From the NCBI GenBank assembly GCA_963422645.2, contig CAXXVO010000004.1:480001-544000 (forward strand): a DNA stretch of 64,000 nucleotides, written 5' to 3'. Source of the stretch: Alphaproteobacteria bacterium. Lineage in GTDB: Bacteria; Pseudomonadota; Alphaproteobacteria; UBA828. The notes beneath the pieces were generated by a model, which made no database searches, was not told where the DNA came from, and was given only the letters and a program-made list of their open reading frames with translations. The position numbers were made by a program, and so were the translations under genes. Below, one piece after another: positions 1 through 64,000 of the stretch. The first letter of the stretch is position 1, and each line of letters begins with the position of its first letter.

Positions 1-67
1 GTCAGCCGAACCGCTCCTGTTTCATGCCACGGGGTGGCTCAGAACCGCGGGGACCATGACTGTTTTG
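1..67 (-). mobile_element. Left (non-coding) end of a second IS110 copy inserted in urtB; rest lies before the window
   Basis: Positions 1-68 are identical to 7900-7967, the end of the IS110 at 6194-7966; the sequences diverge directly afterwards. Confidence 0.9.
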
Positions 68-916
68 TTGTTGGTCGCTCTCGGGCTCGCCATCACTTAC
101 GGCACCATGGGTGTCATCAATATGGCGCACGGCGAGCTCGTCATGATCGGCGCCTACGTCACCGTTCTCTGCCAAACTCATTTCGGCCTGCATTTTCTCC
201 TCTGCATCCCGGTCGCCTTCGTCGTCACCGGCGCGTTCGGGTACGCCATCGAGCGCTTCGTGGTGCGAAGACTCTACGGCCGCCTGCTGGATACGCTGCT
301 CGCGACATGGGGGCTTGCGATCATCATCCAGCAAGCCATCCGCCTCGAATTCGGCGCCGCCTTCGCGGGATTGCACATCGATGGTCTGGGGCCGGGTCTG
401 CAAAACGTCCCGGTCCCCTCGTTCTTCCGGGAAACCTTCCTGGTCGGCGACTTCGTGGTGCAGCCCTACCGGTCCTTTATCATCGTCCTCACGATCGGGC
501 TCTTCGTTCTGACCTGGTGGCTGATCTTCCACACCTCATTCGGAATGCAGTTGCGCGCGGTGTCGCGCAATCGCGGCATCGCGTCCTGCTGCGGCATCGA
601 CGACAAGAAGATCAACGCGTGGACCTTCGCCTACGGCTCCGCGCTGGCCGGCGCAGCCGGCGTGATGCTGGCCGGCTTCAAGACCGTCTCGCCCAGCATG
701 GGAACGCCCTTCGTGATTGACGGCTTCCTGGTCGTGGTCATGGGCGGTGTCGGCAGCCTCTTCGGCACGCTCGGCTCGGCCATTATCCTGGGCGAGGTCC
801 AGGGATGGGTGGCAAGCCTGCTGAATGACGTGCTCGCCAGGGCAATCGTGTTCGGCGTCATCATCGTTGTCATCATCCTGCGGCCCCAGGGCTTGTTCTC
901 CCGCCGGGGGCGCTGA
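56..916 (+). pseudogene. urtB: Urea/amide ABC permease UrtB, 5' end interrupted by IS110
   Basis: LLLVALGLAITYGTMGVINMAHGE and RPQGLF motifs; the ATG at 56 lies inside the IS110 end. Confidence 0.85.
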
Positions 917-1216
917 CGATGCAGCTCTTGACCCGGAGCAACCTGCAGCTCGCCGCGTACGGGTTGTTCATCGTCGTCGTCATGCTCCTCCCGCTCGTCA
1001 TGGACGTTTTCTGGCTCAACCGGATTTCCAAGTACCTGGTGTTCGGCATGCTCGGCATCGCCATCAGCATGTCCTGGGGCTACGCCGGAATCCTCAATCT
1101 GGGCCAGGGCCTCTTCTTCGGCTTCGGCGCCTACATGCTGGCGATGTCGTTGAAGCTGGCGAGCCCGACGAGCCTGCAACAGGGATCGGCGGACGAGCCG
1201 GTGCCCGACTTCATGC

Positions 1217-3575
1217 TCAGACTTCCTGACCTCTGCTGATTTTAGGTGACACGAGCCGCGCGGATTCCGAGGCCCCGTCGATGTCGTAGACTATGCGCAG
1301 ACGGGTGCCGGGGAAGACCGTTTCGGTGGCGTTCAGGTCGCTCAGAACCGCATCGATCCAACGGTCGCAGGCGTCGTTTGCGAGGCCAAGAATGTGGACC
1401 CGCAGGAGGCCATTGCCAGGATCCGGCAGGATGTCGGCATCGGCGGTGAGCAGCGCTTGAAGCAGTTTCCGGGGATGGGGCTTGTGGCCCTGCGCCTGCA
1501 TGACGGGAAGCATCATGCGGGTTTCGGCGCGGTAGGCGATCATCCGGATGACGTCGAGGAGGAGGCGCTCGCGCGCGGGCAAGGCATCGAGCTGCTCGGC
1601 TTCGTCGAGGTCGCCGGCCCGGCAGTGCTTGGGCGTCTCCCTGCGGCTGGCCCTGACGATGTCGCGGACATCCTGGAGGTCCCTGACTTCCCTCCTGAGT
1701 TCCGCCGTCGGCTGCTTCTTCCGGGCCGTGTCGGCGATGCGGTTGCGCAGGCGGCCAAGCTGGCGGTCGAGGCGATGGATTGCCTTGTCATAGGCCCGCC
1801 GCAGCGGGTTGACGACCATGGCGGCGGGATCGAGAGGCTCGAGCTCGTGGGTCGGCAGGGCGTCGAGATTGAACTCGTCACGCATGTACTTGAAGAAGTT
1901 CTCCTGCGACCAGCGCGAGAACATGGCGCCCGCAACCTCAGCCATCGGCTTGTGCGGATCGGTGGTGATCAGCGGCACCTGACGGCCGTTGTCGAGCAGG
2001 CGGCGGATCTGGCGCACCCTGAAGCCGTTCGGCAACGTCACCGGCTTCTCAGCCAGCCGCATGGTGGCGCTGCCGTCCGCCGCCGGTCCGTGAATGGGAA
2101 CGGTCATCGCGCCGAAGTCCTCGGCCGGCCAGTCCTCGCCCCTGAAGTTCTTGTGCCAGGTCAGGCAGGCGACGCCGCGCCTCGCCAGCCGGCGGAACAG
2201 ATCCGGGCTCCAGCCCTCGCGGTCGAAGACCAGGGTGAGCGCCGGCTGGCCGGGATGCTCGGCGGTCAGGTCCGGCGCCCCGGCGCCAACGATCCCAAGC
2301 TCCTGCAGCGCCGGCACCACGTCGGCTTCGATGGCCGCGACCATCTTCGGGTCCAGCGGCTTGTGCAGACAGAGCAGCGGCTTGCCGCCCAGAGCGTTGA
2401 TCCAGTAGCTGGCGCTCGCCGGCAGGCACAGCTTCTCGCGCGAGACGAAGTGCTTGGGCAAGCGCCCCTTGCGGCCGGAGTAGACCTTGACGTGCCCGTC
2501 GATGGCCAGCGTCGCCCAGAGCTCCGGCTCGTCGGCCTTGCCAGCGCCTGGCAAGGGCGAGCTGCCACGCCCGCACGCCGGCCTCGTCGTCGGCGATGAG
2601 AGCGATCTTGCGGCGCAGCGTCTTGACCTCGGGGCAGCGATCGAGGCCGAGAATGGCGCCCCATTCGCCCGGCGCCTGGTAGCGCAGGCTCTCGGGGTTG
2701 CGCACCCGCGCCAAGGTCATGAAGGCCAGGAAGAGCAGGATCGTAGGCAAGCCGTAATAGCCCTTCGGCAGCAATGGCAGGAGACCGGTCTCGGAGAGAA
2801 GACCTTCCTTCAGCAGGGCCGGCAGGGCGGCGAGCACGCCGCCGAAGCGGACACCGCGGGCGGCGGCGGCGAACTGCGGTTCGACCGGCCCCGCCTGTCC
2901 ACAACTGGCCAGAACCCGAGCCGGAACATCGCAAGTCGCACGCCCCATCGGCGCCTGCCGGTCCCGCCGATCGCGCGCGCTGCGATCCGTTTGCGGCTGC
3001 GCTTCCAGCCCCGGCGCCGTCTCCGGCCCCGGGGCACCGGTACTCTCTTCATCGACACGGCCTTCAGGAGCCGCACCCGCGTCAGGCGGCGCAGCCAGCG
3101 CTGAGCGTCCGGGCTCCCCATCCGCCTCCGTGTTGCCGATCAGTCCCTGACGGCGCCACTTGTTGACCGATGGCGCTGACACGCCGAGAACCCGGGCCGC
3201 CGCAGAGCCGCTCAGGCCCGATGCCAGCAACGCCGTCGCCTTCTCCGCCAACTCCGGAGTGAACACCGACGGCCCGCGACCGCGCCGGGGCTTCATGAAC
3301 CCCGCTTCGCCCTCGGCCAGGTAGCGCCGTCGTGCGCGCTGCACCGTCGCGCGCGAGACAGCGAAAGCGTCAGCCAGTTCCTGCGGCGAGACCGCGCTGA
3401 TCGCCGCGAGGCGGCCGATCCGCAAGAGCATGGCCGTGCGGTCATCGGCGGCGTGGCTGTCAAAGGGAATGAGGTTGGAAAAGTAGGTGAAGGTGTCGTC
3501 CGAGATCAGGACGGCGAAGCAGCTGTTGCCGATCGAGACCGCCTCTGGAGGGCACATTGGGAGGGTACTGGGCAT
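1217..3575 (-). CDS. IS-X transposase in two overlapping frames (frameshift near 2540-2550); N-terminal HTHs, C-terminal DDE domain
   Basis: ORF 2049..3575 has HTH-like segments (ELADAFAVSRATVQR; AARVLGVSAPSV); ORF 1217..2554 has IDGH, VFDREG and RWSQENFFK motifs. Confidence 0.8.
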
Positions 3576-3729
3576 GGTTGAGACCGTGCAATTGGTATCA
3601 AATTATACTATCAGACCTCGGGCGCGACACCCAGCGAAAAACCGCCTGAAACAACCGAAATGTATCAGAATTCAAGGAGTTCCCGGCACGCTGCCCAGAA
3701 CAGCCAGCATCACGAGGTCAGGAAGTCTG
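1218..3729 (-). mobile_element. Unclassified 2512-bp IS (IS-X, copy 1) with large DDE transposase
   Basis: Perfect 16-bp terminal IR CAGACTTCCTGACCTC / GAGGTCAGGAAGTCTG; direct repeat ATGCT at 1213-1217 and 3730-3734; second copy at 52312-56988. Confidence 0.93.
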
Positions 3730-4633
3730 ATGCTGTGGACGTCGGAGCCGGGCGCGCCGATCGACCTCTGCTGCATCAACCAGGGTTCCTTCCTCTGGAT
3801 ACCCTTCAAAGAGCAGTGGTTCGGCGTGGCCATGGGTCTGGTCATGCCGACGCTCATTGCGTTCGTGATCGGCTACGCGATGTTCCGCGCCCGTATTTCG
3901 GGCGTTTATGTCGCGATCCTGACGCTTGCCTTGTGCCTGCTGGTGCGCCTCCTGGTGATCGACGCGCAGCCACTGATCAACGGCTTCAACGGACTGACCG
4001 ATCTCGGCTGGTTCACGGTCGGCGGCCTCGAGTTCGATCCCTACCTGGTGGAGACCTATTATCTCATCGCGATCATCACCTGCCTGGTGCTGATCGGCGC
4101 ACGCTGGCTGGTCAACACCAAGGTTGGCGTGGTGCTGCAAGCCATCCGCGACAATGAAGAGCGCGTGCGCTATCTCGGTTACGACGTCGCGATCTACAAG
4201 GTGTTCTTCTTCTGCATCTCTGCGGCGATCGCGGGCTTGGCGGGCATGCTTTATGTGATCGCGGCCGAGTTTGCCTCGCCCACCTACATGAATATCGGCT
4301 TCAGTATTTCGATGGTGGTGTGGGCGGCCGTCGGCGGCCGTTGGTCGCTCTTGGGTGCCTGCCTCGGCGCGATCATGTTGAACGTGGTCGAAGCCACGGT
4401 CAGCGAAACGGCAATGCTGGTGGAGGCCTGGCAGCTCATCATCGGCGCGATCTTCCTGTTCGTCGTTCTGGTGATGCCGCGCGGGCTCGCGGGCGTCGTC
4501 CAAGCAGCGGCGGATCTGGCGCTGGAATGGCTCCACAAGAGAGTTAAGCAACGGCGTGTCAGGTAAGGCGATGGGGTGTGAGGCGAAGGGCCTTGCCTGA
4601 AGATTCGAATGTCGAAGAGGCAATCGGCTTGGC

Positions 4634-5389
4634 ATGACAGCGATCTTGGAAATTGAGAACCTGGAGGTGAACTTCCGCGGCTTTCGTGCGGTGGATGGCT
4701 TCGACATGACCGTGGAAGAAGGGGAGCTGCGGGTCCTGATCGGGGCCAACGGCGCCGGCAAGACGACGCTCATGGACCTCATCACCGGCCGCACCAAGTC
4801 GACCGGGGGGAAGGTGACCTTCTTGGGCGACAACATTACCAATGGGCAGGAACACAAGATTGCGCGGCGAGGGATCGGCCGGAAATTCCAGGTGCCGAGC
4901 ATCTTCAAGGACCTGACGGTGCGCGAAAACTTCGAGGTGGCCCATACCCGCAGCCTGTCGGTATGGCGGAATCTCGCGGTGAGCGCGAAGCCGCGCCAGC
5001 GCAACCTTCAGGTCGAGCGCGCGATGGAGCTCACCAGCCTTGCCGATGAAAGCGCGACGATGGCGGGCAGCCTGTCGCACGGGCAATCCCAATGGCTGGA
5101 ACTCGGCATGGTGCTGGTGCAGTCGCCGAGGCTCGTGCTGCTGGACGAGCCGACGGCGGGCATGACGGCCCTTGAGACGGAAAAAACCTCTGAGATCATC
5201 AACGGCCTCAAGACCGAACATTCCATCATCGTCGTCGAGCACGACATGACCTTCGTGCGTTCAATTTGCGAGATCATTACCGTCATGCACTTGGGAAAGA
5301 AGCTCGCGGAGGGGACGGTCGAGCAAATCGAAAACGACAAGACAGTGATCGATGCTTATCTAGGCAGCGGTGGAATCACCCATGCTTGA
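4634..5389 (+). CDS. urtD: Urea/amide ABC ATPase UrtD
   Basis: GANGAGKT, GIGRKFQ, LSHGQSQWLE, LLDEP. Confidence 0.92.
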   Translation: MTAILEIENLEVNFRGFRAVDGFDMTVEEGELRVLIGANGAGKTTLMDLITGRTKSTGGKVTFLGDNITNGQEHKIARRGIGRKFQVPSIFKDLTVRENFEVAHTRSLSVWRNLAVSAKPRQRNLQVERAMELTSLADESATMAGSLSHGQSQWLELGMVLVQSPRLVLLDEPTAGMTALETEKTSEIINGLKTEHSIIVVEHDMTFVRSICEIITVMHLGKKLAEGTVEQIENDKTVIDAYLGSGGITHA

Positions 5390-6077
5390 ACTTTCGCAAG
5401 TGGATGCCTACTACGGCGCGAGCCACGTCTTGCGTGAGATCGACTTGTCGGTTCAGAGCGGCGAAATCGTCAGCATTTTGGGGCGCAACGGCGTCGGCAA
5501 GACAACGCTGCTCAAGAGCATTCTGGGGCTGGAGGTTCGCACGCGCGGTGCCATCACGTTGGACGGCAAGGATATCACCACGAGGCCGACCTATCTTCGC
5601 GCCCGCGACGGAATCGGTTACGTGCCCCAGGGACGGGAGCTGATTCCCGATTTCTCGATCCGCGACAATATCCTGATGGGATGTTACGGGCGGGCCGACC
5701 GCAGGCGGCTGGTGCCCGACCTCGTAAGGGACTTGTTCCCTTACCTGCGCGACAACCTGGGCCGCAGGGCCGGACTGTTGTCGGGCGGCCAGCAGCAGCA
5801 GTTGGCGATCGCGCGGGCGCTGGCGTCCGAGCCCCGCATCCTGCTGCTCGATGAGCCCACGGAGGGCATCCAGCCCAACATCGTCGAGCAGATCGAAGAC
5901 ACGATTCAGCGGCTCAACAAAGAGATCGGCCTGACGATCGTGCTGGTCGAGCAAAACGTGAAATTTGCGCGGGCGGCGTCCCAACACTTCTGCATTATCG
6001 AGAAAGGCGAGACCGCGGCGAGCGGAACGATCGACGCGCTGACAGACGAAATCGTGCGCAGGCACATGACAGTTTAG
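5382..6077 (+). CDS. urtE: Urea/amide ABC ATPase UrtE
   Basis: GRNGVGKT, YVPQGRE, LSGGQQQQLAIARAL, DEPTEGIQP. Confidence 0.92.
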   Translation: MLELSQVDAYYGASHVLREIDLSVQSGEIVSILGRNGVGKTTLLKSILGLEVRTRGAITLDGKDITTRPTYLRARDGIGYVPQGRELIPDFSIRDNILMGCYGRADRRRLVPDLVRDLFPYLRDNLGRRAGLLSGGQQQQLAIARALASEPRILLLDEPTEGIQPNIVEQIEDTIQRLNKEIGLTIVLVEQNVKFARAASQHFCIIEKGETAASGTIDALTDEIVRRHMTV

Positions 6078-6358
6078 CGACGAACCGGACGCCGCTCACC
6101 CATCTCTTTGAGGGTGCCTCAGCGGCACGTGCCCGGCGTCTTTGCGCACCTTTCCACTAGAGCGTATCCGCTTTACGCGGAAACGCTCTAGCGTTTGCCG
6201 TGAAACAGATTCTGGCGAGGGACGCGCGGTGACGCTCCAACCCCGAGGTCACGGCGTTGGCTGAGACCGCCAGGGTCGGCGCGGCGGAGACGAGCGGTGG
6301 ACTTCCCCGATGTGGTCCGAAGCGGTCCCGCGTAGCCGGCTGACGAGATGCGGGCCGC

Positions 6359-7609
6359 TCAGGCGGCCTTGAGTTCCGCGCCTACGGGCTCGATGTAGCC
6401 GTAGCGGCGGAGCATGCGGATCCACCGAGGAGCGTTGCGCTTGACCATCAGAGCGTCGTAGTCGGCCGTGCGGTCGTAGTAGGGCCTGCCGGTCTTGAGC
6501 ACCACATAGATGATGCGCAGCATCTTGTGAGCGCCGGCGACGATGGCGCGCTTGTAGCCGCGCCGGGCGGCGAGGGCGCGGTGATGAGCCTCGAACTGGC
6601 ACCCCTTGGTTCGGGCCGCGCCGTGGGCACACTCGACGAGGCAGGCGCGCAGGGTCTTGGAGCCCATGCGGGTGCGTGCGTTGCGGCGCTTGCCCCCGCT
6701 CTCGTTGTTGCCGGGGCAGAGCCCGGCCCAGGCGGCGAAGTGCTCCTTGGAGGCGAACACGCCGATGTCGGGGCCGATCTCGATGAGGATGGTCGAGGCG
6801 GCGGTGCGGTCGATGCCGGGGATGGTGGTCAGCAGACGGAGCTGCTCCTCCCACGGTGTCATCTGCCCGTCGATCTTCCTGGTGTAGGACGCGATGCGCG
6901 CCTCAAGCGCGTCATGCTCCTCCAGCAGGTCGTTGAGCATGAAGCGGTCGTTGTCGCCCAGGCTCAGGGTGAGCGCCTCGCCGAGCCCCTCCAGCTTGTT
7001 CGCAACGTGGCTGGTGAGCGAGGCGAGGATGACCTCGCGCGCCGTCCCCTGCGCCAGGCCGTCGAGGATCTTCCGGCCGTTGACGCCGAAGACGTCGGAG
7101 AGGATGCCGCCGATGCGCGCACCGGCGCGGTCGATGATCTTCTGCACGCGGTTGCGCACGGCGGAGCGCTGCCTGACCAGGACGCGGCGCTGGCGGCTCA
7201 GTGCGCGCAGCTCCCGGAACGGCTCAGGCGGAACGTGGGAAGGCGTGCAGAGCCCGAACTGGCACACGCAGGCCAGCCACACGCTGTCCGCCACGTCGGT
7301 CTTGCGCCCCTTCAACTGCTTCACCTGACGCGCATGCACCAGGATCGCCTCGAGCCCGGCCGCCTCCAGGGCCGCGAAGGGCGCCTGCCAGTAGACCCCG
7401 GTCCCTTCCATCACCGCAGCCTCGACGCCGTGACCGGTCAGCCACGCGACCATCTCCTCCAGACCGCTCGGCAGCGTGCCGAAGCAGCGCGTCTCCACCA
7501 CCGGCTCACCCTCGCCCTCACAGAGGCGAACCGTCGCGGTGATCTCCATCTTGTGCACGTCCAGACCCGCCGCGCGCGGCCGGACGACGTGCAAGCCTTC
7601 CGTCTTCAT
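6359..7609 (-). CDS. IS110 transposase/recombinase
   Basis: GLDVHK, MEGTGVYW, KTDVAD, TIPGID, GLCPGNNESGGK motifs; GGAGG SD before the ATG at 7609. Confidence 0.95.
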   Translation of the reverse strand: MKTEGLHVVRPRAAGLDVHKMEITATVRLCEGEGEPVVETRCFGTLPSGLEEMVAWLTGHGVEAAVMEGTGVYWQAPFAALEAAGLEAILVHARQVKQLKGRKTDVADSVWLACVCQFGLCTPSHVPPEPFRELRALSRQRRVLVRQRSAVRNRVQKIIDRAGARIGGILSDVFGVNGRKILDGLAQGTAREVILASLTSHVANKLEGLGEALTLSLGDNDRFMLNDLLEEHDALEARIASYTRKIDGQMTPWEEQLRLLTTIPGIDRTAASTILIEIGPDIGVFASKEHFAAWAGLCPGNNESGGKRRNARTRMGSKTLRACLVECAHGAARTKGCQFEAHHRALAARRGYKRAIVAGAHKMLRIIYVVLKTGRPYYDRTADYDALMVKRNAPRWIRMLRRYGYIEPVGAELKAA

Positions 7610-7699
7610 CGCCTTCCTCCTCATTTGCGCTCTCGCCACGGCGGCGTACGATCACGCCGTGGCATCGCCACGGTGGAGGCGGGGACAGCGGTCGGAAGA

Positions 7700-7960
7700 A
7701 CACGCATCCGACGAGCGGGTGCGGTGCAATTTGCCGCGCGTCCACGGCCACGGGCCGGGTACAATACGGGGTGCGGAGCCGGCCGCCGGAAGCAGTTTTG
7801 TCATCGGGAACTACGTCACCGATATAACGACGCTCACACGTCCCCACCTCCGCCAATACCCATCCTGACACGGCAAATGGGTGCAAGCGCAAGGAAAACG
7901 TCAGCCGAACCGCTCCTGTTTCATGCCACGGGGTGGCTCAGAACCGCGGGGACCATGACT
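7700..7960 (-). ncRNA. Candidate bridge RNA in the IS110 left end
   Basis: ~350-bp non-coding end upstream of the CDS with segments matching the target junction (TTTGTC 7797-7802) and donor junction (TTTGCCG 7730-7736), each beside a hairpin. Confidence 0.6.
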
Positions 7961-8200
7961 GTTTTGTCGCTCACGGCAGTCGGCCTGCGGCCGGCGCCTC
8001 CGCGAGGGCGCCGCTAACGCGGCGGGCCGCGGTCGCGGCCTGTCGCGCGTCCGTCAAAGACGGACACGCTCTAGAACGCGCGGCGCAATTCCGCCACCAC
8101 CCTTCGATTGCAGCCGTGGCACGCTTGGCCCGCGTTTGGTTTCCGATCTGGGGCGCGGTATAAACGCGCGCAGGAACCGGATGGCTAGGGAGGTCATGCC

Positions 8201-9241
8201 ATGAGACACGGCGATATCGTCAGCAGCCCGGATACCGTGGGATGCGCGGTCTTTCAGTACAAGATGCCGCGCCTGCACACGCGCCAGGAGGTGATCGACA
8301 ACTGCAAGAAGATCGGCGACATGATCGTCGGCGCGAAGGTCGGGCTGCCGGGGATGGATCTCGCGATCTTCCCGGAATACAGCACGCACGGGATCATGTA
8401 CGACCGCCAGGAGATGTTCGACACGGCGTCCGAGATCCCGGGGCCTGAGACCGACATCTTCGCCGAGGCCTGCCGCGAGGCGAACACCTGGGGCGTTTTC
8501 TCGCTCACCGGCGAGAGGCACCCGGATCACCCCAACAAGAACCCCTACAACACCCTCATCCTGATGAACAACGAGGGCGATATCGTTCAGAAGTACCGGA
8601 AGATCCTGCCCTGGTGTCCGATTGAGGGCTGGTATCCCGGCAACAACACCTATGTGAGCACCGGGCCCAAGGGGATGAAGATCAGCCTCATCATCTGCGA
8701 TGACGGCAACTATCCCGAGATCTGGCGCGACTGCGCGGTCAAGGGTGCCGAGCTGATCGTCCGCTGCCAGGGCTACATGTACCCGGCGAAGGACCAGCAG
8801 ATCATGATGGCGAAGGCCATGGCCTGGTCCAACTGCTGTTATGTGGCGGTGGCCAACGCCGCCGGTAACGACGGGGTCTACACCTATTTCGGCCACTCGG
8901 CGATCGTCGGCTTCGACGGCCGCACCCTCGGCGAGTGCGGCGAGGAGGAGTACGGCATCCAGTACGCGCAGCTCTCCGTCTCGCAGATCCGCGATTCCCG
9001 CGCCAACGATCAGGCGCAGAACCACCTCTTCAAGCTGATGCACCGGGGCTACACGGGCGTCTATGCCTCGGGCGACGGCGACAAGGGCGTGGCCGAGTGC
9101 CCCTTCGACTTCTACCGCACCTGGGTCGAGGACCCGCGCCGGGCGCAGCAGATGGTCGAGGCAATCACCCGCGACTCCATCGGTGTCACGGGCTGCCCCG
9201 TCGACGGTATTCCCCAGCCGCAGAAGATGGCGGCGGAGTAG
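8201..9241 (+). CDS. amiE: Aliphatic amidase (nitrilase superfamily)
   Basis: MRHGDI N-terminus; FPEYS, KYRK and [15 protein letters not shown] give the E-K-C triad. Confidence 0.95.
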
Positions 9242-9282
9242 GGGAGCGAGCCCCGCTTCAGGCTCTCTGAAGCACTTCAGGA

Positions 9283-9318
9283 CCCCGGCGCCCAGGACTG
9301 CGGGCGCCGGGGTTTGTC
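9283..9318 (+). terminator. GC stem-loop / probable intrinsic terminator after amiE
   Basis: CCCCGGCGCCC...GGGCGCCGGGG followed by TTTGT. Confidence 0.6.
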
Positions 9319-9387
9319 GTTCCAGTGGGCCGGGAGAAGGACCTGCGTTCCAAGCGGGTCGATGGCAACACCGCCTTGGGCTGAATC

Positions 9388-10419
9388 ATGCAATCGCGGC
9401 GCCTGGTACAGATCGTCGGCTGCCATGCGGAAGGCGAGGTGGGCGATGTCATCGTCGGCGGGGTCGCGCCTCCGCCCGGCGACACGCTCTGGGAGCAATC
9501 CCGCTTCATTGCCCGCGATCAGTCGCTCCGCCGCTTCGTATTGAACGAGCCCCGCGGCGGGGTCTTCCGCCACGTCAACTTGCTGGTGCCGCCCAAGGAC
9601 CCTCGGGCCGACATGGGCTTCATCATCATGGAGCCCGAGGACACCCCGCCCATGTCGGGCTCGAATAGCCTTTGCGTGGCCACCGTGCTGCTGGAGACCG
9701 GCATCCTGCCCATGGCCGAGCCCGAGACGGTGATGACCCTCGAAGCCCCCGGCGGTCTCATCCGGGTGCACGCCACCTGCAGCGAGGGGAGGGTCGACTC
9801 CGTCCGCGTCCACAACGTGGCGTCCTTTGCCGCGCGGCTCGGGGCGAGCCTAGAGGTGGAGGGGCTCGGCACGCTCGCCGCCGACACCGCCTACGGCGGC
9901 GACAGCTTCGTGCTGGTGGACTCCGAGGCGCTCGGCTTCGCGCTCAGCCCCGACGAGGCGCGGGACATTGTCGAGACGGGCATCCGGATTACCCGTGCCG
10001 CCAACGAGCAGCTCGGCTTCACCCATCCCGAAAATCCCGACTGGCGCCATATTTCGTTCTGCCAGATCGCCGCGCCGATCCGGGACATCGATGGCGTGGC
10101 GACCGGTCGCAACGCGGTGGTGATCCGCCCGGGCAAGATCGACCGCAGCCCGACGGGCACCGGCTGCTCTGCGCGCATGGCGGTGCTGCACGCGCGGGGC
10201 GAACTCGGGGTCGGCGAGCGTTTTCGGGGCGTATCGATCATCGATTCCGTCTTCGACTGCCGCATCGAGGGGGAAACGACGTTGGGCAGGCGCCCGGCGA
10301 TCCTCCCCTCGGTCTCCGGCCGCGCCTGGCTGACCGGGACGACCCAGCTTCATCTCGACCCGCAAGACCCCTGGCCGGAGGGCTACCGGCTCAGCGACAC
10401 CTGGCGGCCGGGAGCGTAG
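9388..10419 (+). CDS. Proline racemase family protein, Ser/Thr type (probable trans-3-hydroxy-L-proline dehydratase)
   Basis: HAEGE, EPRG, MSGSN and DRSPTGTG motifs (Ser and Thr replace the two catalytic Cys). Confidence 0.82.
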
Positions 10420-10503
10420 AAGGGGGGGGCTCGGCCCGCACTGCGTGCGAGGCAGCGACCCAACGCCGAGCGGGTATGACCCCCCGTTCGCTCGAACGGT
10501 GCC

Positions 10504-11280
10504 TTAGTGCACCAGCGTGCTCGCGGGCTGCACGGCGACCTGCATGCGCTCGAGCGTCGTTCGCACCGCGCTGACCACTTCGGTTGCGTTGGGGCCGTCG
10601 CCGTGGAGCAGGATCGCCTGCGCCTCGAACTCGAGGTCGGTGTCGTCCACCGTGCGCAGCTTGCTTTCCTCGACGAAGCGTTGGACCCGGTCGGCGATAT
10701 AAGCGGGGTCTCTGGCCTGCTTCACCCGCTCCACGATCAGCGAGCCGTCGGCGCGGTAGTCCAGGTCGATGCAGATTTCGTGGATGATGGGAATCCCTTC
10801 GCGCCCGGCGATTTCGTAGAAGCGGTGCCGCTCCAGCGGGGTCGGCCAGTAGAGCACCCAGGGCTCGCCCACGCTGTTGATCGCATCGACCATGGCGCCG
10901 CCGATCTTCTCGTCCCGCGCCAGCATCGGGTAGAGCGCGCCGTGAGGGACCAAGTGGTCGATGGTGGCCCCAACCGATGACGCGATCTGACGCAGCGCCC
11001 CGATCTGGTAGAGCGTGAGGCAGCGCGCCTCATCCGTGGAGATCTTCATCTCGCGCCGGCCGAAGCCGTTGACGTCCGGAAGACCCCAGTGCACGCCGAC
11101 GGCGACGTCGTTTTCCTTGGCGAGCGTCACCGTGCGCTCCATGTGCACCGGATCGCCCGCATGAAAGCCGCAGGCCACGTTGACCGAAGAGAGATGTGGG
11201 ATGATCTCGGCGTCGGCACCGAAGGAGTAGTTGCCGAAGCTCTCACCCACGTCGCTGTTGATGTCCATCGCTCGCTGCAT
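10504..11280 (-). CDS. pxpA: 5-oxoprolinase subunit A (LamB/YcsF)
   Basis: DINSDVGESFG, NVACGFHAGDP, PHGALY, LHGD. Confidence 0.88.
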   Translation of the reverse strand: MQRAMDINSDVGESFGNYSFGADAEIIPHLSSVNVACGFHAGDPVHMERTVTLAKENDVAVGVHWGLPDVNGFGRREMKISTDEARCLTLYQIGALRQIASSVGATIDHLVPHGALYPMLARDEKIGGAMVDAINSVGEPWVLYWPTPLERHRFYEIAGREGIPIIHEICIDLDYRADGSLIVERVKQARDPAYIADRVQRFVEESKLRTVDDTDLEFEAQAILLHGDGPNATEVVSAVRTTLERMQVAVQPASTLVH

Positions 11281-11305
11281 GTCATGTCCCCTGCGTTGCT
11301 CTTCG

Positions 11306-12319
11306 TCAGATGATGATGTCCGGGTCCGCGATCAGCGTTTCCTGCGCGGCGAGAGCCGCCACCGCGTCCTCGTGAGAGATGCGGGAGAAGCGGGTCTCCT
11401 CGAAGGGGCGGACCTGCCCGATGCGCGCCATGTCGGTGGAGATCACGACGGCGATCCGCGCATAGCCGCCGATGCTGGGCGAATCGACGCAGAGCACGAT
11501 CGGCTCGACCCCGGACGGCACCTGCACGGTGCCCACCGGCGCACCGGGATCGATCACGATGTTGGAGGGGTCCTTGCCCGCGTCCTCGATCAGGTAGTGC
11601 GGGCGTCCCGACTTGAAGGAGAGCTCCGGGCCAATGAAGCGCATCCCCGTGCGGTCCGCCTTGGGGTTGAGCTTCCAGTGGGTGGCGTAGAAGGCCTCGA
11701 CGCTGTCGGCGGTGAAGTGATGCTCCTCGGGCCCGGCGACCGTGCGCACCTGCATGGGCGGCGCGTAGCGGGGCACCAGGTCCGGCCGCAGCCGGCGCCC
11801 GGCGAGGTCCGCCACCGCTGCCGTCGCCGCGCCCACCGGCAGGCGGTCGTCCCTTGCGAGCGGGCGCCCCTCCAGCCCGCCGAAGCCGCCGCTGACATGG
11901 GTGGCGCGGCTGCCCCGGTAGGGCGGCACGTCGATGCCGCCGTGGACCGCGAGGTAGGCCCGCGCGCCGCTCAGCGCGAGGCCGCAGGCGAGCGTCTGGC
12001 CCTCGCGCAGCACGAAGCTCGCCCAGCAGGGTACCGCCTCGCCGTCCACCGTCGCGCCCGTGTCCGCGCCGGTGAGAGCCAGCACGTGGTCCTGAAGGGC
12101 CCTGAGCTTCAGCCGGCCGAGAGTCAGCTCCAGCCCTGCCGCGCCGGGGTCGTCGCGTATCAGCAGTGGCCCTCCCGGCGGGTTGCCGACGAGCAGATTG
12201 GCGATCCTGAGGGCGAAGCCGTCCTGAGCGCCGGAGGGAGGAATACCCAGAGCCTGGCCGCCGCGGCGCCCCATGTCCTGGACCGTGGTGCGCAGGCCGC
12301 CGTCGATGACCTCCAGCAT
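11306..12319 (-). CDS. pxpC: 5-oxoprolinase subunit C / AHS2 domain protein
   Basis: TTVQDMGR, ANLLVGN, GARAYLAVHGG, DRTGMRF, GGYARIA. Confidence 0.88.
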   Translation of the reverse strand: MLEVIDGGLRTTVQDMGRRGGQALGIPPSGAQDGFALRIANLLVGNPPGGPLLIRDDPGAAGLELTLGRLKLRALQDHVLALTGADTGATVDGEAVPCWASFVLREGQTLACGLALSGARAYLAVHGGIDVPPYRGSRATHVSGGFGGLEGRPLARDDRLPVGAATAAVADLAGRRLRPDLVPRYAPPMQVRTVAGPEEHHFTADSVEAFYATHWKLNPKADRTGMRFIGPELSFKSGRPHYLIEDAGKDPSNIVIDPGAPVGTVQVPSGVEPIVLCVDSPSIGGYARIAVVISTDMARIGQVRPFEETRFSRISHEDAVAALAAQETLIADPDIII

Positions 12320-13191
12320 CAGACCGGCTCCCACAGGCTATCGGGGTCGTGCCTCTCCGCCGGCTCCCCGATCTCGGCGAGCCACGACACATAGCCTGCG
12401 CAGTCAAAGGTGCCCTCCTCGACCCGGTACGCGTAGGTGCCGGCCTCCACCTCGGCGCGGATCGCGTCGTATTCCTCGCGCGCGATCGATTCGTAGCGGT
12501 GCCGGTCGCCGGCGCGGGCGAGCACCGGACCGTCGGCGAAGGCCGGGCTGAGCTCCCTGAGATCGAAGATTTCGATGGGCGTGCGGCCGAAGAGCTGCCC
12601 GCCGCCCGGTATCCGGATCGGATAGATGGTGGACGTGAGCCCCCCGAAATTAAGCAGCCTGGCATGGGTCCAGGTGCGGGGGGTGCGGTAGAGCGGCGCG
12701 CCGAAGCGCTTCCCGGGATCCATGGCGTAAGACATGAAGGCGCCGGGGACGAAGCCCACGCCGGTGACCCAGTAGTCGCAGCCGGTGTGGGTCTCGATCA
12801 CCTGCGCCACTGTCATGTCGTTGAACTCGGCGATGTACTCGATGTTGTTGCGCACGCCGAAGGCCTCGGCGCACTCGCGCGACCAGGGGTCGTCGTAGAG
12901 CGCCGGGATGATCACGCGCCGGCTCGGCAGCGTCTCCACCGTGTCCTGGGCGGCGATCAGTGCTTTCACGTGGGCGACGATATGGTCTCGGGTGGTTGCG
13001 AGCGGGTCGAAGACGAGGCCGAGGGTGCGTACCTGCGGATTGGTCTCGACCAGCCCCTTCGGTGCTTCCTCGCGGAGCGCGTGGTCCAGCGCGAGGATGC
13101 GGAAGTTGAGGGGAATGCTCGATTCGTCGCCGAACTCGACATTGATCGCGGTGTCGCCCAGTGTTTTGAAGACCGGCTCGTCGTAGACCAT
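12319..13191 (-). CDS. pxpB: 5-oxoprolinase subunit B / AHS1 domain protein
   Basis: LGDTAINVEFG, GFVPG, PGGGQLFGRTP; overlaps the pxpC start. Confidence 0.82.
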   Translation of the reverse strand: MVYDEPVFKTLGDTAINVEFGDESSIPLNFRILALDHALREEAPKGLVETNPQVRTLGLVFDPLATTRDHIVAHVKALIAAQDTVETLPSRRVIIPALYDDPWSRECAEAFGVRNNIEYIAEFNDMTVAQVIETHTGCDYWVTGVGFVPGAFMSYAMDPGKRFGAPLYRTPRTWTHARLLNFGGLTSTIYPIRIPGGGQLFGRTPIEIFDLRELSPAFADGPVLARAGDRHRYESIAREEYDAIRAEVEAGTYAYRVEEGTFDCAGYVSWLAEIGEPAERHDPDSLWEPV

Positions 13192-13283
13192 CTCACCCCG
13201 CCCATCCCACCCTGCCATCATGGGCACCCTGCGGGCTGCGTCAAACTGCCGGCACCGGCGGGGTTCGTGGGACTTCCCGTTGA

Positions 13284-13310
13284 AGTATGACCAACAATGT
13301 TGTACATACT
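13284..13310. promoter_or_regulatory. Palindromic operator between divergent pxpB and antitoxin genes
   Basis: AGTATGACCAACA-A-TGTTGTACATACT, 11/13 inverted match, AT-rich in a GC-rich background. Confidence 0.6.
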
Positions 13311-13366
13311 TGGCGGGAAGGGGCGTGCATGGTGTTCGTCGCTGCCGCAAATCGGGGAACAGGGTC

Positions 13367-13648
13367 ATGCCGACCAAGGTCTTCAAGGTTGCCGAAGCCC
13401 GTGCCAGCTTCTCGAGCCTCCTGGCGCGCGCCAAGGAAGGCGAGGAGATCATGATCACCAAGGGTAGCAAACCGCAGGCGCGCATAGTGCCGCCGGCCGA
13501 GGTCGGGCAGCGGGAAGCCGCGCCGCTCAAGCACCTCAATCTGCCCGACGATCTCTTCGACCGCGAGGATCAGGAGCAGGCCATGATCGACGCTGGTAGC
13601 TACAGCGATACCCTCGGCATTTGGCGCGGCCCGCCGAAGGCTTCGTGA
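13367..13648 (+). CDS. Phd/YefM-family antitoxin
   Basis: VAEARASFSSLLARAKEGEEIMITKGSKPQARIVP; GTGA overlap with the toxin. Confidence 0.85.
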   Translation: MPTKVFKVAEARASFSSLLARAKEGEEIMITKGSKPQARIVPPAEVGQREAAPLKHLNLPDDLFDREDQEQAMIDAGSYSDTLGIWRGPPKAS

Positions 13649-14022
13649 GACTGCTTCTCGATAGTCATGCCCTCTACTGGTGGGTCGCGGGCAGTCCGCG
13701 ACTGTCCGCGTCCGCCAGGGAGCTGATCCTGGATCGCGAGAACGCCCTGTTCATTAGCGCGGTTTCGATCTATGAGCTCGAGTGGAAGGCGCATCGCAGC
13801 CGCATCGCCCTGCCGCCGCAGGAGCTGCGGGCGGCGCTCAGGCGCAACGATGTCGAGGATCTTCCCATCACGCACGACCATGCCGAGTATGCGGCCCAGC
13901 TCGATTGGGATCACCGCGATCCGTGGAACCGCCTGCTCGCGGCCCAGACACGGCTGGAGAATTGCGCGCTGGTCTCGGTCGACGAGGTCTTCGACGCCAT
14001 CGGCGTCAATCGGCGGTGGTGA
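13645..14022 (+). CDS. vapC: PIN-domain VapC toxin
   Basis: LLLDSHALYWW, SAVSIYE, HRDPWNRLLAAQ, LVSVD. Confidence 0.85.
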   Translation: MRLLLDSHALYWWVAGSPRLSASARELILDRENALFISAVSIYELEWKAHRSRIALPPQELRAALRRNDVEDLPITHDHAEYAAQLDWDHRDPWNRLLAAQTRLENCALVSVDEVFDAIGVNRRW

Positions 14023-14075
14023 GGGGCGCTTCGTGCGCCTCGAAACTTACCGGGAAAGCAGTCAGTGAGCGGAAC

Positions 14076-14324
14076 ATGATTTGGGTCAACGTGACCGAGG
14101 CCAAGGCTCACCTCTCGCGTTTTCTCAAGCGCGTTGAACAGGGCGAAACGGTCGTCGTGTGCCGGCGCAACGTGCCGATCGCCGAAATTCGCTCGCTCCC
14201 CAAGCCGGCAAGCGAACCGCGCCCGGTCGGCATTGATCGCGGCATGACCATCCCGACTGCCTTCTTCGAACCGCTCCCCGATGAGCTGTTGGCGGCGTTC
14301 GAAGGCGGTGGCGAAGCTGAGTGA
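14076..14324 (+). CDS. Second Phd/YefM-family antitoxin with no downstream toxin
   Basis: VNVTEAKAHLSRFLKRVEQGETVVVCRRNVPIAEI...FFEPLPDELLAAFEG. Confidence 0.85.
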   Translation: MIWVNVTEAKAHLSRFLKRVEQGETVVVCRRNVPIAEIRSLPKPASEPRPVGIDRGMTIPTAFFEPLPDELLAAFEGGGEAE

Positions 14325-14337
14325 GTCTTTTTCTGTA

Positions 14338-14709
14338 TCAATGACCTTTCTTGCGCCCGGCGGGTGGCCAGGACTCGCCGCTGCCGGCCGTGGCAGGAGC
14401 AGTTTCAGCGTCGATCCAGGCGAGGTAGTCGGGATTGCCGCCTGTGATCGGGAGCGCGATCACGCAGGGGCAGGCGTAGCTGTGCAGCGCCTTGACCTTG
14501 GCTGTGAGCCGCTCGACGAGGCCGGCACGGGTCTTCGCCCAGAGCATCGCTTCGTCGCCTTCGCGCAGCGCGCCCTCCCACCAGTAGAAGGATGACACGG
14601 CCGGCACGATGTTGACCGACGCCGCAAGGCGCGCTTCGACCAGGGCGCGGCCGATGGCCTCGGCTTCGCCCCGGCTCGGGGCGGTCACGCAGACGGCGAC
14701 GTGCGTCAT
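14338..14709 (-). CDS. cutA: Divalent cation tolerance protein CutA
   Basis: LVEARLAASVNI, SFYWWEG, HSYACP, YLAWI. Confidence 0.9.
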   Translation of the reverse strand: MTHVAVCVTAPSRGEAEAIGRALVEARLAASVNIVPAVSSFYWWEGALREGDEAMLWAKTRAGLVERLTAKVKALHSYACPCVIALPITGGNPDYLAWIDAETAPATAGSGESWPPAGRKKGH

Positions 14710-14794
14710 CCCTTTGCCCTCTCTCGGGTTTCGTACGGTCGCCCGACGATACAGCATGTTGCGCGTGGCGGATGAGAAGCAGCCTGGATGATGA

Positions 14795-16342
14795 TCACGT
14801 TGCCGACAGAAGATCGCTGGCCCGTTCGGCAATCGCGACGATGGCCGCGTTGACCGGGCCCGTGGTGAGGCTCGGAAGGATCGATGCGTCGACAATGCGG
14901 AGCCCCGGCACGCCGGTGACGGAAAGGTCGGGGCGGACCACGGCGTCGCGGTCCCTTCCCATCCTGCAGGTGCCGACGGGGTGGTGGTGCGTGAAGGCGG
15001 CCTGCTCGATGAACGCCAACCGCGTGTCCTCGCTCGCGAGATCGCCGGGCTCCGGCAGCAGCTCTTCGCCGCGCCACGGTGCGTAGGCATCCGCTCCGCC
15101 GAGGCGCCGCGCCCAGTCGAGCGCTTCGAGAAGGAGCGAGCGGTCCTCCGCTTCGCTGAGGTAGGCGGGATCGATGATCGGCTTCGCGTGCGAGTCTGCC
15201 GAAGCAATGGTCAGATGACCGCGGCTGCGCGGGTGCGTGATGCCGAACATCAAGGTGTAACCTTCACCGGGTGCGGGCACGCGAATGTTGGCCGCGAGAG
15301 ACTCCGAGACCACGGGAAGCGTGACGCACGCCACCACAAGATCCGGCGCGTCTTCGGGCGTCTGCGCGCCCGCGTGGATGTAGGTGAGCGCTTCGGAGTG
15401 TTGCGTCGTGGTGGGCGGAAGCGCCTCCCGGGCGCGATACAGATTGCCGGCGGCAAGCAGATGATCCTGCAGGTTCCGCCCCACGCCCGGCACGTCGCGC
15501 CGGACCGTGATGCCGAGTGCCTTCAGCGCAGCGCCCGGACCCAGACCGGAGCGCATCAGTAAGGCAGGCGTACCGATCACCCCTGCGGCCAGCACGACGG
15601 CGCGGGAAGCGTCAAAGCGGTGGGCCGTGCCGCCCTCCAAGGCATGAACCCCGGTTGCACGGCCGGCATCGTCGAAAGCAAGCCGGTCGACGAGCAACCC
15701 TCTCCGCAGAGCAAGGTTCGGCCGGGCACGGACGGCGTCGGTCAGGTAAGCATCGGCGACGCTCTGACGCCGACCGTCAACGATCGTCAGTGTATTGAGC
15801 GCAGGCCCCGCCAGCTCCGGCCCATTGTGGTCGCGGATCGGTCGGAGCCCAAGCTCGACCCCGGCCCTGCAGTGGGCCCGGCTGAGCGGGTGCGGCCTCG
15901 CAGGCTGGCAGAGCCGCACCGGGCCCTCTCCGCCGTAGCCGTCCTCAGGCGCGAAGGGCGACGTTTCCGAGCGAATGAAATAGGGCCGCAGGCTCGCCCA
16001 GTCCCACCCCGTCGCGCCTGCCTCGGCCCAGCGGTCGAAGTCTCGGGGATGGCCGCGGACGTGCCCCATCGCATGCATTGCGCTGGACCCGCCCACCGCG
16101 CGCCCTCGCGGCCAGGGGTGCGCGCGCCCCGCCGTGGAGCACTGCGGAACGGTCGTGTACTGCCAATCGATCTCGGAGCCTTGCAGGAGAGGCCAGGCGG
16201 CGGGATCGGCGATGTTGGGGTTCTCGGGCTCTTCGCCTGCTTCCAGCAACAGGACGCGGAGGTCCGGCCCTTCGCTAAGCCGTGCGGCGAGCACGCAGCC
16301 GGCCGAACCGGCTCCGACGATGACGATGTCCGCCTCGGTCAT
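14795..16342 (-). CDS. GMC oxidoreductase, pyridoxine 4-oxidase-like
   Basis: GAGSAG, GGSSAMHAMGHVRGHP, QHSE and THHHPVGTCRMG resemble pyridoxine 4-oxidase signatures. Confidence 0.75.
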   Translation of the reverse strand: MTEADIVIVGAGSAGCVLAARLSEGPDLRVLLLEAGEEPENPNIADPAAWPLLQGSEIDWQYTTVPQCSTAGRAHPWPRGRAVGGSSAMHAMGHVRGHPRDFDRWAEAGATGWDWASLRPYFIRSETSPFAPEDGYGGEGPVRLCQPARPHPLSRAHCRAGVELGLRPIRDHNGPELAGPALNTLTIVDGRRQSVADAYLTDAVRARPNLALRRGLLVDRLAFDDAGRATGVHALEGGTAHRFDASRAVVLAAGVIGTPALLMRSGLGPGAALKALGITVRRDVPGVGRNLQDHLLAAGNLYRAREALPPTTTQHSEALTYIHAGAQTPEDAPDLVVACVTLPVVSESLAANIRVPAPGEGYTLMFGITHPRSRGHLTIASADSHAKPIIDPAYLSEAEDRSLLLEALDWARRLGGADAYAPWRGEELLPEPGDLASEDTRLAFIEQAAFTHHHPVGTCRMGRDRDAVVRPDLSVTGVPGLRIVDASILPSLTTGPVNAAIVAIAERASDLLSAT

Positions 16343-16480
16343 GCCTGCACCAAGAAACTCAATCCGGCCACGTCTTGTCTCGCGATCCACGCTGGCCCAA
16401 AAGAGTAGGTTTATCGCACACGGGCTGCACGATAAGAGAGGCCGTCAATCGCCACGCCGATACCCAAGGAGGAGAAGGTC

Positions 16481-17356
16481 ATGACCGATGCTGCCGCCTA
16501 CGAACCGCCACTTGTCTGGAAATGGGAACGCGAGAACGGCGGCGAGTTCGCCTCCATCAACCGACCCGTTTCAGGCGCGACGCATGAAGCGGAGCTGCCG
16601 CGCGGCAAGCATCCTCTCCAGCTCTATTCGCTCGCGACACCCAATGGCGTGAAGGTCACCGTCATGCTCGAGGAGCTGCTGGCGGCCGGGCACAGCGGGG
16701 CGGAGTACGACGCCTACGTCGTCGACATCCGGGACGGCTCCCAGTTCGGCTCGGGGTTCGTCGCGGTCAATCCGAACTCGAAGATTCCGACCCTGGTGGA
16801 TTACTCGCTGCCCGAGCCGACGCGGGTGTTCGAATCGGGTGCGATCCTGCTCTACCTGGCGGAGAAGCACGGCGCCTTTATCCCCGACGACCCGTCCGAG
16901 CGCGCCGAGTGCCTGTCATGGCTGTTCTGGCAGATGGGCTCCGCGCCCTATCTGGGCGGCGGCTTCGGTCATTTCTATGCCTATGCCCCTTACAAGATGG
17001 AGTATCCGATCGACCGCTTCACAATGGAGGTGAAGCGTCAGCTCGACGTCCTCGACAGGCGGCTGGCCGAGACCCGCTACGTGGCGGGAGATGCGTACAC
17101 GATCGCCGATATGGCGATCTGGCCGTGGTACGGCGTGCTGACCACCGGCAAGCTCTATGACGCGGCCGAGTTCCTCGCGGCGCAGGAGTATGGGAACGTC
17201 GTGCGCTGGTACGATGAGATCGCGGCGCGCGATGCGGTGATCCGCGGGCGCAAGGTCAACCGGATCAACGGCCCGCTGGAGGATCAGCTCCACGAGCGTC
17301 ACGACGCGTCCGACTTCGAGCTTCGGACGCAGGACAAGATCGAAGCGGCGAGTTAG
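16481..17356 (+). CDS. yghU: Glutathione-dependent disulfide-bond oxidoreductase (GST Nu class)
   Basis: YSLATPNGVKV, NPNSKIP, GGGFGHFYAYAP, ERHDASDF. Confidence 0.93.
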   Translation: MTDAAAYEPPLVWKWERENGGEFASINRPVSGATHEAELPRGKHPLQLYSLATPNGVKVTVMLEELLAAGHSGAEYDAYVVDIRDGSQFGSGFVAVNPNSKIPTLVDYSLPEPTRVFESGAILLYLAEKHGAFIPDDPSERAECLSWLFWQMGSAPYLGGGFGHFYAYAPYKMEYPIDRFTMEVKRQLDVLDRRLAETRYVAGDAYTIADMAIWPWYGVLTTGKLYDAAEFLAAQEYGNVVRWYDEIAARDAVIRGRKVNRINGPLEDQLHERHDASDFELRTQDKIEAAS

Positions 17357-17401
17357 ACGCCTGCTGTCGAAGTCCCCATTCCATAGAGCGTCACCACAGC
17401 A

Positions 17402-17487
17402 CGTCATGGCCGGGTTTGTCCCGGCCATCCACGTGTTTGCCCAGCGTGGGGCTGAGGGAGATGCCCGGAATAAATCCGGGCATGACG
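17402..17487. repeat. Alphaproteobacterial REP-like inverted doublet
   Basis: CGTCATGGCCGGGTTTGTCCCGGCCATC ... GATGCCCGGAATAAATCCGGGCATGACG; two inverted hairpin units between convergent genes. Confidence 0.8.
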
Positions 17488-17506
17488 AGTGAAGTGGCCG
17501 GACCGG

Positions 17507-18400
17507 TCACGTATCGCCGGGCACCGTGTCCTTGGGCAGGCTCTCGATGTGGGTGCAGATGTCGCGCGGGCGCGTCAGCCAGATGCGATCGCGCTGGGGC
17601 GCGATGTGCTCGAAGAAGCGGCGCAGATGATGCACGCGGTAGGGCCGCCCCATCACGAAGGGATGGAGCGAGATCGGGAACACCAGCGGCTGCCCCTCGC
17701 TCTGCGCCAGCATCTCGTCGAAGCCGTCGATCAGCATGTCCACGAACTCGCGCGCGGTGTGGCCATACCAGACGATACCGCGCGTGTCGTTGCACTCGAT
17801 CGGGTAGGGCATCGCCAGGATGCGGCCCGCGCGGGTCGTCATCCAGATCGGCTGGTCGTCGCAGGTCCAGTCCATGAAGTAGCGATAGCCCGCCTCCTGC
17901 AGCAGGTCGGGGGTGAGGGCGCTGTTGGAGAGCCAGGGGCTCATCCAGCCCGCCGGGCGGCTGCCTTCATGGCGCTCGATGGTCTCGGTGACCTCGGCGA
18001 TCAGCGCGGCCTCGGCCGCCTCGTCGAGGTGCTCCTGCATGTCCGAGTTGGTGATGCCGTGGCCCAGGATCTCGTGGCCGCGCCGCCTGAGAGCCTCGGG
18101 AATGTCGGGGCAGTGCTCGTAGACGCCGAGGTTCATCTGGGCTTCGATGGGCACGTCGAAGGCGTCGAAGAGCTCCAGCAAGCGCCAGATGCCGACCCGG
18201 TTGCCGTAGTCGCGCCACGAGAAGACGCTGTGGCTGTTCGCCTGGTCCGGCGGCGCAATGGCCGCGCCCTTGCCCTCGCCGAAGCTGAACTGCTCGATGT
18301 TGACCGCGACATAGACGGCGAGGCGCGTGCCGTTCGGCCAGTCATAGACCGGGCGCGCGGTGATATTGGAGTAGGGATAGCGACCGTGGGTGCGAATCAT
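17507..18400 (-). CDS. Polysaccharide deacetylase family (PuuE-like) hydrolase
   Basis: WPNGTRLAVYVAVNIE, DYGNRVGIWRL, ISLHPF. Confidence 0.85.
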   Translation of the reverse strand: MIRTHGRYPYSNITARPVYDWPNGTRLAVYVAVNIEQFSFGEGKGAAIAPPDQANSHSVFSWRDYGNRVGIWRLLELFDAFDVPIEAQMNLGVYEHCPDIPEALRRRGHEILGHGITNSDMQEHLDEAAEAALIAEVTETIERHEGSRPAGWMSPWLSNSALTPDLLQEAGYRYFMDWTCDDQPIWMTTRAGRILAMPYPIECNDTRGIVWYGHTAREFVDMLIDGFDEMLAQSEGQPLVFPISLHPFVMGRPYRVHHLRRFFEHIAPQRDRIWLTRPRDICTHIESLPKDTVPGDT

Positions 18401-18444
18401 GACGACTTGGGTCCTGTGCGCCGCCGTGGATAATCCCGGTATAC

Positions 18445-18792
18445 CTAGTCCTGCGCCGCAGCCTTGCCGACCGGATTGAAATCGTGCTCGCCCACGCCCT
18501 GAACCAGGGTCACGCGGCAGGCTCGGCCGTCCTTGCCGGAGACGCGGTGCGCGGTCATGGGCAGCACGACGCAGTGGTCGCCGGGTTCAAGCTCATGGCG
18601 GGCGCGCGGCGCCCGGGTCTCGATCACCACCCTTCCTTCGACGCCGACGAATACATCGGTAATGACCGTGTGGTAATGCCAGGGAACCTCCTCGCCCGCG
18701 CCGAGGGTCATGACCTGGACGCGCATGCCATCGGCTTCGGCGACGATGTCGTGGTCGGTGATCGTGTAGGGCAGGTCTTCGAGCGCCGTCAT
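18445..18792 (-). CDS. Cupin domain protein
   Basis: VPWHYHT...D...AHRV cupin motifs. Confidence 0.8.
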   Translation of the reverse strand: MTALEDLPYTITDHDIVAEADGMRVQVMTLGAGEEVPWHYHTVITDVFVGVEGRVVIETRAPRARHELEPGDHCVVLPMTAHRVSGKDGRACRVTLVQGVGEHDFNPVGKAAAQD

Positions 18793-18943
18793 GACGTGTT
18801 CCGATCGTCTGCAGTCCGGCTCGGATGGATCAACATAGCGGCTTCGGCGCCGCTTGTGGGTGAATTCGACAAGTGAGCTTAATGGCGTTCCTCAAAGCGA
18901 GGATCGCCGCAAGTGAACCGATGGAATACCGGGGAGGTGAACG

Positions 18944-19555
18944 ATGGCCATTCGTCAGATCGCAAGGATGGGGCACCCCGTCCTGCGCAGGAAGGCCGCT
19001 CCGGTCGAGGATCCCACGGACCCTGACATTGCCCGCCTCGCAGACGACATGCGCGACACGCTGGAATGGATCGGCGCCACGGGGATTGCGGCGCCGCAGG
19101 TCTACGACGGCCGGCGCGTCGTGGTTTATCGCATTCTGGCCGACCGCATTCCTCCCGGTGTCGCTCTCGAGCCCCTGCCGTGGACGGTGATGGTCAACCC
19201 CGTCGTCACGCCGCTGAGCGACGACGTGGGCCTGATCTGGGAACGCTGCCTCTCGTTGCCGGGCCTCCACGGCAAGGTGCCACGCTACAAGCAGGTCGAA
19301 ATCGTCTACCAGACGCTGGAAGGAGAGAGCCAACGGCGGGTCGTCGAGGATTGGCACGCGATGATCCTGCAGCACGAGTGCGATCACCTGGACGGCATCC
19401 TCTATCCCATGCGGATGACCGATCTTTCCTGCCTGGCGTTCAACGCCGAGCCCGGCGAGCTGGCGAGAGAAGCCGAGACGATGCCCGACCTAGACCCGGC
19501 GCTCCGCGCCATGGTGGACGCGTGGCCGGCGCGGGAGAAGTGGCTCGCGTCCTGA
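18944..19555 (+). CDS. def: Peptide deformylase
   Basis: GIAAPQV, ERCLS, QHECDHLDG. Confidence 0.9.
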   Translation: MAIRQIARMGHPVLRRKAAPVEDPTDPDIARLADDMRDTLEWIGATGIAAPQVYDGRRVVVYRILADRIPPGVALEPLPWTVMVNPVVTPLSDDVGLIWERCLSLPGLHGKVPRYKQVEIVYQTLEGESQRRVVEDWHAMILQHECDHLDGILYPMRMTDLSCLAFNAEPGELAREAETMPDLDPALRAMVDAWPAREKWLAS

Positions 19556-19656
19556 TGCGACTCTCTCTCGCTGCCGGGGCGTGGCACTGATCCATGGACA
19601 ATCCGGTCCGGGTAGGGCGAAGCTCCGCCGGACCGCACGACAGCAAAGGCCGTCTC

Positions 19657-20517
19657 ATGCCCGGACCACGCATTCGCCCCCGCCGCTCGTTCATCTTCAC
19701 GCCGGGCCTGCGGCCCGAGATGTTTCCGAAGGCGCTCGCGTGCGGCACGGATATCGTCTGCGTCGAGCTCGAGGACGGGATCGCGCCCAAGGACAAGGCG
19801 GCCGCACGCGCCAATGCGATCAAGCTCTTCGAGAGCCCGCAGGCCGATGACGGGGTCGAGCGGATCGTCCGGATCAACTCGTTGCGCGAGGGCTTCGGCA
19901 TAGCCGACGTGCAGGCGGTGCTCGCCACCGACACGCCGCCGCCCGCGCTGATGATGCCCAAGGTGCGCACGCCGGACGAGGTGGTGTTGCTCGACAACCT
20001 GCTGAGCGAGCGCGGCCACGACACCCGCCTGCACGTCATCATCGAGACCAATGCCGCGCTCGAAGCGGCCTACGACATCGCCCACAGCAGCCCGCGCATC
20101 GACGCGATGTTCTTCGGCGGAGTCGACATGGCCGCCGAGCTGCGCTGCCAGAACGCTTGGGAGCCGCTGCTCTACGCCCGCTCGCGCGTGGTCAATGCCG
20201 CCGCCAGCGCAGGCCTGGACGTGATCGACGTGCCCTACCTCGATCTCGAGGATCCCGAGGGCATGACGCGCGCCGCCATGCAGGCGAGGGACCTGGGCTT
20301 TTGCGGCAAGGGCGCGGTTCACCCCAAGCAGATCGCCCCGCTCAACGAGGTGTTCACGCCCTCGCCGGAGCGGATTGCCCGTGCGCGGCGCATTATCGCC
20401 GAGTTCGAGGCGGCCGATACCGGACTGGTGGTGATCGACGGCAAGCTGATCGAGAAGCCGGTCCTGCGGGAAATGCACCGGATCGTGGCCATCGCCGATC
20501 GCATCGGCACCGCTTAG
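19657..20517 (+). CDS. CitE/HpcH-family CoA-ester lyase
   Basis: RRSFIFTPG, ELEDG, IIET, GKGAVHPKQI. Confidence 0.87.
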   Translation: MPGPRIRPRRSFIFTPGLRPEMFPKALACGTDIVCVELEDGIAPKDKAAARANAIKLFESPQADDGVERIVRINSLREGFGIADVQAVLATDTPPPALMMPKVRTPDEVVLLDNLLSERGHDTRLHVIIETNAALEAAYDIAHSSPRIDAMFFGGVDMAAELRCQNAWEPLLYARSRVVNAAASAGLDVIDVPYLDLEDPEGMTRAAMQARDLGFCGKGAVHPKQIAPLNEVFTPSPERIARARRIIAEFEAADTGLVVIDGKLIEKPVLREMHRIVAIADRIGTA

Positions 20518-20598
20518 GGGAGGCCACGAAGAGCGTTGTCGAGTCGATACTCGAACTCCAACGCGGCCCAGGGGGCGGCAACGGTCGGGGAGCATGGA

Positions 20599-22623
20599 TT
20601 GAGCAACAGAATAGCCATCGACATTCATGAGCGGAGGGCCTTCGCCGATGGTCACGCATTCGACGAAGCCTGCGCTTACGAGCGGCTGACCGGGCAGGCG
20701 CGCTTTGCCGTCGATCCCGATGCGCCTGCGCAGGCAGGCATCGTCGATATGGGCAAGGCGCCGCGCAATCGGGAGGGCCTGGTGGAGTTCGCGGCCGACC
20801 TCTGCATCCTGCAACCGGGCGATCCGGCCCGCGGCAACAGGCGGCTCTTCTTCGACTACGGCAACCGCGGCAACAAGCGGGCGGTGCAGTATTTTTGCGA
20901 CGCGCCGGCCTGCAACGACCCTGCGACGCTGGAGCACGCCGGCAACGGCTATCTCTTCCGCCGCGGCTACACGGTGGTCTGGGGCGCCTGGCAAGGAGAC
21001 CTTCTACCGGGCGACGGCCGCATGGTCTTGACCCTGCCCGTCGCCACCGACGGCGCCGCGCCCCTTACCGGCTCGGTGCGAACCGAGTTCATCGTCGCCC
21101 AGGAAGGCCAGACCACCCTGCCGCTCAGCGGCTGGGTCTCCACCCGCAGCCACCCGGCGGTCTCGCGCGACCCGTCGAAGGCAGGGCTGACGCGGCGCCG
21201 CTATCCCGATGACGAGCGCATCGAGATCGCGCCGGAGGCCTGGCAGTTCGCGCGGGTCGAGACCGGCGTGGGCCTCGACTTTCAGGGCGCCGAGCACGCG
21301 ATCGTCGAGTGCGACACCCACATCTACATGCCGGGCGGCTTCGAGCCCGGCTGGATCTATGAGCTCGTTTACGAGGGCCGCGATCCGCTGGTTCTGGGCC
21401 TCGGCCACGTGGCGGTGCGCGACCTCGTGAGCTTCCTGAAGTACGAGGAGGCCGACAGCGAAGGGGGCGCCAATCCGGTGGCGGGCGCCGGGCCGATGGA
21501 GAGGGCCTATGCCTTCGGCCGCTCGCAGACGGGACGCTGCATCCGCGATGCAATCTGGCGCGGCTTCAACGCCGATTTGGCCGGACGAAAGGTGTTCGAC
21601 GGCGTGCTGGCGCACGTCGCCGGCTGCGGGCGCATGTGGATGAACCACCGCTTCGCCAACGTTGTCGTGCCGGCGGGGCAGCAGTACGAGGACCATGACA
21701 ACGCCGCCGACAGCTTCCCCTTCTCCTACGCGGCGTGCCGGGATCACCTGACCGGCAAGTCGGACGCGATTTGCAAGCACCCCGAGACCGACCCGCTGAT
21801 ATTCCACACGCAAACCGCCACGGAATACTGGCAGCGGCGCGGCTCGCTCGTGCATACCGATACCGAGGGCAACGATCTGGAGCAGCCCGAGAACGTGCGG
21901 ATCTACTTCTGGTCGAGCGCGCCGCATGTCGCCGATCCCAACCAGGGCGCGCCCACGCGCGGCCTCTGCCAGAACTTGAGCAACGTGGTCCAGACCTCGA
22001 TGCTCTTCCGCGCGCTGCTCGATGCGATGGACCGCTGGGCGAGTGACGGCATCGCACCGCCGGCGAGCCGGATCCCCAGGCGGGGCGACGGCAGCCTTGT
22101 CGGCATGGACGAATGGCGCGCGCAGTTCCCCGCCATCCCCGGGATCGCCACCCCGCACGGGCCCAACGCGCTGCCGCTCCTCGACTTCGGGCCAAAGGCG
22201 GAGGACGGCATTCAGAGCAGGCTGCCGCCCCATGTCGTCGATCCCGAGGGCTACACCGTGCTGGTGCCGGCGGTCGATGCCGACGGCAACGACGCCGCCG
22301 GGGTGCGGGTGCCGATGGTCCAGGCGCTGCTCGCCACCTACACCGGCTGGAACCTGCGGGGCAGGGGCCACGGCGAGGGCGCCATGCACGAGTTTACCGG
22401 CAGCACGATTCCCTTGCCCGAGACAGACTCGATACGCGCCGCCACCGGCGACCCGCGGCCATCGATCGAAGAGCGCTACGGCGATTCGGAAGGCTATGTC
22501 GCCGCGATGGTCGAGGCGGCGAAGCACTTGGTCGCCGAAGGCCTGATGCTGGAGGAGGACGTTGCCCGTATCGAAGAGCGCGCCAGCAACTGGAGCCGGC
22601 CGCTGCACGACGTGCGACTGTAG
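20599..22623 (+). CDS. Alpha/beta-hydrolase domain protein
   Basis: NRGNK, GRSQTG nucleophile elbow, EYWQRRGSL, DADGN, DPRPSIEERY. Confidence 0.75.
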   Translation: MSNRIAIDIHERRAFADGHAFDEACAYERLTGQARFAVDPDAPAQAGIVDMGKAPRNREGLVEFAADLCILQPGDPARGNRRLFFDYGNRGNKRAVQYFCDAPACNDPATLEHAGNGYLFRRGYTVVWGAWQGDLLPGDGRMVLTLPVATDGAAPLTGSVRTEFIVAQEGQTTLPLSGWVSTRSHPAVSRDPSKAGLTRRRYPDDERIEIAPEAWQFARVETGVGLDFQGAEHAIVECDTHIYMPGGFEPGWIYELVYEGRDPLVLGLGHVAVRDLVSFLKYEEADSEGGANPVAGAGPMERAYAFGRSQTGRCIRDAIWRGFNADLAGRKVFDGVLAHVAGCGRMWMNHRFANVVVPAGQQYEDHDNAADSFPFSYAACRDHLTGKSDAICKHPETDPLIFHTQTATEYWQRRGSLVHTDTEGNDLEQPENVRIYFWSSAPHVADPNQGAPTRGLCQNLSNVVQTSMLFRALLDAMDRWASDGIAPPASRIPRRGDGSLVGMDEWRAQFPAIPGIATPHGPNALPLLDFGPKAEDGIQSRLPPHVVDPEGYTVLVPAVDADGNDAAGVRVPMVQALLATYTGWNLRGRGHGEGAMHEFTGSTIPLPETDSIRAATGDPRPSIEERYGDSEGYVAAMVEAAKHLVAEGLMLEEDVARIEERASNWSRPLHDVRL

Positions 22624-22649
22624 GCAGCATCGTTCACCATGGGCGCGTC

Positions 22650-23114
22650 ATGGCGATCTGCGAACTGAGCGAGTTGAAGGGCCTGCTGGCGGCGGATGCG
22701 CGCCTGATGGGACTCGATCTCGGCACCAAGACCATCGGCGTCGCGGTCTCCGACCTGAGCCGCACGATCGCGACGGCACGGACGACGCTCAGGCGAACCA
22801 AGCTCTCGCGCGACATCGAGACCCTGCGTGCGCTGATCGCTGCCGAGGGAATTGGCGGCATTGTCGTGGGTCTTCCGGTCAACATGGACGGCAGCGAAGG
22901 CCCGAGCGCGCAGTCCGCCCGCGATACGGCGGCGAATCTGGCCAAGGCGCTGGCGCTGCCGGTGGCCCTCTGGGACGAGCGCTGGTCCACGGTCGCCGCC
23001 GAGCGCGCGATGCTGGACGCCGACCTCTCGCGCCGGAAGCGAGCGCGCAAGGTCGATCAGGTGGCGGCGGCCTACATCCTGCAGGGCGCGCTCGACCGGC
23101 TCCGAGCGCGGTAG
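22650..23114 (+). CDS. ruvX: YqgF/RuvX pre-16S rRNA nuclease
   Basis: GLDLGTKTIGVAVSD, GLPVNMDG, WDERWST, DQVAAAYILQG. Confidence 0.93.
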   Translation: MAICELSELKGLLAADARLMGLDLGTKTIGVAVSDLSRTIATARTTLRRTKLSRDIETLRALIAAEGIGGIVVGLPVNMDGSEGPSAQSARDTAANLAKALALPVALWDERWSTVAAERAMLDADLSRRKRARKVDQVAAAYILQGALDRLRAR

Positions 23115-23367
23115 CAGCAAGCCCGGAATTCCTCCCCGCACGATGGTCCGGCGCACATCGCGCAGCGGGTGCGTCAGTATCGCGTCATGCACCGCAGCCG
23201 CCCCCACTTCGGACTTGCACTTGTCCCGCTTGCCGCACTCATCCCGCTTAATCCCGGAGAATGCCGCACTAAATTTGTCGTGTCCGTCCCACGCGGTGCG
23301 TGCCTGCGCACGTGGCCGAGCGGCGCGAAGGGAGGGACTCAAGAGTGACCATGGCGAGAAATGCGGG

Positions 23368-24309
23368 CTAGCGGAACTCGCGGATTGCGCCGCGCTGCAC
23401 CGCCAGGCTTGCCGCGAGGACGATGGCGAGGCCGGGCACGGTCATCAGCGGCGGCGCGGGCTTGCCCAGGGCAAGGTCGAGAAGGAGAACGATGGCAGGC
23501 AGCGTGTAGCCATAGGCCTGCACCCGGGTCGGGCCGAGGCGGAGCGTCGTGTACTGGGTCAGGAAGAATGTGACGACGGTCGACAGGACCGCGAGGTAGA
23601 CGATGCCGCCCAGCACCACGACCTCGACTCCCGACCAGTCGGTGCGCCAGAGCTTGACGTTGCTCGCCGCCAGCAGCCAGAGCCCCGCCGCCACCAGGGT
23701 CCAGAAGGTCTGTACCAGGATCGGCTCGCCCCGATGCAGGCGCTTGATGAGCGAGCCGTAGACGGCGTAGCCGAAACAGCCGGCGAGGAAGATCCCGTCG
23801 CCGATGTTGACCTCGAGATTGACGAGGCGGGCGGGATCGCCCCGGAAGATCACCCAGATTGCGCCGATCATGCCGAGGAAAAGCGCGGCCAGGCGATGCA
23901 GGCCGAGCCGCTCGCCCACCAGCACCGCGCCGAAGAGCGCAGAGAGCCCCGGCACGATGGTGAAGATTGCGCTGGTGTTGAGGCCGCTGGTGTAGCGCAG
24001 CGCCTCGAACATGCACCAGAAGAAGAAGGCGAGCGGCGCGCCGAGGGCGAGATAGCGCAAGCACGATCGCGGCGTCGGCAGGGCCAGCCCTTCGCGCCAC
24101 GCCACGACCGGCGCCATCAGCAGCGCCGCGAGCACGAAGCGGATGCACATCATCACCGCCGGGTCGAGGCCATGGGTGATGTGCTCGCCGAGAGGAAACG
24201 ACGTGGAGATGATGACGATGATCAGGAAGGCGAGGGCGTGCGCATGCAGCTGGCCCGTGCGCGTGGGCTCGTCGGGCTGCGGCGTCGCCTGAGGCGTGTC
24301 CTGTCCCAT
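23368..24309 (-). CDS. DMT (EamA) family transporter
   Basis: About 10 hydrophobic segments with two EamA-like repeats. Confidence 0.85.
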   Translation of the reverse strand: MGQDTPQATPQPDEPTRTGQLHAHALAFLIIVIISTSFPLGEHITHGLDPAVMMCIRFVLAALLMAPVVAWREGLALPTPRSCLRYLALGAPLAFFFWCMFEALRYTSGLNTSAIFTIVPGLSALFGAVLVGERLGLHRLAALFLGMIGAIWVIFRGDPARLVNLEVNIGDGIFLAGCFGYAVYGSLIKRLHRGEPILVQTFWTLVAAGLWLLAASNVKLWRTDWSGVEVVVLGGIVYLAVLSTVVTFFLTQYTTLRLGPTRVQAYGYTLPAIVLLLDLALGKPAPPLMTVPGLAIVLAASLAVQRGAIREFR

Positions 24310-24397
24310 GCCTCACACTACCGCCTGCACGACGGTGGGAAACAGCCCCCGCTCCGGCAGAGCGGGCCGTCAGGCGCTCGCGCGCTCTCGGAGCGCG

Positions 24398-26479
24398 TCA
24401 TGCATTTGTGCGCTCTCGGAGTGCGACGATTGCGCCGAGGACGACGAGGCCGTAGATGATGTTGCGCACGGCCTCGGGCAGGACCGTGCCGGAGAGCATG
24501 ATGCCGAGGCCGGTGAAGAGGATTGCGCCGCCCAGGATGCCGAGATAGTGACCGCGGCCGCCGGTGATGAGGGTGCCGCCGAGCACCACCACGGCGATGG
24601 ACGAGAGCAGGTAGGGGTCGCCCATGCCGTAGAACGCCTGGGCGCTGAAGCCTGCGAGGAAGACGCCCACCAACGCCGAGCAGAAGCCGCTCAGCACGTA
24701 GGCGCCGACGATGGGGAAGCCGATCCGCACGCCCGAGAGGCGGCTGACGCGCTGGCTGTTGCCGACCGCGAAGATGCGCCGTCCCGGCGCGCTCCTGTTC
24801 AGGTAAAGCGTCGCGACGACGACGAAGGCGATCAGGAACCAGCCGATCGGCGCGATGCCGCCGATGCGCCCGGTCACGAACCAGGCCAGCGAGGGCGGCG
24901 CCTTGCCGATGGGTGCGCCCGAGCTGAAGAGCAGCGACACGCCCTCCAGGATCCCGTTCATGGCCAGCGTCACGATGATCGGCGAGAGCCCGAAGAGGAC
25001 GATGGTCATACCGTTAAGGAAGCCGATGGCGATCCCGATCCCGAGCGCCGCCGGGATCACCCACGCTGCCGGCGCATCGACGCCGTTGCAGAGCGTGGTG
25101 ACCACGATCGCCGGGAAGGTCATGGTCCATGGCACCGAGAGGTCGAGCCCGCCGGTGATGATGACCGTGCCCTGGCCGAGGCCGAGGATCGCAAGGAAGG
25201 CGGTCAGGATCAGCATGGCGTTGAGGTAGGCCAGCGGCGAGAAGTCGCCGCCGAAGATGCCGATCGTGATTCCCAGGATGACGAGGTAGATGAGGTAGGC
25301 CGGCACGGCGAAGCGCAGCACCGCCCGGTGCCGGTCAAGCCAGGGGACGGTTGCCGCGCCGGCGCCACCCGCCGGCGGGTCCAACCCACTCAGGCGGATC
25401 GGCTCGCCCACGACCCGCAGCCTGGAGGGGAGCGATGACTCCTTGAGCGCGCGCAGCGTCGCTCGCCAGAAGCGCGTGATCTCCACCACCGGCGAATCGC
25501 GGCCGAGGGAGAAGCCGAGCACGGCAATGAGCAGGATCACGCCCTCGACGATCGGCGTGTAATAGGTGCGCACGCCGAGCACGAGGAAGATGTTGACCAC
25601 GACGGTGAGCGTCAACGCGCCGAAGATCGTGCCGACGGCGCCGCCCCGGCCGCCGCCGATGAGCGTGCCGCCGATTACCACGGCGGCGAAGATCTGCAGC
25701 AGCATCTTGGCGCCGATCAGCGGGTCGCCGCCGCCCATGTTGGCGGTGATGAAGAGCCCGGCGGCGCCGTAGCACATGCCGGCGAAGGTGAAGGTGAGGA
25801 AGCGGGTGCGGCGGACGTCGACCCCGTTGGCCTCGGCCGATCCCGCATCGCTGCCGATGGCGTAGATGCCGGTGCCGATCCGCGTGTTCTTGAGCATGAG
25901 CCAGAACAGGATGGCGACCGCAAGGACGACGACCGGGGCCGGCAGCCCCTCGGTGATGACGTCGCCGGTGAAGACCAGGCTGAAGTCCCACGGCATCTCG
26001 CCGCCGGGGAACTTGAGCACGAGCAGGGCCGCGCCCTGGGCGATGAACATGGTGGCGAGCGTCACCACGATCGACTGCAGGCGGACGTAGGCGACGAGGA
26101 AGCCGTTGACCGCGCCGATGGCGGCACCCAGGCCAAGCGCGATGACGAGGGCAACCAGGGTGAAGAGGCCGGTTCCCATATCGGCGGCGCCGCTGAGCTG
26201 GGTGACCAGAACCACGTTAACCAGCGAGATGACGGCGCCGGCCGAGAGGTCGAGCCCGCCGGCGAGGATGACGATGGTCTCGCCCAGGGCGGCGAGCGCG
26301 AGGGTCGCGGCGCTCGCGCTGATGCTACTGATGTCGAAATAGGCGATGCCCTGGCCGGTGATGAGCTGCAGCGCGATCATCGTGGCGGCGAACACGGCGA
26401 TGGCGATGATCGTGCCGCGCTGGCGCGACCAGCTGAAGGGCGGCAGGTAGGGTGCGCGTAGCGCGCCGAGCGGCGTCAT
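24398..26479 (-). CDS. Fused double RbsC-type sugar ABC permease
   Basis: Two GGLDLS ... AVVxGGTLIxGGRG permease domains in one 693-aa ORF. Confidence 0.87.
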   Translation of the reverse strand: MTPLGALRAPYLPPFSWSRQRGTIIAIAVFAATMIALQLITGQGIAYFDISSISASAATLALAALGETIVILAGGLDLSAGAVISLVNVVLVTQLSGAADMGTGLFTLVALVIALGLGAAIGAVNGFLVAYVRLQSIVVTLATMFIAQGAALLVLKFPGGEMPWDFSLVFTGDVITEGLPAPVVVLAVAILFWLMLKNTRIGTGIYAIGSDAGSAEANGVDVRRTRFLTFTFAGMCYGAAGLFITANMGGGDPLIGAKMLLQIFAAVVIGGTLIGGGRGGAVGTIFGALTLTVVVNIFLVLGVRTYYTPIVEGVILLIAVLGFSLGRDSPVVEITRFWRATLRALKESSLPSRLRVVGEPIRLSGLDPPAGGAGAATVPWLDRHRAVLRFAVPAYLIYLVILGITIGIFGGDFSPLAYLNAMLILTAFLAILGLGQGTVIITGGLDLSVPWTMTFPAIVVTTLCNGVDAPAAWVIPAALGIGIAIGFLNGMTIVLFGLSPIIVTLAMNGILEGVSLLFSSGAPIGKAPPSLAWFVTGRIGGIAPIGWFLIAFVVVATLYLNRSAPGRRIFAVGNSQRVSRLSGVRIGFPIVGAYVLSGFCSALVGVFLAGFSAQAFYGMGDPYLLSSIAVVVLGGTLITGGRGHYLGILGGAILFTGLGIMLSGTVLPEAVRNIIYGLVVLGAIVALRERTNA

Positions 26480-27999
26480 CGGGAGCCCTCGCCGAGCGCC
26501 GCGCGCATGATGCTGGCCTCGGTGATCTCGGCCCCGCTGAGCGAGGCCGCCTTGCGGCCGCGGTAGATCACCATCACGGAGTCACAGAGGTTCACGAGCT
26601 CCGGCACGTCGGTGGAGTAGTAGAGCACCGCCCCGCCGGCGTCCGCGTATGCCCGCACGAGGGCGTAGATCTCGGCCTTGGTGCCGACATCGACCCCGCG
26701 CGTCGGGTCGTACATGAGCAGCACGCGGCTCTCGGCGAGCAGCCACTTGGCGATGGCGATCTTCTGCTGGTTGCCGCCGCTGAAGACGTTGCAGGCGCTA
26801 TAGAGCGCCCGCCGGTCGACCTGCACCATGTCGAGCGCCCGGCCCACCGCCTGCGCTTCCTGCTCCAGGTCCACGAGGCCGAAGCGCACGCAGCGCTCGA
26901 TGATCGGAAGCGAGATGTTCTCCCGCCCCGTCAGCGCGAGGAAGAGCGCCTCGGTCTTGCGGTCCTCCGGCACGAAGCTGATGCCGATGCGGCTGTTCAC
27001 GGCGTCCTTCGGTGTCCGCAGGGTCACCCGCTGGCCGCCGATCCGGATGTCGCCCGCACTGAGCCCGACCATGCCGAAGAGCGCGAGGAAGAGGTCGCGC
27101 TGGCCCATGCCTTCCAGCCCGCCGACGCCCAGTATCTCGCCGGGCCAGAGGTCGAAGGAGAAGTCCTGCACGCCGCCTTCGATGGCCAGTCCATCGCCGG
27201 CCAGAATCGGCGCCTCGCCGCGCTTTGCCAGCTGCGCCGGCTTGGGCGGGAAGGTCGCCGCGAGCGAGCGCCCGATCACCAGCTCGATCATGCGGTCGTC
27301 GGAGATTTCGTCGGACCTGAAGCTCCCCACCATGCGGCCGTTGCGCAGGATCGTCAGGCTGTCGCAGAAGTCGCGCACCTCCGGCATCCGGTGCGAGATG
27401 AAGACGATGGTGGTCCCCTCCGCGCGCAGCCGCTCAAAGAGCGCGCCGAGCCACTGCACGTCGTTGCCGGAGAGGGACGAGGTGGGCTCGTCCAGCAGCA
27501 GCAACTGCGGCTTGCGAGAGACGGCGCGCGCAATCTCGATCTTCTGCTGCGTCGGCAGCGCCAGGGTCCGCACCTCGGCGTGGAGATCGATATCGTCGAG
27601 GCCGAGGTCGGCGAGGGCGCGCCGCACGTGCCGCTCCGACTCGCGCCGCCTGATTTGCCCGCTGGGGCCGGTCGGCTCGTAGGGTAGCAGCATGTTCTGC
27701 ACGACCGTGAGGTCGCCGACCAGCGAGATCTCCTGATAGGCGGTCTGGATGCCGAGCCGGTGAGAATCCTTCGGCGTATGGATGTGTGCGGGGCTGTCGA
27801 AGAGGGCGATCTCGCCGGCATCCGGCCGGCTGAGACCGCTCAGGATCTTGACCAGCGTCGACTTGCCCGCGCCGTTCTCGCCGAGGAGCGCATGGACCTC
27901 GCCGCGCGGAATGGCGAGCGAGACGTCGTCGAGCGCGACGGTCGCGCCGAACGCCTTGCTCAGGCCGCGGGTCTCGACCGCCGGCGCCTGCTCATTCAT
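26476..27999 (-). CDS. RbsA-type double-domain sugar ABC ATPase
   Basis: GENGAGKST, VPEDRK, SGGNQQK, DPTRGVDVG. Confidence 0.92.
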   Translation of the reverse strand: MNEQAPAVETRGLSKAFGATVALDDVSLAIPRGEVHALLGENGAGKSTLVKILSGLSRPDAGEIALFDSPAHIHTPKDSHRLGIQTAYQEISLVGDLTVVQNMLLPYEPTGPSGQIRRRESERHVRRALADLGLDDIDLHAEVRTLALPTQQKIEIARAVSRKPQLLLLDEPTSSLSGNDVQWLGALFERLRAEGTTIVFISHRMPEVRDFCDSLTILRNGRMVGSFRSDEISDDRMIELVIGRSLAATFPPKPAQLAKRGEAPILAGDGLAIEGGVQDFSFDLWPGEILGVGGLEGMGQRDLFLALFGMVGLSAGDIRIGGQRVTLRTPKDAVNSRIGISFVPEDRKTEALFLALTGRENISLPIIERCVRFGLVDLEQEAQAVGRALDMVQVDRRALYSACNVFSGGNQQKIAIAKWLLAESRVLLMYDPTRGVDVGTKAEIYALVRAYADAGGAVLYYSTDVPELVNLCDSVMVIYRGRKAASLSGAEITEASIMRAALGEGSR

Positions 28000-28130
28000 G
28001 GCCGGCTTCTGCGCGCCGCCGCCGGCCGGTCATGCCGGGAGAAGGGGGCGCAGCGGCCAGCGCCGCGCCCCTTACGCCTCCGATCCTGCCGGGACCGGCC
28101 CGACTCAGAGCCGTTGCTCGCCCGTGGGGA

Positions 28131-29258
28131 TCAGCTACCGTCGGGCACCATGCCCTCGAGCGCGGAATAGACGTCCAGCTCGGGCACTTCGGAATGCCAC
28201 ACGTCGATGAAGTAGTTGGAGGGCGCGACGGAGAGCGGCACCGCATTGCAGGACCACTCCTTGGCGGTGAGCTCGGCCTTGTCCGCCGTGTCGCAGAGCT
28301 CCGTCTGCCCCGGCGTGACCAGGGGCATCGGGATCTCGTGGACGCGCGGAATCACGGCGCCGTCGAACTTCGCCATCGCGAGCTTGAAGGCAAAGGGCGC
28401 GGCCCAGGGCGGCGAGCCCATGGAGGCGCTGCGCAGCCCGTAGGCGCCCTCGGTCGTTCCCGGCGCGAGCTGGGCCACGCGGTGACCGTTGGTGCCGTTG
28501 CCCGCGCAGGGCTTGAGCTGATCGCCCCGGCCCTCGTCCACCTGCATCTGGGTGAAGACGTAGCAGCCCGTCTGGGTCCACAGCCCGTCGATCTTGTCCC
28601 AACCGTGGGTCGCCACGATCTCGGTGAGCTTCTGCTTCGCTGTGGCGTTGTTCCACATGCTCGGCGTGTCGGCGATGATCGTGATGTCGGTGAAATCGGC
28701 GAACACCGCCTTGGCCGCGGAATTCCGCCGCAGGTCGACCATGTTGCCGGGGATGCCACCCATGAAGACGATGTTGCCCTTGCCGCCAAGCTCCTCTGCC
28801 AGCCATTCGGCCGGCCCCGCGCCGGCCCAATCCTGATTGATGCCGACGTGATGGGCGCAAGGCTCGGTGACCTGGGCGTCGAAGGTGATGAAGATCACGT
28901 CCCGCCGGCACGCGTTACGGATCGCGCGGTTGAGCGCCGTCGGCGAGATTGCCCACGCGACGATGACTTGCGCACCCGCCTGCACCATCGCGTTGATCTG
29001 CTGGATCTGGGTCTGCGCATTGCCGCGCGCGGACTGGATTTCGATATCCACCCGGTCCTTGTAGTCCATGGTCCCTGCTATCGAGCTCAGCAGGTTGGTG
29101 GACGCATCCATCCAGGTGTTGCCCTCGAAACCCAGGCTCACATAAACCTTGACCTTCTCATCCGCAGTGGCGGACCCCACCGGCGCCAAGCCGCCCGCGA
29201 GAAACGCCAGTGCCGCAGCCCCAAGCGCCGCATTGCGCAAGTATCTTCTCATTTCCAT
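28131..29258 (-). CDS. Sugar ABC substrate-binding protein (RbsB-like)
   Basis: Signal peptide, GNTW, QIQQINAMVQAGA; first gene of the ABC triplet. Confidence 0.85.
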   Translation of the reverse strand: MEMRRYLRNAALGAAALAFLAGGLAPVGSATADEKVKVYVSLGFEGNTWMDASTNLLSSIAGTMDYKDRVDIEIQSARGNAQTQIQQINAMVQAGAQVIVAWAISPTALNRAIRNACRRDVIFITFDAQVTEPCAHHVGINQDWAGAGPAEWLAEELGGKGNIVFMGGIPGNMVDLRRNSAAKAVFADFTDITIIADTPSMWNNATAKQKLTEIVATHGWDKIDGLWTQTGCYVFTQMQVDEGRGDQLKPCAGNGTNGHRVAQLAPGTTEGAYGLRSASMGSPPWAAPFAFKLAMAKFDGAVIPRVHEIPMPLVTPGQTELCDTADKAELTAKEWSCNAVPLSVAPSNYFIDVWHSEVPELDVYSALEGMVPDGS

Positions 29259-29414
29259 AGCCTCCCCTTTGTTCTTGCCGGCCGAACGTCTTTTTCTGGC
29301 CCGTCAGTGGGCGCGCCTGGAATGCCAGCAGCGCCATCTTAGGCGGTGCATTCTCATCGGGACAAGCGGGGGAGGGTGCCGGCCGCGCTGGGCCCGGGAG
29401 TATCGCGGCAGCCG

Positions 29415-29933
29415 TCAGAACGGTTGCGTGAGCATCGGGAAGCTTTGGCCGCAGTTCGTGAGATCGACCCGCTTGAGGCGGATGCGTAGCCGATCGTCTT
29501 CCTGAACGATGGTGTGGGAATAGCGGCCGCCGAAGACGCGCTGCGGGTTGCCGGGGCGATCCTCCACCATCACGAATTTCGAGCGCACGACCCAGCCGCC
29601 CTCCGCAGCCACCTCGGCCAGTCTCACGCCCGAGATCACGCGCACGCAGCTGGACGGTGGGCTCTGGCAGTGAATTCGGGGGTGGTTGAGCCGCTGGACG
29701 CGGACCCGCATCGTGTGTTTGTCGTCGTAGAAGAGCGATACGTGGTCGCGCCAGTTCTCCTGCTCCGGGCTGGCGGGCACCCAGTAGGTTGCGTCCTCGG
29801 TGTAGAGGTCGCACCACTCGTCGAAGCGCCGGTCGTCCAGCAGCTCCGCTTCATGCTCGAGAGAGTGCCGCAGCTCCTCGAGGCGCAGGGTGTTGGACCC
29901 CGCGACGGCGCGGGCGTCGGCGGTGACGCTCAT
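29415..29933 (-). CDS. Ring-hydroxylating oxygenase beta subunit
   Basis: EAELLDDRRFDEW, YWVP, IRLKRVDLTN. Confidence 0.9.
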   Translation of the reverse strand: MSVTADARAVAGSNTLRLEELRHSLEHEAELLDDRRFDEWCDLYTEDATYWVPASPEQENWRDHVSLFYDDKHTMRVRVQRLNHPRIHCQSPPSSCVRVISGVRLAEVAAEGGWVVRSKFVMVEDRPGNPQRVFGGRYSHTIVQEDDRLRIRLKRVDLTNCGQSFPMLTQPF

Positions 29934-31213
29934 GCGCCCATCAGGTCGCGCCACGCCTCGTGCTGAGCGCGCTGGCCGACCTCGCTGGAACGGGGGCCGA
30001 AGAACACCCCGCTGCCCTCGTCGATTTCGGCACCGAGGCCGCGTGCGACGAGCACCCAGTCAGTGCCCTGGGTCTGCAATCCCTCCTGGCAGCGCTCGAA
30101 CGCCTCCATGTCGTCGGACTGGATGAAGGAGGCGGCAGCGTGGGTGATGTTCACGAAGCGCACGAGGTCGTCCGAGATGCTATCCGGCGCGCCCACGAGG
30201 CGGACCGGCCAGACCTCGACCTCCGTGAAGTCCACCGCCACCGGGCGGATCACCCGCACCGATGTCTGTGCCAGCAGGATGTCGGAGCTGGGGAAGAAGG
30301 TCATGCTGTGGCGCCGGTTCTTGAGGATGTCCGTCGTGCGCTCCTCGCCGTGGCGTGCCACCAGGATCTCCCGGTAGTCGTCCCAGTGCCCGCCGGACTG
30401 CTCCTTGTCGAAGAGCGATGCCTCGGAGCTGTGCCGGCTGTTGAGGCCGCGCACGCCGGTCTGTGCCACGATGGCTTCGCCGTTGGGGGCGAAGAACGCC
30501 GCATCACCGCCTTCGTCGCCGGCGCGGCGCTTGAACTGCCGGCCGTCGGGGCCGACGGTGGACGCGTGGCAAACGGCGGGATGGTACATGTCCGCCAGGT
30601 TCTCGAGCTGCAGCTTCCAGTTGCCGCGATAATGGTAACGGTGGCAACCGGCGTTGAGCGCCACTTCGCCCTCGGGCGAGCGGTCCACGAGCTCGTCGAT
30701 GCCACGCCGGGCTTCCGCGAGATAGTCGAGCAGCGGCTCTACGTCCGGATTGAACGAGGCGAACACGAAGCCGCGATAACTCTCCACCCGCGGCAGCTGC
30801 GCCATGCCGAACTGCGGGTCCGCCAGCGGCTCCTCGGGGAAGTCCCCACGCATCGGCACGCCGGCGAGCGCGCCGTTCGGCCGGAAGCTCCAGCCGTGAT
30901 ACATGCAGGTGAAGACCTTGGCGTTGCCGCGCTCGCTGTTGAGTACCTTGGCACCGCGGTGGCCGCAGCGGTTGAAGAGCACGCAAATGCCGTCGTTCTT
31001 GTGCCGGCTCAGCACCACCGGCTGGCGGGCAAGGTGAGTGCAGTAGTAGTCGCCGGGGTTCGGCACCAGACTCTCGTGGCCGACGTAAAGCCAGACCCGG
31101 CGAAAGATCTTCTCCATCTCGATCTCGAAGATCGCCAGGTCGGTGTAAATGGCGCGGTGCACCCGGTCGGGCTGCACCATCCCTCGCAACTCTTCGCGCG
31201 TGTAGCCGGCCAT
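29930..31213 (-). CDS. Rieske ring-hydroxylating oxygenase alpha subunit
   Basis: NRCGHRG...CMYHGW Rieske motif; ENLADMYHPAVCH and DDMEAFE iron ligands. Confidence 0.93.
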   Translation of the reverse strand: MAGYTREELRGMVQPDRVHRAIYTDLAIFEIEMEKIFRRVWLYVGHESLVPNPGDYYCTHLARQPVVLSRHKNDGICVLFNRCGHRGAKVLNSERGNAKVFTCMYHGWSFRPNGALAGVPMRGDFPEEPLADPQFGMAQLPRVESYRGFVFASFNPDVEPLLDYLAEARRGIDELVDRSPEGEVALNAGCHRYHYRGNWKLQLENLADMYHPAVCHASTVGPDGRQFKRRAGDEGGDAAFFAPNGEAIVAQTGVRGLNSRHSSEASLFDKEQSGGHWDDYREILVARHGEERTTDILKNRRHSMTFFPSSDILLAQTSVRVIRPVAVDFTEVEVWPVRLVGAPDSISDDLVRFVNITHAAASFIQSDDMEAFERCQEGLQTQGTDWVLVARGLGAEIDEGSGVFFGPRSSEVGQRAQHEAWRDLMGA

Positions 31214-31296
31214 GGTTCCCTCCGCCTGGTGCCGACGCGGGAGCATCTTAGACCGGGCATGGCGCTGCCGGGAGTCAGCCGTCGGCGCCGCGGGCC

Positions 31297-32955
31297 TCAG
31301 TCGCCGAGCAACGGACCCTGCGCCCTGCGTGCTTCGGCGAAATTGTCGGCGAGACGGTGTGCGGCGCGGTAGGCGAGGGCCGAGATCGTGCTCGTCGGGT
31401 TGATGGCCGCGCCGGTCGCCATAACGCTGCCGTCGGTGATGTAGAGGTTGGGGCAGTCCCAGGTCTGGTGCCACTTGGTGACGACGGAGGTCTCGGGCTC
31501 GGCCCCCATGCGCGCGGTGCCGAGCAGGTGCCAGGCTGGCGGCGCGTAGACGCCGTTCGCATCGCGGAAGGGATTGACCTTGATGTCCCAGGCGCCCATC
31601 GCGCCCGCCAGTTCCGCAGCCCGGTCGATGCCGAAGCGCGCGAGCCGCGCGTCGTTCTGGCACATGCCGTAGGCGATGCGCGGCGCCGGCAGCCCAGACG
31701 AATCGACCGCGCTATCGGATAGGGTGACCCGGTTGTCGGGCCGCGGCAGGTCGTCGCCCACGATGAGAATACCGATGCCGTGCCCGAAGTGCCTGACGAA
31801 CCAGTCGTGATGCGCCTCGCCCCACGGCGCCGCGTTGCCGGAGTGCGAGCCCAGCGCCTGATAGCCCGCGCCGTTTTGCCGCACGATGTGGAGCGTGAAG
31901 CCGTTGACGAAGCCGCGTGCCGTGTCGCTCTCCGCAAATTCCTCGCAGATCGCGATGGCGGAGATCAGGCCCTTGTGCGCCTCGGTTGGCGCGTCGACCC
32001 AGCACTCCACCATGCCAAGCGTGTGGTGCATCAGGTTGCGGCCCACCTGATCGGAGCGGTTGGCGAGCCCCTTCGGATGCGTCGTGCTTTCCGAGAGCAG
32101 GAGCAGGCGCGGCGTGCCGACACCGTTGGCGGCGAGGACGATGACATCCGCCGTCTGGATATGACGCACGCCGGTGTTGCGCTCGACGTAGACGACGCCC
32201 GTGGCGCGGCCCGACGCGTCGGTCTCGATGCGCTCGACCCGGCTGTCCGTGCGAAGCTCGACTCCCGCCGCAAGCGCCTTGGGCCAGTGAGTCACAGCCA
32301 TGTCGTTGAGCGAGCCGCGCGGACAGCCGCTCTGGCAGGCGCCGCAGTTGTTGCAGGCGAGGCGGCCGTCGTATCCCTCCGCCAGAATGGCGCAGGGCAT
32401 GGGCCACCAGTGCCAGCCCAGCTTGTCGAAGCCGCGCGTCACGACCTCGCCCATGGCCCCGCGCGGGCCGGGCCCGGTCTGGAAGGGGCCGCGCGGCGGC
32501 ATCGCGGGATCGCCCGGCCAGCCGGAAACGCCGCAGGCTTCGTCCGCCATCTCGAAGTAGGGCGCGAGGTCCTCGTAGGAGATCGGCCAGTCCGGCGCGA
32601 GGCCGTGCTCGGTGCCCTTGCGGAAATCGGATGGGCGGTAGCGCGGCCAGGTGGCCGTGTAGATGCCGGTGGAGCCGCCGACGCCGTTCCACATCAGCGT
32701 CGTCTCGTCGGTGCTGTCCACCGGGTAGTCGTGCGGGTGCGCGCGCACGTTGACGGAGATCGACCAGTCGGTAGCGCGTCGCCATTCCCAGTCCCGGCCG
32801 AAGTGCGGGCGTTGGTCTGGCGGGAACCACGGGCCCTGCTCCAGGCAGACCACCCTGATGCCTTTCCTGGCCAGCACGGTAGCGGGAATGACGCCGCCGG
32901 GGCCGGAGCCGACGACAACCACGTCGGCATGATCGTGGGTCGTGCGCCCTGCCAT
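31297..32955 (-). CDS. GMC-family flavoprotein dehydrogenase with Cys cluster
   Basis: GSGPGG, GVGGST, DWPISYEDLAPY, CNNCGACQSGCP, HLLGTARMG. Confidence 0.88.
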   Translation of the reverse strand: MAGRTTHDHADVVVVGSGPGGVIPATVLARKGIRVVCLEQGPWFPPDQRPHFGRDWEWRRATDWSISVNVRAHPHDYPVDSTDETTLMWNGVGGSTGIYTATWPRYRPSDFRKGTEHGLAPDWPISYEDLAPYFEMADEACGVSGWPGDPAMPPRGPFQTGPGPRGAMGEVVTRGFDKLGWHWWPMPCAILAEGYDGRLACNNCGACQSGCPRGSLNDMAVTHWPKALAAGVELRTDSRVERIETDASGRATGVVYVERNTGVRHIQTADVIVLAANGVGTPRLLLLSESTTHPKGLANRSDQVGRNLMHHTLGMVECWVDAPTEAHKGLISAIAICEEFAESDTARGFVNGFTLHIVRQNGAGYQALGSHSGNAAPWGEAHHDWFVRHFGHGIGILIVGDDLPRPDNRVTLSDSAVDSSGLPAPRIAYGMCQNDARLARFGIDRAAELAGAMGAWDIKVNPFRDANGVYAPPAWHLLGTARMGAEPETSVVTKWHQTWDCPNLYITDGSVMATGAAINPTSTISALAYRAAHRLADNFAEARRAQGPLLGD

Positions 32956-32965
32956 GGCGATTGCC

Positions 32966-34045
<1,080 letters not shown>

Positions 34046-34054
34046 GGTTCGCCT

Positions 34055-34669
34055 CTATGTCCGGCCGTCTGCCGGGGCGGCGCCCGCCCGTCCGGCGGGC
34101 TTGCCGCCTGCGCCCCTGGCGATCGCACCACGGCCGCTCGCCACAGCGTCGTCCTGGGTGATCGTTTCCGACGCCAGCGGTTCGGACGGCAGGGGTGTGA
34201 GATCAAGGCGCATTACGTCCTCCGTCCGCACATAGCTCCCGCGCCGGTGCTGCGGCACCTGACGGGGATCGCTCTCGTCGAAGGGCGCCATGGCGTAGCC
34301 GGCGGGCTGCGGCGCATCGTTGTAGACATGGCCAAGCGAGCGGACGGCGCGCACTACGGCGGGGCTCTCGTAATAGGCGAGGTAGGCGATCATGCGCAGC
34401 GTCTCGAACTGCTCCGGGTGATCCGCCTCGAGGCGCCGCACGACGTCCTGCCCTTCCGCTGTGCTCAAAGCTGCTAGCGGCCCGCCACAGGCCTTGATTG
34501 TTTGCGCGAGATCGTCGAGCGCGGCCTCGCCCATTTGTGCCACCAGTCGATCCGCCACCACGCCGTGGGTGCCGGCATCGCTCGCGGCCGGGAAGCGCTC
34601 GTCCCCCGGCAGCAGCACGTCCACCAACTCTCTCAGCGTGGCTGCGATTTCAGCGGGCTTGGTCGCCAT
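34055..34669 (-). CDS. Gluconate 2-dehydrogenase subunit 3-like protein
   Basis: LVDVLLPGD..FPAASDAG ... AYYESP...LG pattern; in an operon with the GMC flavoprotein. Confidence 0.65.
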   Translation of the reverse strand: MATKPAEIAATLRELVDVLLPGDERFPAASDAGTHGVVADRLVAQMGEAALDDLAQTIKACGGPLAALSTAEGQDVVRRLEADHPEQFETLRMIAYLAYYESPAVVRAVRSLGHVYNDAPQPAGYAMAPFDESDPRQVPQHRRGSYVRTEDVMRLDLTPLPSEPLASETITQDDAVASGRGAIARGAGGKPAGRAGAAPADGRT

Positions 34670-34671
34670 CG

Positions 34672-35538
34672 CTATCTCGAGCTCCCTGCCGTCAAGCCGC
34701 GGATGAGCCAGCGTTGGAAGAACATCGCCAGCAGATAGACCGGCACGATGCCGATCAGAGACGCCACCGACATCTGGCCGTAGCGAAGTTGCCGGTCGCC
34801 CTGATAGAGCGAGAGGCCGACCGGCAGGGTCTGCGTGCTTTCGCTCCGGGTCAGGAATGAGGCGAGGAGGAACTCGTTGTAGGCCAGGATCAGGCAAATG
34901 ATGCCGGTGCTGATAATGCCCGGCATGAGCAACGGAACCGTGATGCGGAAGAGCACGGAGCCGTAGCCCGCGCCGTCGATCCGCGCGGCATCTTCCAACT
35001 CCTCCGGCAGGCGGCGGACGAAGCTCGAGAGCAGCCAGAACGCGACCGGCAGGTTCATGACGCCGTAGACCAAGGCCATGCCGAAGAGCGAGTTCAGCAG
35101 CCCGATCGAACGCAGAAGGAAGAAGAGGGGGAAGAGCGCCACGATGGGCGGCGCCACATAGGTCGCAAGGATGAAGGCCGGCAGAAACTTGCCGCCGATG
35201 CGGTAGCGCACGATGGCGTGCGTCGCAGGCACCGCGATGACCAGCGTCACCAACGCGCCCAGCGAAGCGGCGACGATCGAGTTGCGCAGGTAGGTGCCGA
35301 CGGCGACGGAGTCCCATGCGTCCGGGTAGTTCTGCCAGAACCACTGCTCCGGAATGAAGCCGCCGTTCGCAATATCCGGCTGCGTCTTAAACGAGACCAT
35401 AAACATGAAGATCATGGGGAAGATGAAGAAGAGCACCACCGCAGCGGTCCCGGTCCAGCGGGCGAGGGTCCAGAGATCGACCGGCGCCTCCGAGAGCCAG
35501 GTGCCGCCATCGAATTTTCTGACGCGGGCGGCTCTCAC
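34672..35538 (-). CDS. Carbohydrate ABC permease (MalG-like)
   Basis: EELEDAARIDGA EAA loop, YNEFL; GTG start overlaps the upstream stop. Confidence 0.9.
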   Translation of the reverse strand: MRAARVRKFDGGTWLSEAPVDLWTLARWTGTAAVVLFFIFPMIFMFMVSFKTQPDIANGGFIPEQWFWQNYPDAWDSVAVGTYLRNSIVAASLGALVTLVIAVPATHAIVRYRIGGKFLPAFILATYVAPPIVALFPLFFLLRSIGLLNSLFGMALVYGVMNLPVAFWLLSSFVRRLPEELEDAARIDGAGYGSVLFRITVPLLMPGIISTGIICLILAYNEFLLASFLTRSESTQTLPVGLSLYQGDRQLRYGQMSVASLIGIVPVYLLAMFFQRWLIRGLTAGSSR

Positions 35539-36491
35539 GAGAGCCTCTTCTCTGCGATGTCGTGCGCGGTGGTGAAGGGGATGGTGACGAGGCCGACCAC
35601 CACCGCGAACATGAGCGTCTGCGCCGCCGCGGCGCCGATGTCGAATTGCTGGATCGCGACCCGGTAGATGTAGAAGCTCGAAACGGTCGTCGCCTGGCCC
35701 GGCCCGCCGCCGGTCAGCACGAAGACGAGATCGAAGACCTTGAAGGCGATGACGAGCTTGAGAACTGCGATGGCGAGCAGCGCCGGCGCCAACATCGGCA
35801 GCGTGATGGACCAGAACATCGCGGGTCCTGACGCGCCGTCGAGCTTTGCCGCCTCGTAGATGTCTTCCGGCAGGGTCTGCAGCGCGGCGTAGGTCATCAG
35901 CGCGATGAAGGGTGTCCACTGCCACACGTCCGCGAGACACACGAAGGGGAACGCCATGGCGGGCGAGCCCAGGAAACTCACCGGCTGGCTGAAGATCGCC
36001 ATGTCCATGAGGAAGCTGTTGAGCCAGCCGCCCTTGGGCATCAGCAGCAGTTGCCACATGACGGCAACGGTGATCGGCGGTGTCATCAGCGGCAAAAGAA
36101 TCAGCGTGCGCAGGATCTGCCGGCCCTTCACGGCGCGGTCGATGAGAAGGGCCACGCAAACGCCGAGGATGACCGACGCCAGCGTCGTCATCAGCGCGAA
36201 TATGGCGGAGCGGAGCAGGGAGGAGGTGAACTTCGCTTGGTTGATGGCGTCCGTGTAGTGCTCGGCGCCGACCCATCCCCGGAACAGCGTGCCGAGATTG
36301 GAATCGGAGAAGGAGAGGAAGATCAGGTAGATGAAGGGATAGACGGCGAAGACGATCAAGCCGCCGATCAGCGGCATGACCACCGCCCAGCCGATCGTCT
36401 TCCGCCGGTCGAGGGTGAGCGCGCTGGCCCAGCGCCTGCCTGCCTGCGGCTCTTCGCGCGTGCGCTGCGGCGTGGTGTCCAGCTCAGTCAT
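35535..36491 (-). CDS. Carbohydrate ABC permease (MalF-like)
   Basis: DVWQWTPF, YEAAKLDGA, LTGGGPG. Confidence 0.92.
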   Translation of the reverse strand: MTELDTTPQRTREEPQAGRRWASALTLDRRKTIGWAVVMPLIGGLIVFAVYPFIYLIFLSFSDSNLGTLFRGWVGAEHYTDAINQAKFTSSLLRSAIFALMTTLASVILGVCVALLIDRAVKGRQILRTLILLPLMTPPITVAVMWQLLLMPKGGWLNSFLMDMAIFSQPVSFLGSPAMAFPFVCLADVWQWTPFIALMTYAALQTLPEDIYEAAKLDGASGPAMFWSITLPMLAPALLAIAVLKLVIAFKVFDLVFVLTGGGPGQATTVSSFYIYRVAIQQFDIGAAAAQTLMFAVVVGLVTIPFTTAHDIAEKRLS

Positions 36492-36500
36492 AGCGGGGAG

Positions 36501-36548
36501 ACCGGGCGGCCGCAGCCAGGGTCGCCCCTGTGCATGCGGCCGCCCGGT
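36501..36548 (-). terminator. Intercistronic stem-loop after the binding-protein gene
   Basis: ACCGGGCGGCCGCA...TGCGGCCGCCCGGT perfect stem. Confidence 0.6.
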
Positions 36549-36559
36549 TCATGGCTATG

Positions 36560-37891
36560 CTAGCCGAGAATGTCCTCCCAGCTGGCCTGGGCGTCGCCCA
36601 TGGCCTGCTCGACGGTCTTGTCGCCGGCCATCATCGAGCCAAGCTCGTCCGTGAGCGACTGCATGAGCTTGGGCGATTCCGGCTTCGTCGGCCAGGCGAA
36701 GGCGTCGTCGATGGCCTGCTCCACGGCGTCCGCCTGCAGCGGCGCGAAGTCACGGTAGGCGGGCATCGCCGAGCGCCGGGTCGGGTCGACGCCGGTCGTG
36801 TTGTCGGTGAGCACGCGCACGTGGAAGTCCTTGCTCGACGACATGCGCACGAACTCCCACGCCATCTCCGGATTGTGCGAGCCCGACGAGACGCCAAAGG
36901 ACCAGCCCGCGTTCATCGCCGGCCGGTTGACCGTGTTGCTGCCTGCGACAGGCATCGGCACGACGCCCCACTTGTCGACGATCTGGCTCTGGTTGGCGTC
37001 CTGCGCCCAGGTCCCGAGATCGGTCCAGAACTCGATCATGGCGGCGCCGCCGCTCAGGAATACCGGGATCGAGTTGCCGAACTCGGTCTCGAGCGGTGTC
37101 GGCACCGCGGAGGGGCCGGCATCCAGCATGGTCTGCGCGGCGCCGATCGCGGCATCGCTGGTCAGCGCCGGCGCGCCGTTGGCGTCGAGGAAGTTACCGC
37201 CGTAGCCGCCCAGCCGGTTCGCGTAGGTCGAGCAGAGGATGATCGGGAACTGCTTGCACATGAGGAGCGCGCCGTAGACGCCGTTGGCGGCCTCCGCATC
37301 CGTCACCGCCTTGGCAACGGCGTTGTACTCGTCCCAGGTCGCCGGCGGCTGTAGCCCGTTCCGGTCGAGAATCTCCCTGTTGTAGAAGAGGACGTGCGTA
37401 TCGCCGTCGTAGGGCAGGCCGTAGCGGCGGCCGTCCACCAGGGTATAGGCGTCGTAGAGCGCGCCCAGGAAGTCGGCGGGGTCGATGTCGGCTTCCTCCG
37501 CCGCAATGCGGTCGGTGATGTCGGCGAGCACGCCGTCACGCACCAACGCCTCCTTGTCGACGTACCAGTACTGGAAGACGTCGATCTCGTTGATGCCGGA
37601 CATGACGTCGAGCGTCGACTGCGCGGTGATCTGGTCGTAGGGGACCTTCACCCCTTCAACCGTGGCGCCGGTCAACTCGGTGAAGCCTTCCGAGAGCGGC
37701 TTGATCGAGCCTGCGTGCGGATTGATGATCATGAAGCGCAGGGTCTCGCCGGACCAGTCCGACGCCTGTGCGCGCGATGCAAACGCGCCTGAGCCTGCTG
37801 CGGTCAGCGCGGCCGCGCCTGCCGCCGTACCCTTAAGAAAAGACCGCCGGGAGAGCGGCGCTTTCGGCCAAGTCGTTCCGTGGTCGGCCAT
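36560..37891 (-). CDS. Tat-exported carbohydrate ABC substrate-binding protein
   Basis: SRRSFLK twin-arginine signal; YGLPYDGD, PPATWDE. Confidence 0.9.
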   Translation of the reverse strand: MADHGTTWPKAPLSRRSFLKGTAAGAAALTAAGSGAFASRAQASDWSGETLRFMIINPHAGSIKPLSEGFTELTGATVEGVKVPYDQITAQSTLDVMSGINEIDVFQYWYVDKEALVRDGVLADITDRIAAEEADIDPADFLGALYDAYTLVDGRRYGLPYDGDTHVLFYNREILDRNGLQPPATWDEYNAVAKAVTDAEAANGVYGALLMCKQFPIILCSTYANRLGGYGGNFLDANGAPALTSDAAIGAAQTMLDAGPSAVPTPLETEFGNSIPVFLSGGAAMIEFWTDLGTWAQDANQSQIVDKWGVVPMPVAGSNTVNRPAMNAGWSFGVSSGSHNPEMAWEFVRMSSSKDFHVRVLTDNTTGVDPTRRSAMPAYRDFAPLQADAVEQAIDDAFAWPTKPESPKLMQSLTDELGSMMAGDKTVEQAMGDAQASWEDILG

Positions 37892-38046
37892 CGATTGAAT
37901 CCTCCTCGTGAGCCGTGTTCGGATGTGCTGCCAACATGGAATCGCCTTGCTTCCCTGAATAGGGGATGCACGCGCGCCCATCAACTCTAAAGAGCGAAAC
38001 CACACATGCCCGAAGGCGCGGGACCGAATGACTGTGATAGTCTGCC

Positions 38047-38075
38047 TTGACGTATTTGCGAAAGTTTCGTGAATA
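38047..38075. promoter_or_regulatory. Palindromic operator next to TTGACG in the divergent promoter region
   Basis: TATTTGCGAAA-G-TTTCGTGAATA (9/11 inverted match) at 38053-38075. Confidence 0.5.
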
Positions 38076-38134
38076 TCCCTTCCGACCGCGCAGAAGAATG
38101 CGGTGACAGCATCCATCACCGGGAACGGCAATCG

Positions 38135-39748
38135 ATGGGCGAGGGAGACGGTGGCGCGGGCTCGGCCGCCGCTGAGAGCGGCCCCTCGCTCGAGGTCGAG
38201 CTGACGCTTGGCGGCGATCCCGCTGCCCTTGATCGCGGCTGGCGCGCGGCAGTCTCCGCCAATGGAGGAGAAAGCGCGCAGCGGCTACGAAGCACCTACT
38301 TCGACACCGGCGATTTCCGCCTGCGTCGGCGCGGCTTCACGCTGCGCATCCGCGAAGACGGCGAAGGGCTGGTCCAGACCCTGAAGTCGGATGGGCCTTC
38401 TTCAGCCGCTGCCGTGCTCAAGCGCAACGAGTGGACGCGCACGGTCAAGCAGCCGGTGCCGAGCCTCCCAGTCGCGCCCGATCCGGCAATTCGCGATGCG
38501 GTGGGGCCCATAGGGCCAGCGGAGTTGGCGCCGGCGTTCTCCACCGATGTCATTCGGCGGACCGCCATGGTCGAGATTGCCGCGCCGGATGACGGAAGAG
38601 CTCTGATCGAACTCGCTCTCGACAGCGGGGAGATCAAGGCGCGTGACAAGTGCGACACCGTCTCCGAGCTGGAGCTGGAGCTGATTGAGGGGCCAACGAG
38701 TGCGCTCTATGAGCTCGCCATGAGGCTGCATGCCTCGGCGCCGCTCCGCATACAGACGGCGAGCAAGGCCAAGCGAGGCTATGTCCTTGCCGGCGGCGAG
38801 GGCTACGCCGGCTACAAGGCGCCGGCGCTCGCATTTGCGCAGGGCATCTCCGTAAACGAGGCCCTGGGCAAGATCTTTCGCGCGTGTGCCAATCAGTGTG
38901 CGGCGAATCACGATGCGGTGCTGGACCGCAGCGATCCGGAAGGAGTGCACCAGTTTCGCGTTGCATTGCGCCGGATGCGTTCGGCCCTCGTGGTCTTCAA
39001 GACAGTTCTTCCGCGCGGGCATACTGCCTGGCTGGAGCGGGACGCGAGCCGTCTCATCGACGTGCTAGGCCCGGCGCGCGATTGGGACGTATTCATTACC
39101 GAGACTCTCGTGACCGTTCGGGCTGCCCGGCCGGACGACGAGGCACTTGAGCGTCTTGTCGAAGCCGCCGAGGTGGAGCGCGCCCGGGCCTACGAGCAGG
39201 CAGAGGCGCTGCGCGCGCCCGACTACACGGAATTCCTGCTTCGCTTCGGCCGGTGGATAGAGACGGCGGGCTGGCGCGAAGAGGCGAACCACGCCGTGCT
39301 CGATCAGCCGCTCGCGAATCTTGGGGGATGCCTGCTCGACAAGCGCCACAAGCGCGTACTGAAGCGCGGTCGGGAATTCGAGCAGCTGTCGGACGCCGAC
39401 CTGCACCGGCTCAGAATCTCGCTGAAGAAGCTGCGTTACGCGGGCGAGTTCTTCGCGGCCCAGTTCCCCGACGGCAAGCCGCGTCCCTACATCAAGGCGT
39501 TGCGTCGGCTGCAGGACGACCTCGGCCAGCTCAACGACGCCGCCGTCGCCGAGAGCTGCTTGAAGACGCTGCTGGACACCCAGCGTGGAAGCAGCCATCT
39601 CGCTGCACTTGGTGTGGGCGCAGGGCAGGTGATCGGTTGGCACGCTCGAGCACGCGAGGAAACCCGAAGCCGGATCACCGAGGATTGGCACGAATTTTCT
39701 GCCACCGAGCCCTATTGGCGCGCTGGCGCGAGCGAGTTGCACGGCTGA
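38135..39748 (+). CDS. CYTH-CHAD domain protein (polyphosphate-related)
   Basis: EVEL, STYFDT, LRIR, ELELEL; HQFRVALRRMRS, LHRLRISLKKLRY, LQDDLGQLND. Confidence 0.9.
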   Translation: MGEGDGGAGSAAAESGPSLEVELTLGGDPAALDRGWRAAVSANGGESAQRLRSTYFDTGDFRLRRRGFTLRIREDGEGLVQTLKSDGPSSAAAVLKRNEWTRTVKQPVPSLPVAPDPAIRDAVGPIGPAELAPAFSTDVIRRTAMVEIAAPDDGRALIELALDSGEIKARDKCDTVSELELELIEGPTSALYELAMRLHASAPLRIQTASKAKRGYVLAGGEGYAGYKAPALAFAQGISVNEALGKIFRACANQCAANHDAVLDRSDPEGVHQFRVALRRMRSALVVFKTVLPRGHTAWLERDASRLIDVLGPARDWDVFITETLVTVRAARPDDEALERLVEAAEVERARAYEQAEALRAPDYTEFLLRFGRWIETAGWREEANHAVLDQPLANLGGCLLDKRHKRVLKRGREFEQLSDADLHRLRISLKKLRYAGEFFAAQFPDGKPRPYIKALRRLQDDLGQLNDAAVAESCLKTLLDTQRGSSHLAALGVGAGQVIGWHARAREETRSRITEDWHEFSATEPYWRAGASELHG

Positions 39749-39890
39749 CCCTGTCGGAATCCGAAGCATCCGCGTCGCATCAAGGCCGATATTCGCGAGC
39801 CCTCTAATGCTATGACCGGTGGGGAGGAGAGGTAGGGCGGCCCTTTAGGGATACCCACGCCGTCTCTCTCTAAACCGGGAGAGTTCCGTC

Positions 39891-42377
39891 ATGCCTGAGA
39901 TCATGAGGGACGAAGGCGGCGCGAGCGCCAGCAAGCCGCTCCCAAGCCACGCCAGGGTCGTCGTCATGGGCGGTGGCGTGGTGGGCTGTTCGATCCTCTT
40001 CCATCTCGCCAAGTTCGGCTGGAAGGACGTGATCCTGCTGGAGCGGGAAGAGCTCACCGCCGGATCGTCCTGGCACGCGGCCGGGATGATTCACACGCTT
40101 TCGTCGGACCCCAACATCTCCCGCCTGCAGGGCTACACGATCAATCTCTACAAGGAGATTGAGGAAACCTCGGGCCAGTCCGTCGGCATGCACAACACCG
40201 GCGGCTTTTACCTCGCCTCCACCAGGGATTGGTACGACTACCTCAAGCGCGAGCGCTCCAAGGCGCGCTACATGGGGCTCGACCAGGAGTTCATCTCGCC
40301 GAAGGAGGTCGCGGAGCGCCATCCGCTGATCGATCCCAAGCACTACTACGCCGCACTCTGGGACGAGCTCGACGGCGACGTCGACCCCTCCGGCGCGACC
40401 TACGCCTTCGCCAAGTCCGCGCGCGTCCACGGTGCGCAGTACTTCACCCGGACTCCGGTGGTGGAGACCAACCAACGGCCAGACGGCTCATGGGATGTGG
40501 TCACGCCGCGCGGCACGGTCAACGCCGAGCACATCGTGAACTGCGGCGGGCTCTGGGCGCGCGAAGTGGGCCATTTGGCAGGAGTCGCGCTGCCGGTTCA
40601 GCCGATGGAGCACCACTACCTCATTACCGACACGATCCCCGTGATTGCGGAGAGGATGGGGGAAGGTGGCGCCGGCCACTTGCCGGGGGGCATCGACTAC
40701 GAGGCCAACATCTACTTCCGGCAGGAGCGGCACGGTGTCCTGCTCGGCACCTACGAGCCCAAGTCGACGCCGTGGAACGTCTCCGGCACGCCGCTCGACT
40801 TCGGACAGGAGCTCTTGTCGCCTGACCTCGACCGCATCACCGACCGGCTGGAGATGTCGTTCGAGCGTATTCCGAAGCTCGGCGAGGCCGGGATCAAGGA
40901 CATCATCTGCGGCCCCTTCACCTTCGGTCCCGACGGCAACCCCATGATCGGCCCGGTGCCGGGGGTGCGGAATTACTGGGTGGCCGTGGGCGTCATGGCC
41001 GGCTTTTGCCAGGGCGGCGGGGTCGGCCGCAGCATGGCCGAGTGGATGATCGACGGCGAGCCATCGATCGACGTGTGGGCCATGGACATCGCCCGCTTCG
41101 GCGAGTTCGCGACGCCGGAGTGGGGCACGGTCAAGTCGGCGGAGAACTACGAGCGCCGTTTCGTGATGACCTTCCCCAACGAGACCCTGCCCAAGGGCCG
41201 GCGCCAAAAGACCACCGCGCTCTTCGACCGGCTTCTCGCCAAGGGCGCGGTGATGGACCAGGGTTTCGGGTTGGAGCACGCGCTGTGGTTCGCCAATGAG
41301 CCGGAGGATGCCCACGAGGACCCGTCCTTCCGTCGCTCCCGCGCGCACGACTACGTGGCGCGCGAGGTGAAGGCGGTGCGTGAGGCGGTGGGCTGCATCG
41401 AGATCGCCAACTATTCCAAGCACGGGTTCGAAGGTCCCGGCGCCCGCGCCTTCCTGGACCGCGTGCTGGCCGGCCGCGTGCCGAAGCCCGGCCGCATCGC
41501 GCTGACGCCGATGCTGACCGAGAAGGGAAAACTCTACGGCGATCTCACCGTCGCATGCCTGACGGAAGATCGCTTCATGCTGGTCGGCTCAGGTGTCATG
41601 CAGGAGGCGCATCGGCGCTGGTTCGAGCAGCGCCTCGGCACAGGCGTCGACTACCAGAACCTCTCGGACGCGCTGCACGGTATCGCGCTCTCGGGCCCGC
41701 ACGCCCGCGATCTGCTCGCCCGAATCTCCCGCGACGATGTCTCGGCGGAGGCGTTCCGCTTTCGCGATATTCGCCAGAGCTTCGTCGGTGGCGTGCCGGC
41801 GATCGTCTCGCGGCTCAGCTTTTCGGGCGAGCTCGGCTACGAGATCTTTGTCGCGCCGCAGTACCAGATCGCGCTTGCGGAGGCGATCGAGGACGCTGGC
41901 GTCGATCTCGGTCTGCGCTGGTACGGGGCGCGGGCGCTGATGTCGCTCCGGCTGGAGAAGGCTTGGGGCGTCTGGACGCTCGACTACCGCCCGGACTTCA
42001 CTGCGGCTGAGAGCGGGCTCGACGCCTTCATCCAGTGGGACAAGGAGTTCGTCGGCAAGGCGGCGGCGGAAGCCGAGCGGAGCACCGGGCCTGCCAGGCG
42101 CTTGGTGCCGCTGGTTATCGACTCCCCGGCAATCGACGGCAAACTCATCGACGTATCGAACGACGAGGCAATCCTGCGAGAGGGTAGGGCCGTCGGATAC
42201 GTGAGCTCGGGCGGCTACGCGCATCATGTCGGGCAATCCATGGCGATGGGCTATGTGCCGACGGAGATGGCGGCGACCGACGAGCGCTTCGACGTGGAGA
42301 TTTTGGGAGAGATGTTCCCCGCGCGCGTGCAGACCACGCCGCTCTACGATCCCAACGGTGGGAGAATGCGAAGCTGA
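39891..42377 (+). CDS. FAD/THF-dependent GcvT-family dehydrogenase (dimethylglycine/sarcosine dehydrogenase-like)
   Basis: GGGVVG, GSSWHAAG, PDGNP, SFSGELGYE, SLRLEK, YDPNGGRMRS. Confidence 0.9.
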   Translation: MPEIMRDEGGASASKPLPSHARVVVMGGGVVGCSILFHLAKFGWKDVILLEREELTAGSSWHAAGMIHTLSSDPNISRLQGYTINLYKEIEETSGQSVGMHNTGGFYLASTRDWYDYLKRERSKARYMGLDQEFISPKEVAERHPLIDPKHYYAALWDELDGDVDPSGATYAFAKSARVHGAQYFTRTPVVETNQRPDGSWDVVTPRGTVNAEHIVNCGGLWAREVGHLAGVALPVQPMEHHYLITDTIPVIAERMGEGGAGHLPGGIDYEANIYFRQERHGVLLGTYEPKSTPWNVSGTPLDFGQELLSPDLDRITDRLEMSFERIPKLGEAGIKDIICGPFTFGPDGNPMIGPVPGVRNYWVAVGVMAGFCQGGGVGRSMAEWMIDGEPSIDVWAMDIARFGEFATPEWGTVKSAENYERRFVMTFPNETLPKGRRQKTTALFDRLLAKGAVMDQGFGLEHALWFANEPEDAHEDPSFRRSRAHDYVAREVKAVREAVGCIEIANYSKHGFEGPGARAFLDRVLAGRVPKPGRIALTPMLTEKGKLYGDLTVACLTEDRFMLVGSGVMQEAHRRWFEQRLGTGVDYQNLSDALHGIALSGPHARDLLARISRDDVSAEAFRFRDIRQSFVGGVPAIVSRLSFSGELGYEIFVAPQYQIALAEAIEDAGVDLGLRWYGARALMSLRLEKAWGVWTLDYRPDFTAAESGLDAFIQWDKEFVGKAAAEAERSTGPARRLVPLVIDSPAIDGKLIDVSNDEAILREGRAVGYVSSGGYAHHVGQSMAMGYVPTEMAATDERFDVEILGEMFPARVQTTPLYDPNGGRMRS

Positions 42378-42585
42378 ATTGTCTCAATGACCATCTTCGA
42401 ACACCGCTCACCAAGCCTCGGCGCGGCAAGACGCTCTCCCCCAATCGTGCCAGGGGCGACAGGGCTTCCGCTATGGGCTAGGTTGGGTGGGCCAGTTCGT
42501 TTCGGGCGGGGAGAATGGCGCCGCGTATCTCTTCCAAGAGCGGTGCAGCGGTGCCGGCAGAGAGCAACACTCGGAGGACAAGCAG

Positions 42586-44313
42586 ATGAAAGACCGAAAA
42601 GTGATAAGCCGTGACCCACGGCGTTACACGCTGCCGTCGGAGCGCGCGTTGGGCGCCGAGACGCATTCCTACATGCCCGAGCTCTGCGATCAGTTGCAGA
42701 CAGGCAAGATCAACCGGCGCGACTTCCTGCGCCAGGCGGCGCTGCTCGGTGTGGCGACGGGCACTGTCTACGCCATGGCCGACCAGCTCACCGGCCGTGG
42801 CGGCATTATCGGATCGGCGATGGCCGACGAGATGCCCAAGGCGGGCGGCACGCTCAGGGTCTCCATGCGCGTGCAGGAGATGACCGACCCGGCGACCTTC
42901 CCATGGACGGAGAGGTCGAACGTCTCGCGCTTCATGACGGAGTATCTGACCCGCACGGGGTCGGACAACGTCACAGTTCCCTACCTCGCCAAGAGTTGGG
43001 AGGCCTCCGACGACCTCTCGACCTGGGTGTTCCACCTGAACCAGGGCATTACCTGGTCGAATGGCGACGCCTTCACGTCCGCCGACGTGGCCCATACGGT
43101 CAACCGCTGGCTCGATCCGGCGGTCGGGTCGTCCAACCTCGGTCTCTTCGGCGCCATGGTCGAGGAGGGCGAGGACGGCCAGCCGCGCGGCATCCCCGGC
43201 GCGGTCGAAGTGATCGACGATCACACCATTCAGTTCAACTTGAAGCAAGCAGCTCTGGCCATGCCGGAGAACTTCTACAACTACCCGACTGCCATCGTGC
43301 ATCGGGGCTTCGGTGTGGATTACGAGGCCGATCTCTCGGCAAACCCCATCGGCACCGGCCCCTTCGAGCTGGCCGAGTACGCGCTGGGTGAGAGAGCCAT
43401 CTTGCGCAGGGCGCGGGACTGGTGGGCCGGGGACTTCTACCTCGACGAGATTCACTATTTCGACCACGGCGAGGACACGAACGCCTGGATCGCGGCGCTC
43501 GCATCTCAGCAGGTGGACATGGTCTTCCGCCTGCCGAACAACCTCATCGATGCGGCGCAGGCTTTGCCCTTCGTGGACATTCACCCGGTGACGACGGCGC
43601 AGACCGCCGTAATGCGCTTCCGTATCTCCCAGGAGCCCTTCGACAATCCCAAGCTTCGCCAGGCGGTCGTGGCGTGCATGGATCACCAGGAGATCCTGGA
43701 CAAGGCGTTCCAGGGCCGAGGGCAGATCGCCGAGAACCATCACGTCTGCCCGATCCATCCCGAGTATGCGGCGCTGCCGCCGCTCAAGCGGGACATCGAG
43801 AAGGCGAAGGCGCTCTTGGCCGAGGCCGGTTATCCCGACGGGATCACGCTCGAGATCGCCAACGGCGATACCGAGGGCCCGTGGATGACCGACGCCTGCG
43901 CGATCTTCAAGAACCAGGCAGCGCCGGCGGGCATCAACATCGACATCAACAAGATGCCGGCCAACCAGTACTGGGAGGTCTGGGACAAGGCGCCGTGGGG
44001 CTACACCGCGTGGACGCATCGCCCGCTCGGCACCATGGTGCTGGGGCTCGCCTACCGGAAGGGCGTGCCGTGGAACGAGGTCGCCTACGACAATCCGGCC
44101 TTCGATGCGGCGCTCGACGATGCCGAGGCCACACTCGACGTCAACGAGCGTAGGAAGAAGATGGAGGTCTGCCAGAAGCTCCTGCAGGACGACGCAATCA
44201 TCCCGCAGCCATTCTGGCGCTCTGTCTACAAGGCGTCGAACAAGCGGGTGAAGGGCCACGCGACCCACCCAACCTTGTACCACCAGTTCCACAACGTGTG
44301 GTTGGACGGTTGA
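42586..44313 (+). CDS. Dpp/Opp-type ABC substrate-binding protein (Tat)
   Basis: NRRDFLR, LAKSWE, GTGPF, AKALLAEAGY. Confidence 0.9.
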   Translation: MKDRKVISRDPRRYTLPSERALGAETHSYMPELCDQLQTGKINRRDFLRQAALLGVATGTVYAMADQLTGRGGIIGSAMADEMPKAGGTLRVSMRVQEMTDPATFPWTERSNVSRFMTEYLTRTGSDNVTVPYLAKSWEASDDLSTWVFHLNQGITWSNGDAFTSADVAHTVNRWLDPAVGSSNLGLFGAMVEEGEDGQPRGIPGAVEVIDDHTIQFNLKQAALAMPENFYNYPTAIVHRGFGVDYEADLSANPIGTGPFELAEYALGERAILRRARDWWAGDFYLDEIHYFDHGEDTNAWIAALASQQVDMVFRLPNNLIDAAQALPFVDIHPVTTAQTAVMRFRISQEPFDNPKLRQAVVACMDHQEILDKAFQGRGQIAENHHVCPIHPEYAALPPLKRDIEKAKALLAEAGYPDGITLEIANGDTEGPWMTDACAIFKNQAAPAGINIDINKMPANQYWEVWDKAPWGYTAWTHRPLGTMVLGLAYRKGVPWNEVAYDNPAFDAALDDAEATLDVNERRKKMEVCQKLLQDDAIIPQPFWRSVYKASNKRVKGHATHPTLYHQFHNVWLDG

Positions 44314-44322
44314 CCGAAGCGC

Positions 44323-44355
44323 GGCACGGGGGTCTTCGGGCCCCCGTGCCACTTT
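44323..44355 (+). terminator. Stem-loop after the binding-protein gene
   Basis: GGCACGGGGG-TCTTCGGG-CCCCCGTGCC followed by ACTTT. Confidence 0.65.
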
Positions 44356-44417
44356 CCCGGTGCGGCGGGTACGGGCTGCACGTCGCGCTGAGCCGTCTCT
44401 GAGGGTCGGGGGGCGGC

Positions 44418-45350
44418 ATGGTCCAACTCATCGTGCGGCGCATCGGCATGATGATCCTCGTCATGCTGGTCGTCGCATTACTGCTCTTCCTCATTAATGA
44501 GGGCGATCCCCGGCTCATCGCCCGCAGCATTCTCGGCCCCTATGCGCAGGACCAGCAGCTCGACGCCTGGGTGATCGCGAACGGCTATGACCGCTCGGTT
44601 ATCGTTCGCTATTTCGAATGGATCGGCCGGATATTTGCCGGCGATCTCGGTGAGTCCGTCATCTACAAGCGGCCGGTCAGCGAGATATTCTGGGACCGCC
44701 TCGGCAACACCGGCATCCTGGCAGGCGTCACCTTCGTCATCATGGTGCTGATCGCGCTGACCCTCGGCGTGCTGGCCGGCATGAAGGAAGGCTCCCTGCA
44801 GGATCGGGCGATCTCGGTCTTCTCGATCATCACCACCTCGATCCCGGAATATGCGAGCGCGGTCTTCCTCGTCGGCATCTTCGTCTTCTGGCTCGGCTGG
44901 CTACCGGGGACCTCGTCGATGACATCGGGGTTCGACCCGGTCCAGATGATCCTGCCGGTGCTGGTTCTGACCCTCTACGGCTTCGGCTACATCGCGCGGA
45001 TGACGCGCGCCTCTATGGCCGAGGTTATGACCACGCCCTACATCCGCACCGCGGTGCTCAAGGGGCTGCCCTACCGGCACATCATCCTCAGACACGCCCT
45101 GAGAAATGCGCTGATCGCGCCCTTCACCGTGATCATGCTGCAGATCAATTGGCTGTTGTCCGGCGTGGTCGTGACCGAGTTTGCCTTCGGCTACAAGGGG
45201 TTCGGTGCGCTACTGCTGGAGGCGGCACTCCGGCGCGACATCTTCGTAATCGAGGCCTGCGGCGTCGCGGCGGTCTTCGTCGCGGTCTTCACTCAGACCG
45301 TAGGCGATCTCGGCTACACCTATCTGAACCCGAGGATCAGGTTCAAGTGA
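44418..45350 (+). CDS. DppB-like permease
   Basis: GDLGES, YIRTAVLKGL, HALRNAL, LNPRI. Confidence 0.92.
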   Translation: MVQLIVRRIGMMILVMLVVALLLFLINEGDPRLIARSILGPYAQDQQLDAWVIANGYDRSVIVRYFEWIGRIFAGDLGESVIYKRPVSEIFWDRLGNTGILAGVTFVIMVLIALTLGVLAGMKEGSLQDRAISVFSIITTSIPEYASAVFLVGIFVFWLGWLPGTSSMTSGFDPVQMILPVLVLTLYGFGYIARMTRASMAEVMTTPYIRTAVLKGLPYRHIILRHALRNALIAPFTVIMLQINWLLSGVVVTEFAFGYKGFGALLLEAALRRDIFVIEACGVAAVFVAVFTQTVGDLGYTYLNPRIRFK

Positions 45351-46252
45351 GCGACCTGCCGCGCACGAGCGCCGCCAGCACGCCGCTCTCCCGGCTCGGC
45401 GCGAGCTTCGCGGCGTCGCTCAGGCCTGTCCTTCTGCTTCGGGAGAGCCCGGTCGGCATGATCGGGGGCGGAATCATCCTCGGTTTCGTGATTCTGGCAA
45501 TTTTCGCGGAGTTCATCGCGCCATACGGTCCCAATGCAACAATGGTGCCCTTCACCTTCCCCGGCGCGGAGGCGCCGGACGGGGGCATCTTCCTGCTCGG
45601 CACTGACCATCTTGGGCGCGACATTCTGTCGAGGATCATCTTCGGCGGTCAGCGGGTGCTCTTCTACGCCACCGCCGCTACGGTCTGCGCCTACGTTGTG
45701 GGCATCCTCATGGGCTTGGCCGCGGGCTATTTCCGCGGCTATCTCGACGAGATTCTCTCCTTCGTCGCCAACGTCATTCTTTCGTTCCCCATCATGGTGC
45801 TCTACGTGCTGATCATCGCGAAGGTCGGTGCATCGGGGATCAACATCGTCTTTGCCGTCGTCTTCGCGTCTTCGCCCGGCATCATGCGTATCGTGCGCGG
45901 CGTGACGATGGACATCGCGACCCGCGACTACATCGCGGCGGCGCAAACTCGCGGCGAGGGCCCTTGGTACATCATGCTGATGGAGATCCTGCCCAACGCG
46001 CGCGGGCCGCTGATCGTCGATTTCTGCCTGCGCATGGGCTACACGACAATCACCATCGGGGCGCTGGGCTTCCTCGGTCTCGGCCTGCCACCGCCCGACC
46101 CTGACTGGGGCGGCATGATCACCGAGACCCGGGCCTTCGTCTCCGGCGGTTTCCCCCACATGGCGATCCTGCCCGCCTGCGCCGTCTCCCTGCTGGTGCT
46201 CGGCTTCAACCTGCTGGCCGACGGGCTGCGCGAAGTGTCGCTCAGGGACTAG
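45347..46252 (+). CDS. DppC-like permease
   Basis: LGTDHLGRDILSR, LGFLGLG.PPPDPDWG, FNLLADGLR. Confidence 0.92.
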   Translation: MSDLPRTSAASTPLSRLGASFAASLRPVLLLRESPVGMIGGGIILGFVILAIFAEFIAPYGPNATMVPFTFPGAEAPDGGIFLLGTDHLGRDILSRIIFGGQRVLFYATAATVCAYVVGILMGLAAGYFRGYLDEILSFVANVILSFPIMVLYVLIIAKVGASGINIVFAVVFASSPGIMRIVRGVTMDIATRDYIAAAQTRGEGPWYIMLMEILPNARGPLIVDFCLRMGYTTITIGALGFLGLGLPPPDPDWGGMITETRAFVSGGFPHMAILPACAVSLLVLGFNLLADGLREVSLRD

Positions 46253-46260
46253 GAGTCGGA

Positions 46261-48372
46261 ATGTCAGATCACTCTTCCGAACCGCCGGTCCTCGAGATCA
46301 CCGGCCTCTGCCTCAGCTACTACACGCGGGCCGGTGAGGTTCCCGCGGTCTACGACTTCGACCTCACCGTGGCGAAGGGGGAATCGGTCGGGCTCGTGGG
46401 CGAATCCGGCTGTGGCAAGTCCACCGTGGCCAACGGCGTCATGCGCTACATGGGGCAAAACGGCGACATCGTCGGCGGCACCATCAAGTTCAAGGGCCGT
46501 GACATGGCCGAGATGTCCGAGGAGGAGATCCGCCGCGTGCGCGGCAAGGACATCGCCATGATCTACCAGGAGCCCATGGCCTCGCTCAACCCGAGCCTGA
46601 CCATCGGCCAGCAGCTCATGGAAGTGCCGATAATCCATGAGGGCGTGAGTGGGAGTGAGGCTTTCCAGCGCGCCTATGACATGCTGGCATCGGTGCACAT
46701 CCCGGACCCCAAGCGCCTGATGATTTCCTATCCGCACCAAGTCTCGGGCGGCCAGCAACAGCGTGTGGTGATCGCCATGGCGCTGCTCTCAAGGCCGGCG
46801 CTGCTGCTGCTGGATGAGCCCACGACGGCGCTGGACGTGACGGTGGAGGCCGGGATCGTCGAGTTGATCGCCGAGCTAAGCCGCCAGACCGGCTCTTCGC
46901 TGCTCTACATCTCCCACAATCTCGGCCTGATGCTGGAGGTGTGCGACCGGATCTGCGTGATGTATTCGGGCGAGGTGGTGGAGGAGGGGACGATCGATTC
47001 CATCTTCTCCTGGCCCAAGCATCCCTACACGCAAGGCCTCTTCGGCTGCATCCCGCTTCCCCATGCCGACAAGAACGCGCGCCCCCTGGTCTCCATCAAG
47101 GGCCAGCTTCCGCTCCCCCACGAACGGCCGGAGGGCTGCAATTTCGGGCCCCGATGCCGCTTCTTCGAGGCTGGGCGGTGCGACAAGGGCCTGATTCCAA
47201 TGGAGGGGGTCCACACTGACGACGATCCGGCGCACCGGGTGCGCTGTACGCGCTGGGAAGGGATCGATGTCACGGAAGTGGTTCGCGCCGACGAAGTCCG
47301 TGAGCCTATCGCAGTTGGCGAGACTGTCCTCGAGGTCGCCGACATGCGCAAGTACTACAAGGTGCGCGAACGCTCGTTGGCGGCGTTCGTCTCCGGTGGC
47401 GCGGTGCGCGAGGTCAAGGCGAACGAGAGCATCAGCTTCCGCGCGGGGGAGGGAGAAACCGTAGCTATCGTCGGCGAATCAGGCTGCGGCAAGTCCACCT
47501 TCGCCAAGGTGCTGATGGGGCTGGAGACCGCGACCGACGGGGAGGTCGTGCTCGACGGGACCGACCTCGGAAGCATTCCGGTCAACAAGCGTACGGCGGC
47601 GCAGCTCTCCTCGCTGCAGATGGTGTTCCAGAACCCGAACGACACGCTCAACCCCTCCCACTCGGTCGGCTATCAGATCGGGCGCGTGATCAAGCGCTTC
47701 GGCATCGAGCGCGATTCGATCAAGCGGCGGGAGCTGGTGTACGAGCTGCTGGATACGGTGAAGCTGCCGCGCGAGTTCATGACGCGGAAGCCGCGCCAGC
47801 TCTCGGGTGGCCAGAAGCAAAGGGTGGGCATCGCCCGGGCCTTCGCCGGCAACCCGAAGACGGTGATCGCGGACGAGCCGATCTCGGCGCTGGACGTCTC
47901 GGTCGCCGCGGCGGTGACGGAACTGCTGATGGATATTCAGCGCGAGCACCGGACGACGCTGCTCTTCATCAGCCACGATCTCTCCGCGGTCCGCTATCTC
48001 TCCGACCGTGTTGTGGTGATGTATCTCGGCCAGATCATGGAGCGCGGCTCGACGGAGCAGATATTCTCACCTCCCTACCATCCCTACACCGAGGCACTGC
48101 TCTCCGCGGTGCCGATCGCGGATCCCGAGGTGCAGAGGCGCCGCATCGTGCTGGAGGGATCCTTGCCCAGTCCGCTCGACCCGCCCAAGGGGTGCCCCTT
48201 CTCGACCCGGTGCCCGCGCAAGCTTGGCGCGATCTGCGAGGACGAGCCGCCGCCGCTCCAAGCCAATGCCGACCGCCACGTGATCGCCTGCCATATCCCG
48301 CTTGAGGAGTTGCGCGAGGTCGCGCCGGTGATCTCCATTCCCGATCGCGACGAAGTCCACGTCACACAGTAA
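46261..48372 (+). CDS. Fused DppD/DppF ABC ATPase
   Basis: Two GESGCGKST domains, HPYT, Cys-rich tails. Confidence 0.93.
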
Positions 48373-48376
48373 GACC

Positions 48377-49585
48377 ATGAATGAGATGCCGCCGGCGCCC
48401 GACGAGACGGCGCTTCGGCTCGGCCGGCTGGCGCGGCTACGCGCCGAGATGGCGCGGTTGGGTTTCGCGGCGTTGGTGCTGACCGATCCGCACAATGTGC
48501 GCTACGCGACCGGCGCCCGAAACATGATGCCCTTCGTCCTGCGCAATCCGGCGCGCTACGTGTTCGTGCCCCTGGAGGGGCCGGTTGTCTTGTTCGAGTT
48601 CGCGGGTTGCGAGCACCTGGAACGCGACAATCCGGCGGTTGACGATATCCGAGTCTCCACAACGGTCTCTTACGTTGCGCGGGGGCCGCTGCTCGATGAG
48701 ACGGCCAAGGTCTGGGCCGGAGAGATCGCTGCGCTGATGCGCCAGCACTGCCCGGGCGAAACGCGGATCGGGTTGGAGCGCATCGATGCGCGTGCCGTAG
48801 GCTATCTGGCGGAACAGGGGTTCGCGATCCTAGATGCTCAAGCGCCGGCGGAGAGGGCACGCTCCATCAAGACACCGGAGGAGATTGTTTGCTCTAAGCG
48901 CTCGATGGCGTGCGTTATGGCGGCAGAGAGAGCGTTGGAGGAGGCCATCAGGCCCGGGATCACTGAGAACGCGCTGTGGGCGGAGTTCCATCGTCACGTG
49001 ATCGCGAACGACGGGGACTACGTGGAGACGCGGTTGCTCAGCTCGGGCGAGAGAACCAACCCCTGGTTTCAGGAGACCGGCCCGCACGTAATCCGTGCCG
49101 GCGACTTGGTGGCCCACGATACCGACGTGATCGGACCGCACGGTTACTACGCAGATTTCTCACGCACCTTCCTTTGCGGCGAAGAGGGGCCGACGCCGGA
49201 ACAGCGAACGCTCTATCGTCTCGCCCACGACCAGATCCAGCACAATATGGCGCTGATCAAACCGGGGCGAACCTTTCGGGAAATTACGGAAGCGGCCTGG
49301 AAAATGCCCGCGCCATATTACGCAAGACGGTATTACCTCATGATTCACGGCATCGGGATGACCGGCGAGTATCCTTACATCGTGTACGAAGCCGATTACG
49401 ACGCCGGGCAGGACTACGACGGCATCGTCGAGCCCAACATGACGCTCTGCGTGGAAAGCTTCATCGGTCACGAGGATGGAGGCGAAGGGGTAAAGCTGGA
49501 GCAACAGGTTCTGGTTACCAAGACAGGCTTCGAACTGATGAGCACGTACCCTTTCGACGAAAGGTTGCTCGGCCGCGAGGTGTGA
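48377..49585 (+). CDS. M24 metallopeptidase-fold protein, DddP-like
   Basis: ETRLLSSGERTNPWFQE, DTD..D, HGIG, CVES, KLEQQ. Confidence 0.8.
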   Translation: MNEMPPAPDETALRLGRLARLRAEMARLGFAALVLTDPHNVRYATGARNMMPFVLRNPARYVFVPLEGPVVLFEFAGCEHLERDNPAVDDIRVSTTVSYVARGPLLDETAKVWAGEIAALMRQHCPGETRIGLERIDARAVGYLAEQGFAILDAQAPAERARSIKTPEEIVCSKRSMACVMAAERALEEAIRPGITENALWAEFHRHVIANDGDYVETRLLSSGERTNPWFQETGPHVIRAGDLVAHDTDVIGPHGYYADFSRTFLCGEEGPTPEQRTLYRLAHDQIQHNMALIKPGRTFREITEAAWKMPAPYYARRYYLMIHGIGMTGEYPYIVYEADYDAGQDYDGIVEPNMTLCVESFIGHEDGGEGVKLEQQVLVTKTGFELMSTYPFDERLLGREV

Positions 49586-49587
49586 GG

Positions 49588-50208
49588 ATGGGGACGCTCT
49601 TTCCTCCGCTTCCGCCTGGCCCCTTCGACATCATCTACGTCGACCCTCCGTGGGACTATCGCGGGCAGCTCCAGCACGCCGGCGAGGGAACCCAGGATAC
49701 GGGCGGTGCGATCAGGCACTATCCAACGGTGACCCTGCACGACCTCAAGACCTTGAATGTCCCCGGTATTTGTGCGCAAGACTGCCTGCTATTCATGTGG
49801 GCGACCAACCCGCATCTTGATCAAGCCATTGACTTGGGAAAGGCGTGGGACTTTGCATGGGCGACGGTTGCGTTTGTGTGGGATAAAGTGAGGGTGAATC
49901 CCGGCTTTTATACCATGAGCCAATGCGAGTTGTGCCTCGTGTTCAAGAGGGGGAAGATCCCGTCCCCGCGTGGCGCGAGGAATGTTCGCCAACTCGTCAC
50001 CGCTAAGCGCGGGGCTCACTCGCAAAAGCCGGACGAGGTGTGGCTCCGCATCGAGAAAATGTTCCCACTCCTCCGCAAGATCGAACTGTTTGCTCGTGAA
50101 ACCGACGAAGAGAGTCTCGTCGATCACCAGTGGACGAGATGGGGGTTCGAAGCCCGTGATGCAGAAGCATCTGGAGTGGCGCGAGAGTTGGCAGGCGGAG
50201 GCCGCTGA
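49588..50208 (+). CDS. MT-A70 family N6-adenine DNA methyltransferase (M.MunI-like)
   Basis: DIIYVDPPW, LFMW, FVWDK, HSQKP, IELFAR. Confidence 0.88.
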   Translation: MGTLFPPLPPGPFDIIYVDPPWDYRGQLQHAGEGTQDTGGAIRHYPTVTLHDLKTLNVPGICAQDCLLFMWATNPHLDQAIDLGKAWDFAWATVAFVWDKVRVNPGFYTMSQCELCLVFKRGKIPSPRGARNVRQLVTAKRGAHSQKPDEVWLRIEKMFPLLRKIELFARETDEESLVDHQWTRWGFEARDAEASGVARELAGGGR

Positions 50209-50321
50209 GAGGGGGGGAGAAGCGTCGAGAAAATTCGTAACTACCCAGGTACCCCAATCCTGAGTTGAGGACGGTGATTATGGCGGCGGCCGCGGTCTGG
50301 TTCTGCCACCGCGATTGGTTC

Positions 50322-50381
50322 TTGACCTCATAGAGTTGCGGGACTATGGACTGCTCTCTCGCGTGACGGGAGCGGTCCATG
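50322..50381 (+). promoter_or_regulatory. Sigma70-like promoter plus RBS/start-sequestering hairpin in the IS66 left end
   Basis: TTGACC-N17-TATGGA (50322-50350); ATGGACTGCTCTC pairs with GGGAGCGGTCCAT (50346-50380). Confidence 0.55.
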
Positions 50382-51044
50382 GGGTATTTCGGCTCGAAGG
50401 CGACAGCAGGTCTGTGCCAAGCGCTGATTGCGCTGATGCCGCCGCACTCCGTCTACATCGAAAGCCACCTTGGGGGCGGGGCGCTGACGAAGCGCAAGCC
50501 GCCGGCCGTGCGTTCGATCGGCATCGACCGCGATGCGCAGGCGCTCGAGGCCTTCGTCTGCGACTACCCGGTCGATCTGGTTCACGGCTGTGCCCATGAC
50601 TTCCTGGCCTCGTTCCCGTTCCTGGGCCCGGAGCTGGTTTACAGCGATCCGCCCTATCTGCACGCGACCCGCCGCTCGGCGCAGCGCTACCGCTTCGAGT
50701 ACGAGGAGGCCGGCCACGTCGCGCTTCTCGCGCTGCTCAAGGCTCTGCCCTGCCAGGTCATGATCTCGGGCCATCCGTCGGCGCTCTATGACGAGGTGCT
50801 GGCGGGATGGCGCCGGCTGGCGCTGCAGGTCACGACCCAGGGTCTGGTGCGAACCGAGGTCGTCTGGTTCAACTACGCCCCCGACCGGATGCATTGGGCC
50901 AGCCACGCAGGCCGGAACTTCACCGACCGCCAGCGCATCAAGCGCAAGGCAGCCAACTGGGGCCGGCGCTACCAGGCCTTGCCGCCGGGCGAACGCCTCG
51001 CCGTGCTCGCCGCCATGATGGCCGTCGAGGCCGAAGACACGTGA
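50379..51044 (+). CDS. Dam-like (D12 class) N6-adenine DNA methyltransferase
   Basis: GYFGSK, YIESHLGGGA (motif I) and VYSDPPY (motif IV). Confidence 0.88.
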   Translation: MGYFGSKATAGLCQALIALMPPHSVYIESHLGGGALTKRKPPAVRSIGIDRDAQALEAFVCDYPVDLVHGCAHDFLASFPFLGPELVYSDPPYLHATRRSAQRYRFEYEEAGHVALLALLKALPCQVMISGHPSALYDEVLAGWRRLALQVTTQGLVRTEVVWFNYAPDRMHWASHAGRNFTDRQRIKRKAANWGRRYQALPPGERLAVLAAMMAVEAEDT

Positions 51045-53248
51045 CGGTGTCGCACTGGCACGAAGACCTCGCCGCCCGTAACGAGGCCTTCTGCTGCCTG
51101 AAGGAGCTTCTCGAGCCATCATCCCTCGCAACCACTGTCGTCGTTGCCGTCCGGGAATGGGGGCAGGGGCTGCTGCGATCAGCCACCGCGCTCGCCCGGG
51201 AAAATGCCGCACTCGAGCAGGAGAACGCGGCCCTGCGCGAGCGCATCGCCGAACTCGAGCGCAGCGCGGCCCTCAACAGCACCACAAGCAGCAAGCCCCC
51301 CGCCAGCGACGGGCTCAAGAAGAAAAGCGGAGCCCAGAGGCGCACCCAAAGCCAGCGCGGAAAGTCCGGCGGGCCCAGTGGCGGCCAGCCCGGCCACAAG
51401 GGAACCACCCTCGCGCGGAGCGACAGCCCGGACCGTGTCGTCGATCACCACCCCTCCACCTGTTCCGGCTGTGGCGTCGAGCTCTCGGACGCCGACCGGC
51501 AAGGCGCGCCCGCCTGTCGGCAGGTCTTCGACGTACCCGAGCCGCAGCCTCTCGAGGTCACCGAACACCGCGCTCATCGCTGCCTCTGCGGCGCATGCGG
51601 CACGCTGACACGAGCCGCCTTCCCGCCGGGCGTCACCGCCCCGGTCCAGTACGGCCCTCGCATCACCGCTTGGGTGAGTTACCTGCTGTACGCCCAGTTC
51701 GTGCCCGAGAAGCGTCTGGCCGAACTCATGAGCGACATCTTCGCGGTGTCCATCTCCACTGCCACGATCGCCGCCATGGGCCGGCGCACAGCGCAGCGCT
51801 TCGAGGGCTTCCTCGACCATGTCGCCGATCTGATCCGCACGCAGGCGCCGGTCAAGCACCTCGACGAGACCGGCCTGCGTATCGCCGCCCGTACCCGCTG
51901 GCTCCATGTGCTGTGCACCCCGTTGCTCACCGTCCTGCGCATCGGCGAGGGACGCGGCGATGTCGAAAAGAACCTGAAAGGCATCCTCGTCCACGACGAC
52001 TTCGCCCCCTACTTCACCATCAAGGGCGTCCGCCACGGCGCCTGCAACGCACATCACCTGCGCGAACTCCAGGCCCTGATCGACATCGAGAAGGAGGAAT
52101 GGGCGGCGAGCATGCACCGCCTGCTTCAGCGCGCGCGCAGGGCCGCCCGCTTCGCCCGTGAGAAAGACCGTCAAGTCCCCGCCTCCCTGGTGGCCCGCAT
52201 CTCAAGGGCATGGGACCGTATCCTCGAAGAAGCCATCGCCTTCCATGAGGCCCAACCGCCGCTCCAGATCGCAAAGCGAGGGCGAAAGAAACGCCGCATC
52301 GGCCACAACCTCAGACTTCCTGACCTCTGCTGATTTTAGGTGACACGAGCCGCGCGGATTCCGAGGCCCCGTCGATGTCGTAGACTATGCGCAGACGGGT
52401 GCCGGGGAAGACCGTTTCGGTGGCGTTCAGGTCGCTCAGAACCGCATCGATCCAACGGTCGCAGGCGTCGTTTGCGAGGCCAAGAATGTGGACCCGCAGG
52501 AGGCCATTGCCAGGATCCGGCAGGATGTCGGCATCGGCGGTGAGCAGCGCTTGAAGCAGTTTCCGGGGATGGGGCTTGTGGCCCTGCGCCTGCATGACGG
52601 GAAGCATCATGCGGGTTTCGGCGCGGTAGGCGATCATCCGGATGACGTCGAGGAGGAGGCGCTCGCGCGCGGGCAAGGCATCGAGCTGCTCGGCTTCGTC
52701 GAGGTCGCCGGCCCGGCAGTGCTTGGGCGTCTCCCTGCGGCTGGCCCTGACGATGTCGCGGACATCCTGGAGGTCCCTGACTTCCCTCCTGAGTTCCGCC
52801 GTCGGCTGCTTCTTCCGGGCCGTGTCGGCGATGCGGTTGCGCAGGCGGCCAAGCTGGCGGTCGAGGCGATGGATTGCCTTGTCATAGGCCCGCCGCAGCG
52901 GGTTGACGACCATGGCGGCGGGATCGAGAGGCTCGAGCTCGTGGGTCGGCAGGGCGTCGAGATTGAACTCGTCACGCATGTACTTGAAGAAGTTCTCCTG
53001 CGACCAGCGCGAGAACATGGCGCCCGCAACCTCAGCCATCGGCTTGTGCGGATCGGTGGTGATCAGCGGCACCTGACGGCCGTTGTCGAGCAGGCGGCGG
53101 ATCTGGCGCACCCTGAAGCCGTTCGGCAACGTCACCGGCTTCTCAGCCAGCCGCATGGTGGCGCTGCCGTCCGCCGCCGGTCCGTGAATGGGAACGGTCA
53201 TCGCGCCGAAGTCCTCGGCCGGCCAGTCCTCGCCCCTGAAGTTCTTGT

Positions 53249-55407
53249 CCCAAGTTGGCACTTTTTCCGTTTGTTCGGGGCCGAATTGGCCAGGTTTTTC
53301 CGGCTGACACACCAGATATAGCGTTGACGAGAAGGGCACGCCCCTACATTTGCGATTGCCGTCTCGAACTCCCTTTGTAGTGCCAGGGAATGGTGGGTTT
53401 GCAGGATTTCCCTTGACCCCACCACCAAAGCCGACATATCTGAACCCGCCACGACCAAAACGTGCCGGGCGACATGTTCATCAGGGCAACCAAGACCCAC
53501 ACTACCGAAGGCAAGCCGGTCCGCAGCCATCGCCTCGTGCTCTCGCAGCGCATCGGCGACAAGGTCAGGCAGCGCACGCTTCTCAACCTCGGCACCGACT
53601 ATCCGGTGCCGAAGGAGAAATGGCGCGAAGTTGCCGGACTCGCCGAGGCGCTGCTCAACGGCCGCCCGCCGCTGCTCGAAGCCGCGCCGGACGTGCAGGC
53701 CGCAGCCGAGGACATCGTCGCCAAGCTCAGGGCCAGGGGGTTCCGCCCCGAGGCGATACAGGAAGAGGCGCGCAAGCCCGACATCGCCACCGTCGACCTC
53801 GATACCCTGGAGCACGAGAACCCGCGCACGGTCGGCTGCGAGCGCCTGTGCCTCAAGGCCCTCGACGACCTCGGCTTCGCCGACATCCTCCACGGCCTCG
53901 ATATCAAGGGCCGCGACGGGCGCATCGCCAGCGCGCTGATCGTCGCCAGGATGGTCCATCCCGCCAGCGAGCGTGACACCAGCCGCTGGCTGCGCCGCGA
54001 CAGCGCGACCGCCGAGCTCCTGGGGCTGGAGGGCGACCGCAAGGCGCTGCGGCGCAAGACGCTCTACCGCATCGGCGACCTGCTCTGGCGCCACCGGGAC
54101 GCCATTCAGCGGGAGCTGTTCAACCGCGAGCGCGCGCTGCTCGACCTGCCCGAAACGATCGCCTTTTACGATCTCACCAATGTCCACTACCACGGCCACA
54201 CCCACGGCCAGCTTCCCAGGTTCGGGCGCTCCAAGCAGAAGCGCGACGACTGTCCGCTGATCACGCTGGCGCTGGCGCTCGACGGCGCAGGCTTCCCGCG
54301 CAGTTGCGAGATCCTGCCGGGCAACGTGAGCGAGCCGGGCACGCTGGAGGACGCGCTGGTCAGGCTCGAGGCGGTGTGCGGCGGCACGGCGCCGAAGCCC
54401 ACGGTGGTCATGGACGCGGGCATCGCCACCGAGGAGAACGTCGCGTGGCTGGGCGAGCAGGGCTACGACTGGATCGCGGTCAGCCGCGGCGCCAGGCCGC
54501 CGCTGCCCGAGGGCGGGCCCGAGGCTCTGCTGATCACCAGCGCGCGGCACGAGGTGCGCGCCTGGCGGCTTGCCAGCGAGGACGGCGAGGCGCGGCTCTA
54601 CGTCGTCAGCGAGGGCAAGAAGAAGGCCGAGAACGCGATCATCGGCCTCAGGCGGAACCGCTTCGAGGCGGCGCTGGAAAGGCTCCATAGCGGCCTGCCG
54701 GTCAAGGGCCGCCTCAAGCGCTACGACAGGGTGCTGGAGAGCATTGGCCGTCTCAAGCAGCGCTTCTCCACCGTCGCCAGACACTACGAGGTCACGGTCG
54801 AGAAGGCGAAAACCGGCCCCAACGCCGCCGCCGTGCGCTTCAAGCGCAGGCCGCAATACGACGAGGCCGACGAGGGCGCCGGCGCCTATGTGCTGCGCAC
54901 CAGCCACGTCGACTGGGATATCGAGACGATCCTGCGGACCTACTGGCGCATCACCGACATCGAGGCCACCTTCCGCAGCCTGAAATCCGAGCTCGGCCTT
55001 CGCCCGATCTGGCACCAGCTCGACCGTCGCATCGCGGCCCACCTGCTGATCGCCGTGCTGGCCTATCACGCCGTGCATCTGATCCGTACCCGACTGGCCG
55101 CGCGGGGCATCCACAAGTGCTGGGCATCGATCCGCGAGGGCATGCGGACCTGGGTGCGGATCACCACGCGACTGCGCCAGACCGACGGCACCTTGATCGT
55201 CAACCGCCAGGACACGCGCCCGGCCGCCGAGGTCGCCCAAATCTCCTCGGCGGCGGGTGTTGACCCCGCCATCCACCGCACGAGGACCCGCCTGACGAGC
55301 TGACAGAATCTCACAAAATGTAGTGCCATGTTGGAATCGGCAGAGAAAAATATTGCGCCATATCAAAGCGATAAACGACAGCAGAACACAAAAAGTGCCA
55401 ACCTGGG
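53249..55407 (+). mobile_element. IS1634-family element copy 1 (2159 bp)
   Basis: IR CCCAAGTTGGCACTTTTT / AAAAAGTGCCAACCTGGG; 4-bp TSD TTGT. Confidence 0.93.
53474..55303 (+). CDS. IS1634 transposase
   Basis: MFIR...VRQRTLLNLG, FYDLT, FGRSK, VVMDAG, IEATFRSLKSELGLRPIWH. Confidence 0.92.
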   Translation: MFIRATKTHTTEGKPVRSHRLVLSQRIGDKVRQRTLLNLGTDYPVPKEKWREVAGLAEALLNGRPPLLEAAPDVQAAAEDIVAKLRARGFRPEAIQEEARKPDIATVDLDTLEHENPRTVGCERLCLKALDDLGFADILHGLDIKGRDGRIASALIVARMVHPASERDTSRWLRRDSATAELLGLEGDRKALRRKTLYRIGDLLWRHRDAIQRELFNRERALLDLPETIAFYDLTNVHYHGHTHGQLPRFGRSKQKRDDCPLITLALALDGAGFPRSCEILPGNVSEPGTLEDALVRLEAVCGGTAPKPTVVMDAGIATEENVAWLGEQGYDWIAVSRGARPPLPEGGPEALLITSARHEVRAWRLASEDGEARLYVVSEGKKKAENAIIGLRRNRFEAALERLHSGLPVKGRLKRYDRVLESIGRLKQRFSTVARHYEVTVEKAKTGPNAAAVRFKRRPQYDEADEGAGAYVLRTSHVDWDIETILRTYWRITDIEATFRSLKSELGLRPIWHQLDRRIAAHLLIAVLAYHAVHLIRTRLAARGIHKCWASIREGMRTWVRITTRLRQTDGTLIVNRQDTRPAAEVAQISSAAGVDPAIHRTRTRLTS

Positions 55408-57811
55408 TTGTGCCAGGTCAGGCAGGCGACGCCGCGCCTCGCCAGCCGGCGGAACAGATCCGGGCTCCAGCCCTCGCGGTCGAAGACCAGGGTGAGCGCC
55501 GGCTGGCCGGGATGCTCGGCGGTCAGGTCCGGCGCCCCGGCGCCAACGATCCCAAGCTCCTGCAGCGCCGGCACCACGTCGGCTTCGATGGCCGCGACCA
55601 TCTTCGGGTCCAGCGGCTTGTGCAGACAGAGCAGCGGCTTGCCGCCCAGAGCGTTGATCCAGTAGCTGGCGCTCGCCGGCAGGCACAGCTTCTCGCGCGA
55701 GACGAAGTGCTTGGGCAAGCGCCCCTTGCGGCCGGAGTAGACCTTGACGTGCCCGTCGATGGCCAGCGTCGCCCAGAGCTCCGGCTCGTCGGCCTTGCCA
55801 GCGCCTGGCAAGGGCGAGCTGCCACGCCCGCACGCCGGCCTCGTCGTCGGCGATGAGAGCGATCTTGCGGCGCAGCGTCTTGACCTCGGGGCAGCGATCG
55901 AGGCCGAGAATGGCGCCCCATTCGCCCGGCGCCTGGTAGCGCAGGCTCTCGGGGTTGCGCACCCGCGCCAAGGTCATGAAGGCCAGGAAGAGCAGGATCG
56001 TAGGCAAGCCGTAATAGCCCTTCGGCAGCAATGGCAGGAGACCGGTCTCGGAGAGAAGACCTTCCTTCAGCAGGGCCGGCAGGGCGGCGAGCACGCCGCC
56101 GAAGCGGACACCGCGGGCGGCGGCGGCGAACTGCGGTTCGACCGGCCCCGCCTGTCCACAACTGGCCAGAACCCGAGCCGGAACATCGCAAGTCGCACGC
56201 CCCATCGGCGCCTGCCGGTCCCGCCGATCGCGCGCGCTGCGATCCGTTTGCGGCTGCGCTTCCAGCCCCGGCGCCGTCTCCGGCCCCGGGGCACCGGTAC
56301 TCTCTTCATCGACACGGCCTTCAGGAGCCGCACCCGCGTCAGGCGGCGCAGCCAGCGCTGAGCGTCCGGGCTCCCCATCCGCCTCCGTGTTGCCGATCAG
56401 TCCCTGACGGCGCCACTTGTTGACCGATGGCGCTGACACGCCGAGAACCCGGGCCGCCGCAGAGCCGCTCAGGCCCGATGCCAGCAACGCCGTCGCCTTC
56501 TCCGCCAACTCCGGAGTGAACACCGACGGCCCGCGACCGCGCCGGGGCTTCATGAACCCCGCTTCGCCCTCGGCCAGGTAGCGCCGTCGTGCGCGCTGCA
56601 CCGTCGCGCGCGAGACAGCGAAAGCGTCAGCCAGTTCCTGCGGCGAGACCGCGCTGATCGCCGCGAGGCGGCCGATCCGCAAGAGCATGGCCGTGCGGTC
56701 ATCGGCGGCGTGGCTGTCAAAGGGAATGAGGTTGGAAAAGTAGGTGAAGGTGTCGTCCGAGATCAGGACGGCGAAGCAGCTGTTGCCGATCGAGACCGCC
56801 TCTGGAGGGCACATTGGGAGGGTACTGGGCATGGTTGAGACCCCGTGCAATTGGTATCAAATTATAATATCAGACCTCGGGCGCGACACCCAGCGAAAAA
56901 CCGCCTGAAACAACCGAAATGTATCAGAATTCAAGGAGTTCCCGGCACGCTGCCCAGAACAGCCAGCATCACGAGGTCAGGAAGTCTGAACCTCGCGCGC
57001 CGCCTTCAAAAGCATAAGGAGGGCTGCCTGCGCTTCCTCACCGACCTGCGCACGCCGTTCACGAATAACGAGGCGGAGCGTGACATCCGTATGAACAAAG
57101 TGCATGAGAAGATCTCAGGCGGCTTCCGCTCCCTGCAAGGCGCCTGCAACTTCGCCGGAATGCGCAGCGTCATCGTCACCGCTCGAAAGCAAGGCTGGAA
57201 CATCCTGCAAATCCTGGCGCACCCGGAACCGATGCAGCTGATCCCTATACTGCGCTCCTGAACTTCTCCGGCTCATCCTGAGTATCGCTGTCCTCTCATC
57301 TTGTTCGCGACGCGGCGTTCATCATCCTCTCGCGCTCAAGAGAGTAGGCACCCCCGCGGCGTGGGGGCGTTGACGCAAAAGGAACTGGCTTGTTCCATAA
57401 GAGAGAGGGGGTACCTGGGCAGTTACGAAAATACTCGATCCAATAATGCTGCGGAATACCAGAGTCGATTAGAGTGATCGGAATTCAGCCTCAAAATGTC
57501 TTTCCAGATTGGTGAATTTTCGCAGATGAAGTTGCTCCCAATCCTTGCTACAGGAAAGAGATTATTAATTGGTATCAGAGGATCCAACCACTGTCCTGTT
57601 ATGGGGGAATATCATTGATTACGGACCAATCATCGATCACGTTGAAGAGTACGTGCGCCCCTCCTGTCGTAAATCGAAAAGCGGAAAACATCGCATTGCT
57701 TGACCGAAAAAATTGGATCAGTCTTACATCGCTGGCGAGTAGGAGAGAGCTGAACGTGCGAGGCGGTCTATGAGGAAGGGGGTGCCGGGTAGCAAGGGAG
57801 GCTCAGTTGCC

Positions 57812-58381
57812 GTGAAGCGTCTCTGCTTCTTGGTTCCGCTGATCGTCCTGCTCTTCATCCCCGGAGCAAGCTGGGCTTTCTACAAGCCGGTGCGTGTCCT
57901 TGCGCCCGAACTCAATGGCGTGACGTGCGTCACCGATGCGATCTGCGTGGAAGATTTGGCGCGCTACGAGGAGGCGTCGGTCCTCTATGAGGAGGGCTTC
58001 ACGTTCGTGAATAAGGTGGTGGGTGCAATTGAGGAACCGCCGCGCGTCATTTTCTGCTCCACGCAAGGCTGCTTCGAGTCCTTTGGATTCGACCGGGCGG
58101 CCGCACATACAGTGGGCGTGTCGGGCATCGTTGTGGGTCCTCGGGGATGGAAGCGCTACTACATGCGCCACGAGATGATCCACCATCTGCAAGCGGAGCG
58201 TCTCGGTGTTTTCGAGCAGTGGCGCAGTCCCGATTGGCTCAAGGAGGGAATGGCTTACGCGATGAGCCGGGACCCTCGACCCGTTCTGTCCGAGCCCTGG
58301 CAAGGATACCGTTCGCAGTTCGAGGCATGGTCGCAATCGGTGGGAAGGGAGCGTCTATGGATAGAAGCGGCAAGGCTGTGA
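57812..58381 (+). CDS. Putative exported HExxH (zincin-like) protein
   Basis: Signal-like N-terminus; RHEMIHH...PDWLKEGMAY. Confidence 0.65.
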   Translation: MKRLCFLVPLIVLLFIPGASWAFYKPVRVLAPELNGVTCVTDAICVEDLARYEEASVLYEEGFTFVNKVVGAIEEPPRVIFCSTQGCFESFGFDRAAAHTVGVSGIVVGPRGWKRYYMRHEMIHHLQAERLGVFEQWRSPDWLKEGMAYAMSRDPRPVLSEPWQGYRSQFEAWSQSVGRERLWIEAARL

Positions 58382-58428
58382 AGCGCCAATCTGGCGGCCG
58401 TGCCAGTGTTTCGCGCCAACACGGTGCG

Positions 58429-59619
58429 ATGGAGCACAGCACCCCGCCCTGCGATCTCGACGCGGTAAGTCTCTATCGGCTCGGGCGCGTGCGCGAGGCC
58501 CTGGCGGCGCGGGACCTCGCCGGCATCATCCTCTACGACCCGGTGAACATCCGCTACGCGACCGATTCGCCGAACATGCAGGTCTGGTGCACCCACAACG
58601 AGGCGCGCTACCTCTACGTGTCGGCCGAAGGCCTGGTCACGCTCTTCGAATTCGGCGGGGGCAGTGACCTGCTCACTTCGGGACTTCCCACAATCGACGA
58701 GGTCCGCGCCGCGACCTTCGTGCTCTACTTCATCGCTGGCGGGCGACAGGCGGACAACGCGCGGGCCTGGGCGGCCGAGCTGGATTCGGTGATCCGCGAG
58801 CAAGGCGGCGGCAACAAGCGTATCGCCATCGACCGCGTCGGACCGGTGGGCTTCATGGAGATGCAGCGCCTCGGGTATGAAATCCACGACGGCTTCGAGG
58901 TGATGGAGAACGCCCGGACGATCAAGTCGGCGGGCGAGATCACCCTGATGCGCCATGCCATCGCCGTCTGCGAGCAGGCCATTCAGGGGATGCGGGAGGC
59001 GCTCAGGCCCGGCATCACGGAGAATGCGCTCTGGGCCGAGCTCCACCGCGGCAACATCGCGGGCGGCGGCGAGTGGATCGAGTGCCGCCTGCTGGCCTCC
59101 GGGCCGCGCACCAACCCGTGGTTCCGCGAGTCCTCGATGCGGGTCATCGAGCGCGGCGACATCGTGGCCTTCGACACCGACCTTGTGGGCCCCTACGGCT
59201 ACTGCTGCGACATCTCGCGCACCTGGGTGTGCGACGCGCGTCCCAGCGACGAACAGCGGCGCATCTACGCCGAGGCCCACGCTCACATTCAGCACGACAA
59301 GGCGCTGCTGAAGCCCGGTGTGAACTTCCGCGAGCTGACCGAGCTGCTCCGCCCCCTAGGCGACGAATTCGTCGAGGGCCGCTATTCGGTGTCGATGCAC
59401 GGGGTGGGGCTTTGCGACGAATACCCGGCGATTCCCTACCCGCAAGACTATGAGCCCGGAGACGACGGCGTACTGCAGGCGGGGATGGTAATGTGCGTCG
59501 AAGGCCTCGCCGCACCCGCTGGCGGTCGCGAGGCGGTCAAGCTGGAGGAACAGGTGCTGATCACTGAAGATGGCTGCGAGCAACTCTCATCCTACCCGTT
59601 GGAGGAGGACTGGCTGTAG
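58429..59619 (+). CDS. M24-fold protein, DddP (DMSP lyase)-like
   Basis: DPVNIRYATDSPNMQVW, GGEWIECRLLASGPRTNPW, FDTDLVGPYGYCCDISRT, HGVGLCDEYP, KLEEQV. Confidence 0.8.
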   Translation: MEHSTPPCDLDAVSLYRLGRVREALAARDLAGIILYDPVNIRYATDSPNMQVWCTHNEARYLYVSAEGLVTLFEFGGGSDLLTSGLPTIDEVRAATFVLYFIAGGRQADNARAWAAELDSVIREQGGGNKRIAIDRVGPVGFMEMQRLGYEIHDGFEVMENARTIKSAGEITLMRHAIAVCEQAIQGMREALRPGITENALWAELHRGNIAGGGEWIECRLLASGPRTNPWFRESSMRVIERGDIVAFDTDLVGPYGYCCDISRTWVCDARPSDEQRRIYAEAHAHIQHDKALLKPGVNFRELTELLRPLGDEFVEGRYSVSMHGVGLCDEYPAIPYPQDYEPGDDGVLQAGMVMCVEGLAAPAGGREAVKLEEQVLITEDGCEQLSSYPLEEDWL

Positions 59620-59655
59620 CGGGGCAGGCAGCAATCCGCCTCGTTAGGCATTCGC

Positions 59656-60462
59656 ATGAGATCGATCCTCGACCTCGATCGTTGGCCCGTGACTGCGCTG
59701 GATGGCGCGCTTGGTCGTGCCTTGGTCTCCCGCTGCCGGGATGAGTTGCGCGAGACAGGCATGTTCAATCTCGAAGGGCTGATTCGATCCGAGGCGCTCC
59801 CGGCTTGCGTCGCAGAGGTCGAGCCGCTCTTCGACGCGGCTTCCTTCACCCACGCCCGCGATCACAACATCTACTTCGACGACGAGATCGCGGACCTGAA
59901 GGCGGACCACCCTGCACTAAGCCGACTCAGGACCGTGAATCACACGATTTGCGGCGATCAGATCCCGGTCAGCACGATTGCGCGGATATACGAGTGGCAG
60001 CCGCTCATCGACTTCCTGGCGGCGGCGATGGAGAAGCCCCGGCTCTACCCCATGGCCGATCCCCTCGGCCGGCTCAATGTCATGGCTTATCTGGAAAGGG
60101 AACGGCTCAACTGGCACTTCGACCGGGCCGAGTTCACCATCACCGTGCTCTTGCAGGCGCCGCTCGGGGGCGGGGACTTTCAGTACCGAAGCGGGCTGAG
60201 GAGCGAGGCGGACCCCAACTACGAAGGCGTCGCCCGCCTGCTCGCCGGCGACGACGATCATGTGAAAACCCTGCCGCTCGCGCCCGGCACGCTCAACGTC
60301 TTCAAGGGCAAGAACACGGCGCACCGGGTGACACCGATTGAAGGCGATCGCGACAGGATTATCGCCGTGTTCTCCTACTACGAGACACCGGACGTGACCT
60401 TCAGCGATACAGAGCGTTTGGGCTTCTACGGTCGAACCGACCCAGTCGTTGCCGAGGCGTAA
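59656..60462 (+). CDS. 2OG-Fe(II) oxygenase (HalD/BesD-like fold, HxD type)
   Basis: LNWHFD, distal HRVTP, R motif in RIIAVFSY. Confidence 0.78.
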   Translation: MRSILDLDRWPVTALDGALGRALVSRCRDELRETGMFNLEGLIRSEALPACVAEVEPLFDAASFTHARDHNIYFDDEIADLKADHPALSRLRTVNHTICGDQIPVSTIARIYEWQPLIDFLAAAMEKPRLYPMADPLGRLNVMAYLERERLNWHFDRAEFTITVLLQAPLGGGDFQYRSGLRSEADPNYEGVARLLAGDDDHVKTLPLAPGTLNVFKGKNTAHRVTPIEGDRDRIIAVFSYYETPDVTFSDTERLGFYGRTDPVVAEA

Positions 60463-60471
60463 GGCCGCGAG

Positions 60472-60786
60472 ATGACCGTGTCTCTCTTCTACAACGCGCG
60501 TTGCCCCGACTGTGTGCATCAAGCCAAGCTGACGGAACGCATGGACTGGCTGGGGCGGGTCGAGCTCAGAACTGACGCCTCGCCGCTGGGCGAAGTCCCG
60601 GTCGGTGAGATCGTCGTGGTGGAGAAAGAGAGCAGTAAGGCGTTCACGAGCATCTACGCGACCCGCAAGGTGTGCCTGCAGGTTCCGTTGCTCTTCCTCT
60701 ACGGGCTCGCGCTCTACCTTCCACCGATCCGCATCCTGCTCGGGCGCGACAAGCAGGGTTGCAACGGCGACACCTGCGAAATCTGA
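60472..60786 (+). CDS. DCC1/DUF393-like thiol-disulfide oxidoreductase
   Basis: LFYNARCPDC, DWLGRV, C-terminal CNGDTC. Confidence 0.7.
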   Translation: MTVSLFYNARCPDCVHQAKLTERMDWLGRVELRTDASPLGEVPVGEIVVVEKESSKAFTSIYATRKVCLQVPLLFLYGLALYLPPIRILLGRDKQGCNGDTCEI

Positions 60787-60889
60787 CCGAGAGCACTGCC
60801 GCTCACGCGGCGCTTTCAGTCCCGTTCGCCTCCAGCAGCTTCCGCGCCACCCAGCGGTAGAAGCAGTGGGTGGTGCGCTCCAGCGCTGG

Positions 60890-61107
60890 CGGGCAAGACC
60901 GTGTCGCGCTATGTGATGGAGCTTGCGCTCGCCGACGATCCGGACCGTCATCCCCTGGTGCTGACGGAAGAGGAACAGGCTGAGTTGCGGGATGGGGCGC
61001 GGGAGTTGCAGGCATTCGTGCTGGCTCTCCGGCGCGAGCTTCCGGGCGGCAGCGGGCTGAGCCTGCTGAGCGCGGTCTCTGTGATTGCACGGGAGCGGGC
61101 GCCGTGA
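60890..61107 (+). pseudogene. 5'-truncated ribbon-helix-helix-like protein
   Basis: GKTVSRYVMELAL...LVLTEEEQAEL; similar to the downstream gene. Confidence 0.45.
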
Positions 61108-61257
61108 GCCGAAAGCGGCGCCGCCGGAAGGTGGGCAAGCACATTTCGCTCTCGGCGACGGACGCGGATTGGGAGATCGTTCGCAGCAACGCAAAGCGGC
61201 GTGGCCTGTCGATCGCGCGCTACCTGGTGGAGCGGGACGCTTCGGAAGAGGACGCCG

Positions 61258-61290
61258 GTCTCCGGCACGAGTGTCTCCGGCACGAGTGTC
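61258..61290 (+). repeat. 15-bp tandem duplication
   Basis: GTCTCCGGCACGAGT x2 plus GTC (LRHEC x2). Confidence 0.85.
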
Positions 61291-61294
61291 CTGA

Positions 61295-63453
61295 CCCAAG
61301 TTGGCACTTTTTCCGTTTGTTCGGGGCCGAATTGGCCAGGTTTTTCCGGCTGACACACCAGATATAGCGTTGACGAGAAGGGCACGCCCCTACATTTGCG
61401 ATTGCCGTCTCGAACTCCCTTTGTAGTGCCAGGGAATGGTGGGTTTGCAGGATTTCCCTTGACCCCACCACCAAAGCCGACATATCTGAACCCGCCACGA
61501 CCAAAACGTGCCGGGCGACATGTTCATCAGGGCAACCAAGACCCACACTACCGAAGGCAAGCCGGTCCGCAGCCATCGCCTCGTGCTCTCGCAGCGCATC
61601 GGCGACAAGGTCAGGCAGCGCACGCTTCTCAACCTCGGCACCGACTATCCGGTGCCGAAGGAGAAATGGCGCGAAGTTGCCGGACTCGCCGAGGCGCTGC
61701 TCAACGGCCGCCCGCCGCTGCTCGAAGCCGCGCCGGACGTGCAGGCCGCAGCCGAGGACATCGTCGCCAAGCTCAGGGCCAGGGGGTTCCGCCCCGAGGC
61801 GATACAGGAAGAGGCGCGCAAGCCCGACATCGCCACCGTCGACCTCGATACCCTGGAGCACGAGAACCCGCGCACGGTCGGCTGCGAGCGCCTGTGCCTC
61901 AAGGCCCTCGACGACCTCGGCTTCGCCGACATCCTCCACGGCCTCGATATCAAGGGCCGCGACGGGCGCATCGCCAGCGCGCTGATCGTCGCCAGGATGG
62001 TCCATCCCGCCAGCGAGCGTGACACCAGCCGCTGGCTGCGCCGCGACAGCGCGACCGCCGAGCTCCTGGGGCTGGAGGGCGACCGCAAGGCGCTGCGGCG
62101 CAAGACGCTCTACCGCATCGGCGACCTGCTCTGGCGCCACCGGGCCGCCATTCAGCGGGAGCTGTTCAACCGCGAGCGCGCGCTGCTCGACCTGCCCGAA
62201 ACGATCGCCTTTTACGATCTCACCAATGTCCACTACCACGGCCACACCCACGGCCAGCTTCCCAGGTTCGGGCGCTCCAAGCAGAAGCGCGACGACTGTC
62301 CGCTGATCACGCTGGCGCTGGCGCTCGACGGCGCAGGCTTCCCGCGCAGTTGCGAGATCCTGCCGGGCAACGTGAGCGAGCCGGGCACGCTGGAGGACGC
62401 GCTGGTCAGGCTCGAGGCGGTGTGCGGCGGCACGGCGCCGAAGCCCACGGTGGTCATGGACGCGGGCATCGCCACCGAGGAGAACGTCGCGTGGCTGGGC
62501 GAGCAGGGCTACGACTGGATCGCGGTCAGCCGCGGCGCCAGGCCGCCGCTGCCCGAGGGCGGGCCCGAGGCTCTGCTGATCACCAGCGCGCGGCACGAGG
62601 TGCGCGCCTGGCGGCTTGCCAGCGAGGACGGCGAGGCGCGGCTCTACGTCGTCAGCGAGGGCAAGAAGAAGGCCGAGAACGCGATCATCGGCCTCAGGCG
62701 GAACCGCTTCGAGGCGGCGCTGGAAAGGCTCCATAGCGGCCTGCCGGTCAAGGGCCGCCTCAAGCGCTACGACAGGGTGCTGGAGAGCATTGGCCGTCTC
62801 AAGCAGCGCTTCTCCACCGTCGCCAGACACTACGAGGTCACGGTCGAGAAGGCGAAAACCGGCCCCAACGCCGCCGCCGTGCGCTTCAAGCGCAGGCCGC
62901 AATACGACGAGGCCGACGAGGGCGCCGGCGCCTATGTGCTGCGCACCAGCCACGTCGACTGGGATATCGAGACGATCCTGCGGACCTACTGGCGCATCAC
63001 CGACATCGAGGCCACCTTCCGCAGCCTGAAATCCGAGCTCGGCCTTCGCCCGATCTGGCACCAGCTCGACCGTCGCATCGCGGCCCACCTGCTGATCGCC
63101 GTGCTGGCCTATCACGCCGTGCATCTGATCCGTACCCGACTGGCCGCGCGGGGCATCCACAAGTGCTGGGCATCGATCCGCGAGGGCATGCGGACCTGGG
63201 TGCGGATCACCACGCGACTGCGCCAGACCGACGGCACCTTGATCGTCAACCGCCAGGACACGCGCCCGGCCGCCGAGGTCGCCCAAATCTCCTCGGCGGC
63301 GGGTGTTGACCCCGCCATCCACCGCACGAGGACCCGCCTGACGAGCTGACAGAATCTCACAAAATGTAGTGCCATGTTGGAATCGGCAGAGAAAAATATT
63401 GCGCCATATCAAAGCGATAAACGACAGCAGAACACAAAAAGTGCCAACCTGGG
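61295..63453 (+). mobile_element. IS1634-family element copy 2 (2159 bp)
   Basis: Same IRs as copy 1; 4-bp TSD CTGA. Confidence 0.93.
61520..63349 (+). CDS. IS1634 transposase
   Basis: Same protein as copy 1 except HRD to HRA. Confidence 0.92.
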   Translation: MFIRATKTHTTEGKPVRSHRLVLSQRIGDKVRQRTLLNLGTDYPVPKEKWREVAGLAEALLNGRPPLLEAAPDVQAAAEDIVAKLRARGFRPEAIQEEARKPDIATVDLDTLEHENPRTVGCERLCLKALDDLGFADILHGLDIKGRDGRIASALIVARMVHPASERDTSRWLRRDSATAELLGLEGDRKALRRKTLYRIGDLLWRHRAAIQRELFNRERALLDLPETIAFYDLTNVHYHGHTHGQLPRFGRSKQKRDDCPLITLALALDGAGFPRSCEILPGNVSEPGTLEDALVRLEAVCGGTAPKPTVVMDAGIATEENVAWLGEQGYDWIAVSRGARPPLPEGGPEALLITSARHEVRAWRLASEDGEARLYVVSEGKKKAENAIIGLRRNRFEAALERLHSGLPVKGRLKRYDRVLESIGRLKQRFSTVARHYEVTVEKAKTGPNAAAVRFKRRPQYDEADEGAGAYVLRTSHVDWDIETILRTYWRITDIEATFRSLKSELGLRPIWHQLDRRIAAHLLIAVLAYHAVHLIRTRLAARGIHKCWASIREGMRTWVRITTRLRQTDGTLIVNRQDTRPAAEVAQISSAAGVDPAIHRTRTRLTS

Positions 63454-63659
63454 CTGAGCTGGCGCTCGCCAAGGAAGAGCAGCGGGAGCTTCTGGAGGCG
63501 GTGCGGGAGGTTCGCGCGCTGATGCTGGAGGGGGAGGATGCGGGTCCCCTGGTGTGCGACATGCAGGAGCGGATCGCGGTGCAGTTCGACGCCTGGGCGT
63601 CTGCGATGGCCGGATCGGGCCGCTCGGAAGAGCTGTGCGCGGCGCTCGCCTCGGTGGTG

Positions 63660-64000
63660 TGTCAACGGCGGCGCGATTATGTACCGGTGCGGCGGCGTAA
63701 AATTGTCCCACGTGCATCGGCGGTAGCTTGTCCGCGTAGTCCATGGGAGGGGCCTGTGGGCCCACGCGGTCAAGCGGGGGTTATTCGGACGGAGGCGGGC
63801 GTCGGGACCTGCTCTGCTTGAGCCTGTAGCTGTCTGCGTTCATCTCGAGGATGTGGACATGGTGAGTGATGCGGTCGAGCAGTGCGCCGGTGAGGCGCTC
63901 GCTGGCGAACACCGAGGTCCATTCCTGGAAGGGCAGGTTCGAAGTGACGATGGTGGCGCCGTTTTCGTAGCGTCGGCTAAAGATGTCGAAGAGGAGCTCG
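63660..64000 (-). mobile_element. IS21-family element right end (continues beyond the window)
   Basis: TGTCAACGGCGGCG...GCGGCGGCGTAAAATTGTCCCAC repeated end motifs downstream of istB. Confidence 0.8.
63781..64000 (-). CDS. istB: IS21 helper ATPase IstB, C-terminal part
   Basis: LLFDIFSRRYENGATIVTSNLPFQEW...ALLDRITHHVHILEMNADSYRL. Confidence 0.9.
   Translation of the reverse strand, partial: ELLFDIFSRRYENGATIVTSNLPFQEWTSVFASERLTGALLDRITHHVHILEMNADSYRLKQSRSRRPPPSE

Follow-up and report, generated by a model that had tools for sequence, protein, structure and literature searches.

The first gene of an IS66-family insertion sequence in an alphaproteobacterial genome belongs to a cassette that, to judge from nucleotide and protein comparisons, is exchanged between unrelated transposase backbones, comprising two clades of IS66 elements, IS701-family elements and elements with a transposase of the DDE_Tnp_1_assoc type. 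The most likely purpose of this gene is control of its own element's transposition, and on balance we favour the view that it is a portable autoregulator that throttles transposase expression, for which we found no published description. IS elements are usually viewed as a transposase and its ends, with control located inside the transposase gene or taken from the host. A separate control cassette with a methyltransferase fold, better conserved than its transposases across IS66 elements, IS701 elements and those of a third type, would be a concrete and testable case of a modular regulator common to transposon families.

Anatomy of the element and its first gene

The window analyzed here is a stretch of 64,000 nt (contig CAXXVO010000004.1, positions 480,001 to 544,000). 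IS66 elements are defined by terminal inverted repeats starting with GTAA and by an 8-bp target duplication, and both features are present in the element at positions 50237-57426 of the window and in its relatives. The left inverted repeat (GTAACTACCCAGGTACCCC, 50237-50255, forward strand) and the right one (reverse complement GTAACTGCCCAGGTACCCCC, 57407-57426, reverse strand) both begin with GTAAC and match at 18 of 19 positions; a repeat finder reported the pair as 31 nt long and 87% complementary. The left (unstranded, GAAAATTC, 50229-50236) and right (unstranded, GAAAATAC, 57427-57434) copies of the flanking target duplication agree at seven of eight positions. Exact 8-bp duplications were found in relatives (L003 CAATAATT, L005 GTTGAACC, L057 CTCCTGGG), and ends of the form GTAACTAC... 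recur in the IS66-type relatives with mapped boundaries.

The transposase gene tnpC is interrupted at 52310/56990 by a 4679-bp IS. Its 5' part (51041-52310, forward strand, residues 1-423) carries DUF6444 and zf-IS66, is identified as an IS66-type DDE transposase by PF03050 (E 5.7e-26) and, truncated as it is, scores 195 bits against NF033517 (cut-off 180); the last 90 residues are encoded at 56990-57261 on the forward strand and are joined to the 5' part in relatives. The intruding IS (52311-56989, reverse strand) has a Transposase_29 (PF21804) gene, perfect 17-nt inverted repeats and a 3-bp duplication, ACC, and occurs as an uninterrupted copy at 1217-3730. Nested within it lies an IS1634-family element (about 53243-55413, forward strand; NF033559, 258 bits), a second copy of which, 99.8% identical, is found at 61289-63459. 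Because its TnpC is thus split twice, the IS66-family element of the window is itself dead, and it is a decayed copy of a widespread kind of IS.

The first gene (50379-51044, forward strand) begins only 142 nt from the left inverted repeat and is intact. It encodes a protein of 221 amino acids with MGYFGSK at residues 1-7, HLGGGA at 30-35 (the glycines being residues 32-34), DPPY at 90-93 and basic C-terminal helices at 171-219. Its TGA stop codon overlaps the GTG start codon of TnpC (GTGA, 51041-51044), and TnpC relatives align from this GTG codon at 51041 with 77-92% identity. A first-pass annotation of the window, made from the letters alone, had recognized the IS66 element, its ends, the intact first gene, the overlap and the disruption of tnpC, and all of these are present.

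The same annotation called the first gene product a Dam-like N6-methyltransferase, which is accurate for the motifs and weak as a label of family membership. The protein scores below both the Pfam and the NCBIfam cut-offs (PF02086, E 0.17, 12 bits against 22; TIGR00571, about 21.1 bits against 114.85 and over residues 85-150 only), a sequence search of PDB chains with it gave no match, and it contains no Dam-type target-recognition domain, with only about 55 residues separating motif I from DPPY. The motifs typical of the Dam family are nevertheless there: G32-G34, D90-P92 and an acidic-residue motif are invariant and Y93 is nearly invariant in the IS-borne clade, and the glycine and DPPY residues are retained by 77-87 of the 87 representatives of full length in the wider family. 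The predicted structure has a class-I SAM methyltransferase fold, and E. coli Dam ranks among its top matches (TM-score 0.53-0.55, over about 250-260 alignment columns for a query of 221 residues). Because the catalytic motifs are conserved throughout the family, the protein may still be capable of methylation.

One cassette, several transposase backbones

We retrieved 330 genomic relatives of the first gene and examined the best 80, which represent 79 distinct loci in 38 species-level genomes and, by record title, six phyla; these are the nearest relatives of the first gene only, and many are copies from the same genomes. An IS66 TnpC directly follows the first gene at 65 of the 79 loci (28 in clade A, 37 in clade B), an IS701-family transposase at seven and a DDE_Tnp_1_assoc transposase at two; of the remaining five loci, three are unassigned and two lie at a contig end. 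Recurrence on this scale, at 65 of 79 loci, puts the arrangement far outside what chance would produce. In every IS66-type element that was mapped, the gene lies within the GTAACTAC... ends and their 8-bp duplication. A module specific to IS66 is contradicted by the same cassette in the two other types. The seven IS701-type loci (L030-33, L041, L042, L071) score 300-313 bits against NF049999 (cut-off 170), and their elements enclose the first gene between IS701-type inverted repeats (CTCGACTTTGT...) with the duplication CTNAG; in the one third-type element delimited, the gene lies between CCAGCAGTTCTC... ends. Boundaries were mapped from pairs of copies, except in this last element, for which an inverted-repeat search was used. 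Where boundaries were mapped, each element type thus has its own inverted repeats and duplications around the first gene. Copies of an element inside one genome are 99-100% identical, and the first gene is intact in every one of the 5-9 near-identical copies per genome.

Common to all backbones is a cassette in which a symmetric CATAG-N10-CTATG repeat overlies a promoter-like site, together with a leader hairpin and the gene itself. An IS701-type and an IS66-type element share only the segment from about 73 nt upstream of the start codon to about 18 nt past the stop codon of the first gene, with 83% nucleotide identity. Between the two IS66 clades the first genes are 68-73% identical and the TnpC proteins 25-31%, and the IS701-linked first genes nest among IS66-linked ones in an unrooted quick-search tree. 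The first gene is always upstream of the transposase gene and usually coupled to it. The distance from its stop to the transposase start is -4 nt in clade A (GTGA), -1 to +30 nt in clade B, -4 nt (ATGA) in L041, L042, L071 and L049, and +112 nt in L030-33; because of these last loci, tight translational coupling is not universal. Most dN/dS values fall between 0.1 and 0.3; the first gene evolves under purifying selection together with the transposase, and in 49 of 52 pairs with the same backbone it is the better conserved of the two. These observations support the conclusion that the element carries the first gene as a built-in, coupled component and not as an accidental capture.

A conserved palindrome over the promoter-like site

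Upstream of the first gene, the promoter-like site (50322-50350, forward strand) consists of TTGACC (50322-50327), a 17-nt spacer and TATGGA (50345-50350). A consensus promoter scan reported no sigma-70 site in the window copy, a miss due to the -10 box being TATGGA. Overlying this site is a putative operator, the inverted repeat CATAG (50329-50333), N10, CTATG (50344-50348). TTGAC is retained by 42-43 of the 43 unique upstream sequences, and the half-sites are conserved symmetrically (C 31, A 36, T 43, A 43, G 43 on the left; C 41, T 41, A 43, T 37, G 36 on the right), with the ten bases in between varying freely. The base just outside the -10 box (C, 41 of 43) is better kept than the final -10 base (T, 24 of 43), and each half-site contains an invariant TAG whose adenines lie on opposite strands, across the -10 box. 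The window contains one match to CATAG-N10-CTATG against 0.5 expected by chance; the weight of the palindrome comes only from its conservation, among sequences related by descent. In a predicted hairpin (50344-50382, forward strand), the ribosome-binding site and start codon are base-paired to the -10 region; its folding energy of -27.1 kcal/mol (z -5.65) was equalled by none of 200 shuffled sequences. Comparable leader hairpins (z at most -2.2) were obtained for seven of 12 elements folded and were not significant in the other five.

Upf31 and the proposed control of transposase expression

The closest studied relative of the first gene product is Upf31 (upf31.0) of IncP-1beta plasmids such as pBP136 (Elg et al., Mol Biol Evol 2025, PMC11997246; bioRxiv 10.1101/2024.02.05.579024). 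Full-length alignment of the two proteins (residues 1-218 against 1-222) gives 45% identity (E 2e-67), and the homology extends to the C-terminal domain; they are similar in size (221 and 224 amino acids) and have GGG, DPPY and a basic C-terminal domain in common. According to the accessible text of the publication, Upf31 cut reporter output from the upf31 promoter, 4.76 units without repression, to 0.09, which required the C-terminal domain, and is proposed to work through KorB, while neither GATC methylation nor a SMRT kinetic signal was detected (PMC11997246). The SMRT result was obtained in cells with an expression vector, as the accessible part of the preprint states (bioRxiv 10.1101/2024.02.05.579024). 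The proposal in the first-pass annotation of a mobile epigenetic writer goes beyond what has been proven for a protein whose only studied relative acts as an autorepressor. Upstream of both genes, a repeat of the CAT(C/A)G type directly follows the promoter (TTGACA in upf31), as seen when the upf31 promoter sequence (TTGACAGCATCG) is compared with the equivalent place in the IS cassettes (TTGACATCATAG). There are also differences: the operator proposed for Upf31 consists of CAGCATCG repeats, another sequence than the IS palindrome; upf31 is a stand-alone plasmid gene with no adjoining transposase, a word that has no occurrence in the accessible text of PMC11997246; KorB is absent from these IS elements; and the IS-borne clade is separate from Upf31 in the unrooted quick-search tree. 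The conserved symmetric repeat over the promoter is, as a sequence feature, consistent with self-repression by the IS-borne protein.

The first gene thus travels as a cassette made up of a promoter-like site (TTGAC, 17 nt, TATGG), the CATAG-N10-CTATG repeat, the hairpin and a gene for a protein of about 220 amino acids. Since the transposase gene directly follows or overlaps the first gene, the two would share one message, and synthesis of the transposase would depend on that of the first gene product. In the circuit that we propose, the 221-aa protein would bind the inverted repeat in its own promoter and, through repression, would keep its own level and that of the transposase low in a self-limiting way, in line with what Upf31 does at the upf31 promoter. 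The leader hairpin might in addition block translation of read-through transcripts entering from outside the element. Several points argue against such an autoregulator: a pure repressor would need neither SAM-binding nor DPPY motifs, yet both are kept; Upf31 is only 45% identical in sequence and differs in its proposed operator and in its proposed partner KorB; the promoter scan missed the site in the window copy; and the non-significant hairpins and the 112-nt spacing in L030-33 show that neither hairpin nor tight coupling is general.

The retained motifs could be accounted for if the cassette were a self-contained, replication-linked circuit passed among at least three unrelated IS families, although we regard this as rather unlikely. 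The protein would then be an adenine methyltransferase of narrow specificity that methylates the CATAG/CTATG adenines over the -10 box. A fully methylated promoter would be off and a hemimethylated one, after passage of the replication fork, briefly on, so that the operon fires only for a short time after the fork because its own palindromic operator is methylated, giving one pulse of methylase and transposase per replication. Host Dam methylation provides the precedent, as a methylation-sensitive transposase promoter with a GATC site ties transposition to replication. IS10, IS50 and IS903 are controlled in this way by host Dam (PMC9296519). The likeness is in concept only, a replication-tied transposase promoter and a DPPY adenine-methylase fold: in those elements a host methylase acts at GATC, whereas here the gene lies inside the element and lacks a Dam recognition domain, and methylation is hypothetical. 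In favour of such an element-encoded version of Dam control of IS10 and IS50 are the DPPY, GGG and acidic-residue motifs, which do not vary within the IS clade and are kept in 83-87 of 87 family representatives, the modelled fold with Dam among its top matches, and the invariant TAG of each half-site. The missing recognition domain, a TM-score to Dam of at most 0.55 and the negative methylation results reported for Upf31 speak against it (PMC11997246). A target confined to the operator would, however, escape the SMRT run described in the accessible text if the operator was absent from the expression-vector cells. If this reading is true, the cassette would be the first module for transposase control known to be interchangeable between IS families and would explain why 'silent methylases' of the Upf31 type retain catalytic motifs. 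The cassette is in any case tied to the puzzling Upf31 of broad-host-range plasmids, which looks like a methylase, shows no methylation and represses its own promoter, and it offers a natural system in which to ask whether a mobile element can carry its own replication-coupled switch of the Dam/IS10 style.

We consider it improbable that the gene is a passenger, an orphan methyltransferase carried for the benefit of host or vehicle (protection from restriction, a changed methylome) with no role in transposition. Relatives with 43-56% identity occur as stand-alone genes on conjugative plasmids, which make up 134 of the 196 plasmid records with a match, and phages carry them too (78 records). 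Plasmid orphan methylases can shield entering DNA, as described in the accessible part of PMC7736820 for M.EcoGIX; this enzyme and M.BceJIII are single-strand methyltransferases of conjugative plasmids (group beta), and the likeness to the window protein is that of small orphan enzymes with a DPPY motif, located on mobile DNA and inactive on the double-stranded genome. They belong to another family, however, and the IncI and IncF plasmids on which M.EcoGIX homologues are abundant (PMC7736820) were named neither in our organism counts nor among the matches listed (60 of 196 plasmid records). Cargo needed once per cell would not remain intact in all 5-9 near-identical copies of a genome, nor be more conserved than the transposase, nor always be the first gene, usually coupled, with a conserved promoter and palindrome. 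Self-protection from restriction, also suggested earlier, finds no support for an element moving within a cell. An IS carrying a passenger gene between its ends is termed a tIS in ISfinder. Our element likewise has a non-transposase gene between IS ends, but unlike a tIS has it upstream of and coupled to the transposase gene, in common with several IS families and more conserved than the transposase. Such genes currently carry the name 'DNA adenine methylase' and are tallied among orphan methylases, although many are parts of IS elements.

There is likewise little chance that the protein is a cofactor of transposition as such, for example by recognizing the ends, choosing the target or marking the donor DNA, a part comparable to that of TnpA and TnpB, which canonical IS66 requires. 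Canonical IS66 elements have the genes tnpA-tnpB-tnpC, with those upstream of tnpC translationally coupled, GTAA ends and an 8-bp duplication. The window element shares the transposase family, the ends, the duplication and the coupling, but lacks TnpA and TnpB and with them the three-gene organization, its upstream gene encoding an unrelated methyltransferase fold. Production in a fixed ratio with the transposase would suit a cofactor, as would the CTAC in IS66-type ends, which matches a CTAY half-site. The IS701-type ends have no CTAY half-site, though, and the protein would have to serve three or four unrelated transposases with unrelated ends. Moreover, in both records inspected out of 281, the nearest plasmid relatives of TnpC belong by architecture to IS66 elements with a single gene, so the earlier statement that the gene stands where canonical IS66 has tnpA and tnpB is right about position and fails for replacement. 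These relatives, which we take to be ISBst12/ISGst1-like (group names partly from annotation), have a TnpC with DDE_Tnp_IS66, zf-IS66 and DUF6444, GTAA ends, an 8-bp duplication and no tnpA or tnpB, like the window element, which differs in its extra upstream gene with its own promoter and in a TnpC whose type has 44-58 initial residues without counterpart there. A one-off capture or an inconsequential, decaying pseudogene, for which the dead element of the window with its twice-split TnpC might speak, is refuted by the same architecture at 65 of 79 loci, the spread over 38 genomes, a dN/dS well below 1 and the intact gene.

The first gene and the element that carries it

The IS66-family element spans exactly 50237-57426, with the left end GTAACTACCCAGGTACCCC (50237-50255) and the inverted right end GTAACTGCCCAGGTACCCCC (57407-57426), and the two copies of the 8-bp target duplication that flank it differ at one position (GAAAATTC and GAAAATAC). 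Its first gene, an ORF of 221 amino acids at 50379-51044, begins 142 nt inward of the left end and terminates in a TGA that shares bases with the GTG start of the transposase gene (51041-51044). Profiles assign the transposase to IS66 TnpC (PF03050, zf-IS66, DUF6444; NF033517 with 195 bits, cut-off 180). TnpC is broken after residue 423 by a nested IS of 4679 bp (52311-56989; Transposase_29 gene on the minus strand, perfect 17-nt repeats, ACC duplication), into which an IS1634-family IS (about 53243-55413) is inserted, and the last 90 residues of TnpC are encoded by its 3' part at 56990-57261. All that the first-pass annotation had observed here, i.e. the ends, the intact first gene, the GTGA overlap and the disrupted TnpC, was borne out. 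The idea that a methylase took the place of tnpA/tnpB had to be abandoned, as the closest plasmid TnpC relatives inspected (2 of 281 matching records) are single-gene elements. The TnpC frame is open for 234 nt upstream of the GTG, through the 3'-terminal part of the first gene (50807-52333). Since the DNA is conserved, relatives show the same other-frame similarity in this region, which gave spurious protein matches.

Searches of Pfam, NCBIfam and PDB-chain sequences assigned the first gene to no family and matched no PDB chain. PF02086 scored 12 bits (cut-off 22), and TIGR00571, which covered only residues 85-150, 21 bits (cut-off 114.85). The protein had been described as a Dam-like N6-methyltransferase; the motifs behind this description (MGYFGSK, HLGGGA, DPPY) are present, but the family cut-offs are missed, and with about 55 residues between the glycine motif and DPPY the Dam recognition domain is missing. 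Judged by its sequence, the protein does not qualify as a Dam at the family level. The AlphaFold model (pLDDT 80.5, pTM 0.74, alignment of 21 sequences) predicts a class-I SAM methyltransferase core to which helices are appended at the C-terminus (residues 171-219); for this model Foldseek returned generic methyltransferases only, with E. coli Dam among the best (TM 0.53-0.55). A homodimer prediction for the 221-aa protein scored 0.22 against a mark of 0.42, a value that speaks neither for nor against dimerisation.

The family is large, comprising 3704 proteins at E <= 1e-3 in a 90%-clustered collection; the best 120 range from 69 to 99% in identity and from 185 to 264 aa in length. At 50% identity, 5554 clusters match the protein. 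Among 87 full-length representatives drawn from the 150 best matches, the residues D-P-P-Y are kept in 85, 87, 85 and 83, and the glycines in 77-82. Membership in the M.EcoGIX/M.BceJIII family, as presented in PMC7736820, was considered and rejected; IncI or IncF plasmids are not named among the plasmid matches listed.

Association with different transposases

A scan of one genome per species yielded 330 relatives of the first gene, and the best 80 of these, representing 79 distinct loci, were used. They are found in 38 genomes labelled as Alpha-, Beta- and Gammaproteobacteria, Tectimicrobiota, Planctomycetota, Chloroflexota, Acidobacteriota and one Bacillota-labelled MAG, several of which contain five to nine copies. 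Downstream of the gene, 28 of the 79 loci encode an IS66 TnpC of the window's own clade (clade A), and 37 a TnpC of a second clade (clade B; 25-31% identical to the window TnpC), seven of which are truncated or frame-shifted. An IS701-family transposase follows at seven loci (NF049999, 300-313 bits, cut-off 170), and a transposase with DDE_Tnp_1 and DDE_Tnp_1_assoc domains at two, plus a second copy in locus L040; at loci L047/L049 these domains are those of the transposase in the correct frame. The downstream context is unknown at three loci (L029, L038 and L054, the latter being L038 with an IS1634 insertion), and the contig ends at two. In the IS701-type loci L030-33, the GTGA overlap was rejected as transposase start, being out of frame; the true start, an ATG, lies 112 nt downstream.

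Element boundaries were determined by comparing copies within a genome (99-100% identical), or by inverted-repeat search in the case of L049, and in every mapped element the first gene is located inside the element's own ends. These are GTAACTAC... with exact 8-bp duplications for the IS66 type, CTCGACTTTGT... with CTNAG duplications for the IS701 type, and CCAGCAGTTCTC... for the third, DDE_Tnp_1_assoc type. Distant relatives are stand-alone genes, found in 196 plasmid records (all below 60% identity, 134 of them conjugative, IncP-1 upf31.0 included); 78 phage records also match the protein.

Several individual loci show additional features. At locus L002, two clade-A elements are arranged head to head about 1.5 kb apart (1971-4185, minus strand; 6001-8215, plus strand), and the DNA between them could be mobile as a composite transposon. 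The IS701-type sister elements have a third conserved gene, an ORF of about 95 aa on the opposite strand at the left end (5472-5760 in L032 and 5611-5900 in L041, both minus strand), with a weak match to DUF3024 (E 1.2e-3). Downstream of the L049 element, very long open frames without family match are present on both strands (6698-11464, plus; 8174-11476, minus), which probably reflect a GC-rich or repetitive stretch.

A conserved promoter-like site and a predicted leader hairpin

We compared the upstream regions of 75 loci and the window (43 unique sequences; four loci whose upstream sequence was shorter than 110 nt were excluded). Of the 43 sequences, 42-43 retain TTGAC, which is followed 17 nt further on by TATGG. 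A symmetric repeat, CATAG-N10-CTATG, extends over the spacer and the -10 box (C31 A36 T43 A43 G43, ten variable positions, C41 T41 A43 T37 G36, each out of 43). The C that borders the -10 box on the outside is kept more strictly than the last T of the box (41 versus 24 of 43), a pattern more in line with an operator than with an ordinary promoter. The window copy of the site, with its candidate operator, is located at 50322-50350; a consensus promoter scan did not call it, and by itself the palindrome does not reach significance in the window.

The leader RNA is predicted to fold into a hairpin that extends from the -10 region to the start codon (-27.1 kcal/mol, z -5.65 in the window) and is significant (z <= -2.2) in 7 of the 12 elements folded. 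Because the -10 region and the AUG are paired in its outer stem, the hairpin would form only in transcripts coming from outside the element. In IS10 and IS50, read-through transcripts are inhibited by fold-backs of this kind.

The promoter-like site, leader hairpin and first gene form a cassette. Between one IS701-type and one IS66-type element, similarity is confined to a stretch that begins about 73 nt ahead of the start codon and ends about 18 nt past the stop codon, with 83% nucleotide identity. In a comparison of 18 chosen representative intact elements, conservation of the first gene exceeds that of the transposase in 49 of 52 same-backbone pairs, and dN/dS is mostly 0.1-0.3. Between the two IS66 clades, first genes are 68-73% identical, compared with 25-31% for TnpC. 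A quick-search, unrooted tree of 58 unique sequences separates IS-borne from plasmid-type genes (support 99), the IS clade also taking in two representatives of unknown context, and nests the IS701-linked genes with clade-A-linked and some clade-B-linked alphaproteobacterial genes (support 97). The simplest reading of these comparisons is that the cassette has been exchanged repeatedly between transposase backbones. The first 44-58 residues of clade-A TnpC (residues 1-45 in the window, 51041-51180) are unmatched in the nearest plasmid-borne IS66 transposases and form an N-terminal extension that may be restricted to elements with the cassette.

A proposed autoregulator related to Upf31

The studied relative of the first-gene protein is Upf31 of the IncP-1beta plasmid pBP136, which is 45% identical over its full length (E 2e-67), basic C-terminal domain included. 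According to Elg et al. (PMC11997246; bioRxiv 10.1101/2024.02.05.579024), Upf31 is a predicted Dam-like methylase which in methylation-free E. coli produced neither GATC methylation nor a SMRT signal, and which repressed its own 68-bp promoter region from 4.76 to 0.09 reporter units. It required its C-terminal domain, modelled by these authors as a dimerisation domain. They assigned Upf31 to group beta. In the sequences compared here, the glycine motif lies ahead of DPPY. The promoter of upf31 starts with TTGACAGCATCG, where the IS cassettes have TTGACATCATAG in the same place. Homologues were searched for by Elg et al. at the nucleotide level in plasmids, and transposases go unmentioned in their paper.

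By analogy with Upf31, the best-supported proposal is that the first-gene protein acts as autoregulator of a single promoter driving both itself and the transposase. Autoregulation would keep transposase levels low and self-limited, while the leader hairpin would shield the operon against outside transcription. Repression alone leaves the strict conservation of the catalytic motifs unexplained, which would be accounted for if the protein methylated the operator adenines in a switch coupled to replication, a possibility that we regard as rather improbable. As cargo for restriction evasion the gene fits poorly, since every copy retains it, ahead of the transposase and as a rule coupled with it. 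Participation in transposition chemistry likewise fits poorly with the unrelated transposases and unrelated ends that are served.

The arrangement is best described as an IS66 or IS701 element joined to an Upf31-type regulator, whose parts are known and for whose combination we found no description; full-text literature searches turned up no IS66 or IS701 element with an internal methylase-like gene, though an ISfinder or REBASE entry may exist. It is of clear interest for both transposon and plasmid biologists.

Neighbourhood of the element

A gene for a methyltransferase of the MT-A70 family (49582-50208; PF05063, E 1.6e-18) ends 20 nt before the target duplication, and two adenine-methylase-like genes are thus adjacent. 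The rejoined insertion site is a near-palindrome, TCGAG AAAATA CTCGA. Paralogous M24 peptidase/creatinase-N genes (48377-49585 and 58147-59619) bracket the MT-A70 gene, the IS and a region encoding a small secreted protein. The 2.5-kb IS with a Transposase_29 (PF21804) gene is present in two copies, an intact one at 1217-3730 and the one that breaks TnpC (52311-56989), which is itself interrupted. Two copies were also found for the IS1634-family IS (53243-55413 and 61289-63459); their identity of 99.8% indicates that it was recently active in the source genome.
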